Position numbers and translations under genes: made by a program. 64,000 nt of DNA from IMG/VR virus record IMGVR_UViG_3300035656_000018, one strand, 5' to 3'. Positions 1 to 64,000 of this stretch are shown one piece after another; the stretch's first letter is position 1; every line of letters begins with the position of its first letter. Source of the DNA: an uncultured virus (IMG/VR IMGVR_UViG_3300035656_000018) (taxonomy: Duplodnaviria > Heunggongvirae > Uroviricota > Caudoviricetes). The notes below the pieces were generated by a model. That model saw only the letters and a list, made by a program, of their open reading frames with translations. It was not told where the DNA came from and did no database searches.

Positions 1-5
1 AAAAT

Positions 6-36
6 TTTGTAGATTAAAAAATAGTTCTTATCTTTG
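6..36 (+). promoter_or_regulatory. Bacteroidota primary-sigma promoter, copy 1
   Basis: TTTG (6-9), 19-nt spacer, TATCTTTG (29-36); matches the TTTG-N19-21-TAnnTTTG consensus. Confidence 0.85.
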
Positions 37-103
37 CAATACAGAAACAGAGAGAGGTCTAAAATTTAATGAGAAAAATTTTCAAAAAAAAATCTTTGAA
101 AAT

Positions 104-134
104 TTTGTAGATTAAAAAATAGTTCTTATCTTTG
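104..134 (+). promoter_or_regulatory. Bacteroidota primary-sigma promoter, copy 2
   Basis: TTTG (104-107), 19 nt, TATCTTTG (127-134); upstream of ORF 247. Confidence 0.85.
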
Positions 135-246
135 CAATGTAATCAAAAAACAAAACAAATATTAATCAATCCTTGTTTGAATCGATAAAATCGTTTCAAC
201 TCTTTAAGACAAGGATATAAAAAAAACTTAAAGAGTACGTAATTGT

Positions 247-708
247 ATGACACAAGAAAATTTAGTTTCAGTTAATGAGAGTGCAAATGTTGAAAATTCT
301 TCAAAAGAAAAACCCAACAAAGTAAGTGCTAAAGCACAATCTAAAGCAAACAATATTCTTTATAAGGATATTCTAGCTAATTTGAATAAGTCTACTGAAG
401 GACTTTTAAAAACTTCTTTTGGTGTAAAAAAATCAGATATTTACAAAGAAGAAATTTTTTCAGACCTTTCGGATAAAGAAAAAAAAATTGCTCGAAAGAA
501 ATTTCGTAATACAATTCTTTCATTGGCCGAAAATTTGACCCAAGAAAAGGACAAAACTCGCTTAGAAAAATTGAAAAAAGCGTTTTTAGATTTTTACAAA
601 CAAGTTTACAAAGTAAATGATTTTTCGCTCTCTTCGGTTTGTTCTGAAAATATGAAAGAAACAAACAAAGAAATTTTGAAAAAAGCTTTACAAATCGTGA
701 AAAAATAA
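247..708 (+). CDS. Lys-rich early hypothetical protein
   Basis: 153-aa ORF directly downstream of tandem promoters, followed by a hairpin. Confidence 0.8.
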   Translation: MTQENLVSVNESANVENSSKEKPNKVSAKAQSKANNILYKDILANLNKSTEGLLKTSFGVKKSDIYKEEIFSDLSDKEKKIARKKFRNTILSLAENLTQEKDKTRLEKLKKAFLDFYKQVYKVNDFSLSSVCSENMKETNKEILKKALQIVKK

Positions 709-724
709 ATCAATGTTTAACTTA

Positions 725-748
725 AAGTAGGGATTTAGTTCCCTACTT
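725..748 (+). terminator. Stem-loop, probable weak terminator or processing site
   Basis: AAGTAGGGA/TCCCTACTT inverted repeat. Confidence 0.6.
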
Positions 749-765
749 AAAAATTATAAATCATT

Positions 766-1377
766 ATGAAAACTATTAAATTTTTACAAGAAAGTTTTGA
801 AACAGAAGAAAGATTTCAACAAGAAATTAACATTAAATATTTTTATAATCGAGATACAGTAGAGAGCATAGATTTTCGTATTAATCAACGCAATATTAGA
901 TATTTTTACGAAGCTATGCAAAATTTTGAAAATTCTTTAGTAAACGAGCTCAAAGAAAAGAAAAATAATTTTTGTGATGCAAAGCAATTTTTAGAAAGCA
1001 TTAATGACTTTGATAAAATTTTTTTTGTAATAATTACTTACATGAAAACATATTTTGATTTCTGTAAAGATTATTCTAAAATTAGTTTACATGTACATTT
1101 AGTCCAATTTGATTTTACTACGAGTGTTTTAATTCAAGGTTTCTATAATTATACTCATAGGGATTTAAGTTTTTCTACTAAATTAGAATCCCAAGTATTA
1201 GATTCTGAAAATGAATTGCTACAAGAAAAATTAAACTTAATTAGAAAAGAAATTTGTGAATTAATTGGAATAGACCCCAATTTAAAAAAACAAGGTCACG
1301 AAGATAATTACGTGTTCAATTTAAATATTGAATCCGATAATCAAATAGGATTTTTCTTGCAAGCAACTGAATTATAA
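766..1377 (+). CDS. Acidic early hypothetical protein
   Basis: 203-aa ORF with AT-rich start context. Confidence 0.8.
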   Translation: MKTIKFLQESFETEERFQQEINIKYFYNRDTVESIDFRINQRNIRYFYEAMQNFENSLVNELKEKKNNFCDAKQFLESINDFDKIFFVIITYMKTYFDFCKDYSKISLHVHLVQFDFTTSVLIQGFYNYTHRDLSFSTKLESQVLDSENELLQEKLNLIRKEICELIGIDPNLKKQGHEDNYVFNLNIESDNQIGFFLQATEL

Positions 1378-1398
1378 TTAATTCTTAAAATTTTTTAG

Positions 1399-1433
1399 AA
1401 AGTAAGGGAATGTTTGTCCCTTACTTTTTTTTT
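1399..1433 (+). terminator. Rho-independent terminator
   Basis: AAAGTAAGGGA/TCCCTTACTTT stem followed by a long T run. Confidence 0.85.
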
Positions 1434-1446
1434 GACTTATTCTAAA

Positions 1447-1640
1447 TAAGGGGTACCGTACCCCGCATTTAGTACCTGGTATTTTTAGGCTTTCGTATTA
1501 AGGGGTACCTTGAACACAAACCACGAATTTACTACCACAACTTTTTACCTCCTCGTATTAAGGGCATTGCCTAGAAAAGCCTTGAACACACACAAAAATT
1601 TCTACACACGTTAAGGGCATACCAAGACACAACACACAAA
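1447..1640. repeat. Degenerate ~55-bp periodic repeat array (non-coding)
   Basis: TAAGGG at 1447, 1499, 1559, 1612; TCGTATTAAGGG x2; CCTTGAACACA x2; palindrome GGGGTAC-C-GTACCCC at 1450-1464. Confidence 0.75.
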
Positions 1641-1675
1641 GAAGCCAGAGAATAAAAACATCCCTGGCATTCATC

Positions 1676-1927
1676 TCACAAAAGAATATCCAATATCTCT
1701 TTAATCTTATTCTTCCAAATAATCCTTCTACCATTCCTTACTTCATAGAAGAAAACATAATACTTCTGAATCTCAATACACCATAACCGATTACCTCCTT
1801 CTAATAAAGGTTCTATTCTCATCATATCTCCTGGATCAATCCAAATCTGATACCAAATACTCTTACCTTCAGAACATCTTAAGATTCTCTTTTCACTATC
1901 TTCTCTTAATCTATCAATCCTTACCAT
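1676..1927 (-). CDS. Hypothetical protein
   Basis: 83-aa ORF, last gene of an overlapping minus-strand chain. Confidence 0.7.
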   Translation of the reverse strand: MVRIDRLREDSEKRILRCSEGKSIWYQIWIDPGDMMRIEPLLEGGNRLWCIEIQKYYVFFYEVRNGRRIIWKNKIKEILDILL

Positions 1928-2390
1928 ACTCTTCCTTAATCCTTTCCAAATCCTTTAAAGCCAATTTCAAAACCTTAATCCTATGTGGGATATATTTCTT
2001 ATAGGGAGGAAACCAATACCCAAATATCCGATCCTCTTTATCAATCTTATCTATGGGAGTCTTCAACCATCGATTACCTCTTATGATATGATACTCTCCA
2101 TAACCTATATAACTAAATCTTTCAGGAAACCAGAGATGGGTAATACCAAACCTTTCAGGTTTGAACCGGGGTTTAATTACACTATGCCAGAATTCATGGT
2201 TCTGATTATCGAATATCCTACACATCCCTAGGTTAGTTTCTGCATGTCTTAGGAAATCAATTACCTTGATTATCTCATGCTTTACTTTCTCATAGTTTTC
2301 AAATATCCTCATCTCTATGGTGAAGTCATTCTTTGCTTTTTCATCTATATTACTCATGATACTAATCCATATAAGAATATTATAAACCAA
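1914..2390 (-). CDS. Hypothetical protein (true start possibly the internal MSNID Met)
   Basis: 158-aa ORF in the minus-strand operon. Confidence 0.7.
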   Translation of the reverse strand: MVYNILIWISIMSNIDEKAKNDFTIEMRIFENYEKVKHEIIKVIDFLRHAETNLGMCRIFDNQNHEFWHSVIKPRFKPERFGITHLWFPERFSYIGYGEYHIIRGNRWLKTPIDKIDKEDRIFGYWFPPYKKYIPHRIKVLKLALKDLERIKEEYGKD

Positions 2391-2743
2391 GCCACTAGGA
2401 TAAAGATATAAGGGATTGCATACTTCTTAAATGAGTATCCTTCTATCCCATCATGGAGGGCGGCATATATAAATACTATTGGCCATAGCAACATCATTAA
2501 TGCTACTCCCAGTAATTTAAACCAAGTAAAGCCAAGGCATACTAGAGCATCAAAATTCATTGAGCTACCCTTATAATTACCGTGACTATCGAAGTGATAG
2601 TAGTTCTTAGGTTTTAATACTTGCTCAGATCCTAGGTAGGGTGGTAGGTCCTTTTTAATGAACCTACCCTTGCTATCTCTTGCCCTTTCCCTTAGGAGTT
2701 TGGGAGCAGATAAATCTTCGTCGTAATCTTTAATTCTAGCCAT
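2354..2743 (-). CDS. Membrane protein
   Basis: Basic N-terminus (RARDSKGRF) plus two hydrophobic segments. Confidence 0.7.
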   Translation of the reverse strand: MARIKDYDEDLSAPKLLRERARDSKGRFIKKDLPPYLGSEQVLKPKNYYHFDSHGNYKGSSMNFDALVCLGFTWFKLLGVALMMLLWPIVFIYAALHDGIEGYSFKKYAIPYIFILVAWFIIFLYGLVS

Positions 2744-2924
2744 TGTTTTTCTTTTTAAAGAATATTAGGTAAATAGGAAATAAAGGTAATACTAACCAGA
2801 TGGTAAGAAATAATAGGTTGGGTCTGATCATCCTGATTTCTTGACATAACATCTTAGTTAGAAGTATAGAGGGGATTAGGCATATCCCATAGATTATGCC
2901 TAATATTATCCAAGTACTATTCAT
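2736..2924 (-). CDS. Small two-TM membrane protein
   Basis: 62 aa, two hydrophobic helices, basic C-terminus. Confidence 0.7.
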   Translation of the reverse strand: MNSTWIILGIIYGICLIPSILLTKMLCQEIRMIRPNLLFLTIWLVLPLFPIYLIFFKKKNNG

Positions 2925-3303
2925 TGAGTTTTTCGATTAGTTTTTTAAGTTTCTTATCTAAGGTTATCACTTTCTCAAGAGTTTCATCATCCTTGTGTTT
3001 CCCGTTATCATCCAACCATTTTTTGATTGCCTCTAAGGATTTCTTAGATTGGTGATATGCAACAAAGGAATTGTACTTCTGTTCATTCTCTGTAGTACAA
3101 GGTAGGATTATTGCATTACCTTTCCCATCTAATCGAGTAAATTGACCCTCTAGATTTGTTGTTCTAGTAATTATTACCTTATTAGATAATATTGCAGTAC
3201 CATTCTTTTTATCGATAGATACTACGTTTGCCTTTTCCATTAGGGTTTTGTCTTGGTAAATTACCGAGTTACCCTCTTTGAGTTTTATTACTTCTTTTTT
3301 CAT
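2917..3303 (-). CDS. Hypothetical protein
   Basis: 128-aa ORF preceded by a host-type promoter. Confidence 0.75.
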   Translation of the reverse strand: MKKEVIKLKEGNSVIYQDKTLMEKANVVSIDKKNGTAILSNKVIITRTTNLEGQFTRLDGKGNAIILPCTTENEQKYNSFVAYHQSKKSLEAIKKWLDDNGKHKDDETLEKVITLDKKLKKLIEKLNE

Positions 3304-3329
3304 ATAAATAATGTATTTATTTCGTTATA

Positions 3330-3360
3330 CAAATATACTATTTTATTTTTAAATATCAAT
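3330..3360 (-). promoter_or_regulatory. Bacteroidota-type promoter driving the minus-strand cluster
   Basis: Minus strand reads ATTG-N19-TATATTTG. Confidence 0.65.
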
Positions 3361-3724
3361 CATTATTAAATAAATTCTGCAAATCTTCTGAGGTTATCCC
3401 ATGCTGACGGTAGTAGTCGTATTCCCAAGGATTGAGAGGTTTGCAATTGACTGGGTATTCGTCTCTTAATTCGAAAGGCAAATAGCCAAGAAATTCTATA
3501 CTGTTGAAATACTGTATCTTACCGTCAGTAAATAAGAAATATTTCAAGGGTCTATCGATTGCCTTACCGAAATTACTTCCTATTAATCTGATATCCTTGT
3601 TGGCAATGTAAACATGATACTTATCAGTTATCAAATATACCTGGGTATTCCAGGGTTTCTTCGATTCATCTAAGGTTTTCCTAAACCAATCAACCATAAT
3701 CTGTTGTTTCTTTTCCATAACCAT
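3356..3724 (-). CDS. Hypothetical protein
   Basis: 122-aa ORF divergent from the endolysin gene. Confidence 0.7.
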   Translation of the reverse strand: MVMEKKQQIMVDWFRKTLDESKKPWNTQVYLITDKYHVYIANKDIRLIGSNFGKAIDRPLKYFLFTDGKIQYFNSIEFLGYLPFELRDEYPVNCKPLNPWEYDYYRQHGITSEDLQNLFNND

Positions 3725-3829
3725 AATTAAATTATTTATTCATTGATAAATAGAACTCGATATACCTACCTAAGAAAGGCTACAAGCAATACTTTATCCT
3801 CTTTAATGTAAACTCTAAGAATTTATATT

Positions 3830-4438
3830 ATGGATAAACTTACTAACGAATTAATTGCCAAGGTTGCAAACAAGTTAAACCTTGAACCAGCTCTGTTAAA
3901 GACAGTAACTGTAGTAGAATGTGGTAATCGAGACGGATTTTTACCCTCTGGTAGACCTCAAATTCTCTTCGAGGGTCATGTAATGTGGAAATATTTGAAG
4001 ATAAAACTCGATGGAGAAGGTAAAAGAACCTATTTATACGATCTAGCCAAGAGAAATCCATCCTTAGTTTATCAAAAATGGACCAAAGAATTCTACTTAG
4101 GAGGTGAAGGAGAGTGGAAAAGACTCGAAGCAGCTCGTAAAATTGATGAAAACTGTGCTAATTTAGCTACTTCTTGGGGATTGGGACAGATTATGGGCTT
4201 CAATTATCAGCTTTGTGGATGTCAATCAGTGGATGAAATGATCCAAAAGATGTCTGAATCTCATGAAATGCAGCTAGAAATGATGTACCATTTCCTCTAT
4301 AACTCCGGTTTAGTGAAGCATTTGAAGGCAAAAGACTGGGATGCCTTCGCTAAAGGATATAATGGTCCTGGTTACAAAGATAATAACTACGACCAAAAGC
4401 TAAGAAATACCTATGAAAACTTTAAAGACAAGCTATGA
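3830..4438 (+). CDS. Endolysin, N-acetylmuramidase (DUF3380/Muraidase-type)
   Basis: VE..G...GF, PQILFEGH, SWGLGQIMGFN, FAKGYNGP.Y..N.YD.KL motifs. Confidence 0.85.
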   Translation: MDKLTNELIAKVANKLNLEPALLKTVTVVECGNRDGFLPSGRPQILFEGHVMWKYLKIKLDGEGKRTYLYDLAKRNPSLVYQKWTKEFYLGGEGEWKRLEAARKIDENCANLATSWGLGQIMGFNYQLCGCQSVDEMIQKMSESHEMQLEMMYHFLYNSGLVKHLKAKDWDAFAKGYNGPGYKDNNYDQKLRNTYENFKDKL

Positions 4439-4785
4439 AAGTAATCTACAACAACCTTATACCTTTCAAGGGATACAAAGCTATCAACATCTTTGGTTTA
4501 GTGTTTGTAAGAAAGGGGGCTAAGTTTACTGAGGTGGATTATAACCATGAACATATACATTCAAAGCAAATGGCTGAGATGTTATGGGTATTTTTCTACC
4601 TTTGGTATGGAATCGAGTACTTAATCATCCTTTGTTTTGCTAAATGGAACAAGCAGAATGAAAGGTATCATGATGTAAGTTTTGAGGAAGAAGCTCATAA
4701 TAATGATTCGAACCTGGATTATATTTCAACTAGGAAGCATTATGCTTGGTTCAAATACATAAAATTGAGAAGTTACAAGAAATGA
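4435..4785 (+). CDS. Small HExxH zinc-metallopeptidase-like protein
   Basis: NHEHIH..Q and SFEEEA motifs, with a hydrophobic segment between them. Confidence 0.6.
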   Translation: MKVIYNNLIPFKGYKAINIFGLVFVRKGAKFTEVDYNHEHIHSKQMAEMLWVFFYLWYGIEYLIILCFAKWNKQNERYHDVSFEEEAHNNDSNLDYISTRKHYAWFKYIKLRSYKK

Positions 4786-5795
4786 AAGACTTAAAAGTAC
4801 TGGGAGTATGTGGAGGGCAAGGAGCCCTCCTATTCCCTTTTAGAGATAAACTTATTGGAAATATAGAACCTCGTGGAGTATTCCATACCGGTAGAGAAGA
4901 ACAGTGGAAAGCTAATTTCAAAGGCATACCTTTCTTAAAAGGGTATGAACTACCAGAAGATTGGCATCCAGATATCATATTATCTAGCCCTGATTGTGGT
5001 AGTTGCTCAGTAATGAGATTATCTAAATCTAAGACCCTAGGAGACCCTAAAAGTAATAAAAGTATACAACTAGTATTTCAAGCAATTCAATATTACGAAC
5101 CTGCTCTCTTTCTTATAGAAAACCTACCAAGATTGCTATCCCTCATTTCTAAAGAAATGTTAACGGATTTCTTTAAGAACTATAAACTTATTTTTCACGA
5201 AAGAAGCGTTTCTGACTTCGGAAACTCCCAAGTATCAAGAAAAAGATTAGTAATTATCGGAGTTCATTTAGACAAGGGAAAAGAGTATTTGGATTCTTTT
5301 AATGAAGTATTCCAAGTAAATACTCCAAAACTTACTAGAGATTTACTAGTACAAGCCCCACAGGAAGCTTTAATTCCATTCTCTGATAAAGTTTTAGCCA
5401 TGTATGATTATCGGAAATTACCTGAAAAGAAAAATCTTACAGTCAGACAAGTAAGACAACTTTGGACTCATGATTTCAAGGATGAAAAGAAATGGCCTAT
5501 TAAAACTGCTAAGATGAGTACTCTCCCGGGAGTATATCGATTGGAAGATGATAAACCACCTTTAACACTCAGACCCTCAGATAGGCAATTTAGACCTGAT
5601 GGGTATCCTTTGGGTATTTATGATTTCAAGGCAATTATGGGATTCCCTGAAAATTACCGAGTATTTATTCGAGGATTTGCAACTTGGGATCCTAAGACTT
5701 ATCATTACTGGTTAAATAAAGCTAGGTATACCTTGAGCAAAGGGTCAGTATATGAAGTAGGATTATGGTTTAAGAAATGCCTTAATTTCAAGTGA
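4782..5795 (+). CDS. C5-cytosine DNA methyltransferase-fold protein (atypical cofactor-binding motifs)
   Basis: Motif I CGGQG, IV SPDC, VI IENL, VIII QVSRKR, IX IMGFPENY; start set at ATG 4782 (ATGA overlap with the upstream stop). Confidence 0.8.
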   Translation: MKDLKVLGVCGGQGALLFPFRDKLIGNIEPRGVFHTGREEQWKANFKGIPFLKGYELPEDWHPDIILSSPDCGSCSVMRLSKSKTLGDPKSNKSIQLVFQAIQYYEPALFLIENLPRLLSLISKEMLTDFFKNYKLIFHERSVSDFGNSQVSRKRLVIIGVHLDKGKEYLDSFNEVFQVNTPKLTRDLLVQAPQEALIPFSDKVLAMYDYRKLPEKKNLTVRQVRQLWTHDFKDEKKWPIKTAKMSTLPGVYRLEDDKPPLTLRPSDRQFRPDGYPLGIYDFKAIMGFPENYRVFIRGFATWDPKTYHYWLNKARYTLSKGSVYEVGLWFKKCLNFK

Positions 5796-5831
5796 ATCCC
5801 CCCTATATAAATCTAATAGGCTTTTAAAGGG

Positions 5832-5861
5832 TATTGGAATAAGGAATATTGGAATAAGGAA
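5832..5861 (+). repeat. 15-bp tandem repeat in intergenic DNA
   Basis: TATTGGAATAAGGAA x2, followed by a degenerate third copy. Confidence 0.85.
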
Positions 5862-6035
5862 TACTGATATAAGAATCAATCAGGAAAAGGGATTGTTAAG
5901 GGAAAAACAAAGCCAGTTTCGTAACTGATTGAATTTGAATTAGTTGGCTTATGCCAGACTTGGCAAATGAATGCCAAGCACCTGATATAGAGTGAGTTGA
6001 CTATTATGAATTGAAACCGAAAAACTCAAGTAACA

Positions 6036-6305
6036 ATGAACAAAGAAATTTTATACAGAACGGAGATATTACCGAAAAATCTGAAGAGTATGTTTAATCT
6101 CTTGGCAACTTTTTATAATCGAGTTGTAAAGAGTCACAAGGGAAAAATCAGAATGAGTATTACTCAAGATTCAAAAGGGATTGATATTCGATTTAGAATT
6201 CCGACTACTGACTTCAGTAATAATTTCAAAGTAATTTTGGGAGTAATAATTGATAGATACAAAACAAAAGATGCCTATCTCAGATCAAAAGATGAAGAAG
6301 CTTAA
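6036..6305 (+). CDS. Hypothetical protein
   Basis: 89-aa basic ORF upstream of the terminase region. Confidence 0.65.
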   Translation: MNKEILYRTEILPKNLKSMFNLLATFYNRVVKSHKGKIRMSITQDSKGIDIRFRIPTTDFSNNFKVILGVIIDRYKTKDAYLRSKDEEA

Positions 6306-6912
6306 GATTGCCATGGTAGTCCTTTTACTAGGATTTACTATTTACCTTTGCTTCAGGAATTACAAACTGAATCAACAACTCAGTATGTTACCTGATAAAG
6401 AGATCATTCAACATACTGATACAATTTATTTGAGGAAAGATTTCCTGCCAATTTCCTACGATAATTTACTTAACCCAAGTAGAATCCTTCTTTACAATTA
6501 TCAGAATTGGGATAAGCCGCCTATTCATGCCGCTAATAAACCTGATTCTATAATCTCAGAGAAGGATTCTCTTGTTCAATTAGTAATCGATAAGAATCAA
6601 CTTACATTGAGTTTCCTTAATCAAAACTCAGGAATTTATTCTAGTAGGTTATTCAATATCGACCCTAATAACTACAAGTATTCTTGGTATAACGGAAAAC
6701 TTACCACACAAGAAATTAAATCTAGAATAAGATTAGTTCCTTATGTTTATGGTAAGTACCGACCCTTTAACAATCTATGGGATTTGGGAACAGGAATTTC
6801 AATCGAGACTAAGAGATTTAATTACAAACTGGGGATAAACAGTTTTTATTACCCAAGATATTTCTCAGGTATCAAAACTGATTTAGAACTGGTAGTAACT
6901 TATAAATTTTAG
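6292..6912 (+). CDS. Membrane-anchored protein, possible spanin-like
   Basis: N-terminal TM helix (start ATG 6292); C-terminal amphipathic beta-strands ending in YKF. Confidence 0.5.
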   Translation: MKKLKIAMVVLLLGFTIYLCFRNYKLNQQLSMLPDKEIIQHTDTIYLRKDFLPISYDNLLNPSRILLYNYQNWDKPPIHAANKPDSIISEKDSLVQLVIDKNQLTLSFLNQNSGIYSSRLFNIDPNNYKYSWYNGKLTTQEIKSRIRLVPYVYGKYRPFNNLWDLGTGISIETKRFNYKLGINSFYYPRYFSGIKTDLELVVTYKF

Positions 6913-6917
6913 ATTTT

Positions 6918-8420
6918 ATGGCAAAGAAGATACAGGAAACACCCACTAACCTTACAAGAGAAGAATTATCTAATCTATCTAGGGTTACAACGGATGTTTT
7001 CTTTTTCAGTCTTTTTTGTTATGTGATACATCCAGTGAGAGGAAAGGTTCGATTTGAATTATATCCGTATCAAAAAGCCGTACTATACCAATTTATACTC
7101 CAGAGATTCAATATCTTGTTAAAGTTCAGGCAAGCGGGTATTACAGAACTTATATCTATGTACTGCTTATGGCTGGCATCATATCATCCTAATAAGAAGA
7201 TAAACATTATCTCCATTAAGGATACAACAGCTAAGAAGGTACTTAAGAAGATTAAGTTCATGTATAAGAATCTTCCATGGTATATGCAAACCCCGATCAT
7301 TAACGGAAGAACTGGGGAATTTGGTTCTGCCTCTATGATTGAATTCGATAATGGTTCATTCATAGAATCGATCCCAACATCTTCCGAAGCCGGTCGTTCA
7401 GAATCTCTTTCTCTCCTGGTAATTGATGAGGCTGCAATCGTTCGGTGGGCTTCAGCTATTTGGGCAGCTGCCTTCCCTACGCTTTCCACCGGAGGTTCAG
7501 CCATCATCAATTCTACTCCATACGGTATGGGTAATTTTTACCATTCAACATGGGTAGATGCTATAGCTGGAGGTAATCCTTTCAATGCTATTCGATTATA
7601 TTGGCAGATGCACCCAGAACGGGATCAATCTTGGTATGACCAGATGGCTTCTGCATTGGGTCCAAAAAGAACTGCACAAGAAATCGATGGAGACTTTCTT
7701 TCTTCAGGTAATACAGTATTTGATATGGCAGATATCAAGGCTATCGAAGATTGCTTAAGTGATTATCCAGTTTTAAAATATCGTTTCAATCGTCAGTATA
7801 GACAATTCAACGAACCAGATCCAAATAAACAGTACTTTATCGGTGCAGACGTTGCAACAGGTAGAGGCTCAGACTATTCTTCTTTCACTTGTATGGACAA
7901 GCTGGGAGAAGAACAAGTTGTGTATAAGGGAAGAATGGCAGTAGATAAATATGCTAGGTTACTGGGAGATACTGGGCAATTATTTAATTTTGCTGTTGTA
8001 GCTCCAGAATCTAACGACGTTGGGTTAGCAGTAACTTCTGCTCTTCAGTCAGAAGGTTACCCTAACCTATATTACTATCAAAAGCTTCTGAAAAAGAAAG
8101 GTAAGTCCAGACCAGAGGTTGATAAATCTCCAGGTTGGTTAACTACCCAAAAGAATCGTTCAGTAATTATAGAGGGTCTAGAACAAGATATTCGAGAAGA
8201 GAATATTATTGTGAAGGATCCTTTCTTTGTTCAAGAAGCTCCTACCTTTATATATGATGGTTTGGGTAGACCTGTAGCCATGGGTAAACACAGAAATAAT
8301 ACTTCTGCTGTAGATGTGGATTTGGAAGGAGATGTTTATTCTGACGATGATATATTTGGTAAAGCAATTTGTAATCACATACGAAAAGGAAAAACTAATG
8401 TAATAATACAACCGAAATGA
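6918..8420 (+). CDS. terL: Terminase large subunit
   Basis: KFRQAGIT, LVIDEAA, INSTPYG, GADVATG..DYS, PESNDVG motifs. Confidence 0.93.
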   Translation: MAKKIQETPTNLTREELSNLSRVTTDVFFFSLFCYVIHPVRGKVRFELYPYQKAVLYQFILQRFNILLKFRQAGITELISMYCLWLASYHPNKKINIISIKDTTAKKVLKKIKFMYKNLPWYMQTPIINGRTGEFGSASMIEFDNGSFIESIPTSSEAGRSESLSLLVIDEAAIVRWASAIWAAAFPTLSTGGSAIINSTPYGMGNFYHSTWVDAIAGGNPFNAIRLYWQMHPERDQSWYDQMASALGPKRTAQEIDGDFLSSGNTVFDMADIKAIEDCLSDYPVLKYRFNRQYRQFNEPDPNKQYFIGADVATGRGSDYSSFTCMDKLGEEQVVYKGRMAVDKYARLLGDTGQLFNFAVVAPESNDVGLAVTSALQSEGYPNLYYYQKLLKKKGKSRPEVDKSPGWLTTQKNRSVIIEGLEQDIREENIIVKDPFFVQEAPTFIYDGLGRPVAMGKHRNNTSAVDVDLEGDVYSDDDIFGKAICNHIRKGKTNVIIQPK

Positions 8421-9910
8421 AAATTCTTAAGTTTTTTGGATTCGATAGAAGGAATCGATCTCCAATACAAGAAAACAAGGCTAATCCTCCAAGTAAAAAA
8501 GAGGAGGTACCTATTTCACCCGGTAGAGTATCGGAACCGGATGATGACCCAGGTAACTTCATTCATACATTGAAAGGCTTAACTCAGATGGTTACGCCTT
8601 CTTTTCGTGTTGAAGTGATTCAGCTTTTAAGGGATTTATATAAAGTGAATCCAGATGTTAACATAGCTTTACAGGATATGTTTAAGCTTGCTAATACTGG
8701 TCACAACATAACCTTCCCTAATAATACCGATAAAGAGGCTGATAAGATGAGAGATCATCTTTCTAAGGTATCCTCTAAATGGTCTAACTATACTGCTGGT
8801 ATGGATGGTTTGGTAAACAAGATGATAGTTCAATTGATGATTAGTGGAGCTATCTCAGTAGAAGCTGTACCAAATGAAAAGTTAGAGGGTCTAGCTACTG
8901 TATTATTCCTCAAACCAGATAGGATAGTATTCAAAAGAGAGAATAATGGTGTATACAGTCCATATCAGAGGAACACTCTTTGGAATGGCTCGAATAAGCA
9001 AGATTATATCAAACTTAATACAGAGACCTACTGTTATGTTGGTATGTATAATGATACTGATGAACCTTACGGAATACCTCCTTTTATGGCATCTTTGGAT
9101 TCATTAAAGGGTCAGCATGATATGAAAACTAACTTTAAACATATCATGGAAATCTGTGGTATGGTTGGTTTTCTAGAGGCTTTGATGGAAAAACCACAAC
9201 AGAAACCTAATGAAAATGTAGAAGCTTATACTAGAAGATTAAATAGGGAGCTAATACGTTTGAAACAGAATGTAAGGGAAGGTATGAAGGATGGAGTAGT
9301 AACTGGTTACATTGATGACCACCAGTTTAAACTTAACTCTACTTCAAAAGAGATGAGCAATATTGATAAACCCTGGAATATGAACCAGCAATCAGTTGCT
9401 AATGGTTTGGGAGTAAATGGCAACCTAATTGGAGTACAAGCTTCCATTGGAGAAGGAGCAACTGGTATTATGCTTTCTAAGCTTATAAGTCAGCTAAAGA
9501 ATATCCAAATGATAGTTTCTTATGTTCTTAAGTTTATTTATGAACTAGAACTACGTCTGGCTGGCTTTGATTGCAAGGGAATATCCATTACTTGGGGATC
9601 ATCCACTATCTCTGATGAGGTTAAAATCCAACAGGGTAGACAGTATAAGATTCAGAACCTTGACTTACTTTACAAGGCAGGTATCATTTCTCAATATCAA
9701 TATGCTTGGGAAATGGGTTATGATTCTCCTTCAGAAGAAGAACCAAGAGTTTCATTGGAAGACCAATTTGCTAAGGGAGGTAATTCAGACCCACAAGAGG
9801 GTACTAAGAAGAAACAGAGACAGGACGATAAGAATCAATCCGCTCGTAGATCAAGAGATAAAAATAACCCGGCTCCTTCACGAGGAGATCAAAATACTAA
9901 ATCAAGATGA
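8417..9910 (+). CDS. Portal protein
   Basis: 497 aa directly after TerL; YGIPP motif; acidic/basic C-terminal tail. Confidence 0.8.
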   Translation: MKILKFFGFDRRNRSPIQENKANPPSKKEEVPISPGRVSEPDDDPGNFIHTLKGLTQMVTPSFRVEVIQLLRDLYKVNPDVNIALQDMFKLANTGHNITFPNNTDKEADKMRDHLSKVSSKWSNYTAGMDGLVNKMIVQLMISGAISVEAVPNEKLEGLATVLFLKPDRIVFKRENNGVYSPYQRNTLWNGSNKQDYIKLNTETYCYVGMYNDTDEPYGIPPFMASLDSLKGQHDMKTNFKHIMEICGMVGFLEALMEKPQQKPNENVEAYTRRLNRELIRLKQNVREGMKDGVVTGYIDDHQFKLNSTSKEMSNIDKPWNMNQQSVANGLGVNGNLIGVQASIGEGATGIMLSKLISQLKNIQMIVSYVLKFIYELELRLAGFDCKGISITWGSSTISDEVKIQQGRQYKIQNLDLLYKAGIISQYQYAWEMGYDSPSEEEPRVSLEDQFAKGGNSDPQEGTKKKQRQDDKNQSARRSRDKNNPAPSRGDQNTKSR

Positions 9911-11406
9911 GTAAACCGATTACTAAAAAGAACAGAGAACATTTGGATTCTTTAGTGATAGGTAGTGGTCATACTATAATGGCTGGGTATATCCCAACAT
10001 CCATAGAACCACAAACCTTCTCGGAGAATTTTTATAAATGGGCTCAAACTTCTAAGGAGTCAGTCAGTCAATTTGGTTTTTGGGGAGGAGAAATAGATTA
10101 TAATACCTATTATCCTGACTTGAAGCCAGAAGAACTTACTCCTAAAGATGAGGAGTTTATTGAACCAATGTTCAGATTATTATCTGCAACTATTGTGTCT
10201 AAGAACTGGAATCCTACCGATTTTAGTCAAAATGGAGTATTAAAAGCTTCTATGAGAATGCTCTTAGGACAAACAGTAAACTGTGACCATGAGACTAATA
10301 TTGGTAATGCTATTGGAGCTGTATCACAAGTTATCTGGCAAGATGAATACAAGGATGGTTCTTTTGTTATTCCTGCAGGTATTAATGGTATATTAAAGAT
10401 TGATGGTAAAGCAAATCCGAGAATTGCTAGAGGCATTCTTATGGATCCTCCATCTATCCATTCTAACTCAGTAACAGTACAGTTTAAGTGGGATAAGTCT
10501 CACCCAAATATGGAAGATAACGAATTCTACCAGAAACTGGGTACCTATGATTCTAAGGGAGTTATGGTACGAAGAATCGTTACTGAAGTAGTAAGATACT
10601 TAGAAACTTCTTTGGTATCTCATGGAGCTGATGCTTTTGCTCAGAAGATTGGGGATGATGGTAAAATCATTAATCCCAATTTTGCCAAGAGAACTTGGGC
10701 TTCATACGAAGAATATAGAGATGATAAGTCTAAACAGTATTTCTTCTATGATACGAAAACTGATCTAGCTTTGTTCAGTGAAAATAACGATACTTCCCAA
10801 TCTTATGATGATAACCAAGGAAATCAAAATCCTAATAATAAAGATATGAATGAACTACAAAAATTTTTAGAAAGAATCTTTGGTAAAGATTGCCTTACTC
10901 TTGCCGAAGGTACAGAGATGAATGAGGAAACTGCATTTGCAGCCATTCAGGAATTGGTTAATTCTCGTAACACTCTTCAGACTACTGTGGATAACTTAAC
11001 TACAGAAAAAACTTCTCTTACAGAACAGGTTACTAATCTGAATGCAGAAGTTGCAAATCTGAAAGAAATGGCTCAGGTAGGTAAAAACCACATTGCATCT
11101 CTCCGTGGAAATGCTGTTGCAACCTATAAAAAACTTATGGGTGACAAAGCTGATGAAACTATCGTTACAATGTTGAATGCCGAAACTACCGGCATGGTAA
11201 CTTTGATCTCTCTTACTAAAGATTACCAAGCTCGATTGGAAGAAAAATTCCCAATGACCTGTGCTAAATGCGGTTCTCATGATGTAAGCCGTGCTTCTTC
11301 TGCAACTGAGGCAGAGGATAAATCCGATAACAAAGCTACTGCTCAGAATTCCGAAAAGAGTACTGAAGAGATTCTGAAAGGTATCTATTCAAACAAATTA
11401 AAATAA
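9907..11406 (+). CDS. Prohead protease / scaffold fusion
   Basis: Between portal and capsid; DH..., ETSLV..GAD motifs; C-terminal coiled coil and CxxC. Confidence 0.7.
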   Translation: MSKPITKKNREHLDSLVIGSGHTIMAGYIPTSIEPQTFSENFYKWAQTSKESVSQFGFWGGEIDYNTYYPDLKPEELTPKDEEFIEPMFRLLSATIVSKNWNPTDFSQNGVLKASMRMLLGQTVNCDHETNIGNAIGAVSQVIWQDEYKDGSFVIPAGINGILKIDGKANPRIARGILMDPPSIHSNSVTVQFKWDKSHPNMEDNEFYQKLGTYDSKGVMVRRIVTEVVRYLETSLVSHGADAFAQKIGDDGKIINPNFAKRTWASYEEYRDDKSKQYFFYDTKTDLALFSENNDTSQSYDDNQGNQNPNNKDMNELQKFLERIFGKDCLTLAEGTEMNEETAFAAIQELVNSRNTLQTTVDNLTTEKTSLTEQVTNLNAEVANLKEMAQVGKNHIASLRGNAVATYKKLMGDKADETIVTMLNAETTGMVTLISLTKDYQARLEEKFPMTCAKCGSHDVSRASSATEAEDKSDNKATAQNSEKSTEEILKGIYSNKLK

Positions 11407-11425
11407 TCTCTAAAATAAGAAGAAT

Positions 11426-11914
11426 ATGAATACACATCCTACTACTAAGCTGGTAAATCAGGATCAACCGATGACTCTGTTTGGTGAAAAAACTCCCAGA
11501 GCGGTGATCTATAAGAGCGAATCTCACAAGTTGCATCAGGCTTTCTGTGTAAAAGAAAACAAAGTTATTCATCAGGGTATGCCGGTAGCTTTGGATACCG
11601 ATGGTAATATCGAACCTTATATCCCGGGTGGAGATGGCAGCCAGGTTTATCTGGGTATAGCTGTAACTGACAACATTAACCCAGCTTATCAGGCTCAAAG
11701 AAATTTCCCCGTAGAAGTAACTGTAGCTGTAGAAGCTTTCATGGTTGTAAACTGGGTAGCTAAAGAGGCTATGGAATGTGGTTATGTAAAACCCACAGAT
11801 ACCCTGTTGATTGACCGTTTCATCACTGCTGAAACTTCAGCCGATGAAACAAAATTCATTAGCATCGTACCGGCTGATGAAGCTAATGATATTATTCAAG
11901 TATTGGTACGCTAA
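11426..11914 (+). CDS. Capsid decoration/cement protein
   Basis: 162-aa beta-rich ORF immediately upstream of the MCP. Confidence 0.6.
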   Translation: MNTHPTTKLVNQDQPMTLFGEKTPRAVIYKSESHKLHQAFCVKENKVIHQGMPVALDTDGNIEPYIPGGDGSQVYLGIAVTDNINPAYQAQRNFPVEVTVAVEAFMVVNWVAKEAMECGYVKPTDTLLIDRFITAETSADETKFISIVPADEANDIIQVLVR

Positions 11915-11939
11915 TCATTAACTGAACATTAAAAGAACA

Positions 11940-13055
11940 ATGAATACAGAATTTGCACAATTGAAAATGGAAGACCTTAGAAAGGAACTTCCAGAAATGG
12001 TAAGAAGTTTGGAAGCATACCGTCAGGGTTCCAACAATACATTGCCTATTGAAGTTACTCTGGAAGAACTGGTACAGGGTAAATATGGTGTATCACAGGA
12101 TGCCTTCTTTGAAAAGTTGGGCATTAATCCGAAGATTGATACAATGCAGAACATCTTCACTATGCCGCAACAGAATATCCGTTGGATTGTACCGGAAATC
12201 ATCCGTGCTGCTATTACAACTGGTATGCGTCAGGCACCTTTCTACCCGAACATCATTGCTTCAGACCAATCAATTAATGGTTTGCAGGTAACTATGCCGA
12301 TGGTAAATATGTCGGATGCTGCTCCCGCTAAGGTAAATGAAGCAGAAACAATTCCTTTGGGAGATGTAAGCTTCGGACAGAAATCAGTTTCTCTGTTCAA
12401 AATCGGTAAAGGATTTAAACTTACTGACGAAGTTAAAAACTACGTTTCAATCGATGTATTGGGAATCTATCTCCGTGACTTTGGTATTCAGTTGGGTTAT
12501 GCTATGGATACTTTGGCAATGGATGTTTTGATGAACGGTAACAAAGCTGATGGTTCTGAATCTGCTCCGGTTATTGGCGTATATGAAACAACCAACGGTA
12601 TTACTTATAAAGACTTGTTGCATATCTGGGTTCGTGCTGCTCGTATGGGCCGTAACTTTACTACTATGATTGGTGGTGAAGACCAGGCTATCGAGATGTT
12701 GAACTTGCCTGAATTTAAAGAACGTCACTCAGGAACTACAGAAGCTACACTGAATATCAAGTCTCCGGTTCCCAACAAGGCTGACTTCTATATTCACCCG
12801 GGAACTCCCGATCAGCAGTTGTTGATGGTAGATACCAGTGCTGCCTTGATTAAGCTTACTGCTAAACAGTTGATGCTTGAATCAGAAAGAATCGTATCCA
12901 ATCAGACTGAAGCTGTATATGCTTCTCTGACTACAGGTTTCTCTAAGATGTACCAGGATGCTGTTCTTCTGTTGGCAGCTAACAAGAAATTCTCTGAAGC
13001 TGGATTCCCGAGCTTCATGAACATTGACCCATACCTATTGGTTAACTTAGAATAA
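11940..13055 (+). CDS. Major capsid protein (HK97 fold)
   Basis: 371 aa; position; KVNEAETIP and K.GKGFKLTDE patterns; high-expression codon usage; followed by a terminator. Confidence 0.85.
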   Translation: MNTEFAQLKMEDLRKELPEMVRSLEAYRQGSNNTLPIEVTLEELVQGKYGVSQDAFFEKLGINPKIDTMQNIFTMPQQNIRWIVPEIIRAAITTGMRQAPFYPNIIASDQSINGLQVTMPMVNMSDAAPAKVNEAETIPLGDVSFGQKSVSLFKIGKGFKLTDEVKNYVSIDVLGIYLRDFGIQLGYAMDTLAMDVLMNGNKADGSESAPVIGVYETTNGITYKDLLHIWVRAARMGRNFTTMIGGEDQAIEMLNLPEFKERHSGTTEATLNIKSPVPNKADFYIHPGTPDQQLLMVDTSAALIKLTAKQLMLESERIVSNQTEAVYASLTTGFSKMYQDAVLLLAANKKFSEAGFPSFMNIDPYLLVNLE

Positions 13056-13094
13056 TATCCGGGATTTCTTCATTGTATTTTTGTCTAATTTCTC

Positions 13095-13130
13095 CCCCGA
13101 ACAGTTTCAATCCATTCTGTTCGGGGTTTT
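13095..13130 (+). terminator. Rho-independent terminator after the MCP
   Basis: CCCCGAACAG/CTGTTCGGGG stem plus TTTT. Confidence 0.85.
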
Positions 13131-13155
13131 ATATTATAACCTAAAATAAAAGATT

Positions 13156-13551
13156 ATGGCTACTACTTATATTGTAACAGTTGGAACTAATGCCTATAGT
13201 TTTAACGACCAGGTAACAGGTATTTCAATTGCAAAAGGCGAAGAGAGAGAACTTACTGCCCGTCAGTACAGAACAAAACGTATTCAGAAAGCTTTAGTTT
13301 CTGGCCACTTGGTTTTAGTTCCGGATAAGAACAAAACTGCCAAGTATACTGCTGAGGATATCGAAAAGCTTGACAAGAAGCTAGCTGCTCAGTTTGCAAA
13401 GGGTATGGAAATCAGTAAGATTGCCAAAGCTTATTCACTTGAAGAAGCTAAGCTGATTGCTAAGAAACATGAAATCGAAGCTGATCCGAAAGATACCGTA
13501 AAAGATATCCTTGAAGTTTTACTTGAAGATTTCGAAGAAAACAAAGAATAA
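13156..13551 (+). CDS. Hypothetical virion-associated protein
   Basis: 131 aa in the head module; helical C-terminus. Confidence 0.7.
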   Translation: MATTYIVTVGTNAYSFNDQVTGISIAKGEERELTARQYRTKRIQKALVSGHLVLVPDKNKTAKYTAEDIEKLDKKLAAQFAKGMEISKIAKAYSLEEAKLIAKKHEIEADPKDTVKDILEVLLEDFEENKE

Positions 13552-13567
13552 ACAAATCCGAATATAA

Positions 13568-14482
13568 ATGAAAAAGAATCTAGACTTCACATATGTAACA
13601 TCAGGTCTGGAAGTTTCATTTAGAGTATTAACCAAAGTCCCGGCCAAATCCATTTTTGACTGGGACTTTGGCGATGATAAGGGAGAGGTTTTCAATGGTG
13701 GAAGACATCAATCTTACTCTTATGAGAAGTCTGGATTTTATGATGTAACCTTACATGTCACTAATTCTGATGGATTAGATTTGACTTGTACTCGAACCGT
13801 AGTTGTATGTAATTATGGGCATACTACTCTTCAGGATACCATCTACAATTTAATAGATAGGTATATTCCCAAAGAATTGCATGAGAGTATGACCATAGAA
13901 GATAAAACTGCATACATAACTAAATGGCAATTATATATCTTCCCACTAGTAAATCATACTATACCACCAGATAAATATAATGATGAATTATGGTATGAGG
14001 GACTAGAAAACCAATTAATTATGGAATTGGCAGTATGGGATTATCTCAATATACAAATACAAAATATACTGTTGGTTGCAGGAAATAGTTTTAGAGAAAT
14101 TATCTCCACTGAATCTCATGGACCAGACCAAGATGGTGATTCACCTGGAGAACATGCTAGAGGAGATAGGATAAAACAAATTACTACAGGTCCTACCGAG
14201 GTACAGTATTATGATAAGATATCCGAAAGTATATCTAGCTTATGGAGTACTTATTCAAAGATGATTCAACCTGGAGGATATATGGATGAACTAAGAAAGA
14301 ACTTATGTATGCTGGCATCTAGGTTGGAGATATACTTACCATTCTGTGATCAAATCGAACGGTTAGTAGTACCAAAAGTAGTAAATCATCGAAAACCAAC
14401 TCCTTTGGGAGGACCTAATCCAACAGCCCCTCTCAATAAAGCAAGTAAACCTTCGTTAACCGTAATAGATAAGAAATCATGA
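13568..14482 (+). CDS. PKD-domain head-tail adaptor
   Basis: WDFGD...SYEKSGFYDVTLHVTN PKD signature; IKQITTGPTEVQY adaptor-like strand. Confidence 0.65.
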   Translation: MKKNLDFTYVTSGLEVSFRVLTKVPAKSIFDWDFGDDKGEVFNGGRHQSYSYEKSGFYDVTLHVTNSDGLDLTCTRTVVVCNYGHTTLQDTIYNLIDRYIPKELHESMTIEDKTAYITKWQLYIFPLVNHTIPPDKYNDELWYEGLENQLIMELAVWDYLNIQIQNILLVAGNSFREIISTESHGPDQDGDSPGEHARGDRIKQITTGPTEVQYYDKISESISSLWSTYSKMIQPGGYMDELRKNLCMLASRLEIYLPFCDQIERLVVPKVVNHRKPTPLGGPNPTAPLNKASKPSLTVIDKKS

Positions 14483-14964
14483 CAAAAGAACCTTGGAGAA
14501 TGGTTAAGAACCATTCTTGGAATAGGTATAAAAAGATTATCACTGATTTCTTAGATTGGGATGCTGGAAGACAAACAATTACTTGGGCTAAACATGTTAA
14601 TCAATATCTAAATCATGCTGAGGATGATAGCCCAAGATATTATAATATTCCCATAGAAGCTTTATGCTATTACAATGCTTTTAGGAACTGGCCAATAAAT
14701 AAAGCCACAGTTTCTGGAGAATTAGATGATGAGAACCTTTCTATACTTATTTCAAAGAATTACATAGAACAAATCGGATATCTCAATCAGGAAGGTTATT
14801 GGAACTTTAACTGGTCTGAGGATAGATTTGTTATCAATGGGATAGTATATAAACCTTCTGGAGATACTCAAGTATCTCAGGCTAAAGATGAAGCTTTGGT
14901 ATTCTTGGTAATCCTCAAAAGGGATAGAGATACTAAAATCAAATTCGTAGAACAAAATCCATAA
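14479..14964 (+). CDS. Head closure / neck protein
   Basis: Position; DRFVINGIVY beta-barrel pattern. Confidence 0.55.
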   Translation: MTKEPWRMVKNHSWNRYKKIITDFLDWDAGRQTITWAKHVNQYLNHAEDDSPRYYNIPIEALCYYNAFRNWPINKATVSGELDDENLSILISKNYIEQIGYLNQEGYWNFNWSEDRFVINGIVYKPSGDTQVSQAKDEALVFLVILKRDRDTKIKFVEQNP

Positions 14965-14968
14965 AGAT

Positions 14969-15385
14969 ATGAAAATGTTAATGTTACGTTTCACCAAGCT
15001 TAACAATGTAGAAGGCGATTGGTGGGACAGTAATCTTATAATCTTGAATGGACCTTCTGGAGTTCACATAGAAATGCCTGGTACTGGTAATTCGGCTACT
15101 ACCATGCAATCTATGACTGGTATGAAGTTCGTATCAAATTACCAAGATTACTTTGGAGAGGTATGGGATAAAGATATACCTCATATAGGCTTTGGCCAAG
15201 TTATTAAGTTCAGAGTTAGGAAATTACCTGATTATGCCGTAGTAGTTGGGGATATAGAGGATGGAGGAGATGTTGAACCAGATAATCCAGATGATATCCC
15301 AAATGCTTTTGCTGGTAAAGAAAAAGAATACTTCCGTGGTAATAACTCAGAACTGTTATTGGGAAAGAATAAAGTAACACCTTAA
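14969..15385 (+). CDS. Hypothetical virion protein
   Basis: 138-aa ORF in the structural operon. Confidence 0.65.
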   Translation: MKMLMLRFTKLNNVEGDWWDSNLIILNGPSGVHIEMPGTGNSATTMQSMTGMKFVSNYQDYFGEVWDKDIPHIGFGQVIKFRVRKLPDYAVVVGDIEDGGDVEPDNPDDIPNAFAGKEKEYFRGNNSELLLGKNKVTP

Positions 15386-15396
15386 AATATATACAT

Positions 15397-18300
15397 ATGT
15401 ACGTTAGTAAATACTACACTTGCGAAGAGATTGACCAACGGCTATTACAGGGTTATTATGATGACTCTTTGGCTCATGGTTTTGTTGGAACTCTTAAAGA
15501 GTTCTGGGCATTCTTCTTATCAATTGCAAACAAGGTAGATAAGAAAGAAGGTTGGGATTTGTCAGAAAATAACTTCTCTGATGAATTGCTAGAAAAACTG
15601 AATGGAATTGAGGAACATGCTAACTACGTTACTAAAGTTTCTCAACTAGAAAACGATTTGAAATATCAGACTCAAGAACAAGTTGAGAAATATATACATG
15701 ACTTAGTAGATGGTGCTGATGATGCTTTGGATACATTAAAGGAATTAGCTGAAGCATTAAACAATGACCCGAACTTTGCTACCAATATCACTAACCGATT
15801 AACTGAATTACGTACTCAATTAGAAGCTGAGGTAACTAGAGCTAAGAACCGTGAAAACGAATTAGCTTCTCAGATTAAGATTGTGAACGATAACTTGGTT
15901 AACTCGGTTAATACGTTGAATGCAACTATCATTAAAGTAGTACAAGATATTACTAGGATGATAGAAGCAATCAATGCTCGTATTCAAAAGGTAGAAGACC
16001 GGGTTGGTGATTTGGAAGTAGAAACTGACAATAACTTAACTGAAGCTAAAGAATATGCTAAGGAATTGGTAGATAAGGAAGCTGCTGAACGTAGAGCTGC
16101 TGATGAGAAACTGACCGAGGCTGTTCATCAAGTACAGTTAGACCATACTAGGGATATTGCCGACTTAAATAATAAGATTCTAACCGAGGCTTCAGAAAGA
16201 GCAAATGCAGATGTAGCATTAGAATCTAAACTGAACACCGAAATCAGTGATCGTAAAACTGCAGACCAAGAACTTGAATCCAAGATTAATGCTGAAGCTG
16301 CAGCTCGTACTGCTCAGGATGAAGTATTACACCAACAGATTGTAAAGGAAACTTCTGACCGTCAGAATGCAGATAATGGTTTACAGCAGAACATTACTCA
16401 AGAAGCTCAGAACCGTCAGAATGCAGATACTGTACTTCAGAACAATATTGATAACGAGAAAGAAACTCGAATTGCTCAAGATGAAATCCTTGACCATAAG
16501 ATTGAGGATTTGAAAACTCAGGCCGGTACAGATAAAACCGAATTGCTTGAAAAACTAGAGCAAGAAAAACAAGAACGTATTGCTGCCGATAAAGACTTAG
16601 ATAATCGTAAGGTAGATAAAAGAGAAGGCTATTCTCTTACTAAAAACGACTTTACCGATATTCTCAAGGCTAAATTGGATGGCATTGAAGAACATGCTAA
16701 TTATATCACAAAAGTATCTCAGCTTATCAATGATGCTGGTTATCAAACTGAAGCAGATCTTCAGGCAGCTATTGAAAAGATTATTGGGGAAGCTCCTGGA
16801 GTATTAGATACACTAGAAGAGATTGCAAAAGCATTGGGAGATGATCCTAACTTTGCAACTACAATTACCAAGAAATTGGCTGCTATTACCGAACAGTTGA
16901 ATCAAGAAATTACTAATCGTACAGAAGCTGATGCCCAGGTACAGGCTAATGTAGATAAGGAAGTTTCTGACCGTAAGGAAGCTGATACTGCTCTTGAGGC
17001 TAAGTTGAAAGAATACGTTGATAACGAAGTAGATAAAATTACTGGTAACACTGACGGTATTCAAGCTAGTCTGAATAAGGAAATCCAAGATAGAAAAGAT
17101 GCCGATGCTGCATTACAAGCTGCTATCACTAAGGAAGAAACGGATCGTAAGGCTGCTGATGCTGCATTAGATACTCGAGTAACTGCTAATGCTACCAAGA
17201 TACAAGAATTGGCTTTATCTATTCAGGATGCGGTAAATACCGTTAAAAATGAACTTCAGGCTAAGATAGATGCTTTGCAAACAGAAGTAAATGCTAACAA
17301 GGCAAATATCCAACGTAATACTGACAGATTAAATGACCAGATTACTAAGGAAGCTGAAGATTATGCTGAATTAAAAGGCATGGTTAATGCAGAAGCTGAA
17401 GCAAGAGCCAATGCTGATACTAATCTTAAGTCTCAGGTAGATAAGGTAAATATCGACTTGAACACTGAGGTTTCAAAGAGAGAAGCTGGTGATACTGTTT
17501 TACAGCAGAATATCGATAAGGAGATCTCTGATAGAACTTTAGCAGATACTTTATTAGATAATAAGTTCACTGGCTTAATGAATACTGAATCTGCTGCCCG
17601 GGCAAATGAAGATGAGAAAATCAATGCTCGAATTGACCAGGAGATTAAAGATCGTAAGGCAGGAGATGATGCTTTAAGCACCAGAATAGATAGCCTCAAT
17701 AGTGGAGTAACCGGTTCTTTAGATGAGCTCAGGGAGAAAGTAACTAATAACACTACTGCTATTCAAACCGAAGTAGAAAGAGCTAAGGCTGCTGAACAAG
17801 CTCTTAAGGATTCTCTGACTACAGCTATGGAAAATCACAAAGATGATTTGGTAGCTATATCTAAAGATATCAATGATGAGGCTCAAAGTAGACTACAAGA
17901 AGATACCAAGCTTCAGAATAATATTGATACTGAAACCCTTAATCGTACTCAGGCAGACACTCTGTTAGAGAATAAGATTACTCAGGAAGTATCAGATAGA
18001 GTTCAGGCTGTTGAAAACTTGAATGACCGAAAGGTTGATAAAGTAGATGGCAAAGAGCTTTCTTCAAATGACTTTACCGACTTATTAAAAGCTAAGTTAG
18101 ATAATATCCAGGAATTTGCTAACTACATTACTAAGGTATCTCAGTTGGAAAACGATTCTAACTATCAGAATGCCGAACAAGTAGAAGCTGCAATCCAAAA
18201 GGTTATTGGTTCTGCTCCTGGAGTATTAGATACACTAGAAGAGATTGCAAAAGCATTGGGAGATGATCCTAACTTTGCAACTACAATTACTAATAAGCTG

Positions 18301-21249
18301 ACTGAACTTAAAGGTATTATAGATAAGGAAATCTCCGATAGAACTGCAGCTGATGAACAAGTTACTCAGAAGTTTACTGAATTAAGTACTACACTTAATG
18401 CTACAGTAAGTGAACTGAGAACTTTCGTAACAGAAACTCGTTCTGAATTATTAACAAAGGCTCAGGCTCAGGATGAATTAATTGCTAAGAATACTGCTAA
18501 TATTCAACGTAACCTAGAATTAATTCAGGGATTACAAAGTAATCAGAATACTGGTTATCTTGAAATCAAGGAACTATTGAATACGGAAATTGAGGCTAGA
18601 AAGGCTGAGGATATTCGTATTGAAGCTAAAGTAGACAAGAATACTCAGGACCTTACTACAGAACGTAATGAGCGTATTGCTGCCGATAAAGTTCTCCAGG
18701 ATAATATTGATGCTGAAGAAGCTGCAAGAATTGCTGCTGATAATGCTCTGGGTAAACGTATCGATAAAGAAATCGAGGATAGAAAAGCAGCTGATACCGC
18801 ACTTGAGAATAAATTTAATGGTATCACTAACGGCTTAGATGAACGTCTTCAGAAAGAAGAAGCAACTTCAAATGCTTTACCCTTAACTATGGTTACGGAA
18901 ATTGATCCGAACTTGGTTATCAATGGTACTTCTGCTGAAGTAAACTTTAAGAGTTCTGTAAAAGGAGAAGGTAATCTCTATGGAGAACCTATGCCTCGTA
19001 AGTTTGCTATCCCTGCTTCTACAGATGCTAAAGCCGGTCTTCAATCAGCTGCCGATAAGAAGAGATGGAATTCTATGCCCAATGATTATATCACTGGAGC
19101 TAGTTATACACCTAAGGCTGGTGTGGTTACTACTAACATAAGTAGAAGTACATATAACTCCGATGAAGGTATACAGAAATCTAATGATTTCACTGTAGAT
19201 ATCCCTGCTTCTACTGCTGAGAAAGCAGGTGTACAAACTGCAGCAGATAAGAAGTTATTTAACTCTATTCCTCAGACTGTAGTAGTTGGAGAAGGAGCAA
19301 CTTCAGATGCTAATAAAGTTACAGTATCAGTAAACCGAAAAACTGTAAACGAAGGTATATATAAAGATGATAATACCACTTTTAATTTACCAGTAGCCTC
19401 AACTACTAAAGCTGGTACTATGACTGCTGCTGATAAGGTTAAGTTGGATGAAACTTTACCCCAGCAGATTGCTAAGGAAATCCAAGATAGAAAAGATGCC
19501 ATTGAAGCCTTGAAGAATTCTTCCGAAGCTTCCCTTGCTCAAGAAATCAAGGATAGAAAAGCAGCTGACCAGGCATTGGACACTAAATTTACTCAGGCTA
19601 TCAAAGAAGAGGCAGATGCTCGTGCTGAATACGACCAGGTTCAGATGCAAAAGATTCAGGAAGAAGAAGAAGCCAGAGCTGCTGCAGATACCGCACTTGA
19701 AAATAAGTTACAAACCAACATCAATAACTTAGAAAAGAAACATGATGATTTTGTAGCAACTAAGGGTAAGGCTAATGGATTTGCATCTTTGGATGGTAAT
19801 GGATTAGTACCCTCTAGTCAATTGCCTTCTTATGTTGATGATGTTATCGAAGTTTATGCTACTTATGATGTCAGTGAAACTGGAAAGCTGAGCAATATTA
19901 AATTATATTCTGACCCAGATCATGCTAATCCTATTACTGGAGAATCAGGTAAGATATATTTGAATATTACCCAGGATGAACCCTCTTATCAATTCCGTTG
20001 GTCAGGTACTCAGTTTGTAGATAGTAATACTTCTTCACTGATACTTGGAGAAGTTACTGGTACTGCTTATGATGGAGGTAAGGGTAAAGCTTTAGCTGAT
20101 TGGAGAAAATCTCTGAGTGATAATCTAAGGTTCTATTCTCATATTAAGGATGACAGAGCTTGGACTAGAAATGCTACCGAAGTTAGATTAAATTTCGATT
20201 GTTCAGATTTTGGTAATACTGCAAGTGTAAATACTTATAATCAACCTATCCCAGCTGCTACCAAAGACTTAGCAGGTGTACAAACTGCAGCAGATAAGAA
20301 ACTGTTTGATTCTATCCCGGGTACTATTATAATTTCTGGTAAAGGAGTAGTTCAGAATACGGATAAAGTTTGGGTACAGATTAGTAAATCTACTAAAGCT
20401 GATGGAGTATATGGTGAAGCTACTACACAGACATTAGAAATTTTAGCTGCTAATGCTAATCGAGCTGGAGTATTGACTCGGGAGATGTTCAATAAACTTA
20501 ACTCTGGTCTGAATGGAGATATTACCAATGCTTTGAATGAAGCTAAGGCTTATACTGATGCTGCTAAAACTGCATTAGAGAAATTAATCCAGGATTCTGA
20601 CAAAGTAATTAAGGAAAGCTTAGATGCTCATATTGGCAATAAGAGTAACCCTCACAATGTAACCAAAGCTCAGATAGGTTTAGGTAATGTACAGAACTTA
20701 GCTCCAGCAGATATGCCAGTATCTACTGCTCAGGCTGCTGCTATTGCAGATGCTAAGGCTGCAGGTACAAAAGCTCAGACCGACTTAAGTACCCATGCAA
20801 ACAGAAGGGATAATCCTCATAATGTAACTAGAGCTCAATTAGGATTGGCTACTACAGACCAAGTAGTATTTGCTAAAACTACTGCAGCTTCTGGTTTCTG
20901 GAAGGAATCAGATGGTAGATTAAAATCTCAAGTAGAGAATTTGAACCATACTCTGGACCAAATCTGTAATATACCTACAGTTCACTTCAAGATGAATGGT
21001 AAATACCAAGTGGGAACTATTGCTCAGAGCTTAGAGGAAATTGAACCTCTGTTGGTATCAGAGAATACTATACCTGCTTCTCAAGTACCTAACCAATCTA
21101 GATTCGAAACTTTCGTCGGAGAAGATGGTCAGGAATATGTAAAAGTAAAAGTAGTAGAATATGAAATGCTCAGTGTCATGGCTCTCGAAGGAGTTAAGTT
21201 ATTGAGAAAAGAATTCGAAGACTTTAAGAAACAATTAAACAATAAGTAA
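15397..21249 (+). CDS. Giant coiled-coil fibre with C-terminal S74 intramolecular chaperone
   Basis: 3x LDTL.E.A.AL..DPNFAT modules; 18-residue E..DR..AD repeats; PA....AG...AADK repeats; NPHNVT x2; SDGRLK...GTIAQ chaperone motif. Confidence 0.8.
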   Translation: MYVSKYYTCEEIDQRLLQGYYDDSLAHGFVGTLKEFWAFFLSIANKVDKKEGWDLSENNFSDELLEKLNGIEEHANYVTKVSQLENDLKYQTQEQVEKYIHDLVDGADDALDTLKELAEALNNDPNFATNITNRLTELRTQLEAEVTRAKNRENELASQIKIVNDNLVNSVNTLNATIIKVVQDITRMIEAINARIQKVEDRVGDLEVETDNNLTEAKEYAKELVDKEAAERRAADEKLTEAVHQVQLDHTRDIADLNNKILTEASERANADVALESKLNTEISDRKTADQELESKINAEAAARTAQDEVLHQQIVKETSDRQNADNGLQQNITQEAQNRQNADTVLQNNIDNEKETRIAQDEILDHKIEDLKTQAGTDKTELLEKLEQEKQERIAADKDLDNRKVDKREGYSLTKNDFTDILKAKLDGIEEHANYITKVSQLINDAGYQTEADLQAAIEKIIGEAPGVLDTLEEIAKALGDDPNFATTITKKLAAITEQLNQEITNRTEADAQVQANVDKEVSDRKEADTALEAKLKEYVDNEVDKITGNTDGIQASLNKEIQDRKDADAALQAAITKEETDRKAADAALDTRVTANATKIQELALSIQDAVNTVKNELQAKIDALQTEVNANKANIQRNTDRLNDQITKEAEDYAELKGMVNAEAEARANADTNLKSQVDKVNIDLNTEVSKREAGDTVLQQNIDKEISDRTLADTLLDNKFTGLMNTESAARANEDEKINARIDQEIKDRKAGDDALSTRIDSLNSGVTGSLDELREKVTNNTTAIQTEVERAKAAEQALKDSLTTAMENHKDDLVAISKDINDEAQSRLQEDTKLQNNIDTETLNRTQADTLLENKITQEVSDRVQAVENLNDRKVDKVDGKELSSNDFTDLLKAKLDNIQEFANYITKVSQLENDSNYQNAEQVEAAIQKVIGSAPGVLDTLEEIAKALGDDPNFATTITNKLTELKGIIDKEISDRTAADEQVTQKFTELSTTLNATVSELRTFVTETRSELLTKAQAQDELIAKNTANIQRNLELIQGLQSNQNTGYLEIKELLNTEIEARKAEDIRIEAKVDKNTQDLTTERNERIAADKVLQDNIDAEEAARIAADNALGKRIDKEIEDRKAADTALENKFNGITNGLDERLQKEEATSNALPLTMVTEIDPNLVINGTSAEVNFKSSVKGEGNLYGEPMPRKFAIPASTDAKAGLQSAADKKRWNSMPNDYITGASYTPKAGVVTTNISRSTYNSDEGIQKSNDFTVDIPASTAEKAGVQTAADKKLFNSIPQTVVVGEGATSDANKVTVSVNRKTVNEGIYKDDNTTFNLPVASTTKAGTMTAADKVKLDETLPQQIAKEIQDRKDAIEALKNSSEASLAQEIKDRKAADQALDTKFTQAIKEEADARAEYDQVQMQKIQEEEEARAAADTALENKLQTNINNLEKKHDDFVATKGKANGFASLDGNGLVPSSQLPSYVDDVIEVYATYDVSETGKLSNIKLYSDPDHANPITGESGKIYLNITQDEPSYQFRWSGTQFVDSNTSSLILGEVTGTAYDGGKGKALADWRKSLSDNLRFYSHIKDDRAWTRNATEVRLNFDCSDFGNTASVNTYNQPIPAATKDLAGVQTAADKKLFDSIPGTIIISGKGVVQNTDKVWVQISKSTKADGVYGEATTQTLEILAANANRAGVLTREMFNKLNSGLNGDITNALNEAKAYTDAAKTALEKLIQDSDKVIKESLDAHIGNKSNPHNVTKAQIGLGNVQNLAPADMPVSTAQAAAIADAKAAGTKAQTDLSTHANRRDNPHNVTRAQLGLATTDQVVFAKTTAASGFWKESDGRLKSQVENLNHTLDQICNIPTVHFKMNGKYQVGTIAQSLEEIEPLLVSENTIPASQVPNQSRFETFVGEDGQEYVKVKVVEYEMLSVMALEGVKLLRKEFEDFKKQLNNK
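16792..18290 (+). repeat. 77-bp identical intragenic repeat (16792-16868 and 18214-18290)
   Basis: GCTCCTGGAGTATTAGATACACTAGAAGAG...GCAACTACAATTAC is identical in both copies. Confidence 0.9.
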
Positions 21250-21250
21250 T

Positions 21251-23392
21251 ATGGCAGAAATAGCAACTTGGAGTGCTATTCTGAATAAGACCGGCCTTGG
21301 TAAGACCTCTAATGAGTGCCCTACCAAGGCTGAGTTGTTAGCACTCAATAATGGTAAGGACTCCAATGTTGACAAGGTTATTGTAATTAGTAATGCTGCT
21401 AGCTACGGTAACAATGAATGTGTCAAGTTAGAGGATATCAATGCCGAGCAATGGATTTATACATTCCAGTGGGATCCGAATGGTAATCCTTCTTTTAATG
21501 CTCCAGCTACTGGAGGTACATACCCATTTGGTTCATATGCTTCTAATCGAGTTAAGCAAGTAAACGGTGTTAATACTACTATTTCTCAAAGTTTGGCGAA
21601 TGATGTCACTAAAACTTCGGAAGGTTCTTGGTATACTACAGATTACGACGGTAATAAAGGTAGAATAGTACCCAACAATACATCTACTAATAGTAAATCA
21701 ATCACTGTAACTTGGACTCAGAAGTATTCGGGTAAAACCCTACAGGCAACATTTACTCAGGCAGCAGGTAGAAAAGTTTATTCTTCATGGAGTTATAACT
21801 GTAGAGTAGATAAAACTTCTTTCAGTTACAGTGGAGGTCAATCTAATGTAACTGCTAAGAGTGCAAGTAGAACTTATACTTGGAATGGTCAAGGTAGTAG
21901 TTATACAGAATCAGAAACTGCTACCGTAAGAGTTTCTAGTCCGGCTTCTATTAGTGGTAATAGTATTTCTATCCCAAGTAATAGTGGTTCTGCTAGAAAT
22001 TTTACGGTTACTTTCGATTTCTCAACTGCTACAGACCAGACTATCTCAATTTCTCAGGAAGGAGGTCAAGTAACTTATGTAGATCACCTATCTATAGACC
22101 CAACTACTAAAAATGTACCTGGAACTGGTTCAGGATTTAGATTGACAGTAAATGCCAATTATGATAAATATATAAACGGAACTTATGTAGAAAACATTAG
22201 AACTACTTATACTTCGGCTGAAGTAGTTGAGGGAACTTCATCTGATATTACCATCTCTGGTAAAACTTCTAGTGGATGTAGTATTAGTGTAGCACCAAAC
22301 CCTAACTCATCACCTAGAACTTTTAAGATTAAGTTTACTTACGATACGGCAACTCCTGTATATTTAATCATTACACAGAATTCGGCTGAGGTAACTTATC
22401 CTAGTAGCGGTATAGTATTTGAACATAGTACTCAACAGAATAGTGGTTATAAAACTAGTACTTTATCCATTGGTACTGTTGAAGGTAAAGGAGGTAATAT
22501 TTCTTTTTATATAAAAAGTTATAGGTCTAGATATGTTAACGGTTCTTTAAGTTCTACCGAAGCTATTAAACCTACTCTTATTTTGCCATCCGGAGTAACC
22601 GAAACTATTACTAATGTGAGTGGTTATTACTTTAAAGTAACTATTACCATACCTGAGCATTCAAAGCCTGCAAGCAGAACTCTTACAATCAGAGCTAATC
22701 AACCTAATGGCTTAGATAGAGAGTTAGTACAAACTGTACAACAGAGTGCTTCAACTTATGAGTTTGGTATTAGAGAAAACTCGGGGGATTCTTTGAGTAC
22801 TTCTCTTACTTATTCTGGTTGGCCAAGTTCGGGTTCATCATACAATAGACCTGTAAGAGTATATTCTAGGAAGAATGGTAATCAATTCCTTAATTGGGCT
22901 TTATCTTCTAATGTGGATTGGATTACTATATCTGGTTCAAGTGCTGGGGCTACATATAAGGTAACCACTAATAACAGTAGTTCATCTAGAACTGGAGTTA
23001 TTACCTTTACTCAAGGGGAATCTGGTAAAACTTGTACTCTAACAATAGTTCAAGAAGCTAAAAAATATAATAATTTCAGATTGGAATTAAGTTTAAATAT
23101 TCCAAATGGTAATGATCAAGATACGTGGGGATTATTTGATACGGCTAATATTCCTCATATTCCTGACTCTAGGTATGATATGAGCTTAATACGTGAGAGT
23201 ATTACAGTAGACTCAGTAGAAGGTAAAATAACTGTGAATTCTATCTTTAGTACTACTAAGGATAGAGGGATTGGAGATAATGTTTATGTATGGGCCTATA
23301 ATTCTGTAAGAGGTTTATGGTTATCAATTGGTAATTTTAGGATTGAAGAGGGGAATAATACCCATCATTGGGATGTTTCTTGGCCCACCTAG
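21251..23392 (+). CDS. Ser/Thr-rich Ig/BACON-like repeat fibre protein
   Basis: Repeated N....R...ITFTQ units; WITISG...RTGVITFTQ BACON-like domain. Confidence 0.7.
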   Translation: MAEIATWSAILNKTGLGKTSNECPTKAELLALNNGKDSNVDKVIVISNAASYGNNECVKLEDINAEQWIYTFQWDPNGNPSFNAPATGGTYPFGSYASNRVKQVNGVNTTISQSLANDVTKTSEGSWYTTDYDGNKGRIVPNNTSTNSKSITVTWTQKYSGKTLQATFTQAAGRKVYSSWSYNCRVDKTSFSYSGGQSNVTAKSASRTYTWNGQGSSYTESETATVRVSSPASISGNSISIPSNSGSARNFTVTFDFSTATDQTISISQEGGQVTYVDHLSIDPTTKNVPGTGSGFRLTVNANYDKYINGTYVENIRTTYTSAEVVEGTSSDITISGKTSSGCSISVAPNPNSSPRTFKIKFTYDTATPVYLIITQNSAEVTYPSSGIVFEHSTQQNSGYKTSTLSIGTVEGKGGNISFYIKSYRSRYVNGSLSSTEAIKPTLILPSGVTETITNVSGYYFKVTITIPEHSKPASRTLTIRANQPNGLDRELVQTVQQSASTYEFGIRENSGDSLSTSLTYSGWPSSGSSYNRPVRVYSRKNGNQFLNWALSSNVDWITISGSSAGATYKVTTNNSSSSRTGVITFTQGESGKTCTLTIVQEAKKYNNFRLELSLNIPNGNDQDTWGLFDTANIPHIPDSRYDMSLIRESITVDSVEGKITVNSIFSTTKDRGIGDNVYVWAYNSVRGLWLSIGNFRIEEGNNTHHWDVSWPT

Positions 23393-23469
23393 ACAATTTA
23401 ATCCTAAACACAACACTAGTACATTTATTGATAGATAAATTTAATTATTAACTTTAAAACTAAATCATT

Positions 23470-24159
23470 ATGGAAGTTAAATCTGGTGAAGGTACTGTAG
23501 TGGTTGCGGATCGTAATCGTTATAGTGATGAATGTTGTAATAATCGAGGATGGGGCTCCGGTTGGGGTGCTGTCGGTGGAGCTTTAGTAGGTGGTGGTTT
23601 TGGTGCTGCTGCAGTTTCTGTGTGGGACAAAATCAATGACACAAAAGCTGATATCCAAAAAGTGGAATCTACTGTTCAGGAAGCAAAAGCTGGTATTTAC
23701 AAAGACATATCTGATGCTGCCCGTGGAGTTACTTCTGAAGTTGCAGGAGTTTCTAGACAAGTAGAGGGTGTAGGTAAAGAAGTACTTAACAATCGCTTTG
23801 CTACTGAACGTGGCCTTTGTGATCTTGGTTATAAGACTAATTCTGATATCCGGGATTCTCGTGATCAAATGGGAGCAGGGTTCAATCGGGTTATGGATCG
23901 TCTTTGCCAGATGGAACATCAACAGTCAAATTGCTGCTGTGAAATTAAGAGCTTAGTTAGAGAATCCGAAAACAGATTAGCTCTTCAGGCAGAACGTAAT
24001 CATTGCGAGGTAATGAAAGGCCAGCAAGAGATTAAGTGTCTGATCGAGAACACTGCAAAAGACCAAGAAATTGCTAGACTGAATCGAGTAGTTGATGCTC
24101 AAAGGGATCAGAACATTATTAACTCGGTAGTACAGGCTTTAGGTAATAAAACTGCATAA
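23470..24159 (+). CDS. Glycine-zipper / coiled-coil protein with Cys cluster
   Basis: GWGAVGGALVGGGFG segment, heptad repeats, CCCE motif. Confidence 0.75.
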   Translation: MEVKSGEGTVVVADRNRYSDECCNNRGWGSGWGAVGGALVGGGFGAAAVSVWDKINDTKADIQKVESTVQEAKAGIYKDISDAARGVTSEVAGVSRQVEGVGKEVLNNRFATERGLCDLGYKTNSDIRDSRDQMGAGFNRVMDRLCQMEHQQSNCCCEIKSLVRESENRLALQAERNHCEVMKGQQEIKCLIENTAKDQEIARLNRVVDAQRDQNIINSVVQALGNKTA

Positions 24160-24181
24160 TTTCTATTAAAGTTGATTAGGG

Positions 24182-24218
24182 AAAAGGGAGGTACCTGTAG
24201 TGGGTATTTCCCTTTTTT
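24182..24218 (+). terminator. Rho-independent terminator
   Basis: AAAAGGGAGGTACC/GGTATTTCCCTTTT stem plus T run. Confidence 0.75.
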
Positions 24219-24239
24219 CGTTTTAATCTAGTAAGAAAC

Positions 24240-24461
24240 ATGGAAGAAGATAATAAACTACAAACCTTTACTCTCCAAATGCAACTACCGGCTCCTAATT
24301 TAGAGGTAGCAAAGAGAGTAGCCGATGAAGCACAAAGACTGATAGATATCTATGGATACTATAATTTCTTGAACCTAGTAGAATTTATGAAACAGAATCC
24401 CAGTATGGTTCAAATGGGATTAAGTCTAATCAATAAAAATAATGCAGTATGGAAGAAATGA
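24240..24461 (+). CDS. Hypothetical protein
   Basis: 73-aa ORF. Confidence 0.7.
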   Translation: MEEDNKLQTFTLQMQLPAPNLEVAKRVADEAQRLIDIYGYYNFLNLVEFMKQNPSMVQMGLSLINKNNAVWKK

Positions 24462-24985
24462 AATTTAAATCATTACAAAGAGGAGATTCAGTCTTTACTC
24501 TAGAAAGAGACAGAAGATCAATGTACCCAATCTTTGACCGAGCTAAAGTAGTAAAGGTAGGAGAAAGTAAACCCAGAGCTAATGAAAATGGTGATGGCTT
24601 TTCTAATCTTATAGAAATTGTTCTTCAAGATTCCATTGGTACAGTAACCGTATATTTACCTTCAGATGGGAATGAAGGCATTTATAACAATGTGTACTAC
24701 ACTCTAATTGGAAGTAATATTGTAAACGAAGTATCATTGCAAAGGTCACAGGCTCTTGGTATTATTAATAATGTAGGTAAATACGAGAACATAATAAAGG
24801 AATGCGATAATATCCTTGCTATGTTTGAAAACAAGGAGCCCACTAATGGTAGTCAATTCAATGAAGAATTCGCTTCATTCAGGAAAGATGTAGTATCAGT
24901 ATTACAATCACAGCAGCAAGCCATAAATCTTATGATGGATTCACTTGGCTTGAATAAACCGAAGGAAAATCCAGATGGCAAGTAA
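24449..24985 (+). CDS. Hypothetical protein
   Basis: 178 aa; beta N-terminus and helical C-terminus. Confidence 0.7.
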   Translation: MEEMKFKSLQRGDSVFTLERDRRSMYPIFDRAKVVKVGESKPRANENGDGFSNLIEIVLQDSIGTVTVYLPSDGNEGIYNNVYYTLIGSNIVNEVSLQRSQALGIINNVGKYENIIKECDNILAMFENKEPTNGSQFNEEFASFRKDVVSVLQSQQQAINLMMDSLGLNKPKENPDGK

Positions 24986-25529
24986 GTCAGTAAACATAAC
25001 TATAAGTACTCCCTTGGGAGACTTACAGATATATACTGACCCAAAAGAACAGGCTAGAGCTGAGAGGTTAATTGCAGAAACTCCTTCTATCATGAGGAAT
25101 GCTTATGATAGAGTTACTGAGAAATTCGGCAATCAACTTCTCAGACTTGTGAAAAAATGCCTAAGAACGGGTACTCCTCCAAGAGGAACTCATTGGGATC
25201 CTCACTCTGCTAATACTATTAAACGATATGGAGAGCATACCCTTTTGAAATATACGGGTCAGTATTTGAGATCAGTACAAATAGTAAAACAGAAGAATCG
25301 AACTTACGTAGGTATACCTACTAACCTTAAGAAAACCAGAAAGGGTGATAGGACTAGTAAAAGAACATTGAACCAAGTAGCTATCATGTTAGAGTATGGT
25401 TCTAGAGGTGGTAATTTACCTCCAAGACCTCTATGGGCACCAGCTTTCGAACAAGTTGGTGGTAAGAAGGTTCTGAAGGAAACTATAGTAAGAGAACTTC
25501 GTAAAGAAATAAGGAAATATAGAAGATAA
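24975..25529 (+). CDS. Neck / tail-completion protein (HK97 gp10 / virion-morphogenesis-like)
   Basis: L..TGQYLRS, MLEYGS...PPRPLW motifs. Confidence 0.7.
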   Translation: MASKSVNITISTPLGDLQIYTDPKEQARAERLIAETPSIMRNAYDRVTEKFGNQLLRLVKKCLRTGTPPRGTHWDPHSANTIKRYGEHTLLKYTGQYLRSVQIVKQKNRTYVGIPTNLKKTRKGDRTSKRTLNQVAIMLEYGSRGGNLPPRPLWAPAFEQVGGKKVLKETIVRELRKEIRKYRR

Positions 25530-26464
25530 TGGGATTCACTATAAGCAAGAATCAAGGTTCAGGTAGGACTGTTATAACGGTAACACCAGAAGAAAAGAAT
25601 GCTACGGACAAAGATATAGTTCAGATCTTAACAGTAGAAGCTGTAGATGGGTCAACTAAAGAAGTAAAGCTTATCCACAAGAAAGAGGAAGGCAATTATG
25701 AATACACTTTCAGAGTTTCACCCACTGAATTATACTTTGAGCCTACAGGAGAAAGTAAAGAGGTTACTATTGTATCTACTAAACAAATGGTAATCAATGG
25801 AAAGAAAGTTGGTGATCCAGTTAATGTAAATTATACTAGGGAAAACTCGGGAGATGTATCTGGCTCTGGTACTACTCTTATCATGAGCTTAAACGATAAT
25901 ACTCATAATGATAAACTTGGCCAAGTAATTTTCATACAGGATGAATCAGGTAAAACTGTAGTTGTAACTTGTAGACAGGGTAAAAAAGAGAACACTGCTG
26001 GAGGGGATATTGGTCTTATCCAATTATGGTCTGGTTCTGGAGTTCCTGAAGGTTATGTACTTTGTGATGGAAGTCAAGTAAGTATAGCAGAATACCCAGA
26101 ATTATATAAAGCTATTGGAGATAAGTATAATACTGCTTCTACTAAAGCTGGCTATATAAGTGTTCCAGACTTAAGAGGTAGATTTGTAGTAGGATATGAT
26201 CCAAGAAATTATGAATATGAACGTATTGGTAATACTGGTGGGCAGGCCCTAGTAACTCTTACTTTAGATCAAATACCACCACATAGTCATAAGATTACGT
26301 TTAAAGAGGAGAAATGGGGGGACAATTCTAATAATCGACCATTCCCTAATCATACTAGGCCTGACTCAGGTTATACAGCAAATACTCAAGTAACCGGAGG
26401 AGGTAGTCCTCATGAGAATAGACCTCCTTATTATGTATTGGCTTATGTAATGAAAATAAGATAG
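25529..26464 (+). CDS. Fibre protein with tail-collar domain
   Basis: IG.IQLWSG..VPEGYVLCDG...YPELY..IG...PDLRGRF and HENRPPYYVLAY motifs. Confidence 0.8.
   Translation: MGFTISKNQGSGRTVITVTPEEKNATDKDIVQILTVEAVDGSTKEVKLIHKKEEGNYEYTFRVSPTELYFEPTGESKEVTIVSTKQMVINGKKVGDPVNVNYTRENSGDVSGSGTTLIMSLNDNTHNDKLGQVIFIQDESGKTVVVTCRQGKKENTAGGDIGLIQLWSGSGVPEGYVLCDGSQVSIAEYPELYKAIGDKYNTASTKAGYISVPDLRGRFVVGYDPRNYEYERIGNTGGQALVTLTLDQIPPHSHKITFKEEKWGDNSNNRPFPNHTRPDSGYTANTQVTGGGSPHENRPPYYVLAYVMKIR
26246..26432 (+). repeat. 187-bp near-identical repeat, copy A (copy B at 43398-43584)
   Basis: Direct alignment by eye: no gaps, about 9 mismatches. Confidence 0.9.
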
Positions 26465-26473
26465 GAGGTAATT

Positions 26474-27175
26474 ATGGTAAATTCACAAGAGATAGTAGAG
26501 AGAACCTTCTATATATGCTTATTGAATGTTCTCTTAGAAAAGAAGATGGGACTTAATCCTGAGGATTATTTACCTTTATCACAAGAGAATGAAAAGAGAT
26601 TCCAAGAAGATAAGGAAGCAATAGATAAGTTCATTTACTTATTTGGTATAGGTAATAACCAGGTAAGAGGTCCTAAAACTTGTCCAAGGATAACTATAGA
26701 AAGCACTGCTTATTATCCTGGAGATATTGGAGTAGAGAAATATATCATTGGAGATAAATTAGAGGCAGGCAATTATCAGATGTCAGAGTTCCCGTATGAA
26801 ACCAAGGATATCACTATCGATATTCATCTGGTAGCAACTACTCAGAATGATATGAGATTACTTCACTCTATTCTTCATGAAGCATTACCCACTAGGGGAT
26901 ATATAAGACCTTACTTCAATGATTTAGAAGAATGGGATAAAGGTAGGATAGCTCCTACTGGGAATCTGTTTATAGAGATTGGTAATTTCTATGACCATCC
27001 AGATGAATCCCATGGATTATTGGAAAAGGTATACCAATATGTATGTAAGGATGGTATTATACCAGAAAAACTGGTAGAAATGGGGGATCTAATACCTATA
27101 AAAGATATAAGTCTTTTACTAGGACCAGAATACCAAAAGGACGAGGAGATGCTCAATCTCAATATACATGTTTAA
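26474..27175 (+). CDS. Tail terminator / completion protein
   Basis: Position before the sheath gene; CPRITI pattern. Confidence 0.55.
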   Translation: MVNSQEIVERTFYICLLNVLLEKKMGLNPEDYLPLSQENEKRFQEDKEAIDKFIYLFGIGNNQVRGPKTCPRITIESTAYYPGDIGVEKYIIGDKLEAGNYQMSEFPYETKDITIDIHLVATTQNDMRLLHSILHEALPTRGYIRPYFNDLEEWDKGRIAPTGNLFIEIGNFYDHPDESHGLLEKVYQYVCKDGIIPEKLVEMGDLIPIKDISLLLGPEYQKDEEMLNLNIHV

Positions 27176-27192
27176 CTCAAAAATTTACTAAA

Positions 27193-27576
27193 ATGAAAAA
27201 GTTAGTGTTTATGCTGATGGCACTCATTTTACCAGTGTCATTGTTTGCTGCAGAAGTAGAACCTTCAACTGGTTCAGAGTTCGTAATCAATCTGGGTACC
27301 TTTACGGGTATAGTAACTTTGGTATCATCTTTGGTTACTCAGATACTAAAGGTAATCCCAGCTATCAAAGACAACAAACTTGCTAAGATTGGTATATCTG
27401 CCTTAGTAGGTATTCTTGTATGTCTTATAGCTTGGGGATTACAACTTACACCATTATTGGAAAACTATCCTTTCTACCAGGTATTAATTTATGGATTAGC
27501 TGCTGGTTTATCAGGATGTGGTTTCTATGATGTGATTAAGGCTATCGGAGGTTTATTTAAGAATAAAGAAGATTAA
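27193..27576 (+). CDS. Holin-like membrane protein with signal peptide
   Basis: MKK-hydrophobic-SLFA signal, three TM helices, GLAAGLSGCGFYD. Confidence 0.6.
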   Translation: MKKLVFMLMALILPVSLFAAEVEPSTGSEFVINLGTFTGIVTLVSSLVTQILKVIPAIKDNKLAKIGISALVGILVCLIAWGLQLTPLLENYPFYQVLIYGLAAGLSGCGFYDVIKAIGGLFKNKED

Positions 27577-27584
27577 TTTTCTAA

Positions 27585-27619
27585 TAATACCAGTAAGGTA
27601 ACGATACTTACTGGTATTA
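27585..27619 (+). terminator. 13-bp perfect inverted repeat upstream of the sheath gene
   Basis: TAATACCAGTAAG/CTTACTGGTATTA. Confidence 0.6.
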
Positions 27620-27654
27620 ATTAAATTAATGTATAACCTATAAAACACAAGGAT

Positions 27655-29415
27655 ATGTCAAAATCACCAAGCGTTGTTTTTAAATTCGAGAACAACAATG
27701 TTCAACAGACTACTCCTCTTTTAGGAGTATCATGTTTCTTGGCTAGAACTGAAAAAGGTCCCTATGATGATCCTTCAGAATTAATCACTTCTTTCTCTCA
27801 ATTCCAAAGAATATTTGGTAAAGAGATTGTACCTGATGGTTCTGTATCTAACATAGAGAAAGCTTTAGTAGGAGGTTCTAAGCTAAGAATTATTCGTGTA
27901 TTGGGAGCAGGTGCTAAAAAGGGTACCATTACTAAAGCAGAAGACTCTAGAGTATTAGAAGAAGATGAGATTGAATTAGCTTCTGCTATACCTGGAGAAG
28001 TTCAAGCTTCTGAAGTAATGAAATTTACTTCTGGAGGTACTAATGTAAGCTTTGGTTTGGTAACTAAAGGGTATGGTGATCCTATTGGTTCTGGAGAAAC
28101 CTTTAAAGTAGGTTTTTCTAAATCAGTGAATACCATCTTCTATAACATATACGATGCCAATGGTTCCATCCTGGAATCAGGTCCGGTAATTACTTATAAA
28201 ACTAAGGATGCTCAGAATAAAACTTCTGTAGATTACCTGGCTTTAAGCAACTTTGCTAGTAATTCTGCATACCTGGAACCTAAGATGGTAACCACTACCG
28301 ATAAGATTAAGTCTTTCGAAAACCTGGTAGCTTGGCTTCAGACTTCAATTGACCAAACTGAGAATCCACTAACTATCCAAGTTGGAGGTAAAGAAGCCAC
28401 TAGTACTGAGACTATGTTCAATGGTACACTGGGTACTGCTGGTGCTGACCCTACTGCAGATGAATGGATTGCTTCTTTGGATTTGGTAAAGGATTATACA
28501 GATGTTTATCAGTTAGCTTGTTCTCATATTCATCAACATCTGAAAACAGATCAAGATGTTTTAAAAGTACATAAGGCTGCTAAAGATATGTGTGCTGAAT
28601 TACAAGAATATACCTATTACATCGAAGTACCTAAATATACTACTCATTATTCTGAGGGAACTCAGCCTAGAAATAAGCAGAGTATTATTACTTGGATTAA
28701 TAACTGTTTGGGTAGTATCGGTAACTCTAGGTATGCGGCCTATTTTGCAGGTGGTATCAAGTACTACAATGAATTCGGATTACTTACTAATTCAGATGTA
28801 TTGGGTACTATCTTCGGTTTGGGTGATACTTCTGCTTCTAATTATGGACCTTGGAAGTCATTTGCCGGTATGAATCGTGGAGTAATCTATGATGGTCAGG
28901 GCCCAGTAAGTCCTAACTATGGTAGTGATTCTCGTTATAATGAACTAAACGAATTGGCTCAGATGTATGCCAACATGATTGTAATCAAAGATACTCCGTC
29001 TTCTGGTAAACAAACCATGTTATGGCATTGCTTCTCTTCTCAAGTAAAACAAGATTCAGAAAGATTCCTTTCAATTGTAAGGTTGAATTTGTACTTGAAG
29101 AAGACTCTTCGTCCTATATTGAATAAGTATTTGGAAGAGCCCAATATCTGGGGTACTTGGAAGAATATCTATCTTGAGGTAAAACCAATCCTGGATAATC
29201 TGGTAGATGAAAATGCTATGTCAGAGTATACATGGATGGGTGACCAGGATGCTGGCTCTTATTCAGAACTCTCTGTAAATAATGAAGCTGATGTCCGTCA
29301 GGGTAAATATAAAGTAATCCTGAAGTACAAAGATATTGTTCCTATGCAAGAAATTACAATTAACATTGTAATCGATGCAGCTTCTAAATCAGTTAACATT
29401 TCAGAAAACGAATAA
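27655..29415 (+). CDS. Tail sheath protein
   Basis: TEKGP...LITSFSQF..IFG N-terminus; FLSIVRL, EPN, PMQEI C-terminal sheath motifs. Confidence 0.9.
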   Translation: MSKSPSVVFKFENNNVQQTTPLLGVSCFLARTEKGPYDDPSELITSFSQFQRIFGKEIVPDGSVSNIEKALVGGSKLRIIRVLGAGAKKGTITKAEDSRVLEEDEIELASAIPGEVQASEVMKFTSGGTNVSFGLVTKGYGDPIGSGETFKVGFSKSVNTIFYNIYDANGSILESGPVITYKTKDAQNKTSVDYLALSNFASNSAYLEPKMVTTTDKIKSFENLVAWLQTSIDQTENPLTIQVGGKEATSTETMFNGTLGTAGADPTADEWIASLDLVKDYTDVYQLACSHIHQHLKTDQDVLKVHKAAKDMCAELQEYTYYIEVPKYTTHYSEGTQPRNKQSIITWINNCLGSIGNSRYAAYFAGGIKYYNEFGLLTNSDVLGTIFGLGDTSASNYGPWKSFAGMNRGVIYDGQGPVSPNYGSDSRYNELNELAQMYANMIVIKDTPSSGKQTMLWHCFSSQVKQDSERFLSIVRLNLYLKKTLRPILNKYLEEPNIWGTWKNIYLEVKPILDNLVDENAMSEYTWMGDQDAGSYSELSVNNEADVRQGKYKVILKYKDIVPMQEITINIVIDAASKSVNISENE

Positions 29416-29432
29416 CATTAAAATCATAAAAC

Positions 29433-29897
29433 ATGGGAGCAAAAGTAAAGAATCCTAGAAAGAAATTCCTATGGAGCATCTCTTTCCCAAAACATCCTAT
29501 CAATACATATCTATTCCAGACTTGCCAACTTCCGGATATTGAGATTGACCAGGTTGCTCATGGAGATGTAAACAGGGATGTAAAAACTGCTGGTAGAGTT
29601 ACCGTAGGTAATCTGGTAGTAGAGAAACTTTTAACTACTGCTGGTTCAGATACCTGGCTTCAAGATTGGTTATATTCTTGCCAAGATATGATAGCTGGAG
29701 GTGGGTTAGTTCCTAGTGAATATTGGGAAACTGCCATTGTAAATGAACTTGCAGAAGATGGAGTATCTGTCCTAAATACTTGGCTGCTTGAAGAAGTTTG
29801 GCCTTGTAAAGTAACTGGCCTTGACTTAGATCGTATGGCTTCAGAAAACACAATAGAAAATATAGAATTTTCTGTCGGTACTTGCGACAAGTATTAA
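29433..29897 (+). CDS. Tail tube protein (T4 gp19-like)
   Basis: K.AGR..VGNL, W.L..VWP.K..GLDLD motifs. Confidence 0.88.
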   Translation: MGAKVKNPRKKFLWSISFPKHPINTYLFQTCQLPDIEIDQVAHGDVNRDVKTAGRVTVGNLVVEKLLTTAGSDTWLQDWLYSCQDMIAGGGLVPSEYWETAIVNELAEDGVSVLNTWLLEEVWPCKVTGLDLDRMASENTIENIEFSVGTCDKY

Positions 29898-29933
29898 CTC
29901 TCTTAGTCATTTTCTTACTAGAGTTTTAGGTGG

Positions 29934-29971
29934 AGGGGTGGGATTCCTAGATAAGGAGTTTCACCCCTTTC
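29934..29971 (+). terminator. Terminator after the tube gene
   Basis: AGGGGTGGGA/TTTCACCCCTTT stem. Confidence 0.7.
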
Positions 29972-30024
29972 TTGTTGATACTTACCGTTACTATGAAATT
30001 ATGAACTTTTAAAAATTAGATAAA

Positions 30025-30807
30025 ATGGATATGACACTAAGAACCTTAGTATTCACTGCTCCTTCTGGTAGACTTTTTGAAATCAGAGAGCAGAATGGTG
30101 AAGATGAAGAAATTATCACCAACCCGGTAGATTCAAAGAATCTTATGAATCTTACCAAGTATATTTCAGCAATAGTAGTTAAAACGAATGCTACTAAGTC
30201 AGGTAGATTAACCATAGAGGATGCTCTTAAGTTACCCTTGCTGGATAGATACTGTATCCTATTTAATTCTCGAATCTTCTCTTTGGGAGAGGAAGTAGAA
30301 TTTACTTATAAATGGGATAACAAGGATTCTGTAACTTACTCTCAGGACTTGAGAGAATTTCTTTTCGATTATGCAGTACTTCCTACAGAACAAGAAATGG
30401 AAGAAAAACCCAATGCCATTCCTTACTACCCGGGAAGAAAAGGAGAAGATGGATTTACTCTTATGCAATATACAGAGGAATTGAACTCAGGTAAGGTAAT
30501 CCAATTCGAATTGATGGATGGAGAAAAAGAGTCTCAGATGGTTCAGCTTTCACCAAGTAAACTTACTCGACACTCTACTCTTCTTCTTCGTAATCTTAAG
30601 TTAAAGGTAGATGATAAATTTGAGAAAGTAGAAAACTTCTCTCTATTCTCATCAAGGGATATGGCAGAAATTCATCGGTTGGTAAATACAGTAGACCCAA
30701 TCTTCCATGGATATACTCAAATCGAAAATCCAGAAACTGGGAACATGATGGATTACCCAATTATGGCTGCTCCTGATTTTTTCTACTTGACGGGAGATAT
30801 AATTTAG
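30025..30807 (+). CDS. Tail assembly chaperone (gpG-like)
   Basis: Between tube and TMP; ends ...PDFF. Confidence 0.75.
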   Translation: MDMTLRTLVFTAPSGRLFEIREQNGEDEEIITNPVDSKNLMNLTKYISAIVVKTNATKSGRLTIEDALKLPLLDRYCILFNSRIFSLGEEVEFTYKWDNKDSVTYSQDLREFLFDYAVLPTEQEMEEKPNAIPYYPGRKGEDGFTLMQYTEELNSGKVIQFELMDGEKESQMVQLSPSKLTRHSTLLLRNLKLKVDDKFEKVENFSLFSSRDMAEIHRLVNTVDPIFHGYTQIENPETGNMMDYPIMAAPDFFYLTGDII

Positions 30808-30950
30808 AGGAAGATTACATATACATTACTCGGGCTGAGATAGTCTTAGACTATCTCACCTTTTTGTGTCTACCCGTTCGTAAAAGAAAGAAATTCCTAC
30901 TCATAGCTGAGAATTATTATAAACAAATGAAGAAGAAAATGTCAACATGA
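30777..30950 (+). CDS. -1 frameshift extension of the tail chaperone (gpGT-like)
   Basis: T TTT TTC slippery heptamer at 30777-30783; the -1 frame is open (LLDGRYNLEEDY...KMST) to TGA 30948-30950, overlapping the TMP ATG. Confidence 0.8.
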   Translation, partial: FFLLDGRYNLEEDYIYITRAEIVLDYLTFLCLPVRKRKKFLLIAENYYKQMKKKMST

Positions 30951-32869
30951 TAGGAGATACAAAAAGTTTAGTAGAAGTCGGGGTATCAATGGTACTCCGA
31001 GATAAGTTTAGCTCTGAAACCGGTAAAATTTCACAATCATTCAACAATATGATGAATGATATGAATGACTGGAACAGGGCTATTCAGATGAGTGCAGGTA
31101 ATGCTGTACAAAACAGTATGAAATTCCTTGGAGGCATGGCAGAAGCTTATCAGTATTCGGCCAAGGTACAAGATACTATATTCATGGCCTCAAAGATTGC
31201 AGGAGCTACAGCTGAGCAACAAACTGAAATGATGCAATTAGCTCAAGCAGTCAATGCCGTTACTCCCTTGACTGCTGCCGATATTGCTTCTGGCCAAAGG
31301 TACTTAGCAATGGCAGGTAATACAGTAGAACAGATAAAGGATATGACTGGGCCTGCTGCTAAGTTAGCATCTATCCTTGGTCAACCATTTGGAGGTAAAG
31401 GAGGTGTAGCTGACTTGATGACTAATATCATGTCAATGTATGTTATACCTTCTCAACAAGCTACTAAGGTTACCGATGATTTATATACTGCTGTAACTAA
31501 TGCTAATATGTCTCTTACCGATTTGGCTCAAGCTATTACTTATGCTGGAGCTGATATGGCTAATGCAGGCTATGACTTAAGACAGACTGCTGCAGCTATC
31601 GGTGTATTGGGAGATATGGGTATTCAGGGTTCATCAGCCGGTACTGCATTAGCAAATATGATTCGTTATTTGCAACTTTCTTTAGCCGACCAGAAAAAGA
31701 AAGGGTTTAGTGCATTAACTAGCTTAGGTTTAAGTCCACAAGATTTCTTTGATGCCGAGGGTAATCTTATTCGATTAGATAAGGTATATCGTAAGTTTGG
31801 AGAAGCTCTTATGAATAAACCCCTTCTGGAAAGAACTAAAGCTTTCTATAATATCTTCGGAGTTCGAGGTACTCGTGATATCTCTAATCAGATTCGAAAT
31901 ATGATGTCGGGTTCTGATAAGATGACTAAGATCTTAGAACAATATGATAAGAACTCCGGCATAGTAGAACAGGTTACTGAGGAAAGATTGAAGACTCCAC
32001 AGGGTATCATTGAAGCTTTCAAATCTAACTTTGAAAACTTAGTAGTAAATATAGGGTCAACTTTAGCTGATGTCTTTAACCCAATATTAACTGTATTCAC
32101 TAAGATATCTCAATGGGTACAAGGAATAGCTGGTACTATAGGAGGTCAGATAGTAGTTAAAGCATTAGCTTGGGGTTCAATTACGGCTTTAGTAGTAAAT
32201 GGCTATAGGTACCTAGCTGCTACTGGCAGAATGCTTTCTACTTACATGCAACAAACCAATACCCAATCTCAGGCTACAGCAAGTGGAGTTAGTAAGTCTG
32301 CAGCTGCAGCTGCAGTATTGGAGACCCGATTAATACATATCACTCAGATTATGAGGGAACAATATTACCTTCAAAAGGCAATGGCTTTCGGTTGGACTGC
32401 TGGACCCAGAGGAGGTTGGTATGGGCCTGATGGTAAACGTATTAGGAAGTTTGGAATACCCGGGCCAACATTGGGAGGACTTGGGGGAGGTACTACTAAA
32501 CCGCCTACTCCTACTGCCGGACCTGCAGTAGCTAGGTTAGGTATGAAAGGTTTATTCGGTAGATTGGCTGGATTCTTGGGAGGCCCTTGGGGAATGGCCA
32601 TTGGTATAGCATTACCTCTTGTAGCAGATTATTTACCCAGGTTAATAGATTCCTTAAACAAGAACACTGATTCTAATCTATCAAAGGAAACTCTAACTAG
32701 TGATGAATATTTAACCGAGAAAATGGCAAGAGCTATCAGGGCAGCTTTACTGAATGATAAACCTAATGGTACTGTTAACATTACTATTGATGGAGCACCA
32801 GTTGGTTCTGTAGCTCCAGGTGAAACTTTAGGAGTTAATTATGCTACTCAAATTGGATTAATACCTTAA
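30947..32869 (+). CDS. Tape measure protein (TP901-type core)
   Basis: LAMAG, MGIQGSSAGTAL, IFG.RG motifs; Ala/Gly-rich. Confidence 0.88.
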   Translation: MIGDTKSLVEVGVSMVLRDKFSSETGKISQSFNNMMNDMNDWNRAIQMSAGNAVQNSMKFLGGMAEAYQYSAKVQDTIFMASKIAGATAEQQTEMMQLAQAVNAVTPLTAADIASGQRYLAMAGNTVEQIKDMTGPAAKLASILGQPFGGKGGVADLMTNIMSMYVIPSQQATKVTDDLYTAVTNANMSLTDLAQAITYAGADMANAGYDLRQTAAAIGVLGDMGIQGSSAGTALANMIRYLQLSLADQKKKGFSALTSLGLSPQDFFDAEGNLIRLDKVYRKFGEALMNKPLLERTKAFYNIFGVRGTRDISNQIRNMMSGSDKMTKILEQYDKNSGIVEQVTEERLKTPQGIIEAFKSNFENLVVNIGSTLADVFNPILTVFTKISQWVQGIAGTIGGQIVVKALAWGSITALVVNGYRYLAATGRMLSTYMQQTNTQSQATASGVSKSAAAAAVLETRLIHITQIMREQYYLQKAMAFGWTAGPRGGWYGPDGKRIRKFGIPGPTLGGLGGGTTKPPTPTAGPAVARLGMKGLFGRLAGFLGGPWGMAIGIALPLVADYLPRLIDSLNKNTDSNLSKETLTSDEYLTEKMARAIRAALLNDKPNGTVNITIDGAPVGSVAPGETLGVNYATQIGLIP

Positions 32870-32872
32870 ATT

Positions 32873-33799
32873 ATGGCAAGAATATTAGGAAAACTAGCAG
32901 GTAAGGTTGTTAAGAAATATAATAACCTTACCCAAGATACTGCTGGAGTACTTACCGGTCCCATAAATAAATTATGGAGAGCTAAGATACACCTTAACCG
33001 ATTAACTTCGGGTTTACCTAAGGATACTGCTCCTAGAGGTAAATTGTTTAATCCTAATGGAGCTTTGGGAGAAAGAGAAAGATCTTCTAAGAACCCAGTA
33101 CTTAACAGTTCTCTTCAAAGCATTAGGAGATTACAACTTCAGCATGGAAATCTTAAGATTGACAAAGATGATCCTGCTCAAGGTAGGACTGTAGTAGAAA
33201 ACAATAAACTTTATGGAGTAAGCCAAGATATAAGAAAACTGAATCAGGTAATCATATATAATACTAATGTTAGCCCATACCAATATATTGTTTTACAGAA
33301 TAGACCTCTGAGCTTTGATTTTAGAGGAGAAACAACTTGGGCTACCATTAAGTCTATGGGTAGAAATACTCCTATGTATCATTATACTGGTTCAGAAGAT
33401 ATTGTACAATTCAATGTATCTTGGTACTGTGATGATCCGGATAATCCTGCTGAAGTATTAACTAAATGTAGGTTATTAGAATCCTGGAGTAAATCCAATG
33501 CTTATCAAGCAGCTCCTCCAATCTTACAGATTCAGTGGGGAAATTCTGATACTTTTGAAGGTCATTATTATATACTTACTTCTGCCACATATTCTCTTTC
33601 TAATTTTAGAAATGCTTCTAGACAACGTATGAGAGGCTCAGTAGATATAAGAGAAGATCTAAATCTGTATCCTGCTACTGCTACTCAAGAATTAATATTC
33701 AAACGAGTAAGCTCGTATAGTTTATCTTATGAGGATATTGTTAAAAGTAAAGCTGCAGAAAAGACTGTGGGTATTTTTACAACCGATAAAATCAAGTAA
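32873..33799 (+). CDS. Baseplate / tube initiator protein
   Basis: GRNTPMYHYTG and PP.L..QWG motifs; directly after TMP. Confidence 0.65.
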   Translation: MARILGKLAGKVVKKYNNLTQDTAGVLTGPINKLWRAKIHLNRLTSGLPKDTAPRGKLFNPNGALGERERSSKNPVLNSSLQSIRRLQLQHGNLKIDKDDPAQGRTVVENNKLYGVSQDIRKLNQVIIYNTNVSPYQYIVLQNRPLSFDFRGETTWATIKSMGRNTPMYHYTGSEDIVQFNVSWYCDDPDNPAEVLTKCRLLESWSKSNAYQAAPPILQIQWGNSDTFEGHYYILTSATYSLSNFRNASRQRMRGSVDIREDLNLYPATATQELIFKRVSSYSLSYEDIVKSKAAEKTVGIFTTDKIK

Positions 33800-33801
33800 C
33801 C

Positions 33802-34089
33802 ATGGATATAACTTCTTATTTAGTTGGAGCAAGTCCATACGATAATGGATTTACCCTGAATTATGGAGATGGAGATTATTCTTTAGAATCCTACCCATTA
33901 CTTATACCCTCTTCTCCCAATGACTTTCAGCATACCCTGAAAGAGGGTGAAACTCTACAGAATATCGCTTATAGGTATTATGGAGATTCTGGTAAATGGT
34001 ATATTATTGCTGAGTATAATAACATAATAAATCCGTTCACTGAATTAAAAGGTGGAATGGTATTAATGATACCGGCTTATGGAAGTTAA
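33802..34089 (+). CDS. LysM / tail-X baseplate protein
   Basis: HTLKEGETLQNIAYRYYGD..KWY.IA..N.I.NP. Confidence 0.85.
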   Translation: MDITSYLVGASPYDNGFTLNYGDGDYSLESYPLLIPSSPNDFQHTLKEGETLQNIAYRYYGDSGKWYIIAEYNNIINPFTELKGGMVLMIPAYGS

Positions 34090-34573
34090 AGCAAATAATC
34101 CCATATTATATAAAGGTACAGGTACTCCTTACCTAGCCATTTTTGATAATCAAGGTATACCAGTTATGAACCCTCTTACTGGTATACCTTTAGGAGCGTA
34201 TATAAGTAGCTGGTCATATGTATATGATGAAGAAAAAGAAAACTTAGCTACAATAACTATTGATACTGGTAATCCAGATACTGTAGATGTAGAAGCTTTA
34301 CAGGAAAATAGAGATATCTTTTTACAGTGGGGATATATTTTTAGTGATGGTACATTTGTATCAAGCCCAGCTATAAATATCAAAGTAAGAGATTTCGATT
34401 GTATCTTTGATTCTACAGGTACCCATATAACTATCAAATGTATTGATGGCACGAATCATCTTAGGTTTATGCCCCCTCATAAACCTACTGAGGATACCGA
34501 TGATAGTATGGTTAAATTCTTGGATTCAGGATGCGGATTAAATGTTGGAGTAATAATAGAAAGGTTTGAGTAA
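34079..34573 (+). CDS. Baseplate hub, N-terminal part (gpD-like)
   Basis: LQWGY and ITIKCID patterns; position. Confidence 0.55.
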   Translation: MEVKANNPILYKGTGTPYLAIFDNQGIPVMNPLTGIPLGAYISSWSYVYDEEKENLATITIDTGNPDTVDVEALQENRDIFLQWGYIFSDGTFVSSPAINIKVRDFDCIFDSTGTHITIKCIDGTNHLRFMPPHKPTEDTDDSMVKFLDSGCGLNVGVIIERFE

Positions 34574-36489
34574 TGGCAAATATAATAAGTAATCAAGCTT
34601 ATCAAGCTATACAGGTACCCACAGAAGTTACTCCTGAAGTACAGGGTACCATTCTATACGCTAATCAATTTAGTGGTATAGGTCAAGTTGGTATGCCAGA
34701 CGATTTAGCTGAAGTACTTAATTCTAATTTAGGTACAATAGGTAATAATGTTCTAGTTCAACTAGAAGCTAAGATGGCTGCCTATGGTAATGGGCCTTGG
34801 TATGTGGATAGTAGAGATGGGGTAATTTACATACATAACCGTAAGTTTCAACAACCTCCTCATCATACCTACATATTCCAAGCTGAAAACGGAGAAGTAT
34901 TAAGAGTATCTTTTACTACTCAGAGGTCTACTAAGCAGAAAATGATGCAAGTGGGTAATACTATAAAACCTGAGGATAAGCAAATGCAAATCCAGGTAAG
35001 TTACATTGATGATCAACAGAATGAGATTTTACATGACCCACTACAGTTGGATGCTCTATCTACAGTAGATGTACAAAGCCCAGGATTATTTCATAGATCC
35101 CCCGAAGTTTTAAAACCCCATGTTGATAGTAAGGCAGAGAAATGGAAAGAAGATAGATTGAAATCCTTAGATGAAGAATTGGCTTCTAAAAAACAAGCTC
35201 AAAGACTAAAGACTGAATCTGCTAAGAAAGAATATGATGCTAAGGGTACTGGTTATTTAGATGCAGGTGGTGGATTAGAGTCTATGTCCGATACAGAATT
35301 AAGGGATGTTACTTCTCAAATGCTAGAGGAAGCTTATACTAAAGGAGAACTAACTAATATAAAATCTTCTATTGATGCACTAGTAGCGGGAGGAATGGAC
35401 CTTACTTCTGCAATGAAACAAGTATACCAGGGTTTAAATTTCGTATTCAAAAATAAATACACTGAGGTATGGACTGAAGTTTGGGAAGATCCTCGTTCAT
35501 ATTCTTCTGGGGAATTAAAGTCTTCTAGTCGTGTGAATAGTATGACTGAACTAAATGCCGAGAAAAGGAAAACTCAGGAGGGGCTAGCTAAAATGCAAGA
35601 AGACCCTAATATCATTGTCTACCCCTTAACTCTTCATGAAGAATCCTATTACCCTCAAACTTATAATCCGGTTCAAGCTGGTAGAGGCCCTGGAGATAAT
35701 CACGGGTATTATCGAAGCCGAGTAAAGGTATTCAAAAAGGTAAAACAGCTTTTGAAAGTACCCGCTTGGAAAACCCTTACTAACTTATATGATAGAACTG
35801 GAGGAGTAGGCAATAGAGAAAGAGCAATGAGGATAAATGCTAATGGAGGTTTAAAGATAACCGAGAAAAAACTAATCTGTCAAATGCAAGTAGTAGGAAG
35901 ACCTTCATTAAAAACCTCAATGGTACTTCAGCTTTTGAACGTTGGTAAAAGGTGGTCAGGGTATTGGTATATAAAGAAATGTACTCATAGAATGGATGCT
36001 GGTACAGGATATATTACTGACTTAGAATTAGTTAGGAATAATGGAACAGCTGGCTTTCAAGTTGCTGCTGGTAATATTAATACCCAAGATGTGGTATCTA
36101 ATAATGCCAGAAGTCAAGGAACTACTGATGTAGGTAAAAATAAAGCTGGAGATGCTCATTCTTCTGATTTTACCATAAATGCTACTAAGGCAGAATATGA
36201 AGCCTTCAAAGCCTTGGATGGTAATACCGAAGAACAAAGAAAGTTTGTTCAAGATATGGTTATCTATAGGGAACAGAATGCTAATACTCCTACCAAAGGT
36301 AATGATGGCATCATAGAAGTAGAAAGAACTGTATACCAATCTACAGGTAAAGATGGAGAAGACGTAGTTACCATTACTAATGTTAAACGTAAAAAGGTAG
36401 AAGCTACCAAAGATGTATATCGAAAGTATAATTTCAATATAGATTACATTATTAAACAGATGAACCAAGACTTTTCTAAAACCGAATGA
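34573..36489 (+). CDS. Baseplate hub, C-terminal part with large insertion
   Basis: VVGRPSL...VGKRWSGYWYI..CTH....GY.T motif typical of gpD/gp27 hubs. Confidence 0.6.
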   Translation: MANIISNQAYQAIQVPTEVTPEVQGTILYANQFSGIGQVGMPDDLAEVLNSNLGTIGNNVLVQLEAKMAAYGNGPWYVDSRDGVIYIHNRKFQQPPHHTYIFQAENGEVLRVSFTTQRSTKQKMMQVGNTIKPEDKQMQIQVSYIDDQQNEILHDPLQLDALSTVDVQSPGLFHRSPEVLKPHVDSKAEKWKEDRLKSLDEELASKKQAQRLKTESAKKEYDAKGTGYLDAGGGLESMSDTELRDVTSQMLEEAYTKGELTNIKSSIDALVAGGMDLTSAMKQVYQGLNFVFKNKYTEVWTEVWEDPRSYSSGELKSSSRVNSMTELNAEKRKTQEGLAKMQEDPNIIVYPLTLHEESYYPQTYNPVQAGRGPGDNHGYYRSRVKVFKKVKQLLKVPAWKTLTNLYDRTGGVGNRERAMRINANGGLKITEKKLICQMQVVGRPSLKTSMVLQLLNVGKRWSGYWYIKKCTHRMDAGTGYITDLELVRNNGTAGFQVAAGNINTQDVVSNNARSQGTTDVGKNKAGDAHSSDFTINATKAEYEAFKALDGNTEEQRKFVQDMVIYREQNANTPTKGNDGIIEVERTVYQSTGKDGEDVVTITNVKRKKVEATKDVYRKYNFNIDYIIKQMNQDFSKTE

Positions 36490-36490
36490 T

Positions 36491-37207
36491 ATGGCTTATG
36501 AATCAGCAAAAACAATAACTGAACAAGGATTAGAATCCTTGGGAAGATACTATTCAGTGTACAGGGCCATGGTAGTTAATAACACAGACCCCGATCATAT
36601 GAATCGTATAAAAGTGGCTATACCTGAAGTAATGGGAGGAATAGTACTCTGGGCTTATTCAAAGGGTCAACATGGATCTACTGGGTCTGGTTTTAAAATG
36701 ATGGCTCCTAAGAATGGTGATATAGTATATATTACCTTTGAATATGGAGATCCTAGTAAACCTCTATGGGAATATCATGGTTGGGCTCAAAACCAAATAC
36801 CCGATATCCTGGATGATCCTGATACTATGGGTATAGTTACACCTAATGGGAATAGAATCTGGTTAAATGATAAAGATGGATCACTCAAGATGTACTTATA
36901 TGGGTCTGCTACTATTTACGCCGAAGGCCCAGTAAGTATAAATTCTAAAGCTCAAGCCTATGTGAATGCCTCAAAGGTTATAGTGAACCAAGGTAATAAT
37001 GATGGTATAATCAATATCAATGAATTAACCCAGAAACTAAACCAATTAGTTTCAGAGATAGAATCATTAAAAGCTCAATATAATTCTCATACCCACTCTG
37101 GTATTCAATCGGGACCTGCAGTTAGTGGACCTGTTATTACTCCAGTCACGAAACCATTTTCTACTTTTAATAAAACAGATTATGAGGATTCTAAATTTGT
37201 ACATTAA
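36491..37207 (+). CDS. Baseplate spike (gpV/gp5/VgrG OB-fold)
   Basis: YRA.VV.N.DP....RIKV..P, P..GD.V...FE.GD...P, HTH tip motif. Confidence 0.85.
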   Translation: MAYESAKTITEQGLESLGRYYSVYRAMVVNNTDPDHMNRIKVAIPEVMGGIVLWAYSKGQHGSTGSGFKMMAPKNGDIVYITFEYGDPSKPLWEYHGWAQNQIPDILDDPDTMGIVTPNGNRIWLNDKDGSLKMYLYGSATIYAEGPVSINSKAQAYVNASKVIVNQGNNDGIININELTQKLNQLVSEIESLKAQYNSHTHSGIQSGPAVSGPVITPVTKPFSTFNKTDYEDSKFVH

Positions 37208-37632
37208 TGGCAAATAACTTATACACTAATATTATCGGTATTGGCCCTTTGTTTCCAATACGGATTACTGAGAATGAAAAGGGAGAGAAAGGTTGGTATC
37301 CAGTAAATGGAGATATTGAACTTGTTCATAATAACCTATCTGCTCTCCTTTGGTATGATATAGGTCAAAGATTCAGGCAAGAAGATTTTGGTACTAGGCT
37401 ATGGGAATGTATAGAAGAACCCAATACCCAGGCTTTAGCTTTCTTGGTAAAAGACTTCTTAAAGAAAGCTATCTCTACCTATGAAACTAGGATTACTTTT
37501 AAAAGCCTGAATATGAGGTTAGAGGGTACCAAGCTTTTCATCGAAATGAATTATGTAATTAATCAAACTGGTAGCCAACAGGTATTGGGTATTAGTTATG
37601 ATAGGTCTGAAAATATTTTAAAACCTTACTAA
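37207..37632 (+). CDS. Baseplate wedge gp25-like
   Basis: GQR....DFGTRL...IEEP, YETRI. Confidence 0.85.
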   Translation: MANNLYTNIIGIGPLFPIRITENEKGEKGWYPVNGDIELVHNNLSALLWYDIGQRFRQEDFGTRLWECIEEPNTQALAFLVKDFLKKAISTYETRITFKSLNMRLEGTKLFIEMNYVINQTGSQQVLGISYDRSENILKPY

Positions 37633-37633
37633 T

Positions 37634-39352
37634 ATGATAACGAATAAATGGCTAAACCCTTATCAGAGATCCTTTCAACAGATTAAAGCTAAGCTGATCG
37701 AATCTCTTACTACTATCAAGGATAAGAATGGTCAGACTCTTATCACGGATTATTCCGAGGGTAATATTCTGATAATTATCCTGTCTTTGTTTGCAGCTAT
37801 TGCTGAAGTACTTCATTATTACATTGATAACGTGGGTAGGGAATCTTTCTTATCTACGGCTCGGCGTTATGATAGTGTAGTAAAGCATGGCTTATTGGTG
37901 GACTATTACCCAAGAGGAGCAGTAGCTGCTTCAGTAGATGTAATCCTAACCCGTGATCTTACAGGTAGTAATATTGCTTCTAGGTTAACTATCCCAAAAG
38001 AAACCCTCTTTACAGATGTTAACGGTAACTCCTGGCTTTCTGCTAGAGACGTAACTTGGTATGCTAATGTTACTACTTGTAAAATACCTCTGATTCAACA
38101 TGAGAAATATAATCAGTCTGGGTTGTCAGGATTAGTAATACCTTCCGAAGGTAGACCAGAAATCACAATAGGTAAATTACCTGATGGTAAATACTATGAG
38201 CATGGTACAATGCAATTATCCATCGATGGAACTACTTGGACTTTAGTAGATACCTTTGCTTATTCTAAACCTTCAGATAAACATTTTATGGTAACTGTCA
38301 ATGCTAGCCAAGTTGCCGTAATAGTATTTGGAGATGGTACCTTTGGTTCTATACCTTCTGCAGGTCAAAAGGTAACATCAGCAAGCTTCTATATCACCAC
38401 GGGTATTCAAGGTAATGTACCAGCTGGTTCTATTGTACAAACTCCAGCCATAGTAAAAGCTTCTATATCTGAGGCTACCACTAGTAATCAATATGCTGCA
38501 GGAGGAGGTTCTAGTTATGAGAACTTTGGCATGTTAAAAGAACATATACCCTTGAGTGTTAAAACTCTTGGAGTAGCTATAAGCAAACAGGACTTCGTAG
38601 ATTTAGCTATGCTAATAGATGGAGTAAATAAAGCTGCCGTAGATTATGAATGTGGAAGAAAGCTTACAGTATATATCAGTGCTGATAATGGTGGAGTAGC
38701 TGATTCTGCTATGATAAACAAGGTTTATACCCAACTATCACAGAGAGCCCCCTTAACTACTTGGCTTCAAGTTAAATCTGCAGGATTAGTAGATATAACC
38801 TTAGAGATAGAAGTAACCGGTAAGAAATCTTATAAGACCAACGAAATCCAAGCTCAAGTTCTGAATGCCTTATACAATGCTTATTCTATTGAGAACTCCG
38901 AGATTGGGGGCAAAGTAAGAATCTCAGATATTTATGCTTTGATTGATAACCTATCTACGGTAGATTACTTACATATCAAGAAGTTCTATATTAAACCTTG
39001 GCCTGTTACCATATATGGTAACAAGGAATTACTTCTTGGTCAGTTTAAATTAGAGAAAGCTAATGGGTCCATGACCTATTTTATAAACTTTACTGGAAGC
39101 AATTCATACACTGTAAAAGCTTCAAGTGGAGGATTCCAAACTACTGGCTCTGTAGGTAGTACTATAAACATCACTGATAAAAATAATGGTATCACTTTCT
39201 CTTTGGACATACAAGCAAATGGCTATCAACAGGGATATCGTTATTCTATTACTATCTCAGAACCTAATATGGATTATGAAGATCCTGGATATAACTTACC
39301 CGTATTCCAGAAATCTTCTCAATTAACTTTAACTGTTCACGAAACTGTTTAA
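37634..39352 (+). CDS. Baseplate J / gp6-like wedge
   Basis: ESFLSTA, FGDG.FG.IP, AIS..DF motifs. Confidence 0.85.
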   Translation: MITNKWLNPYQRSFQQIKAKLIESLTTIKDKNGQTLITDYSEGNILIIILSLFAAIAEVLHYYIDNVGRESFLSTARRYDSVVKHGLLVDYYPRGAVAASVDVILTRDLTGSNIASRLTIPKETLFTDVNGNSWLSARDVTWYANVTTCKIPLIQHEKYNQSGLSGLVIPSEGRPEITIGKLPDGKYYEHGTMQLSIDGTTWTLVDTFAYSKPSDKHFMVTVNASQVAVIVFGDGTFGSIPSAGQKVTSASFYITTGIQGNVPAGSIVQTPAIVKASISEATTSNQYAAGGGSSYENFGMLKEHIPLSVKTLGVAISKQDFVDLAMLIDGVNKAAVDYECGRKLTVYISADNGGVADSAMINKVYTQLSQRAPLTTWLQVKSAGLVDITLEIEVTGKKSYKTNEIQAQVLNALYNAYSIENSEIGGKVRISDIYALIDNLSTVDYLHIKKFYIKPWPVTIYGNKELLLGQFKLEKANGSMTYFINFTGSNSYTVKASSGGFQTTGSVGSTINITDKNNGITFSLDIQANGYQQGYRYSITISEPNMDYEDPGYNLPVFQKSSQLTLTVHETV

Positions 39353-39353
39353 T

Positions 39354-41840
39354 ATGATAGACCTTAAGAAACTTATAGATTTCCTACCTTTTGAATATAA
39401 AGACCAAGACACTTATAAGGTAGATGGAAAGGGTATCTTAGAAAGGTTCCTAGAAATTTGTGGAAGTTATTTTCAAGATAATATATCCGCAGATATTGAG
39501 AGTTTACTAGGAATAACTGACTTTGATACCTGCCCAGAGATTTATTTGAATTACCTTTGGGAAAGCTTTGGGCAATTACCTTTTGCAAGGTGGAATAATA
39601 TTGATGAAGGGGCTTTTAAAACTTATTATAATGGTCTGTTAAGTGAAGCTGAATTAAATAGCCTTAAGTCTAAATGGATTTTACCTAAGAAAGGGGCTTT
39701 AGCTTTAACTACTAAACAGATAAGAGATTTACTCAAGTATTCTATATCTCTGATAAAGATACGAGGTACTTCTCAGTTCTTTGAGATATTATTCCGAATG
39801 TATGGGTTAAACTGTACAATAGATGACCCAGCTAAATCAGGATATGATGGTTGGTTAAAAACACATCCTTACTTTGACCAAGATCAGTATTATGATAAAT
39901 CTAACTTTGATAACATTTACGGTTGTAGTCAATGTATCAATGTAACCTTCCATATAACTGGACATGGCTATTCAAATAACTCGGGAGAATTTATAGAGTT
40001 CAGAAAAGCTATAGAAAATATAATCGATAGATTTAAGCCTTATCATGTAGGAGCTACTATTGATTATGGTTTTAATATAAATGATAATTATCTGATAACA
40101 GCCGATTTTGTAGACCCAAATATAAACACTATTCAGCCTGGGTATATAACCTCTGTACCTATTAAGGTTACAGTCTCTAGTAATTATCAAAATGCCGACT
40201 TAAGGTATCAGGTATCTGGAGATGGTAATACTTGGGGTTACAAGAAATATGAAAATGGCACTATTTTTAATGCCACTATAGGTAATCAGACTTATTATTT
40301 TAGAAGTGTGGGAGACCCGACTAAAGTTACCCAAGTTCATGTAAAATTAAAGGAAGTAGTCAAATCCTATAATATATCGGTTAATCCAACTACACTGCAT
40401 ATTACACCAACTAATAAGGAGGTATCGGCTACAGTTACAGCTACTCTTTATCAAGAAGGTAAACAGACTCCAGTTAATATACAATTGGTTGGGGAAACTG
40501 AAGTTAAGCCTTCTGGTTCAACTTATAAATTTAAAGAGCCAGGTACTTATGAATTCCAGATTGTAGAATACCCAGTAAAAAGAGTTTCACTGGTTGTTAC
40601 TAGAGAACCTAATAAATACAAGGTTAAATGTACTCCAGAAGAATTCAAGCTATCAAGTAATGTAACTAGTTTAGCTAAAACCATACTAACTATAGAAGAT
40701 GATTATGATGAGGAAGGTTTGGAATGTTACTTGATTGGTAAAGATGATACTAGGTATAAATCTGGGGATACTTTCCAAACATTTGGTACTGGAGTTTATA
40801 AATTTGCTTGTACTAAGGATAATTTAGAGAACTTTGATGGTATAGGAATATTTACCGTATATACCAGTATCTCTAAATTCACTTATCATTTATCTAAAAA
40901 ATATCAAACTTTATCTTTAGAGATGGGAAGTGGATCTGTAAATCAAGAACTTTACTTATCAGTAACTCCCTCTGATGATCCCGATAATCTTATAGATTAT
41001 GGAGTTAGTATTTATTGTGATAATACTAAGTTAACCGATATTACCTTGAATAAATCTGGTAATGGTAAAGCTAGTGCTACTTATTCATGCAATAAACCGG
41101 GAAGTTATAAAGCTGTATGTAAGGGAGATCCTTCAGTTTATACTACTTGGTCAGTATATAGTTATACCAAACCAGAAGATCCCTATATTTATATCGAAGC
41201 AGTAAATCCCTCAGATCCTAATTGGATATCTCCAAAGGATTGGGCTAATACTCCAAATAACCAGAAGGTAAATGTATCATATCAACTTGCTGAAGGTAAG
41301 TCGGTTACTATCCGAGTAATGCCTTTCGAAATAGAGGGATATGATTCAGTATTACTTATGGAAACCGGAGCAGAGTATAAATTCGAAGAAGTTATTACTT
41401 TAGATAAAGCGGGTACCTATACCTTTGTTGGTAAGGGTAATAAAGACAAGAAGGCTACATTAGTAATCAAAGACTATAATCTTGAAGTTAAGATAAGTTG
41501 TAGTCCTGAAAGAGCTACTCTAAGTGGGCAAGGAGAAGGAGAAGTATATACCACTGTGGTATGTTCTTCTAATCATAAGGATTTTATAACTGATGTAAGA
41601 TTAGTGGGTCAAGCCGATTCACATCCAGTACCTTATGAATTTAGAACTTCTAATCCTGGTACTTATATATTTGAATCTGTTAACAAAACCGATGTAAGGT
41701 GTACATTTGAAGTTACTTTAGCTTTTGATGTACAACCAAATGAATTGGTTTGGAACTCTAATGATATTAGCAGTAAAACTTTCGAAATAGATATACCCGA
41801 AAATACAGCATGGAGAATAACCACGAAACCTCAGGAATAA
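39354..41840 (+). CDS. P2 gpI-like baseplate protein with C-terminal Ig-like repeats
   Basis: L.KIRGT, I.RFKP.H N-terminus; repeated PGTY.F units. Confidence 0.7.
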   Translation: MIDLKKLIDFLPFEYKDQDTYKVDGKGILERFLEICGSYFQDNISADIESLLGITDFDTCPEIYLNYLWESFGQLPFARWNNIDEGAFKTYYNGLLSEAELNSLKSKWILPKKGALALTTKQIRDLLKYSISLIKIRGTSQFFEILFRMYGLNCTIDDPAKSGYDGWLKTHPYFDQDQYYDKSNFDNIYGCSQCINVTFHITGHGYSNNSGEFIEFRKAIENIIDRFKPYHVGATIDYGFNINDNYLITADFVDPNINTIQPGYITSVPIKVTVSSNYQNADLRYQVSGDGNTWGYKKYENGTIFNATIGNQTYYFRSVGDPTKVTQVHVKLKEVVKSYNISVNPTTLHITPTNKEVSATVTATLYQEGKQTPVNIQLVGETEVKPSGSTYKFKEPGTYEFQIVEYPVKRVSLVVTREPNKYKVKCTPEEFKLSSNVTSLAKTILTIEDDYDEEGLECYLIGKDDTRYKSGDTFQTFGTGVYKFACTKDNLENFDGIGIFTVYTSISKFTYHLSKKYQTLSLEMGSGSVNQELYLSVTPSDDPDNLIDYGVSIYCDNTKLTDITLNKSGNGKASATYSCNKPGSYKAVCKGDPSVYTTWSVYSYTKPEDPYIYIEAVNPSDPNWISPKDWANTPNNQKVNVSYQLAEGKSVTIRVMPFEIEGYDSVLLMETGAEYKFEEVITLDKAGTYTFVGKGNKDKKATLVIKDYNLEVKISCSPERATLSGQGEGEVYTTVVCSSNHKDFITDVRLVGQADSHPVPYEFRTSNPGTYIFESVNKTDVRCTFEVTLAFDVQPNELVWNSNDISSKTFEIDIPENTAWRITTKPQE

Positions 41841-41854
41841 ATCAATATTACGAC

Positions 41855-42379
41855 ATGTATACTGAAACATCCACTACATCTATAGTATCTAAAGGATTTA
41901 CGGTAGCTTTTGCTACAGAGTGTCTTCAATTGTTATATGACCTTCGATGGATGATCCTATTAGCATTCATATTGATAATTGCCGACTTCTGGTTTGGAAT
42001 GAATGCTAGTAAGTTAAAGGGCATACCCATTAGAAAATCCAGAGCTGGAAGAAGAACTTTTAATAAGATAATAGATTATATATGTTACTTATTAATGGGA
42101 GCAGTTCTTGGTAAGGCTATTGGAGAACCCTATGGGTTAGATCCCCTAGTAGTATCTATAACCGTATTGGTAGTATGTTATGGATTCGAAGTGGATTCTA
42201 TTTATGGTCATATATGTACATTACACGGAGTAGAAAAGAGATACAGTATCTGGAAGATACTTTGGTCTATAGTAACCTTGAAGTTCAATAACTTATCTGA
42301 AGCTTTCAAGGATATGTCAGAACAATCTAGGAATTATAAACAATCTAAAAACAATAGTAACAATGAAAACGTACTTTAA
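41855..42379 (+). CDS. Holin (phage holin family 4-like)
   Basis: ADFWFG...S....RT..K..DY, E..SI; 2-3 TM helices; start set at ATG 41855. Confidence 0.7.
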   Translation: MYTETSTTSIVSKGFTVAFATECLQLLYDLRWMILLAFILIIADFWFGMNASKLKGIPIRKSRAGRRTFNKIIDYICYLLMGAVLGKAIGEPYGLDPLVVSITVLVVCYGFEVDSIYGHICTLHGVEKRYSIWKILWSIVTLKFNNLSEAFKDMSEQSRNYKQSKNNSNNENVL

Positions 42380-43613
42380 ATATGAGGGTTTGATTAAATC
42401 TAAGGAGGCAGCAGAAGCAATTGCTGCCCCTGTTGCTCTTGGCCCATTCTGTGGATTCGGCTCAGTTAAGGTATCTGGTAATAAGCTATCAGTTCAAGCT
42501 AAAGCAGAAAATGGTAAGGTATTCAAGAATGATGTAGCAGATAGAATTACTGCTAGATATATGGTAAAGAATTCTGAAGATGGAGAATCACCTCAGATAA
42601 ACTTCGGATGTATTTCTAGGGATGGTTATATATTCATCTCTGATGATGAAGAGATAGTAGTAGATAATATCCAAGGTGCTCAAGGGGCTAATTCGGATAT
42701 CTTCCTATTCGCTGTTCATCAAGAAGTATCAGAACCAATTGAAAACCCTATTACTTTCGTAGCATATTGGTCTTCATCTTATGAAAGCTTATATACTCTG
42801 TATAAACAATCACAGAATCCTTACTATCCCTTAGCAGAAGACAAAATCTCTTGGGATATAGTAAAGAATAATCCTGCTTCACATGAGAAATTAAATTATA
42901 CCTATCTTAATTCTCAGGTAGAGGGTGCTTGTGAACCCTACAGAAATAGTAAGAATACCATGGTACTGATTGGAGTATATGGTTCTGGTACTGATGCTAA
43001 TACGAAGGAGTCAGAAAACTATGCAATCATCCCTTATGGAGGTTGTTTCCCTCAACCACTACCCTTTAACTCAGCCTACAATGGGATCATGACCCATTCT
43101 ATTCAAAGAGTAGAACATGTACTGGAAGGATTCGGAGGTAAAGATGACCAGACTAATGGTATAACTAATCTACAAGAATATCTTACTAATCTGAAGAATG
43201 AGCTTATAGAAATGATTAAAAACTCGGCTTCTTCAGTTCCCACTGGATTAATCGCTATGTTTTCAGGTACTACTCCTCCAGAGGGTTGGGCATTCTGTGA
43301 TGGTATGTCTGGTAGACCTAATCTATTGGGTAGATTTGTAGTAGGATATGACCCAAGTAATCAGGATTATAATACCATTGGTAACATGGGAGGAGAAGCC
43401 CTAGTAACTCTTACTCTAGACCAAATACCTCCTCATAGTCATAAGATTACGTTTAAAGGAGAAAAATGGGGGGACAATTCTAATAATCGACCATTCCCTA
43501 ATCATACTAGGCCTGACTCAGATTATACAGCAGATACTCAAGTAACCGGAGGAGGTAGTCCTCATGAGAATAGACCTCCTTATTTCGTACTAGCTTATAT
43601 CATTAAACTATAA
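42363..43613 (+). CDS. Tail fibre with collar domain
   Basis: VPTGLIAMFSG..PPEGWAFCDG...PNL.GRF, HENRPPYFVLAYI. Confidence 0.8.
   Translation: MKTYFKYEGLIKSKEAAEAIAAPVALGPFCGFGSVKVSGNKLSVQAKAENGKVFKNDVADRITARYMVKNSEDGESPQINFGCISRDGYIFISDDEEIVVDNIQGAQGANSDIFLFAVHQEVSEPIENPITFVAYWSSSYESLYTLYKQSQNPYYPLAEDKISWDIVKNNPASHEKLNYTYLNSQVEGACEPYRNSKNTMVLIGVYGSGTDANTKESENYAIIPYGGCFPQPLPFNSAYNGIMTHSIQRVEHVLEGFGGKDDQTNGITNLQEYLTNLKNELIEMIKNSASSVPTGLIAMFSGTTPPEGWAFCDGMSGRPNLLGRFVVGYDPSNQDYNTIGNMGGEALVTLTLDQIPPHSHKITFKGEKWGDNSNNRPFPNHTRPDSDYTADTQVTGGGSPHENRPPYFVLAYIIKL
43398..43584 (+). repeat. 187-bp near-identical repeat, copy B
   Basis: Matches 26246-26432. Confidence 0.9.
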
Positions 43614-43720
43614 TTCTATATAAACTTTTAAAATTATTATGGCTTTTATATTTAAAGAACAGCTAATCGCTTTCGTCCAACACACAAGTGGAATTCTTAT
43701 TGGGAAATAAGTTACACTGG

Positions 43721-43753
43721 AAAGGGAACCTCATGCACTGGGTTCCCTTTTTT
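43721..43753. terminator. Terminator between convergent genes (possibly bidirectional)
   Basis: AAAGGGAACC/GGTTCCCTTT plus T run. Confidence 0.85.
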
Positions 43754-43757
43754 TATG

Positions 43758-44417
43758 TTAGTAATGTAAGTCTTCTTTAGCTTTCTCTTCCCAATATCTT
43801 ATATCTTCTTTAAGTTCTGAGATATATCTTACCGAAGATTTAGTTCTAGGCATATCAAAAAACTCTACTAATAAAATGTTAGTGATACGAGAACCATCCT
43901 TGATTCTCTCTTTAATATAGGGAGGAGGACTAAGCAATATCTCGAAGATCAAATAAGCATCGGGAGATAGGTTCTTCTTCATATATTTATATAACATATC
44001 AAGCATTTCCCCTTTAGCTTTCTCTTCTTCTGTATCATCTTCTAGTTCTTTATCATTATCGAATAAATCCTCTAATTGGTAAAGATTCTGATGATATTCT
44101 GCTCCCTCTCCATAAGCAGTTCTTAATAAATGATTCTTAAAGGTACTGAGAGAAGCTAGTATCCTTGCTTTTAAATGTTCTTCTTCACAAGTACCGTAAT
44201 ATTTATTAAAGACAAATAACATCTTATCCCAGAAATAAGAACTTATGATATCTGGTGTAACATTAAACCTCCTATTATCAATTTGCTTAGTAAGACGTCT
44301 GATAACTGGTTTACAGATTTTATACATCCTATCAAAAGTTTCCTTATCATAATTTTCTTGCATAGGCTTCAACCTATGTATCTCTGATCCGTTGTTGCCA
44401 TTTTCCTTTATCTTCAT
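43758..44417 (-). CDS. Sigma70/ECF-like phage transcription factor
   Basis: DKETFDRMY....PVI (region 2-like) and NLSPDAYLIFEI (region 4-like); lone minus-strand gene with a host-type promoter. Confidence 0.55.
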   Translation of the reverse strand: MKIKENGNNGSEIHRLKPMQENYDKETFDRMYKICKPVIRRLTKQIDNRRFNVTPDIISSYFWDKMLFVFNKYYGTCEEEHLKARILASLSTFKNHLLRTAYGEGAEYHQNLYQLEDLFDNDKELEDDTEEEKAKGEMLDMLYKYMKKNLSPDAYLIFEILLSPPPYIKERIKDGSRITNILLVEFFDMPRTKSSVRYISELKEDIRYWEEKAKEDLHY

Positions 44418-44440
44418 AAGTCTATGTTTAAAATGATATG

Positions 44441-44468
44441 CAAATATAAGTATAATAAATCAAATATA
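44441..44468 (-). promoter_or_regulatory. Two Bacteroidota -7 elements upstream of the sigma-like gene
   Basis: TATATTTG on the minus strand at 44441-44448 and 44461-44468. Confidence 0.6.
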
Positions 44469-44593
44469 AAATAATATATTAATAAAGTTCACCTAGAAGC
44501 TGAGGATTAGTGAGTACTAGGATGAGAGTCTATATGTACAACTCTAACCGAGACTATAGAAATCTATATGATTATACTTAATTATATTGCAAT

Positions 44594-46024
44594 ATGAAAA
44601 AAGATAGTACCAAGTTTGAATTTGACACCAGCTTTCAATTAGAAATCCTAAGGTATCTCTTAAAGGATAAAGAGGGAGGTCTAATAATCAAAAAGATTAA
44701 ACCAAGTTACCTAGTTCTGATTGAGCATTCTTTAATTGCCGAGGGCATATTTAAGTTCTTCAAAAAGAAAAACAAGATGCCTTCTAAGAATATCCTTAAA
44801 GAAGTTATAAAAGAATTGCTTGAATCTAAAAATTACGTTGACCTGGTTACTAAGGATGATATACCCAATATCCATAAAATAATCGATGACCTATATTCAA
44901 ATCCCTTGAATGATTCCGAATACATTCGAGAAAAAATATATCAATTCTCTACCTATGTAGAGATGAAGAACTTGAATGATTCTTTTGATTTGGATAACTT
45001 CGAACAATACGAAACCTATTCAAGGAAAATAGAAAAGATACTTCAAAACTCAAAACCTAAGAAAGATGATGAACCTATCTTTATGATAAGGGATATTACA
45101 GAAAGACAATTCAAACGTCAAGCAGAACCATCTGTAATACCTTGTCCATTTAGACAACTTAATGATATTACCAATGCTGGAGGTTACCCAGAACATTCAG
45201 TAAATGTTATTCTCGATAAACCCAAAGCTAAGAAAACTTTCTTCATGGTAAACTTGGCAAGAGGGTATTTAAGAATGAAGAAATCAGTTTTATATATAGA
45301 TACTGAAAATGGTAAAGAACAAATCATGGACCGATTTATTCAATCCTCTATCAATAAAACTAAGAAGGAATTATACTCGGGTGAATATGATAAACTCGAA
45401 GCTAAACATCTTCGTAAACTTGCAAGGTTTGGAGTTGAACTAGTAGTTGAAAGAGTTCCTGCAATGATTACAGATTGTAATTATATAAGAGAACTTATAA
45501 TTAAGCTAAGAAACCAGGGCATCAATATTAAAGTACTGATGGTGGATTATGCAGGAAAGCTTGCTTCAATTGCTAGGGATAAAGAGGACTTTGACCGTAT
45601 ATCGAATGTATATATAGATATTCAGAATCTAGCAGAAGAAATGGATTTAGATATTGTATGGACTGCTCATCATATTACCAGAGAGGGTAAGAAACATAGG
45701 ACTACTAGATATGATGAGAATGATATATCTGGTTCTATTGCAATTGTTCGTAATGCCCATACAATAGTTGGTCTTAACTCTACTGAACAAGAAGAAAAAG
45801 ATGATATACTTCGTTGTGAATTAGTAGTACAAAGAGATGGTTTACCTAGTGGTAGAGCATTATTTAAATGTGATGTTGAAAGGCAAAGATGTGTAGAGTT
45901 TACTAAAGAACAACGTAAACAGTACGATGAAATATATGGTGAAAAGCTTGAGGAATCTCTTAAGAAGAAAGGGAATCCTGATGCTAACGAAGATAAGTAT
46001 AATAAGAAACAAGGAGATATATAA
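44594..46024 (+). CDS. DnaB-like replicative helicase (atypical Walker A)
   Basis: VLYIDTE, LMVDY, VWTA, ISGS, A....GL motifs; P-loop reads DKPKAKKT. Confidence 0.8.
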   Translation: MKKDSTKFEFDTSFQLEILRYLLKDKEGGLIIKKIKPSYLVLIEHSLIAEGIFKFFKKKNKMPSKNILKEVIKELLESKNYVDLVTKDDIPNIHKIIDDLYSNPLNDSEYIREKIYQFSTYVEMKNLNDSFDLDNFEQYETYSRKIEKILQNSKPKKDDEPIFMIRDITERQFKRQAEPSVIPCPFRQLNDITNAGGYPEHSVNVILDKPKAKKTFFMVNLARGYLRMKKSVLYIDTENGKEQIMDRFIQSSINKTKKELYSGEYDKLEAKHLRKLARFGVELVVERVPAMITDCNYIRELIIKLRNQGINIKVLMVDYAGKLASIARDKEDFDRISNVYIDIQNLAEEMDLDIVWTAHHITREGKKHRTTRYDENDISGSIAIVRNAHTIVGLNSTEQEEKDDILRCELVVQRDGLPSGRALFKCDVERQRCVEFTKEQRKQYDEIYGEKLEESLKKKGNPDANEDKYNKKQGDI

Positions 46025-46042
46025 ACCTAAAACATTAAGATT

Positions 46043-46399
46043 ATGATTAAGAGATTAGAAGGAATTCAAAAAGGTCAGAAGGTTTACTTAGTACCTTCAG
46101 ATTCAAGATGTACTCCACAATATGCAGAAGTATATTCAGTGGGTCCCAAGTATATAAAACTTACTGGAGTTAATATAAGTTTAAGGGAATTCTTCTCTGA
46201 AGATGGAAGATCTGCTAAATGGGGAGGATGGGAACTTTTCCTTTCAAAGGAATCCTATGAAGAACACAAAGAATTACTTTCACTTAGGTCACAGGTAGTT
46301 ACTTTATTTGAGCAAATGATACTGAAATGCGAAGACCTAGATAAATTACGTAGGCTAAAGAAAAGATATGCCCAATATGATGACCCATTACCCTTTTAA
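46043..46399 (+). CDS. Hypothetical protein
   Basis: 118 aa, SH3-like beta N-terminus, ends DDPLPF. Confidence 0.7.
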   Translation: MIKRLEGIQKGQKVYLVPSDSRCTPQYAEVYSVGPKYIKLTGVNISLREFFSEDGRSAKWGGWELFLSKESYEEHKELLSLRSQVVTLFEQMILKCEDLDKLRRLKKRYAQYDDPLPF

Positions 46400-46401
46400 C
46401 C

Positions 46402-47358
46402 ATGAGTAAAATCACTAATGAATTTAAAACCAAGCTCTACAATTATTTTATTAAGAGCTTGGGCGCTTATCAATATAAACATGGTTGGATGAAATTACCA
46501 GTATGCCCCTTCTGTCATAGGGAACATAAGATGGGAATTAATCTTTCTATGTACCGTACTAATTGTTTTAGATGCAATTATCATATGAATCCTGCTCAAC
46601 TAGTAATGGATGTTGAAGGATTTGATACTTATGCCGAACTTTTAAAATTTCTAGATAATGGAAACTTTACAGACAAAGCTTTCTCAGAAGAGAAGATTGA
46701 ATTATCCGATGCTAAGCCCGTCTATCTTCCAGATGGATTTAAACTCATTAATCAAGGAACATCACAAGTTGCAAGAAGCATTAGAAGTTACATGTCGAGC
46801 CGTGGGTTCACTATCGAAGAATTATCAAAACATGGTATCGGATATGTTGCCACAGAGGGACCTTTTTTTGGGTACCTCATTATACCCTATTATTATAAAG
46901 GGACGCTCAGGTATTATAATGCCAGAAATGTTATTGGACAGGGCCCAAGATACAATAATCCAAATAAAGATATTACGGGACTTGGAAAGGAATTTATTAT
47001 CTTCAATCAAGATGCCCTCGACATGTATAGTTCGATATTTATCTGTGAGGGAGCAATCAATGCACTTACTATGGGAGACAGGGCTATTGCCACCATGGGT
47101 AAGGCAATCAGTGCTTACCAAGTTAACCAGCTTATCAAATCTCCAGTTAATAGATTTATATTACTCCTGGACCCTGATGCCATCAAATATTCAATCAACC
47201 TGGCTTTCAAATTGGTCGCTTATAAAAAGGTCAAAGTTATACAATTGCCTGAAGGTAAAGATTGTAACGACCTTCAAAGACCAGCTGTTATGAAACTGGT
47301 ATATCAAACAAGATATCAATCTTATAGTGATTTAGTAAAATTAAAAAATAGCCTATGA
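46402..47358 (+). CDS. dnaG: DNA primase (Zn finger + TOPRIM)
   Basis: CPFC...CFRC, ICEG, LDPD, KDCND. Confidence 0.88.
   Translation: MSKITNEFKTKLYNYFIKSLGAYQYKHGWMKLPVCPFCHREHKMGINLSMYRTNCFRCNYHMNPAQLVMDVEGFDTYAELLKFLDNGNFTDKAFSEEKIELSDAKPVYLPDGFKLINQGTSQVARSIRSYMSSRGFTIEELSKHGIGYVATEGPFFGYLIIPYYYKGTLRYYNARNVIGQGPRYNNPNKDITGLGKEFIIFNQDALDMYSSIFICEGAINALTMGDRAIATMGKAISAYQVNQLIKSPVNRFILLLDPDAIKYSINLAFKLVAYKKVKVIQLPEGKDCNDLQRPAVMKLVYQTRYQSYSDLVKLKNSL
46658..47293 (+). CDS. Possible overprinted +1-frame ORF inside the primase gene
   Basis: 211 codons without a stop in AT-rich DNA; ATG with A-rich context. Confidence 0.3.
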   Translation: METLQTKLSQKRRLNYPMLSPSIFQMDLNSLIKEHHKLQEALEVTCRAVGSLSKNYQNMVSDMLPQRDLFLGTSLYPIIIKGRSGIIMPEMLLDRAQDTIIQIKILRDLERNLLSSIKMPSTCIVRYLSVREQSMHLLWETGLLPPWVRQSVLTKLTSLSNLQLIDLYYSWTLMPSNIQSTWLSNWSLIKRSKLYNCLKVKIVTTFKDQLL

Positions 47359-47879
47359 AAGAGAATATTCCAGGATACCCAGGATATCACATTACCAAAG
47401 ATGGTAAAGTGTATACTCATAAAAAGGGAAGTTGGAAACTTAGAAAAACTTCTAATAGCTCTAGTACTGGTCGTATACGAGTAAGAATCAATTCTAAATG
47501 GTTACAAGTTTCTAGGTTAGTAGCTTTAGCTTGGGTTAAAAATCCTAATCCCGATATCTATGATATCGTAATGCACTTAGATAATAATCCCGAAAATAAT
47601 CATTATAAAAACTTAAAATGGGGTACCCAGTCTCAAAATATCCTCCAAGCTTATAGAGATGGTAATTTAAAAACCCCTTCGGCTTTAATAGCTAGAGGAG
47701 AAGCTCATAGTAATTCTTCTATAACTAATCAAACTAGAAATATGATCGTAGATTTAAGGATCAATTATAGGGTTCCTGAATCTAAACTAAGTATTATATT
47801 TGGTATAAGTAAAAGGCATATAAATAAGATTGTATCTCAGTATAAATCTGGTATTAGATGGGATAATAACCTTATCTAG
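47355..47879 (+). mobile_element. NUMOD4-HNH homing endonuclease gene
   Basis: IPGYPGY.IT.DGKV, VSRLVA, VMHLDNNPENN...NLKWGT..QN. Confidence 0.88.
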
Positions 47880-47910
47880 ATTTAGCAGACTCAGAAACTC
47901 CTTGGATTGA
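47870..47910 (+). pseudogene. Frameshifted remnant of a primase 3' end
   Basis: YLDL(A)-RLRNSLD* versus the primase end YSDLVKLKNSL*. Confidence 0.55.
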
Positions 47911-47949
47911 GGATTTCCTATTATAATATATAAACTTAAATTAAAAGAT

Positions 47950-48093
47950 ATGAAACAATTATTAGAAGCTATAAAAGCTAAATACCTATGCCTCCATGAT
48001 TGGGAGGTATTACATAAAACTGAATATGTAACTTATTGGGAAATCCTATTAAAGTGTAAGAAGTGCGGTAAACTTAGAAAGAAAAGAGTATGA
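47950..48093 (+). CDS. Small Zn-ribbon-like protein (47 aa, not in the ORF track)
   Basis: MKQLLEAIKAKYLCLHDW...KCKKCGK; ATGA overlap with the next gene. Confidence 0.7.
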   Translation: MKQLLEAIKAKYLCLHDWEVLHKTEYVTYWEILLKCKKCGKLRKKRV

Positions 48094-48911
48094 GAGACCC
48101 TTCTATTCATATCACAAAGCATCAATTCGAAAAAATCCTATCTCAGTTAGAGGTATATAATTTTCCGATTGATGCTTTCTTTGTTATTGCACGAAAAGAA
48201 GCAATAAATACTAGAGTTGTAGTTGTTACAAACAATAAGACAACTAAGAAAGTTTCTAACATTTTACTAGCATCTAAGGGAGATGCTGCTTTAGTTGCTG
48301 ATATTATATATGCAACTCGTATAAAACTAAAGCATAGAGGAGTTAGAAAAATAAGAGAAACAGAACCAAGAAATTGGGCGGTATGTAAAAAGATAGCTGA
48401 GCTCTGTAATCAATTCTGTGAAGATTTTCAATTGGATACCCGGGAAGGTTTTATTAAATATATCGAACTAGGTATCAAGAAGATGGACGGTAATTACAAT
48501 AATCTTTTAAACAGGTTATCGGTTATGTCAGAAAAGATATCAGATTTATATTCTGCTACTTTGGAAATGGAAGAGGATTCTGGTAATGCTAAAGCTATAC
48601 ATGATTACTTTATAAAGAGAGTAGCGGATGTTACTGGCATATATGAATCATTCGTTAATCAGCCAGATAAATATATACACTTTGTAAGGTTAGATAAATT
48701 TCTATCAGAGAAAGGGTGGGACCCAATTCAATTCATAGATGCTCAATTTGAATCCCTTGCTTGGTGTAATGGTTTACCTGAACCAAGTCAGATGTATAAT
48801 GACAAGGCTATAGAAAGGTATAATAAATACTTATTTAAACATAAAAATCAATCCTCATCGGAGGCTCCTAAAATAGAAGGAAGTCTCTGGTCAAAAATTA
48901 ATCAATCATGA
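48090..48911 (+). CDS. Hypothetical protein (replication region)
   Basis: 273-aa ORF, translationally coupled on both sides. Confidence 0.75.
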   Translation: MRDPSIHITKHQFEKILSQLEVYNFPIDAFFVIARKEAINTRVVVVTNNKTTKKVSNILLASKGDAALVADIIYATRIKLKHRGVRKIRETEPRNWAVCKKIAELCNQFCEDFQLDTREGFIKYIELGIKKMDGNYNNLLNRLSVMSEKISDLYSATLEMEEDSGNAKAIHDYFIKRVADVTGIYESFVNQPDKYIHFVRLDKFLSEKGWDPIQFIDAQFESLAWCNGLPEPSQMYNDKAIERYNKYLFKHKNQSSSEAPKIEGSLWSKINQS

Positions 48912-49528
48912 AAGCTTTTAAAAATCGTTTAGAAGAAATGGCAGAAGCCACAGTAAATGCTTTGGATTATTCCGATAGCAAAGTAGAATACCCAGATATT
49001 TCTATGGTTCAGAAATGGCCTAAGGAAATAATCTTGCCCTTGTATGATTTATATAAAAATACTCGGTATTCAGAATTAGCTTCAATCCTTATGTATACTC
49101 AGCATCAGGCTAGGTTTGAAGAAATAGGAGAATTGATGCTTGGTATCGGATTAGTAGAGATGGTACATTATGATAAGCTGGGAGACTTCTTATTAAAAGC
49201 TTCTGATGTAATGGACACCGATATACCAGGAAATAATCAGTTAACTGTACATCCCCTAATAGATCTTGGTACTTCGGCAGAATCTGCTTTAAAATTATCA
49301 TTACAAGCAGAAAAAGAAACTCTAGAAGAATATTATAAAGTATTCGATTCTCTGAATAAAAAAGAAGAGTATATAAAGAGAAGTGATTATATTCCAGTTA
49401 CCTATCTTATCCAGAAATTCATTGCTGATGAAGAATATCACATTTCTCTTTTAAAGAAAGCTCTGAAAGAATACGAGGATTCCGATGACGAACCTAAGAA
49501 ATGTAAATCAGTAACAGTAATCATATGA
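48908..49528 (+). CDS. Ferritin-like di-metal carboxylate protein (Mn-catalase/bacterioferritin-like)
   Basis: E...Y, EMVH, E....Y, DEEYH ligand pattern. Confidence 0.8.
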   Translation: MKAFKNRLEEMAEATVNALDYSDSKVEYPDISMVQKWPKEIILPLYDLYKNTRYSELASILMYTQHQARFEEIGELMLGIGLVEMVHYDKLGDFLLKASDVMDTDIPGNNQLTVHPLIDLGTSAESALKLSLQAEKETLEEYYKVFDSLNKKEEYIKRSDYIPVTYLIQKFIADEEYHISLLKKALKEYEDSDDEPKKCKSVTVII

Positions 49529-51009
49529 AAATCATAATTCGTAATTGTAACGTTGCAGAATTAGATATACCCCTAAAATATGCAATGAAGTTATATAACG
49601 AATTTGCTATCAGACACCCCAATGCCTTTTACCTCCGTACTAGGCAACGGGGTATGCAAAACTGGGATGGCAAAATAAAGTATATAACCAAGACTGGTCA
49701 ATTTAAGATAGGCTTACTTCCTTCAGTATATAAAAGATGTATTGAACTTGGAATTAAGCCTATCATAGTAGATATGAGACAACCTTTACCTAAAGTCAGT
49801 AAAGTTGTAACTCAGATAGGTAAGTATAAATTAAGACCCGAACAAGAGAAAGCTGTTAAGGCAATCTTATCTAATAAACTAGGTGAAACACCTTTTCAGA
49901 TTGGGGTATTAGATTATACAGTAAATGCAGGTAAAACTCTGATTATGTCTGCTTTATATTTATCCTATAAGAAGCAATTAAAGACTTTGCTTATAACCAA
50001 TGACTCTGACTGGTTAAATCAAGCTAGAGATGAATTTAAGCAATATCTACCAGGAGAAGACATTACCTTTGTTCAGGGTAAAGTTTTAAACTGGAGTAAT
50101 TTTACCATTGGTATGGTTCAATCTATTTCTCGGAATATGAAATATTATCAGAATGAACTTGCTAAGATTGATATGGTATTAATCGATGAAGCTGACCAAG
50201 GAGGTAGTAAGCAATATCAGAATGTGATCACTAGGTTATTTAATACCCGAGTTAGAATCGGATTATCTGGTACCATTTATATGAGTAAGCTTGCCAAGGA
50301 TAAAGTTAAGAATATGAATTTACGTTGTTTCTTTGGCGATGTAATAGCAGAGTTTAAACTTAAGGACTCGATTAAGAAAGGATACTCAACAAAGACAATT
50401 GTAAAAACAGTAGAAGGTAAACCTTGGTTTGGTAATTGGGAATCAGATTGTATGTCCTATAATGAAATATATGATGATTCCATTACCCATAATAAGATTG
50501 CCTGGACCATGGCATTAGATAGGTTGAAATGGAACCTTAATCAAGGTAGATATCCTGCTCTCGTAGTATGTAAGCATATTGCACACTGTGAAAATCTATG
50601 CAAATTCTTTAAAAAGAAGCTAGATAATAAATATAATATTGCCTGTGTTCATGTTAATACTCCTACTAAATTAAGACAACAGATAATGAAGGATTTTAGG
50701 GAGGGTAAAATAGATATCCTTGTATCAACTACAATTATTGCTCGAGGTAAAAACTTTCCTAAGCTCAGATATCTGTTGAATACTGCCAGTATGGATTCTC
50801 AAGAAAAATCAATTCAGTTCTTAGGACGATTGGTAAGAAAGGATGAATCCAAATCCAAAGTTTACCTAGATGATTTACATTATCCTGGGAATTATTTAAG
50901 TAGGCATGGGAATCATAGAAGAAAGTATTATCAAGATCAAGGACTTAAAGTTATCCGGTTAAGTAAGCTCTGGGATAAGTACCCTAGACATAAGCCTTTT
51001 CAAGGATAA
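49525..51009 (+). CDS. SF2 DEAD-box helicase (UvsW-like)
   Basis: NAGKT, IDEAD, GLSGT, RGKNFP, QFLGRLVR. Confidence 0.88.
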   Translation: MKIIIRNCNVAELDIPLKYAMKLYNEFAIRHPNAFYLRTRQRGMQNWDGKIKYITKTGQFKIGLLPSVYKRCIELGIKPIIVDMRQPLPKVSKVVTQIGKYKLRPEQEKAVKAILSNKLGETPFQIGVLDYTVNAGKTLIMSALYLSYKKQLKTLLITNDSDWLNQARDEFKQYLPGEDITFVQGKVLNWSNFTIGMVQSISRNMKYYQNELAKIDMVLIDEADQGGSKQYQNVITRLFNTRVRIGLSGTIYMSKLAKDKVKNMNLRCFFGDVIAEFKLKDSIKKGYSTKTIVKTVEGKPWFGNWESDCMSYNEIYDDSITHNKIAWTMALDRLKWNLNQGRYPALVVCKHIAHCENLCKFFKKKLDNKYNIACVHVNTPTKLRQQIMKDFREGKIDILVSTTIIARGKNFPKLRYLLNTASMDSQEKSIQFLGRLVRKDESKSKVYLDDLHYPGNYLSRHGNHRRKYYQDQGLKVIRLSKLWDKYPRHKPFQG

Positions 51010-51104
51010 TAATTTCTGACTATGAGTATATACTTTTTCTCCGTAGGAGGAAAGGTATATTACATGTTACGTTAAGAGGCATTAACCATTAATAATCATA
51101 AACA

Positions 51105-51431
51105 ATGAAGATTCTACAAAAAATCAAATCATTATTCAATTGTTCTGTAATACCTCCAGAACATATATTCAATGGCATAGGAATAGAATATATAACTCCT
51201 ATCAAAAAATCCAGGGATAAGCCTGATGAAATTCGATATTATTTTATGATCCATTTTCAATCTGGGTTAGTAATCAAAGTTCAGATATATACTTCTGAAA
51301 TAGAAGTACCACCCATTCTTCTGTCTATCAGGGAACTATTTATAAATGGTATAGGACATTCATATATTACTCTGTATCAAGATGAGATGATGGATGTTCA
51401 AATCATAAGATATTATCATAAAGAATTTTAA
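51105..51431 (+). CDS. Hypothetical protein
   Basis: 108-aa ORF. Confidence 0.65.
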   Translation: MKILQKIKSLFNCSVIPPEHIFNGIGIEYITPIKKSRDKPDEIRYYFMIHFQSGLVIKVQIYTSEIEVPPILLSIRELFINGIGHSYITLYQDEMMDVQIIRYYHKEF

Positions 51432-51441
51432 ATTGGGAATT

Positions 51442-51825
51442 ATGGCAAAGAAGAAACAAACTTTACCTGATATCAAGAATCAGGATCCCTTAGAACCTAT
51501 TAATATTGCAGAACTGGGTTCTAATTCAGACCCTTGTTTTGGTATTGGTTATGATTTATCAACTAAAGAATGTAAACTATGTGGAGACTCAGAATTATGT
51601 GCATTCAAGATGTCACAGAATATGAATATCACAAGGAAAGAGCTAGAACAGAAGAATCAATACAAAGATTTGGATGTATTAGAAGACACGGTTGGAATCA
51701 AGAAATACATCCGAGGCTTGATTCGGAAAGGGAAAGAAAGAAAAGAAGTTATTACCAAAACCGTTGAGAAATTCGAAGTACCAAGAAAACGTATTAGAGA
51801 ACTTTATAAAGAATGCAAAAAATAG
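51442..51825 (+). CDS. Cys-rich hypothetical protein
   Basis: CFG...CKLC....LC motif; start set at the MAKKK ATG. Confidence 0.7.
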   Translation: MAKKKQTLPDIKNQDPLEPINIAELGSNSDPCFGIGYDLSTKECKLCGDSELCAFKMSQNMNITRKELEQKNQYKDLDVLEDTVGIKKYIRGLIRKGKERKEVITKTVEKFEVPRKRIRELYKECKK

Positions 51826-52019
51826 AAATGATATGGGCTATGTTCAAGGTATACCTTAACAACCCAAATTACTATGTGAAACAAGAGGATATACTTGCTA
51901 ATGTATGCGGCAATGGAAGCAGAGATGTAAGGAGGATGATGAACTCTCTTGGTATTCACAAGGGAGATCCATCAACATTAACTTATGGCCAACTTTTAAA
52001 ACAATGCAATATAATATGA
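51813..52019 (+). CDS. Hypothetical protein
   Basis: 68-aa ORF overlapping both neighbours. Confidence 0.6.
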   Translation: MQKIEMIWAMFKVYLNNPNYYVKQEDILANVCGNGSRDVRRMMNSLGIHKGDPSTLTYGQLLKQCNII

Positions 52020-52570
52020 ACAAATTCAGATTTATCAAAGTAAGAGACGTAAAGTCTCCCTCAAGAGGAAACGAAGGAGATGCAGGATTAGATTTCTATA
52101 TCCCTAAAGACTTAACTCTACAAGATTTAGTAAAAGCTAATCCACAGTTGATATTCCATTGTGAAATACCCGAACCTGGTAAAGTAACACTTGAATATAA
52201 TTCAAATAACCAGGTACAAGTAATTTATATTTCTCCCTTTACTAGAATACTTATACCATCAGGTATCAAAGGTTTATTAGAACCCAAAGATTCTATGCTG
52301 ATGGCAGCAAACAAATCTGGTATATCAACCAAGAAGGGGCTTATATATACTGCCGAGATAGTAGATTCTCCCTATACTGGAGAAATTCACATAGGTATAT
52401 ATAATACTTCTCATGAGTTTCAAGTAATAGAAGCTGGAACTAAGCTAGTACAATTTATTCATGTACCCATTTATCTTACAAAACCCGAAGAAGTAACTAA
52501 TGAAGAATTCTACAATGATGCTTCAACTTGGGGAACAAGAGGTAACAATGGATTCGGATCAACCAATTAA
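52016..52570 (+). CDS. dut: Trimeric dUTPase
   Basis: AGLD, KSG, VDSPYTGEI, KLVQ, RG.NGFGST motifs; start ATG 52016. Confidence 0.9.
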   Translation: MNKFRFIKVRDVKSPSRGNEGDAGLDFYIPKDLTLQDLVKANPQLIFHCEIPEPGKVTLEYNSNNQVQVIYISPFTRILIPSGIKGLLEPKDSMLMAANKSGISTKKGLIYTAEIVDSPYTGEIHIGIYNTSHEFQVIEAGTKLVQFIHVPIYLTKPEEVTNEEFYNDASTWGTRGNNGFGSTN

Positions 52571-52582
52571 TAATCATAATAT

Positions 52583-53302
52583 ATGGCAACTTTAGATGAA
52601 CTAGCGAATAGGATATCGGTATTAGAGAATCGGTATTCAACTTTAAACAGTGTAGTGAACGGTCATACTACTGAGATACATAATCTTGATACTAGATTAG
52701 ATACTGCAGAATCTAAACTAAATAATCATGAGGAACGTATTGAAACTCTAGAAGTTAAAGTAGAAGATCACGAAAGGAGACTTCAACTGATAGAGAACTC
52801 TCATATAAAGTATACCGTATCAAGAAAGGTAAAATATCCCAAGAAAGCAGACCAGGGATTCTATCTGTATCTTCCTGAAGATCTTACGATTGATATTCTC
52901 ATGGAATACAATAACGGAGTAATCAAACAGAAATGGAACTGGTTGAATAGAATCTTCAATCCACAAGGATTCGGTAAAGTATCTTTCGACTTAGATAGAA
53001 ACAGTGAGGGTCATATTAAAACTATCGTTCTTGGTCAGAACACCAGGTTATTAATCCCAACCGGTATTCATATTGAAGAATTCACTCCAGTTAAGTCTGT
53101 ACTGAAAGCTGCAAATGAAGAAACTAATTCTATCAACAGTGGTTTAGTATACGGTATAGAAGTACTTGGTCAAATTCCCGGAGATGAAGTAGTGGTAAGT
53201 GTATTCAACCCAACTTCTGAAATCATTGGAATCGAAGCTGGAAGCGTATTGGTTCAAGTATTACATTTATTCTCTTATCATACAGTACCAGAAAAAGAAT
53301 AG
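52583..53302 (+). CDS. Coiled coil fused to a catalytically degenerate dUTPase paralog
   Basis: Aligns with the upstream Dut but lacks motifs II, III-Asp and V; ~70-aa heptad N-terminus. Confidence 0.75.
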   Translation: MATLDELANRISVLENRYSTLNSVVNGHTTEIHNLDTRLDTAESKLNNHEERIETLEVKVEDHERRLQLIENSHIKYTVSRKVKYPKKADQGFYLYLPEDLTIDILMEYNNGVIKQKWNWLNRIFNPQGFGKVSFDLDRNSEGHIKTIVLGQNTRLLIPTGIHIEEFTPVKSVLKAANEETNSINSGLVYGIEVLGQIPGDEVVVSVFNPTSEIIGIEAGSVLVQVLHLFSYHTVPEKE

Positions 53303-53307
53303 TTACT

Positions 53308-54150
53308 ATGGATATTTCTAATCTGAAAGAAAAAGCCCCTGAAATCAAACAGGGGCTTGAACTTGAGAATATGTATGAGATTGGCTATCGTCAATTAGAC
53401 TGTTATAAACCCTTAGAAAGGTTACCAGAATATCCCATGGATATTAACAGTACTAAAAATCAATCTCTTATGAAAACCCTTATATCTCAAGTAGTAGAGG
53501 AGTTAATGGAGGGTTATGAATCTACTTCTAATATAAATGATATTCTAGAAAACAAGGGATGGAATACCAATTTATATACTGACGTAGAAGAGATTCAGAT
53601 AATCAACAATCTACAGAATGCTAATGAAGAACAAGCAGATGCAATAGGATTCTTCTTATCAGCTCTGATATATGCTAATATATTGCCAGAGGATATCTAT
53701 AGTTGGGCAAACAAAGAACTGACTAAAGGGCAAAAGGCAGTAGAAAATTTAGAAGACGTAATGGCATTCGGTATTCATATGATTTTAGAGATGGATGCCG
53801 TTAGTAGTATATTCAAAAATTTCAAGCTAATATCCGAAACAATTGAGGATAAAACTTCCGAGTATATAAAGGGATTCAAGGAAATGAGTCCAAATTTGCA
53901 TACTGATGAGAAAAATATTTTGTTTCAGATAGTGTATGTTTTGAATCTTGCTAGAAATACTCTTAAGAATCGTACATGGAAACAGTCACCAGTAATAACT
54001 AAAGAACTAGAATTCCAGGATAGGATGGTAGAGGCATTCTATTATTATATGGGATTCCTATCAATAATGGGATTTACTCCATTGGGTATATACGAGCTGT
54101 ATTTCAAGAAAGAACGGTTGAATGAATGGAGAATCACTACACAATATTAA
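53308..54150 (+). CDS. All-alpha NTP pyrophosphatase (dimeric dUTPase / T4 gp56 dCTPase-like)
   Basis: EELME, EEQAD, RTWK, YFKK..LN.WR...Y motifs. Confidence 0.75.
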   Translation: MDISNLKEKAPEIKQGLELENMYEIGYRQLDCYKPLERLPEYPMDINSTKNQSLMKTLISQVVEELMEGYESTSNINDILENKGWNTNLYTDVEEIQIINNLQNANEEQADAIGFFLSALIYANILPEDIYSWANKELTKGQKAVENLEDVMAFGIHMILEMDAVSSIFKNFKLISETIEDKTSEYIKGFKEMSPNLHTDEKNILFQIVYVLNLARNTLKNRTWKQSPVITKELEFQDRMVEAFYYYMGFLSIMGFTPLGIYELYFKKERLNEWRITTQY

Positions 54151-54165
54151 TGAAAGGAGGTATTT

Positions 54166-55080
54166 GTGTCAGGTTGGAATAAACAATTAAATGGCTTAGA
54201 GCTTAATACAGAAGAGCAAATCCATTCATTAGAATTTGCTACTTCACAAGAAGCATGGGAAAAGTTAAATGAAGGATTTCTAAGACTAGAACCATCTTTA
54301 TTTGCAAAAGGTGCTACCGCAAACAGTGGAGTAGCTGTGGTATATAACGTATTTATAAAAATACGTAAAGCTTGGGTAGACCCAGACTTTGATTATGGTA
54401 GATGTTTCAATTATAAAGAGACTAAGTGGACAAGCTTACTGAACAATTACATTGATTTCAATAAGCTTGATTTATTGCGTAGTAAGCTGAGAGTACTAAA
54501 AACCAAGTATAATCAGAATTACAACGTTACTTATATGTTTAATAATCATCACGATAACGGTAAACAATGTTTAATTGCTGCTACATTCTCCAAACGATTT
54601 GGGGAAGACATACCAGTTATTACAATGGTAATCAGGGCATCCGAGATAACAAAAAGGTTAATCTTCGACTTCTTACTAATACAACGAATGGCGGAATATG
54701 TGTACGGACCAGAACAATCAGTACAAATCAATTTATTTGCCACTCAAATGTATGGGAATGTAGAAACACTTCTGATGTATCATACTCATAAACCTTTGAA
54801 GAAGGTATTAAAGGGAACTGATAAGGAAAATTCTTGGATAAAGAGGTTGAATGAGGTATTTGATAAATTTCAAAACGGTAAAGAGAAAGATTTCTCTAGT
54901 TTTAAGGTATTCTTTAGAAGTTTTAAAGTGCTTCGACCAGATTTATATAAGGAAACATATAAATCTATGAAAGCAAAGGAATTACTTCTTGAATATGAAG
55001 ATATCGAATATCCCGAGAATGTAATCTCTTACTCTCAACGTAAAGCATATAAGAAGAAACTTTTAAAACAGAAGAAATGA
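54166..55080 (+). CDS. Divergent thymidylate-synthase-fold protein
   Basis: KQCL, IRASE.......D; GTG start after AAGGAGGT. Confidence 0.65.
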   Translation: MSGWNKQLNGLELNTEEQIHSLEFATSQEAWEKLNEGFLRLEPSLFAKGATANSGVAVVYNVFIKIRKAWVDPDFDYGRCFNYKETKWTSLLNNYIDFNKLDLLRSKLRVLKTKYNQNYNVTYMFNNHHDNGKQCLIAATFSKRFGEDIPVITMVIRASEITKRLIFDFLLIQRMAEYVYGPEQSVQINLFATQMYGNVETLLMYHTHKPLKKVLKGTDKENSWIKRLNEVFDKFQNGKEKDFSSFKVFFRSFKVLRPDLYKETYKSMKAKELLLEYEDIEYPENVISYSQRKAYKKKLLKQKK

Positions 55081-55817
55081 GAATTTATAGCAGTAGTTAT
55101 GAGTTAATGTCTGAAATGGGCAGAGAACTCAACAGTTATGGTCAAACTGTAAAACCAAAGACTTACCAGAATAAGAATATTGAAGGTAATGAAGATTTTG
55201 TAACTAAAGAGATCATTTGCCAACAATATTGCTTAACTTCTTTGCAAGATCCAACGTGGTTATTCTTCTATTCAAGGTCTAGGGAATGGGCAGATGCTGA
55301 GTTCCAAGAAAGGATTAATACTTCTGAGGTAATTAACCCGGGCAAAGCTTGGGAATTAAGAAAAGACTTATGGGAACAGTTTTTGGTAGATGGTAAATTT
55401 GATTATACCTATAACGAAAGGATGGTAATTCTTCCCTATACCATACAATTACTAAGATCAGATTCTGATACTCGTAAAGCGGTATTACCTATATTTAATG
55501 GTAATGGTGAAGATGATACTCTTTATTATCATGGTAATAAACGTATACCCTGCTCTATGTACTATGATTTCCTTATCCGAGAGAATAGTAAGAGAGAGAA
55601 GGTATTACACATTTGCTATCACCAAAGAAGTTCGGACTTTGTTACTCACTTTGGTAATGATGTATACCTTGCATGGAGACTAATGGAATATGTAGCTAAA
55701 GAGGTTGGAGTAAAACCAGGTTATTTGTATCACACCATAGACTCATTACATACTTATCAAAAAGACTGGGATAAGTTAGCCAGTTCTCTAAGAGTATTTG
55801 AGGATACTATCATATAA
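55077..55817 (+). CDS. Thymidylate-synthase-family dCMP-modifying enzyme (dCMP hydroxymethylase-like)
   Basis: TRKA, IPCS, FLIR, QRSSDFVTHFGND, SLHTY; Asp at the TS Asn177 position. Confidence 0.8.
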   Translation: MRIYSSSYELMSEMGRELNSYGQTVKPKTYQNKNIEGNEDFVTKEIICQQYCLTSLQDPTWLFFYSRSREWADAEFQERINTSEVINPGKAWELRKDLWEQFLVDGKFDYTYNERMVILPYTIQLLRSDSDTRKAVLPIFNGNGEDDTLYYHGNKRIPCSMYYDFLIRENSKREKVLHICYHQRSSDFVTHFGNDVYLAWRLMEYVAKEVGVKPGYLYHTIDSLHTYQKDWDKLASSLRVFEDTII

Positions 55818-55887
55818 TACATGCTTTATTTCTATTTTGTTTTGATGTCATTTTCGCAAAATGATTTAAAGTAACTCATATCAGGTT

Positions 55888-55929
55888 TAAGGAAGTAGGT
55901 CTGGGAAGATATACTTCCTTATTTTATTT
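55888..55929 (+). terminator. Stem-loop before polA
   Basis: TAAGGAAGTA/TACTTCCTTA plus T-rich tail. Confidence 0.6.
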
Positions 55930-55955
55930 AATTAAAAAACTTCTAGTATGCTAGT

Positions 55956-58241
55956 ATGGAAACGAAATATAAGATTATAACCAATAAGCAAGAGCTAAAG
56001 AAACTTATCCAATGCTGTAAGCAAACTGGTTATGCTTCTGTAGACTTTGAAACAAATGCCGAGCCAATATATAACAAATCTTTTAAACCAACTATATTAT
56101 CAGTAACTTTTCAACCAGGTTTTGGATGTTCTATACCTTTAGATCATTTCGAAACTGAAAAGTATACTTCTAGTGATTGGGATTGGAAAAAGATGCTTCG
56201 TAAATTTGGTGAAGAGGTAATTGAAAATCCAAATGTAGTTAAAGTTGCTTGGAACTACAAATTCGATGACCAGATCTTTCAGAAGTATAATATCTATTAT
56301 CGAGGAGTATGTTTGGATGGTATGCTTGCTAAATATCTCTTGAATGAAGAAAAACCCAATGACTTGAAGTCTATGGTAAGAAGGTATTTACCAGAATACG
56401 GAGATTATGAAAAGCAAGATAAATTCGATAAGATTCCATGGGATAAAAAAGAAATGGAACCTCTTTGCCACTATGGATGTCAAGATACTGATTATACTCT
56501 TAGATTAATGCTTTTCTTCGAAAAGAAGCTAATTGACTTGGGATTATATAATACTTACCGTAATTTAATCATGACTGCTTCTAGGGTATTAACTTCTGTA
56601 GAAAAGAATGGTTTATATGTAGATAGGGCATTCAACCAAGAATTGTTAGATTCCTACTTACCAAAGATAGAAGCAGCTAAGGAAGCAATATATAATTTGC
56701 CTAAAGTAAAGAAGTTTACTAAACTATATAATCAATCCAAGATTGAAAAATACATTGCTAAATTAGAGGAAGAGATAGAAAATTTAGACCCTAGAGTAGA
56801 TAAGAGAAAGATACAATCTAGGGAACAAAAGATTGCTAATATACGAGCAGGAGTTTTTACTACGAAAAAGGAATTAGAGTTAATTAGACCTGTAAGTTTA
56901 GGTAGTTCAGTAGATTTACCTCAATTAATGTATTCAGAGGAAGGATTTAATTTTGAGGTAATCAAAAAGAATGATTCTGGTAAACCAAGTACTGATGAAG
57001 AAACTCTTACTAACTTAAGATTAACTGTCAAAAAACCTGATTCACCAAAGGCAGTATTCTTGGATAGTTTATTAGAGTTGAGAGGTTTAGAGAAAATGTA
57101 TAAAACCTATATTGAAGGTTGGCATGAGAAAACCCAAGATGATGATAGATTACATGGAAGATTCCTTATTCATGGAACTACTTCAGGAAGGTTATCTTCA
57201 GCAGAACCAAATGCTCAACAAATACCTAAGACTTCAGTAGACCCAAATATAAAGAAGCAATTAGTTGCTCCAAAAGGAACTCTATATATTGCTAGTGACT
57301 TTAGTCAAGCAGAGTTAAGAATCATGGCTCACTTATCTGGAGATGAAACTTATCTGAATGCTTTTAACTCTGGTCAGGACCCTCACTTGGCAATTGCTGC
57401 TACCAAATATCATGTTCCTTATGAAGAAGCTTTAAAAATATATGAGGATGAAAATCACCCAGATCATAAGATATGGAAGGTAAGGAGAAAGCAAGCTAAA
57501 CAGATTGCATTTGGACTTATTTATGGTATTGGTGCTAAATTACTAGCAGTAAAATTATCTGACCCCAAATCGGGTATCATAGTTACACCAGAAGAAGCCC
57601 AAAAGGAAATGGATATATTCTTTGGTCAACATCCCAAGTTAAAAACCTTCTTAAAGAAACAAGAGAAGTTCCTTAGAAAGAATGGGTACTTAGTTTCTTT
57701 ATTTGGTAGAAAACGAAGATTACCCCAAATCTATTCTTCAGATAGAGGAGAAGAAGCTTATGCTTTACGATTAGCCTTGAATTTCCCTTGTCAATCTGCA
57801 GCATCAGATATGTGTTTATTTGGAAGTATATTAATATACTACCTTATGAGACAAGGAAAATTACCTCCTACAAAATCAGTATGCTTGGTTCATGATGCTA
57901 ATTATCAAATCACTAAACCAGAAAACATAAACACATGGAGTATTTATGAGATGTGGCAAATTTATCGAAACCCATTAACTAAACCCTATTTTGGTTTTCA
58001 GATAGACGATGTCACTATGGACATGGATTTTGTCATAGGTAGATCGATGGCAGAAGAATTACCCTTTATCCCAGGTTATGATTATAGGAAAATGCTTGAA
58101 CCCGATTTTTCAGTAGAAGAATACATGGAAGAGCATAAGAAATATAAACATATACCTATTTCAGAGTATAAGAAACGTTTTAACAAACAAATGAAACAAT
58201 ATGAAGAAGATTTTAAACGGACCCACGGTATGGAGAGCTAA
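55956..58241 (+). CDS. polA: DNA polymerase family A with 3'-5' exonuclease
   Basis: DFET, NYKFD, YGCQD; TSGRLSS..PNAQQIP, DFSQAELR, KQIAFGLIYG, VHD. Confidence 0.95.
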   Translation: METKYKIITNKQELKKLIQCCKQTGYASVDFETNAEPIYNKSFKPTILSVTFQPGFGCSIPLDHFETEKYTSSDWDWKKMLRKFGEEVIENPNVVKVAWNYKFDDQIFQKYNIYYRGVCLDGMLAKYLLNEEKPNDLKSMVRRYLPEYGDYEKQDKFDKIPWDKKEMEPLCHYGCQDTDYTLRLMLFFEKKLIDLGLYNTYRNLIMTASRVLTSVEKNGLYVDRAFNQELLDSYLPKIEAAKEAIYNLPKVKKFTKLYNQSKIEKYIAKLEEEIENLDPRVDKRKIQSREQKIANIRAGVFTTKKELELIRPVSLGSSVDLPQLMYSEEGFNFEVIKKNDSGKPSTDEETLTNLRLTVKKPDSPKAVFLDSLLELRGLEKMYKTYIEGWHEKTQDDDRLHGRFLIHGTTSGRLSSAEPNAQQIPKTSVDPNIKKQLVAPKGTLYIASDFSQAELRIMAHLSGDETYLNAFNSGQDPHLAIAATKYHVPYEEALKIYEDENHPDHKIWKVRRKQAKQIAFGLIYGIGAKLLAVKLSDPKSGIIVTPEEAQKEMDIFFGQHPKLKTFLKKQEKFLRKNGYLVSLFGRKRRLPQIYSSDRGEEAYALRLALNFPCQSAASDMCLFGSILIYYLMRQGKLPPTKSVCLVHDANYQITKPENINTWSIYEMWQIYRNPLTKPYFGFQIDDVTMDMDFVIGRSMAEELPFIPGYDYRKMLEPDFSVEEYMEEHKKYKHIPISEYKKRFNKQMKQYEEDFKRTHGMES

Positions 58242-58422
58242 ATGCCCAGTATGTGATTGTGAATTTGAATATGATGTAAGTGAAACTATAAAGGTTTATG
58301 ATAAAACTACTCTGGATGTTTTTAGGATAATATCATGCCCAGGTTGTAAAACCAATATAAAGCATTCAGATTCAGTATCTACCACTACAGAAATGAGAAG
58401 AGAGGATACTATGACAACATAA
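58201..58422 (+). CDS. Zn-ribbon protein
   Basis: CPVC...CPGC. Confidence 0.7.
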   Translation: MKKILNGPTVWRAKCPVCDCEFEYDVSETIKVYDKTTLDVFRIISCPGCKTNIKHSDSVSTTTEMRREDTMTT

Positions 58423-58441
58423 CTAATTAAAATTTTAGATT

Positions 58442-58948
58442 ATGGAAAATGACACATTAAAGAAAGAGGCTGACAAGGTAATCAATGTAACTTACATGTT
58501 ATCTGGAGTATTAGAACAATCATTCCAAGAAATGGATGAAATTTTGGATAGATTACACAAAAGACTTCACCATGAAGACCGAAGGTTAATCAACTCTATC
58601 CGAAAACATATAAAATTTCTCAATTCAAACATAGAATCACTCAGAACTCATTCACTTTCTAAGATGGATGAAGAAACAGTAGAATGCTTTGATGATACTA
58701 CTCTTAGATTTTATGTAATCTTCATGAAATTACTTGAAGTTGCTGGTATAGATTACCTTTGCGATTTACGATTATACTCTCTGTATAATCTGTTAGACAA
58801 ATATCAATCCCTTACTAGTTATCCCAAATTAGATTCTAGGGCTAATATTGCTTTCTTACAAGTAAAGAGAGATATTGAGAATGGCATGTATTCTGCTGAA
58901 GATATGAAAAAAGTTTTTAAGTTGAAAGATGAAAACCGAGATAAATAA
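58442..58948 (+). CDS. Hypothetical helical protein
   Basis: 168-aa ORF. Confidence 0.7.
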   Translation: MENDTLKKEADKVINVTYMLSGVLEQSFQEMDEILDRLHKRLHHEDRRLINSIRKHIKFLNSNIESLRTHSLSKMDEETVECFDDTTLRFYVIFMKLLEVAGIDYLCDLRLYSLYNLLDKYQSLTSYPKLDSRANIAFLQVKRDIENGMYSAEDMKKVFKLKDENRDK

Positions 58949-59348
58949 ACTTAAGGTAGTATTTGAGGGTAGAACCTTAGAAATAGATATTCAAAAGGAA
59001 TTATCTATCAATGAGAACTTATTAAATTCTCAGCTAAAGGATTCTCCCTCTAGTTATTATATACTTGCTTCATTAAGAGATAAGTATATAAAACAAAGAG
59101 ATGCTTTAGCAAGAGAAAAAGAGGAAGCATATTCTGCTGCATGGGTATTTATAAAAGATTCCAATGAGAGGTTCAATAATGATTACGTATCTCATAAAGC
59201 TAATATAAACCCCAAATATAAATCTATTTGCAAAAGGTATCTAAAGGCTGCAGCTAAAGCTAATAAATTTATAGCTATCTGTAAAGCTTATGAGAGTAGA
59301 GAAGGCATCTTAAGAACTCTTAATGCCAATATCCGTAAGTTACAGTAG
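58929..59348 (+). CDS. UvsY-like recombination mediator (putative)
   Basis: Helical 139 aa, KAYESR..LR.L ending, near RecA and SSB. Confidence 0.45.
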   Translation: MKTEINKLKVVFEGRTLEIDIQKELSINENLLNSQLKDSPSSYYILASLRDKYIKQRDALAREKEEAYSAAWVFIKDSNERFNNDYVSHKANINPKYKSICKRYLKAAAKANKFIAICKAYESREGILRTLNANIRKLQ

Positions 59349-59383
59349 GAACTATAAAAGATTACTAACTAAATTTTATAAAT

Positions 59384-59773
59384 ATGTATAATTTACAACT
59401 TATATCAACTCTAGTAGCTAAGAAGCTTGGTAATAGTATTCCAGGTTTACCCGTAGAAAATAAAATCTTGGTATATTCTCCCAAAGAGATTAATACCACT
59501 GCTTCTGGTATTATTATCCCAGATATGGTAAAGGAAGGAGTTCCTCGTAAGGGTGTTGTTATTAAATCTGGTGTAATCACAGAAGAATATCAAACTTACA
59601 AGGACCACGTGGAAATCGGTCGTATAATCGAATATGGATTGTATGCTGGTAAAGAACATCAATTCGATAAAAACTGTTTACCTCAGGAATTACAACCCTT
59701 TTATGAAAAGGGTCTGTTCACCGTATTAGCTTTAAATGAGATTTCATACTCAGAACCCAATAACTTAGATTGA
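59384..59773 (+). CDS. groES: GroES-like co-chaperonin
   Basis: PVENKILV, TTASGIIIPD..KE, GVVIKSG, YAGKE. Confidence 0.75.
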   Translation: MYNLQLISTLVAKKLGNSIPGLPVENKILVYSPKEINTTASGIIIPDMVKEGVPRKGVVIKSGVITEEYQTYKDHVEIGRIIEYGLYAGKEHQFDKNCLPQELQPFYEKGLFTVLALNEISYSEPNNLD

Positions 59774-59774
59774 T

Positions 59775-60587
59775 ATGATTAAAGATAAGGACAAAAAGAA
59801 AAAGAAATTATCTTCTAGTGGCATGACTACTAAAGATAAGATGTTAGCCCGGAAAAAACAATTAGAATCCAAGGGTAATGGTAGTGGATTGGTATTCCCT
59901 AAAGAGGGAACCTTAAGAATGAGAATCAAATCCCCAGGAGATGACCAGGAATTGGGTATTGAATTGATCCAATTCTATCTTAATAAGGATTTGGGAGGAG
60001 TTATTTCCCCGGCTACTTTTGATGAACCCTGCCCATTTATGGAAAAGTATCAGGAACTGAAAAACTCAAAAGACCCAGATGATCAGGAACTTGCAAAGAT
60101 GCTGGTACCAAGAAGAAAATACGTAGTGGGTGGAATAGTATATTCAGATGAGAAAGGTACTAAGGTAGATTATGAGGGAAAAGATAAGGGAGTATTAATC
60201 CCAAGATCAGTATACCAGGATATTATCGACCTTTACTTGGATGAAGACGAAGCTGGAGATATGACAGACCCAAGAACTGGATACGATATAAAAATTATCC
60301 GTTCTGGTTCAGGTAAGAATGATACTACATATTCTGCTCGTGCATGTAAACCTACTAAACTTGACAAGAAGTATTCAGGTAACGTAGATTTGGAATCCAT
60401 AGTAAGATCTCAGATTAAAGATTACGATGAACTGGAAGAAATTTTGGCATCATTCTTAAAAGAAGGAAGAGATTCTGATGAAGAGGATGAAAAACCAAAG
60501 AAGAAAAAGAAAGGCATTCATAAGGATCACTACATGGATGATGATGAACCTAAGAAGAAAAAGAGAAAGTATAAGTCAGATATTTGA
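59775..60587 (+). CDS. Single-stranded DNA-binding protein (T4 gp32-like)
   Basis: CP, D.TDP.TGYDIKI.R.G.G..DT.Y motif. Confidence 0.7.
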   Translation: MIKDKDKKKKKLSSSGMTTKDKMLARKKQLESKGNGSGLVFPKEGTLRMRIKSPGDDQELGIELIQFYLNKDLGGVISPATFDEPCPFMEKYQELKNSKDPDDQELAKMLVPRRKYVVGGIVYSDEKGTKVDYEGKDKGVLIPRSVYQDIIDLYLDEDEAGDMTDPRTGYDIKIIRSGSGKNDTTYSARACKPTKLDKKYSGNVDLESIVRSQIKDYDELEEILASFLKEGRDSDEEDEKPKKKKKGIHKDHYMDDDEPKKKKRKYKSDI

Positions 60588-60669
60588 TAAATTGGTTTTA
60601 TAAATGGTTGGTAGAGGAGGTAATTCAAGAAATTGGTTATCTCCTTTATTTATGTTAATACATTACAGT

Positions 60670-61818
60670 ATGGCAAAAGGAAAAGTGGGTTTAAAAGTTC
60701 CCTCTAAAAACGAATTACTAAAGAAATATGGGTCATCAATAGTACTTGCTTCTGAAACAAAAGAAACAGGTCTATGGTTACCAAGTACTTTCTTTGCATT
60801 GAATTATACCTTTGGTGGAGGAATCCCATTTGGTAAAATCCTAGAAGTAGCAGGAGAAGAATCCTCTGGTAAATCACTTATAGCTTACAACTTTGCTTAT
60901 TCATGTCAACAACTGGGAGGGCATGTAATATGGGTAGATGCTGAACAATCATGGATGAATTCCTGGGCTCAAACTAATGGAGTTGATCCAGAAAGAGTTA
61001 CAGTAGTTAATGATACTCGTATTGAGAATGTTGCGGATGCAGTAGCAGACTTAGCATTATATTTCAGATCTCAGTTAATACACAATGAGCCCATACTTCT
61101 GGTAATAGATTCAGTTGCTGCTATGGATTGTGCAGATAACATAGATTCAAAAATGACGGATGCTAAAGCAGAGATGGGAGGTAGAGCAAAGGCTTTGTAT
61201 AAATACTTCCGTATCAGAAGCGAATTATTTTATCGACTGGGAGTTACACAGATTTATATTAATCAATTAAGAACTGCATTGAATGTTGGATTCGGAAAAG
61301 ATAATACAACAACTACAGGAGGCGCAGCACTTAAGTTCTACGCTTCAATCAGAGCTGCTTTCTATTCAGGAAGATCCATCACTGTTAAGCAAAAGGGTAA
61401 AGAACGCAAAGCTGGGAAACTCGTCACGGTTCGACTTATTAAAAATAAAGTTGCTCCTCCAAGACCTACAATCAGCAAATGCCCAGTATACTTCAACCCT
61501 AAGTTCCATGAGGTTGGATTTGATAGATGCTTTGGATTAGAAGATGTATTGGTAGAAAACGATATAATCGTTAAATCCTCAGGTGGAGTATATAAACTCA
61601 AGGATAAAACCCTTGCAAGAGGGGAAGAGAAATTCCAAAAGCTTTTGGAAGAAGACGATGACTTAAGAAGAAAGCTTTTAAGGAAAGCAGATATAAATAC
61701 CATTGGTACTACTCGTAAGAAACTAGAAGCTCTTACAGAAAACTGTTATCCCATAGATGGAGTAGAATACGAATCCTATAATGAATCAGAAGACGAAGAG
61801 GAGGAAGACGATGAGTAA
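60670..61818 (+). CDS. recA: RecA/UvsX recombinase
   Basis: GGIPFG, GEESSGKS, DAE, VIDSVAA, INQLR, GG.ALKFYAS, KNKVAPP; start ATG 60670. Confidence 0.93.
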   Translation: MAKGKVGLKVPSKNELLKKYGSSIVLASETKETGLWLPSTFFALNYTFGGGIPFGKILEVAGEESSGKSLIAYNFAYSCQQLGGHVIWVDAEQSWMNSWAQTNGVDPERVTVVNDTRIENVADAVADLALYFRSQLIHNEPILLVIDSVAAMDCADNIDSKMTDAKAEMGGRAKALYKYFRIRSELFYRLGVTQIYINQLRTALNVGFGKDNTTTTGGAALKFYASIRAAFYSGRSITVKQKGKERKAGKLVTVRLIKNKVAPPRPTISKCPVYFNPKFHEVGFDRCFGLEDVLVENDIIVKSSGGVYKLKDKTLARGEEKFQKLLEEDDDLRRKLLRKADINTIGTTRKKLEALTENCYPIDGVEYESYNESEDEEEEDDE

Positions 61819-62689
61819 GAAAACAATATTACTAATAGATGGAGAGAATATACTTCATCAAAGTTTCCACAAATTCGAAAAGCTTAAGTCTACCGATGGA
61901 AAACCAAGTGGAGCAATATTCGGATTTTTTAGATCATTACATGGGTTCTTACATAGGTGGGACCCAGATGAGGTTATTATAACTTTTGATAATGGACACT
62001 CTCCTTATAGAGATGCTTTGTTACCAGATTATAAGGGACATAGGAAAAATATTTCAGTAGATTATGAATCTCTTCAATCTCAAAAACGTATTATTATGGG
62101 TATGCTTAAGCTCCTAAGAATTAAATATGTTTTTGATAAGCATAATTCTACTAAATATGAAGGAGATGATTTCTTAGCATACCTAGTTTTAAATAAAAAA
62201 CCCACTGAGAAGGTAATCATAATATCATCCGATAAGGACTTTAATCAACTTATCGGTAAAGACGTAAAGATAAACAATCCAAGAAAAGATGAGATGATTC
62301 ATCAGGGTAATTGTAAGGAACTATTCGGATATTCTCCTGAAGAAACAGTAGATTACCTTTCAATGGTGGGGGATACTTCGGATGATATTAAAGGTATACC
62401 AGGTATTGGTCCTGTAAAAGCTAGGAAAATATTGGACGAATATGGTACTTTGGATAAATTTCTAGAGCATCATCATCAAACTTCTCATGTAGAGATTGCA
62501 GAAAGGAATAAGAAGCTTATAGATTTAAGATTATTTCAAAAAGAAGTACCATTATCCAAGTTACCTATGAAAAAGTTTGCTAATAAGGAGATAAAATACA
62601 AGAAATTCAAAGAAGTCTGTATCGAATACTCTTTAGCATCCTTTATGACAAATGAATTTATGAAACCATTTAAAGATTTGTTATCATGA
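61811..62689 (+). CDS. 5'-3' exonuclease / flap endonuclease (PolI N-terminal-like)
   Basis: LIDG, YKGHR, EGDD, SSDKDF.Q, GD.SDDIKGIPGIG. Confidence 0.92.
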   Translation: MSKKTILLIDGENILHQSFHKFEKLKSTDGKPSGAIFGFFRSLHGFLHRWDPDEVIITFDNGHSPYRDALLPDYKGHRKNISVDYESLQSQKRIIMGMLKLLRIKYVFDKHNSTKYEGDDFLAYLVLNKKPTEKVIIISSDKDFNQLIGKDVKINNPRKDEMIHQGNCKELFGYSPEETVDYLSMVGDTSDDIKGIPGIGPVKARKILDEYGTLDKFLEHHHQTSHVEIAERNKKLIDLRLFQKEVPLSKLPMKKFANKEIKYKKFKEVCIEYSLASFMTNEFMKPFKDLLS

Positions 62690-63264
62690 AAAGAATTATG
62701 TTTGTAGGGCCAAGTGGAATAGGAAAAACCACTTTGGCAAAGTTCATAGAAACCAAATATGGTATACCCTTTATATCTGGTAGTATGTCAGATTTAATGC
62801 CAGATACAAAAGAGATGCACCATGCTGAGTTTTTACACCAAGAATGTGGAGAACTCATAAACAAGGATTATCAATTGTTGAATCTGAGAAATAAGCTTTT
62901 CAAGGATAAAGAAACTTTTGTAACAGACCGTAGTTATGTAGATTTAGCAGCTTATTTCATATATAAACAATCTACTCATATCCCAGAATGTGAAGTAGAT
63001 GCTTTCTTAGATATATGCAAAGATCTTACAGTTCAACAATGTGATTTATTAATATACCTTCCCTTGAGTATGTACAATATGAAAGAATGGCCAATGGAAG
63101 ACAATAAGAAGAGAATCATAAATAGATATTATCAGGCTCAGATGTCAGATATAATGGGTAACCTGTTAACTCAGTGGAGTACTTTAAGTGTAATAGATAT
63201 ATTAGTAGTACCCCAATTAGATTTCTACGACAGAATACACATGATAATGTCAAGATTAGATTAA
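62686..63264 (+). CDS. P-loop nucleotide kinase (dNMP-kinase-like)
   Basis: GPSGIGKTT, TDRSYVD. Confidence 0.7.
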   Translation: MKRIMFVGPSGIGKTTLAKFIETKYGIPFISGSMSDLMPDTKEMHHAEFLHQECGELINKDYQLLNLRNKLFKDKETFVTDRSYVDLAAYFIYKQSTHIPECEVDAFLDICKDLTVQQCDLLIYLPLSMYNMKEWPMEDNKKRIINRYYQAQMSDIMGNLLTQWSTLSVIDILVVPQLDFYDRIHMIMSRLD

Positions 63265-63265
63265 T

Positions 63266-64000
63266 ATGAAGAAACAAGTAATAGCAATAGTCTTCTCGGA
63301 TTTGCACCTGAATTTATGGGCGAAGTTCAATGAAGACAATAAAAGAACCCTGAATCATTTCGGGGTTTTGTCGATTATACAAGAGCAATGTAAAAAGTAT
63401 AATTGTCCGGCATTATTCTGTGGGGATTTCTTTCATAAGCCAGAAACCATGGACCAAAGTTTAGCAAAGATATGTTATAATGAATTTAATAAACTGGATA
63501 GACTAAATATACTGGCTATAACAGGAAATCATTGCACAAAAGAATTAAGTCAGATTAATAAACATCCTTTTAGTTGGCTTTATTTAGTGGAGAGGTATGG
63601 TATAGAAATTATGGATTATCACCATAGACCCATATCTGCCTATCATAAAAATATTATTGTTCATGGAGTTCCTTATGTAGATCATAATATAGGTTTATCG
63701 GATTACTTAAAGAATCTAAAATTAGAAAAAGGTAAGAAACATATCCTTATGCTTCATACTGATTATCCTGGAGCAAAAGATACTGATGGTAGGGAGATTG
63801 ATTCAGTAGAAAATCTAAATCTGAATGTACTGAATAGGTTTGATTTAATCCTTTGCGGTCATATACACAAACCACAAAGATTATCAAAGAAGGTTTATAT
63901 GATTGGTGCTCCTTTACAACAAAGAAGAACCGATAAAGATTGTAAACTGGGATATTGGAAACTTTATTCGGATTTATCTATGGAATTTATAGAACTGAAA
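63266..64000 (+). CDS. SbcD/Mre11-like metallophosphoesterase nuclease (truncated by window end)
   Basis: SDLH, GDFFH, GNH, LHT, GHIH motifs read from the sequence. Confidence 0.8.
   Translation, partial: MKKQVIAIVFSDLHLNLWAKFNEDNKRTLNHFGVLSIIQEQCKKYNCPALFCGDFFHKPETMDQSLAKICYNEFNKLDRLNILAITGNHCTKELSQINKHPFSWLYLVERYGIEIMDYHHRPISAYHKNIIVHGVPYVDHNIGLSDYLKNLKLEKGKKHILMLHTDYPGAKDTDGREIDSVENLNLNVLNRFDLILCGHIHKPQRLSKKVYMIGAPLQQRRTDKDCKLGYWKLYSDLSMEFIELK

Follow-up and report, generated by a model that had tools for sequence, protein, structure and literature searches.

The window, i.e. the whole stretch of 64,000 nucleotides that was analysed (uncultured virus record IMGVR_UViG_3300035656_000018), carries near its left end a gene for a protein with a C5-cytosine-methyltransferase (C5-MTase) fold (Table 1). 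The open reading frame runs on the + strand to position 5795 and has two possible starts, TTG at 4746 and ATG at 4782. As the ATG overlaps the stop of the preceding ORF (4435-4785) and the homologues begin at a matching Met, we took the product to be the protein of 337 aa starting at the ATG. The first-pass annotation had assigned the gene to a late operon ahead of the terminase, and we indeed found it inside a rightward array that extends from the lysin to the terminase. The lineage of the window phage was sampled through the relatives G001-G006.

Table 1. Genes and sequence features of the window discussed in the text, ordered by position.
Feature	Coordinates	Strand	Remarks
N-acetylmuramidase	3830..4438	+	opens the rightward array
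Small zincin-like protease (HExxH)	4435..4785	+	translationally coupled to the methylase-like gene
C5-cytosine-methyltransferase-fold gene, Lys-type clade	4782..5795	+	337 aa
Motif I, C10-G11-G12-Q13-G14	4809..4823	+	GxG kept, classical Phe replaced by Cys
Motif II, E29-P30-R31	4866..4874	+	ribose-binding Glu kept
Motif IV, P70-D71-C72-G73 (S69 precedes)	4989..5000	+	catalytic Cys kept
Motif VI, E113-N114-L115 (I112 precedes)	5118..5126	+	E113 equivalent to HhaI E119
Motif VIII, Q150-V-S-R153-K-R155	5229..5246	+	equivalent to HhaI Q161, R163, R165
N312-K313	5715..5720	+	family-specific conserved pair, two helical turns ahead of Lys320
Lys320, codon AAA	5739-5741	+	at HhaI Asn304, HaeIII Asn306, CmoX Arg350
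Large terminase	6918..8420	+	
Portal	8417-9910	+	after the terminase; assigned by position only
dUTPase-family protein	51905..52570	+	
NTP pyrophosphohydrolase (dUTPase_2/MazG-like)	53308..54150	+	candidate dCTPase
Cytosine-type thymidylate-synthase (TS) homologue	55077..55817	+	246 aa; Cys159 codon 55551-55553, Asp195 codon 55659-55661
Nucleotide kinase-like protein (dNK/thymidylate-kinase-like)	62686..63264	+	candidate dNMP kinase

The protein matched Pfam family PF00145 (E 3.8e-9, 36.8 bits against a cut-off of 22), and the match spans just residues 43-294. The AF2 model of the complete 337-aa protein reached a pLDDT of 88.9 and a pTM of 0.89, and Foldseek retrieved C5-MTase-fold structures with E about 1e-12 to 1e-14. 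In VIA-align the model was superposed on HaeIII with Z 23.7 (rmsd 2.8, 267 aligned), on HhaI with Z 23.2 (rmsd 3.0, 279 aligned) and on the phage enzyme CmoX (8yf3) with Z 22.5 (rmsd 3.4, 277 aligned); the VIA Z values for HaeIII, HhaI and DNMT1 were 23-24. Pfam, Foldseek and VIA together recover both the catalytic and the target-recognition domain, and the C5-MTase fold, first proposed from the letters of the sequence, is borne out by the Pfam match, the model and the structural matches.

Regarding the catalytic motifs, the earlier description of them as intact holds for a part of the residues. Cys72, Glu113, Arg153 and Arg155 are kept and are invariant in the family, so that motif VI has its Glu and motif VIII its arginines, although the latter is one residue longer than QxRxR. 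The Pro-Cys dipeptide and the Gln typical of C5-MTases have, however, been turned into Asp-Cys-Gly, with Asp71 at the Pro of Pro-Cys (HhaI P80) and Gly73 at HhaI Gln82. D71, C72 and G73 are each present in 121/121 close homologues, and 148 of the 158 clade sequences have Gly where HhaI has Q82. The SAM site formed by motifs I and II is a mixture of kept and altered residues. Motif I had been noticed as altered, and the classical Phe, found at this column in 5/158 clade sequences, is replaced by Cys here, though the GxG is retained, with G12 and G14 unchanged throughout the family. Glu29 of motif II is also kept, the motif III Asp has lost its conservation in the clade, and Arg31 is invariant (158/158) at a position that is Asp or Asn in classical enzymes. 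Compared with M.HhaI and M.HaeIII, the window protein thus shares the fold, the Cys nucleophile, the ENV-type Glu, the two motif VIII arginines and motif IX, but differs in motif IV and in having Lys for the motif X Asn.

In place of the Gly-Asn of motif X stands S319-K320. The profile of the close homologues aligned with the profile of the sister clade (hhalign probability 100, E 2.2e-55) with K320 on the K of 'QTGK', and the sister-clade profile in turn could be aligned to HaeIII (E 1.2e-34) and HhaI at high posterior, with this K on the Asn of 'GN'. Against CmoX (hhalign probability 98.3) the same K is paired with the R of 'VGRMVPP', which is R350 (PMC12783734); by profile, the equivalence of Lys320 and CmoX Arg350 runs via the sister clade. 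The placement of K320 by MAFFT L-INS-i agrees with hhalign. Towards their ends, the structural alignments are compatible with a last helix free of gaps, model residue 337 corresponding to HaeIII 323 and to 8yf3 367, hence K320 to N306 and to R350, respectively. Used directly, the close-homologue profile gave two conflicting low-confidence registers against the PDB (A314 on the Asn with HaeIII, N312 on the Asn with ZMET2), and against CmoX (hhalign probability 96.7) its alignment ends at residue 305, ahead of motif X. The invariant Lys313 was considered as the equivalent of the Asn and rejected, as the profile chain, MAFFT, the CmoX alignment and the structural alignments all favour Lys320. All 119 close homologues reaching the column keep K320. 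The sequence observation of the first-pass annotation, which had put Lys320 at the conserved Asn by eye and had asked for its conservation in homologues to be checked, is confirmed as a whole. By homology, Lys320 is expected to touch the cofactor pocket.

The clade of the window protein is large, uncharacterised and found in phages only. Its signature is a P-x-C-G motif IV, an Arg two residues past the Glu of motif II, and a Lys in motif X or IV; P70-D71-C72-G73, R31 and K320 represent it here. Lys occupies the HhaI N304 position in 128 of the 158 clade sequences and some members have Arg there. Among the 22 sequences with Lys before the motif IV Cys, only 4 have the motif X Lys, compared with 124 of the 136 in which the residue before the Cys is not Lys (Fisher p = 2e-12, a value that ignores the shared ancestry of the sequences). 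The exceptions to this exchange are the 4 sequences with Lys at both sites and 7 without Lys or Arg at either. Opposite the lysine there is usually an acidic residue (46 Glu and 45 Asp). Because the motif IV and motif X lysines trade places, one lysine near C5 seems to be required. Judged from the aligned residues, the pocket that limits how large a transferred group can be has been remodelled, both of its conserved residues being replaced, Q82 by Gly and N304 by Lys. In HhaI these two, Gln82 and Asn304, are near neighbours and restrict the transfer of extended groups (PMC3526304).

The window also carries a cytosine-type TS homologue together with the pyrophosphohydrolase, dUTPase-family and kinase-like genes of Table 1. 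Asp195 of the TS homologue stands at the position of E. coli TS Asn177 and T4 gp42 Asp179, and all 11 aligned TS homologues have Asp at this pyrimidine-specificity position. The best match is to PDB entries 9IQU/9IQC, for which our literature search found no publication. The neighbouring 304-aa ORF (54166-55080) was considered as a second TS paralogue, at which Atlas features hint, yet hhalign gave a probability of 0.2%, and we dropped this assignment as unsupported. As the TS homologue, the NTP pyrophosphatase and the kinase are all present, C5 of cytosine is probably already substituted in the window phage, and 5hm-, 5ho- and 5m-dCMP are the candidates for the predicted product of the TS homologue.

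The methylase-like clade is tightly linked to the cytosine-type TS homologue and confined to phages carrying one. BLASTP with the window TS homologue found it in 49/52 sister-clade loci, mostly as the adjoining gene, and in the three others the methylase-like gene lies at the contig edge. It is also present in all 20 clade genomes that are at least 90% complete (16 by Pfam and 4 more by BLASTP) and in 6/6 records of the window's lineage; these counts cover clade-bearing loci and genomes only. In the window lineage the two genes are ~50 kb apart and the linkage is therefore one of co-occurrence only. The reverse does not hold, as in one complete phage of 82 kb (G057) the TS homologue comes without a methylase-like gene; owing to this asymmetry the latter appears to be an accessory dependent on the TS product.

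Two ideas had been offered for the function of the protein, a carboxymethyltransferase using carboxy-SAM and an enzyme acting on pre-modified cytosine. The former has a natural precedent in CmoX of Synechococcus phage S-B43 (PDB 8YF3), a Cx-SAM-dependent DNA cytosine C5-carboxymethyltransferase published in December 2025 (PMC12783734), and an engineered one in M.MpeI N374K, as cited in the same paper; our literature search for a natural Lys-type enzyme returned just CmoX with its Arg and engineered Lys variants. Like the window protein, CmoX is phage-encoded, has the C5-MTase fold and carries a basic residue where HhaI has N304 and a small one (Ser) where HhaI has Q82, and M.MpeI N374K has Lys at the very same motif X position. 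A Lys-type counterpart of CmoX, which would transfer carboxymethyl from host-made carboxy-SAM to cytosine C5, would also be in line with the Arg of some clade members, with an AsnB-like amidotransferase (PF00733) in 36/52 sister-clade loci that resembles one class of CmoX-linked ligases, and with the sufficiency of host CmoA in E. coli (PMC12783734). However, natural carboxymethyltransferases have Arg, not Lys, at the motif X site, where CmoX Arg350 binds the carboxymethyl group (PMC12783734); Lys is basic too and might serve similar chemistry, but the Asp or Glu beside it should repel a carboxylate. The window protein has SPDC where CmoX has SPPC, the adenine-contacting Phe and Asp, which CmoX has retained (PMC12783734), are unconserved in the clade, and M.MpeI N374K is a single engineered change in an otherwise classical enzyme, whereas the window change is natural, is accompanied by Pro80 to Asp and Gln82 to Gly, and covaries with motif IV. 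CmoX adjoins CmoA and CmoY, but we detected neither in the window lineage. In agreement with the earlier remark on the window, our search of it gave no CmoA-like gene, and CmoA was recovered from 0/5 near-complete relatives (96-100% complete), 0/50 sister-clade phage records and 0/52 sister loci, compared with 4257 CmoA on the contigs of 5615 CmoX (PMC12783734); the positive control, CmoA of S-B43, was recovered at E 2.5e-34. AsnB/CmoY-type ligases (PF00733) were found in 0/5 relatives of the window lineage. No CmoA signal was obtained from Bacteroides thetaiotaomicron, the single host-type genome among 14 control genomes. When genome contigs were scanned toward a host CmoA, all that came up was an 82-kb contig, probably mis-binned, and a contaminant of 607 bp. 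Carboxymethylation would moreover leave the link to the TS homologue unexplained, and we consider it improbable.

An ordinary, very divergent SAM-dependent 5mC methyltransferase, methylating unreplaced cytosines or a specific motif against restriction, would account for the complete fold, for the conserved catalytic Cys, Glu and Arg with the motif I GxG and motif II Glu, and for the label of cytosine methylase given by Pfam and other sources. The score of the protein against the NCBIfam model TIGR00675 (dcm) is nevertheless 30.1 bits, under the cut-off of 100.65, and at Q82, N304, P80, the motif I Phe and the motif III Asp the classical residue is either replaced or not conserved. In HhaI, Q82A and N304A both reduce methylation, Q82A about 16-fold (PMC3526304). 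An orphan methylase would also have no reason to be restricted to phages with a cytosine-type TS homologue. We regard plain methylation as unlikely, and because the pocket is rebuilt around a lysine and the clade is restricted to phages predicted to make a modified cytosine nucleotide, the protein probably does something else. Another conceivable reaction is that an unsubstituted C5 receives some other extended group, supplied by SAM or by a cofactor derived from it, for example an aminocarboxypropyl moiety with its carboxylate held by Lys320 and Arg31 and its amine by Asp71. The enlargement of the pocket at Q82 and N304, the lysine and acidic residue at the transfer site, the invariant Arg31 and the retained ribose-binding Glu and GxG would all suit such a reaction. 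A similar remodelling is described for the engineered M.HhaI Q82A/Y254S/N304A, in which the same two motif IV and X pocket residues are changed, but to alanines and for synthetic extended cofactors (PMC3526304), while the window clade has Gly, Lys and an added acidic residue. Such a transfer is pure conjecture and has no precedent in the C5-MTase fold, and a free C5 is needed, which is at odds with the linkage to the TS homologue. We hold it to be very improbable.

Action on pre-modified cytosine is the better of the two original ideas, because the clade is so tightly tied to the cytosine-type TS homologue. Of the earlier interpretation, the lysine position, the rebuilt pocket, the TS homologue and the gene array stand, and the carboxymethyl version is poorly supported. 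From the observed fold, residues, equivalences, covariation and gene linkage we infer the following course for the substrate, cofactor, product and timing. The TS homologue, the NTP pyrophosphatase and the kinase should lead to phage DNA that contains a C5-substituted cytosine. The enzyme, a probably active member of its clade expressed from the lysin-to-terminase array, would then act on this DNA, with Cys72 attacking C6 of the cytosine-type base in the usual manner, and would alter the C5 substituent, which Lys320 and Asp71 may face as a charge or acid-base pair. The protein would in this case be a second-step hypermodification enzyme on a predicted C5-substituted cytosine, neither a writer of plain 5mC nor a user of carboxy-SAM, and we tentatively prefer this reading while placing it somewhat short of an even chance. 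It agrees with the preserved nucleophile and base-binding residues beside a remade pocket for the transferable group, and with the absence of a carboxy-SAM supply from the phage records searched. On the other hand, GxG and Glu29 are invariant, which suggests that the protein still binds a SAM-like nucleoside cofactor, and with such a cofactor a group transferase would fit at least as well.

A narrower form of the second-step reading would be a new class of hypermodification, in which a C5-MTase fold derivatises the 5-hydroxymethyl-type cytosine provided by a phage TS homologue. Covalent attack at C6 would be followed by the loss of the oxygen of the C5 side chain and the capture of a nucleophile, with acid-base catalysis by the Lys/Asp pair, and the former cofactor site would serve a different ligand. 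We hold this form to be doubtful. SAM-independent side reactions of C5-MTases have, to our knowledge, been seen only in laboratory experiments up to now, and the derivatisation of such a cytosine would, if true, be their first natural use.

A further parallel is the two-step cytosine hypermodification of the T4 type, in which the dCMP hydroxymethylase gp42 is followed by DNA glucosyltransferases (PMC8670742). The window phage resembles it in having a cytosine-type TS homologue, an NTP pyrophosphatase and a kinase, and an optional DNA-level enzyme that is found only with them, but this enzyme has the C5-MTase fold instead of a glycosyl- or carbamoyltransferase fold.

Phages of this kind may be abundant in the human gut as viruses of Bacteroidota; their size, polA, myovirus-type tail genes and BACON domain recall the proposed 'Flandersviridae'. 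There is a demand for such enzymes as tools to label DNA and to sequence epigenomes at base resolution, and the engineered N374K and Q82A/N304A variants already serve this purpose. Carboxy-SAM chemistry is already of a known kind (CmoX, PMC12783734), whereas the clade with a natural motif X Lys is unstudied. The DNA chemistry of phages of this kind determines which host defences and which laboratory methods work on them. The change of both size-gating residues, together with the confinement to phages with a TS homologue, points to a cytosine derivative that is yet to be described or to a new reaction of a textbook fold.

The 337-aa product of the methylase-like gene was recognised by Pfam over residues 43-294 (PF00145, E 3.8e-9), PHROGs and PDB sequence searches gave weak matches only, and the NCBIfam dcm model scored 30 bits, below its cut-off of 100.65. 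The AF2 model, built from 34 family sequences, was confident (pLDDT 88.9, pTM 0.89) and its top Foldseek and VIA matches were all C5-MTases, with VIA Z scores of 24.7 for DNMT1, 23.7 for HaeIII, 23.2 for HhaI and 22.5 for CmoX (8yf3), the carboxymethyltransferase of phage S-B43. Scanning 1.84 billion representatives resulted in 181 matches at E <= 0.001. Some 35 full-length representatives, 29-64% identical, constitute the family of the window protein, A1, whose invariant residues include G12, G14, E29, R31, P70, C72, S76, E113-N114-L115, Q150, R153 and R155. The matches outside A1 make up a sister clade, A3, with the motifs G(I/V)GS, HPxCGxxS, (D/E)NL, YGNxQxxRxR, RERARIQGxPDxF and KQTGKxMP. 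No classical PPCQ/GNAV enzyme was found among the matches listed and examined. A Cys-rich C-terminal tail, CxxCx5C, is present in many of the sister proteins, and several of them are long (P0234, P0246, P0252 and P0266, 712-824 aa; two further loci in the table); P0234 has a second DNA methylase region of N6/N4 type around residues 590-660.

Regarding motif X, the alignments of A1 with PDB sequences were ambiguous on which residue matches the conserved Asn. The invariant Lys313 was suspected first and was displaced by the alignments of Lys320. The A3 profile is strongly alignable to HaeIII (E 1.2e-34) and HhaI, with its Lys on the Asn of GN, and against S-B43 CmoX (sequence from MN018232.1) this Lys falls on the Arg of VGRMVPP, that is R350, which has been equated with HhaI N304 (PMC12783734). 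K320 of the window protein lies on the A3 Lys when A1 is aligned with A3 (hhalign probability 100, E 2.2e-55), and MAFFT agrees. The C-terminus of the AF2 model is predicted to form a helix (304-320), a turn (321-323) and another helix (324-335), and the ends of the structural alignments would equate K320 with HaeIII N306 and CmoX R350, provided that the last helix is ungapped. The first-pass annotation had put Lys320 at the conserved Asn by eye, and by the profile, MAFFT and structural alignments it was right. The residue is present in all 119 close homologues extending to that column; across the clade, 128 of 158 sequences have Lys at the N304 position and six have Arg. Two turns upstream of Lys320 in the same helix, the N312-K313 pair shows little or no variation within A1, and nothing equivalent to it exists in A3 or in classical enzymes.

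The catalytic motifs had been described as intact, which holds for C72, E113, R153 and R155, invariant in the family, but not for the Pro-Cys-Gln of classical enzymes, replaced here by Asp-Cys-Gly. Cofactor motif I, reported as altered, retains its Phe in only 5 of 158 clade sequences; the motif III Asp is unconserved in the clade and Arg31 is invariant (158/158). Gly occupies the Q82 position in 148/158 sequences, and CmoX has a likewise small residue (Ser) after its Cys. In the same 158 sequences, the residue before the catalytic Cys covaries with the N304 position: motif X Lys occurs in only 4 of 22 sequences with Lys before the Cys and in 124 of the 136 with another residue (Fisher p = 2e-12, a statistic that ignores shared ancestry), this other residue being acidic in 91 of the 124. 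Gln82 and Asn304 of HhaI are near one another, at the transferable group; methylation falls about 16-fold in Q82A, and N304A is the change most permissive for extended groups (PMC3526304).

The phage genome, of which the window is a part, is about 85 kb, and the GC content of the window is 28-39% in 2-kb windows. The tail genes are of myovirus type (baseplate J, gp25, tube gp19), a BACON-domain protein and a family A DNA polymerase are encoded, and the closest relatives in GenBank and IMG/VR are from human faeces. The phage resembles the proposed Bacteroides/Parabacteroides-infecting 'Flandersviridae' as described in PMC8008677, to which it may belong. A whole 82-kb relative lies inside a MAG labelled Romboutsia (CALFLM010000093.1) and a 607-bp piece with 92% protein identity inside a Streptomyces assembly (NZ_BMVB01000090.1), probably by mis-binning and contamination, respectively. 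The methylase-like gene starts at an ATG shared in part with the stop codon of the preceding gene, for a small zincin-like protease. The rightward array runs muramidase, protease, methylase-like gene, two small ORFs, large terminase and, judged by position, portal, so the placement ahead of terminase proposed earlier is borne out. The gene sits beside lysin and terminase in 15/15 family-type phage loci examined, which is shared synteny. Several related phages have an intein-like insert, containing HNH and NUMOD4 domains, in their large terminase; the window TerL (500 aa) is without it.

Coordinates of features in the window and in related phage records
Record	Coordinates	Feature	Remark
Window	4782-5795 (+)	Methylase-like gene	
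Window	5715-5720	N312-K313 pair	
Window	15397-21249	Tail-fibre-like protein	1950 aa; S74 chaperone domain at C-terminus
Window	48908-49528	Ferritin-like protein	
Window	54166-55080	304-aa ORF	Overlaps start of TS homologue
Window	55077-55817	Divergent thymidylate-synthase (TS) homologue	PF00303 E 5.7e-11; phrog_160 E 5.6e-25
Window	59384-59773	Cpn10-like co-chaperonin	
L143	5594-8059	Large terminase with insert	~820-845 aa (all four)
L149	5614-8100	Large terminase with insert	
L151	11003-13459	Large terminase with insert	
L156	12005-14539	Large terminase with insert	
L097	9794-12382	Long sister-clade enzyme	
L100	10001-12253	Long sister-clade enzyme	
L172	7276-8616; 8652-9935	Two tandem Lys-type methylase-like genes	Sister-clade phage; directly upstream of TS homologue
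G052	C1:60681-61682; C1:24475-24963	TS-type genes	Genome record of L156

Near the window TS homologue are genes for an NTP pyrophosphohydrolase, a dUTPase-family protein and a kinase-like protein. Its Asp195, 8 residues after the RSxD Asp, is at the position of E. coli TS Asn177 and T4 gp42 Asp179. Asp occupies this specificity position in 11/11 aligned TS homologues, and Asn177 and Asp179 both appear in titles cited by PMC8670742. TS homologues make 5hm-dCMP and, in some phages, 5-hydroxy-dCMP (PMC13326640); with more than one known product, the starting base of the enzyme is therefore uncertain. The neighbouring 304-aa ORF has protein-atlas features like clusters with PF00303 in 10% of members, and a register set by eye places a Cys, R-x-S-E and, 8 residues further on, an Asp; it was rejected as a TS relative at an hhalign probability of just 0.2%. 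The family-type phage G052 encodes a canonical ThyA (E 3.6e-70) together with a divergent cytosine-type TS homologue.

BLASTP with the window TS protein recovered a TS homologue in 49/52 sister loci, in most of them next to the methylase-like gene; in the other three the latter lies at the end of a contig. Pfam detected the TS homologue in 37/56 genome records, including 16 of the 20 with a completeness of 90% or more, and BLASTP in the remaining four of these. The reverse search, with the TS homologue as query, gave eight loci, six with an adjacent methylase-like gene (in tandem in one), and in a complete 82-kb genome with the TS homologue no methylase-like gene was found. The methylase-like gene thus seems to be a dispensable extra, confined to phages that have the TS homologue.

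Natural C5-carboxymethylation of cytosine has been published for CmoX acting with a phage CmoA, the carboxy-SAM (Cx-SAM) synthase, and a CmoY ligase; the same source counts 5,615 CmoX, defined as having both SPPC and R350, with 4,257 CmoA on CmoX contigs, and places an AsnB-like ligase class near CmoX as well (PMC12783734). The basic residue at motif X and an AsnB-like amidotransferase in 36/52 sister loci favour carboxymethylation using host Cx-SAM. Six of six sister loci with P-K-C-G in motif IV (L084, L085, L091, L119, L122, L124) have no AsnB-like gene within 10 kb, a pattern that may mark chemical subtypes. Against a CmoX-like reaction stand the acidic neighbour of the Lys and the lack of a cofactor source here. 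The first-pass annotation saw no CmoA-like gene in the window, and indeed none of the 68 window ORFs is class I methyltransferase-like and tblastn with S-B43 CmoA gave no match there. TIGR00740 detected CmoA in 0/5 relatives 96-100% complete and 0/50 sister-clade records (15 at least 90% complete), and recovered S-B43 CmoA as positive control (E 2.5e-34). There was no CmoA signal in B. thetaiotaomicron, one of 14 control genomes, and no Asn-synthase-like ligase in five records of the window's lineage. The carboxy-SAM-dependent transfer suggested earlier thus finds these results against it, and we consider it unlikely; transfer of another extended group is the least probable of the readings.

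Ordinary 5mC methylation by an orphan enzyme, which we find doubtful, leaves unexplained both the loss of Q82 and N304 and the confinement to phages with the cytosine-type TS. As the orphan-methylase and CmoX-like readings both fall short, we tentatively favour a second-step enzyme working on pre-modified cytosine. The earlier proposal of such a substrate agrees with the tie of the clade to the cytosine-type TS homologue, while the reaction itself we only infer. The enzyme would act at the DNA level, on pre-modified cytosine that the TS homologue would supply.
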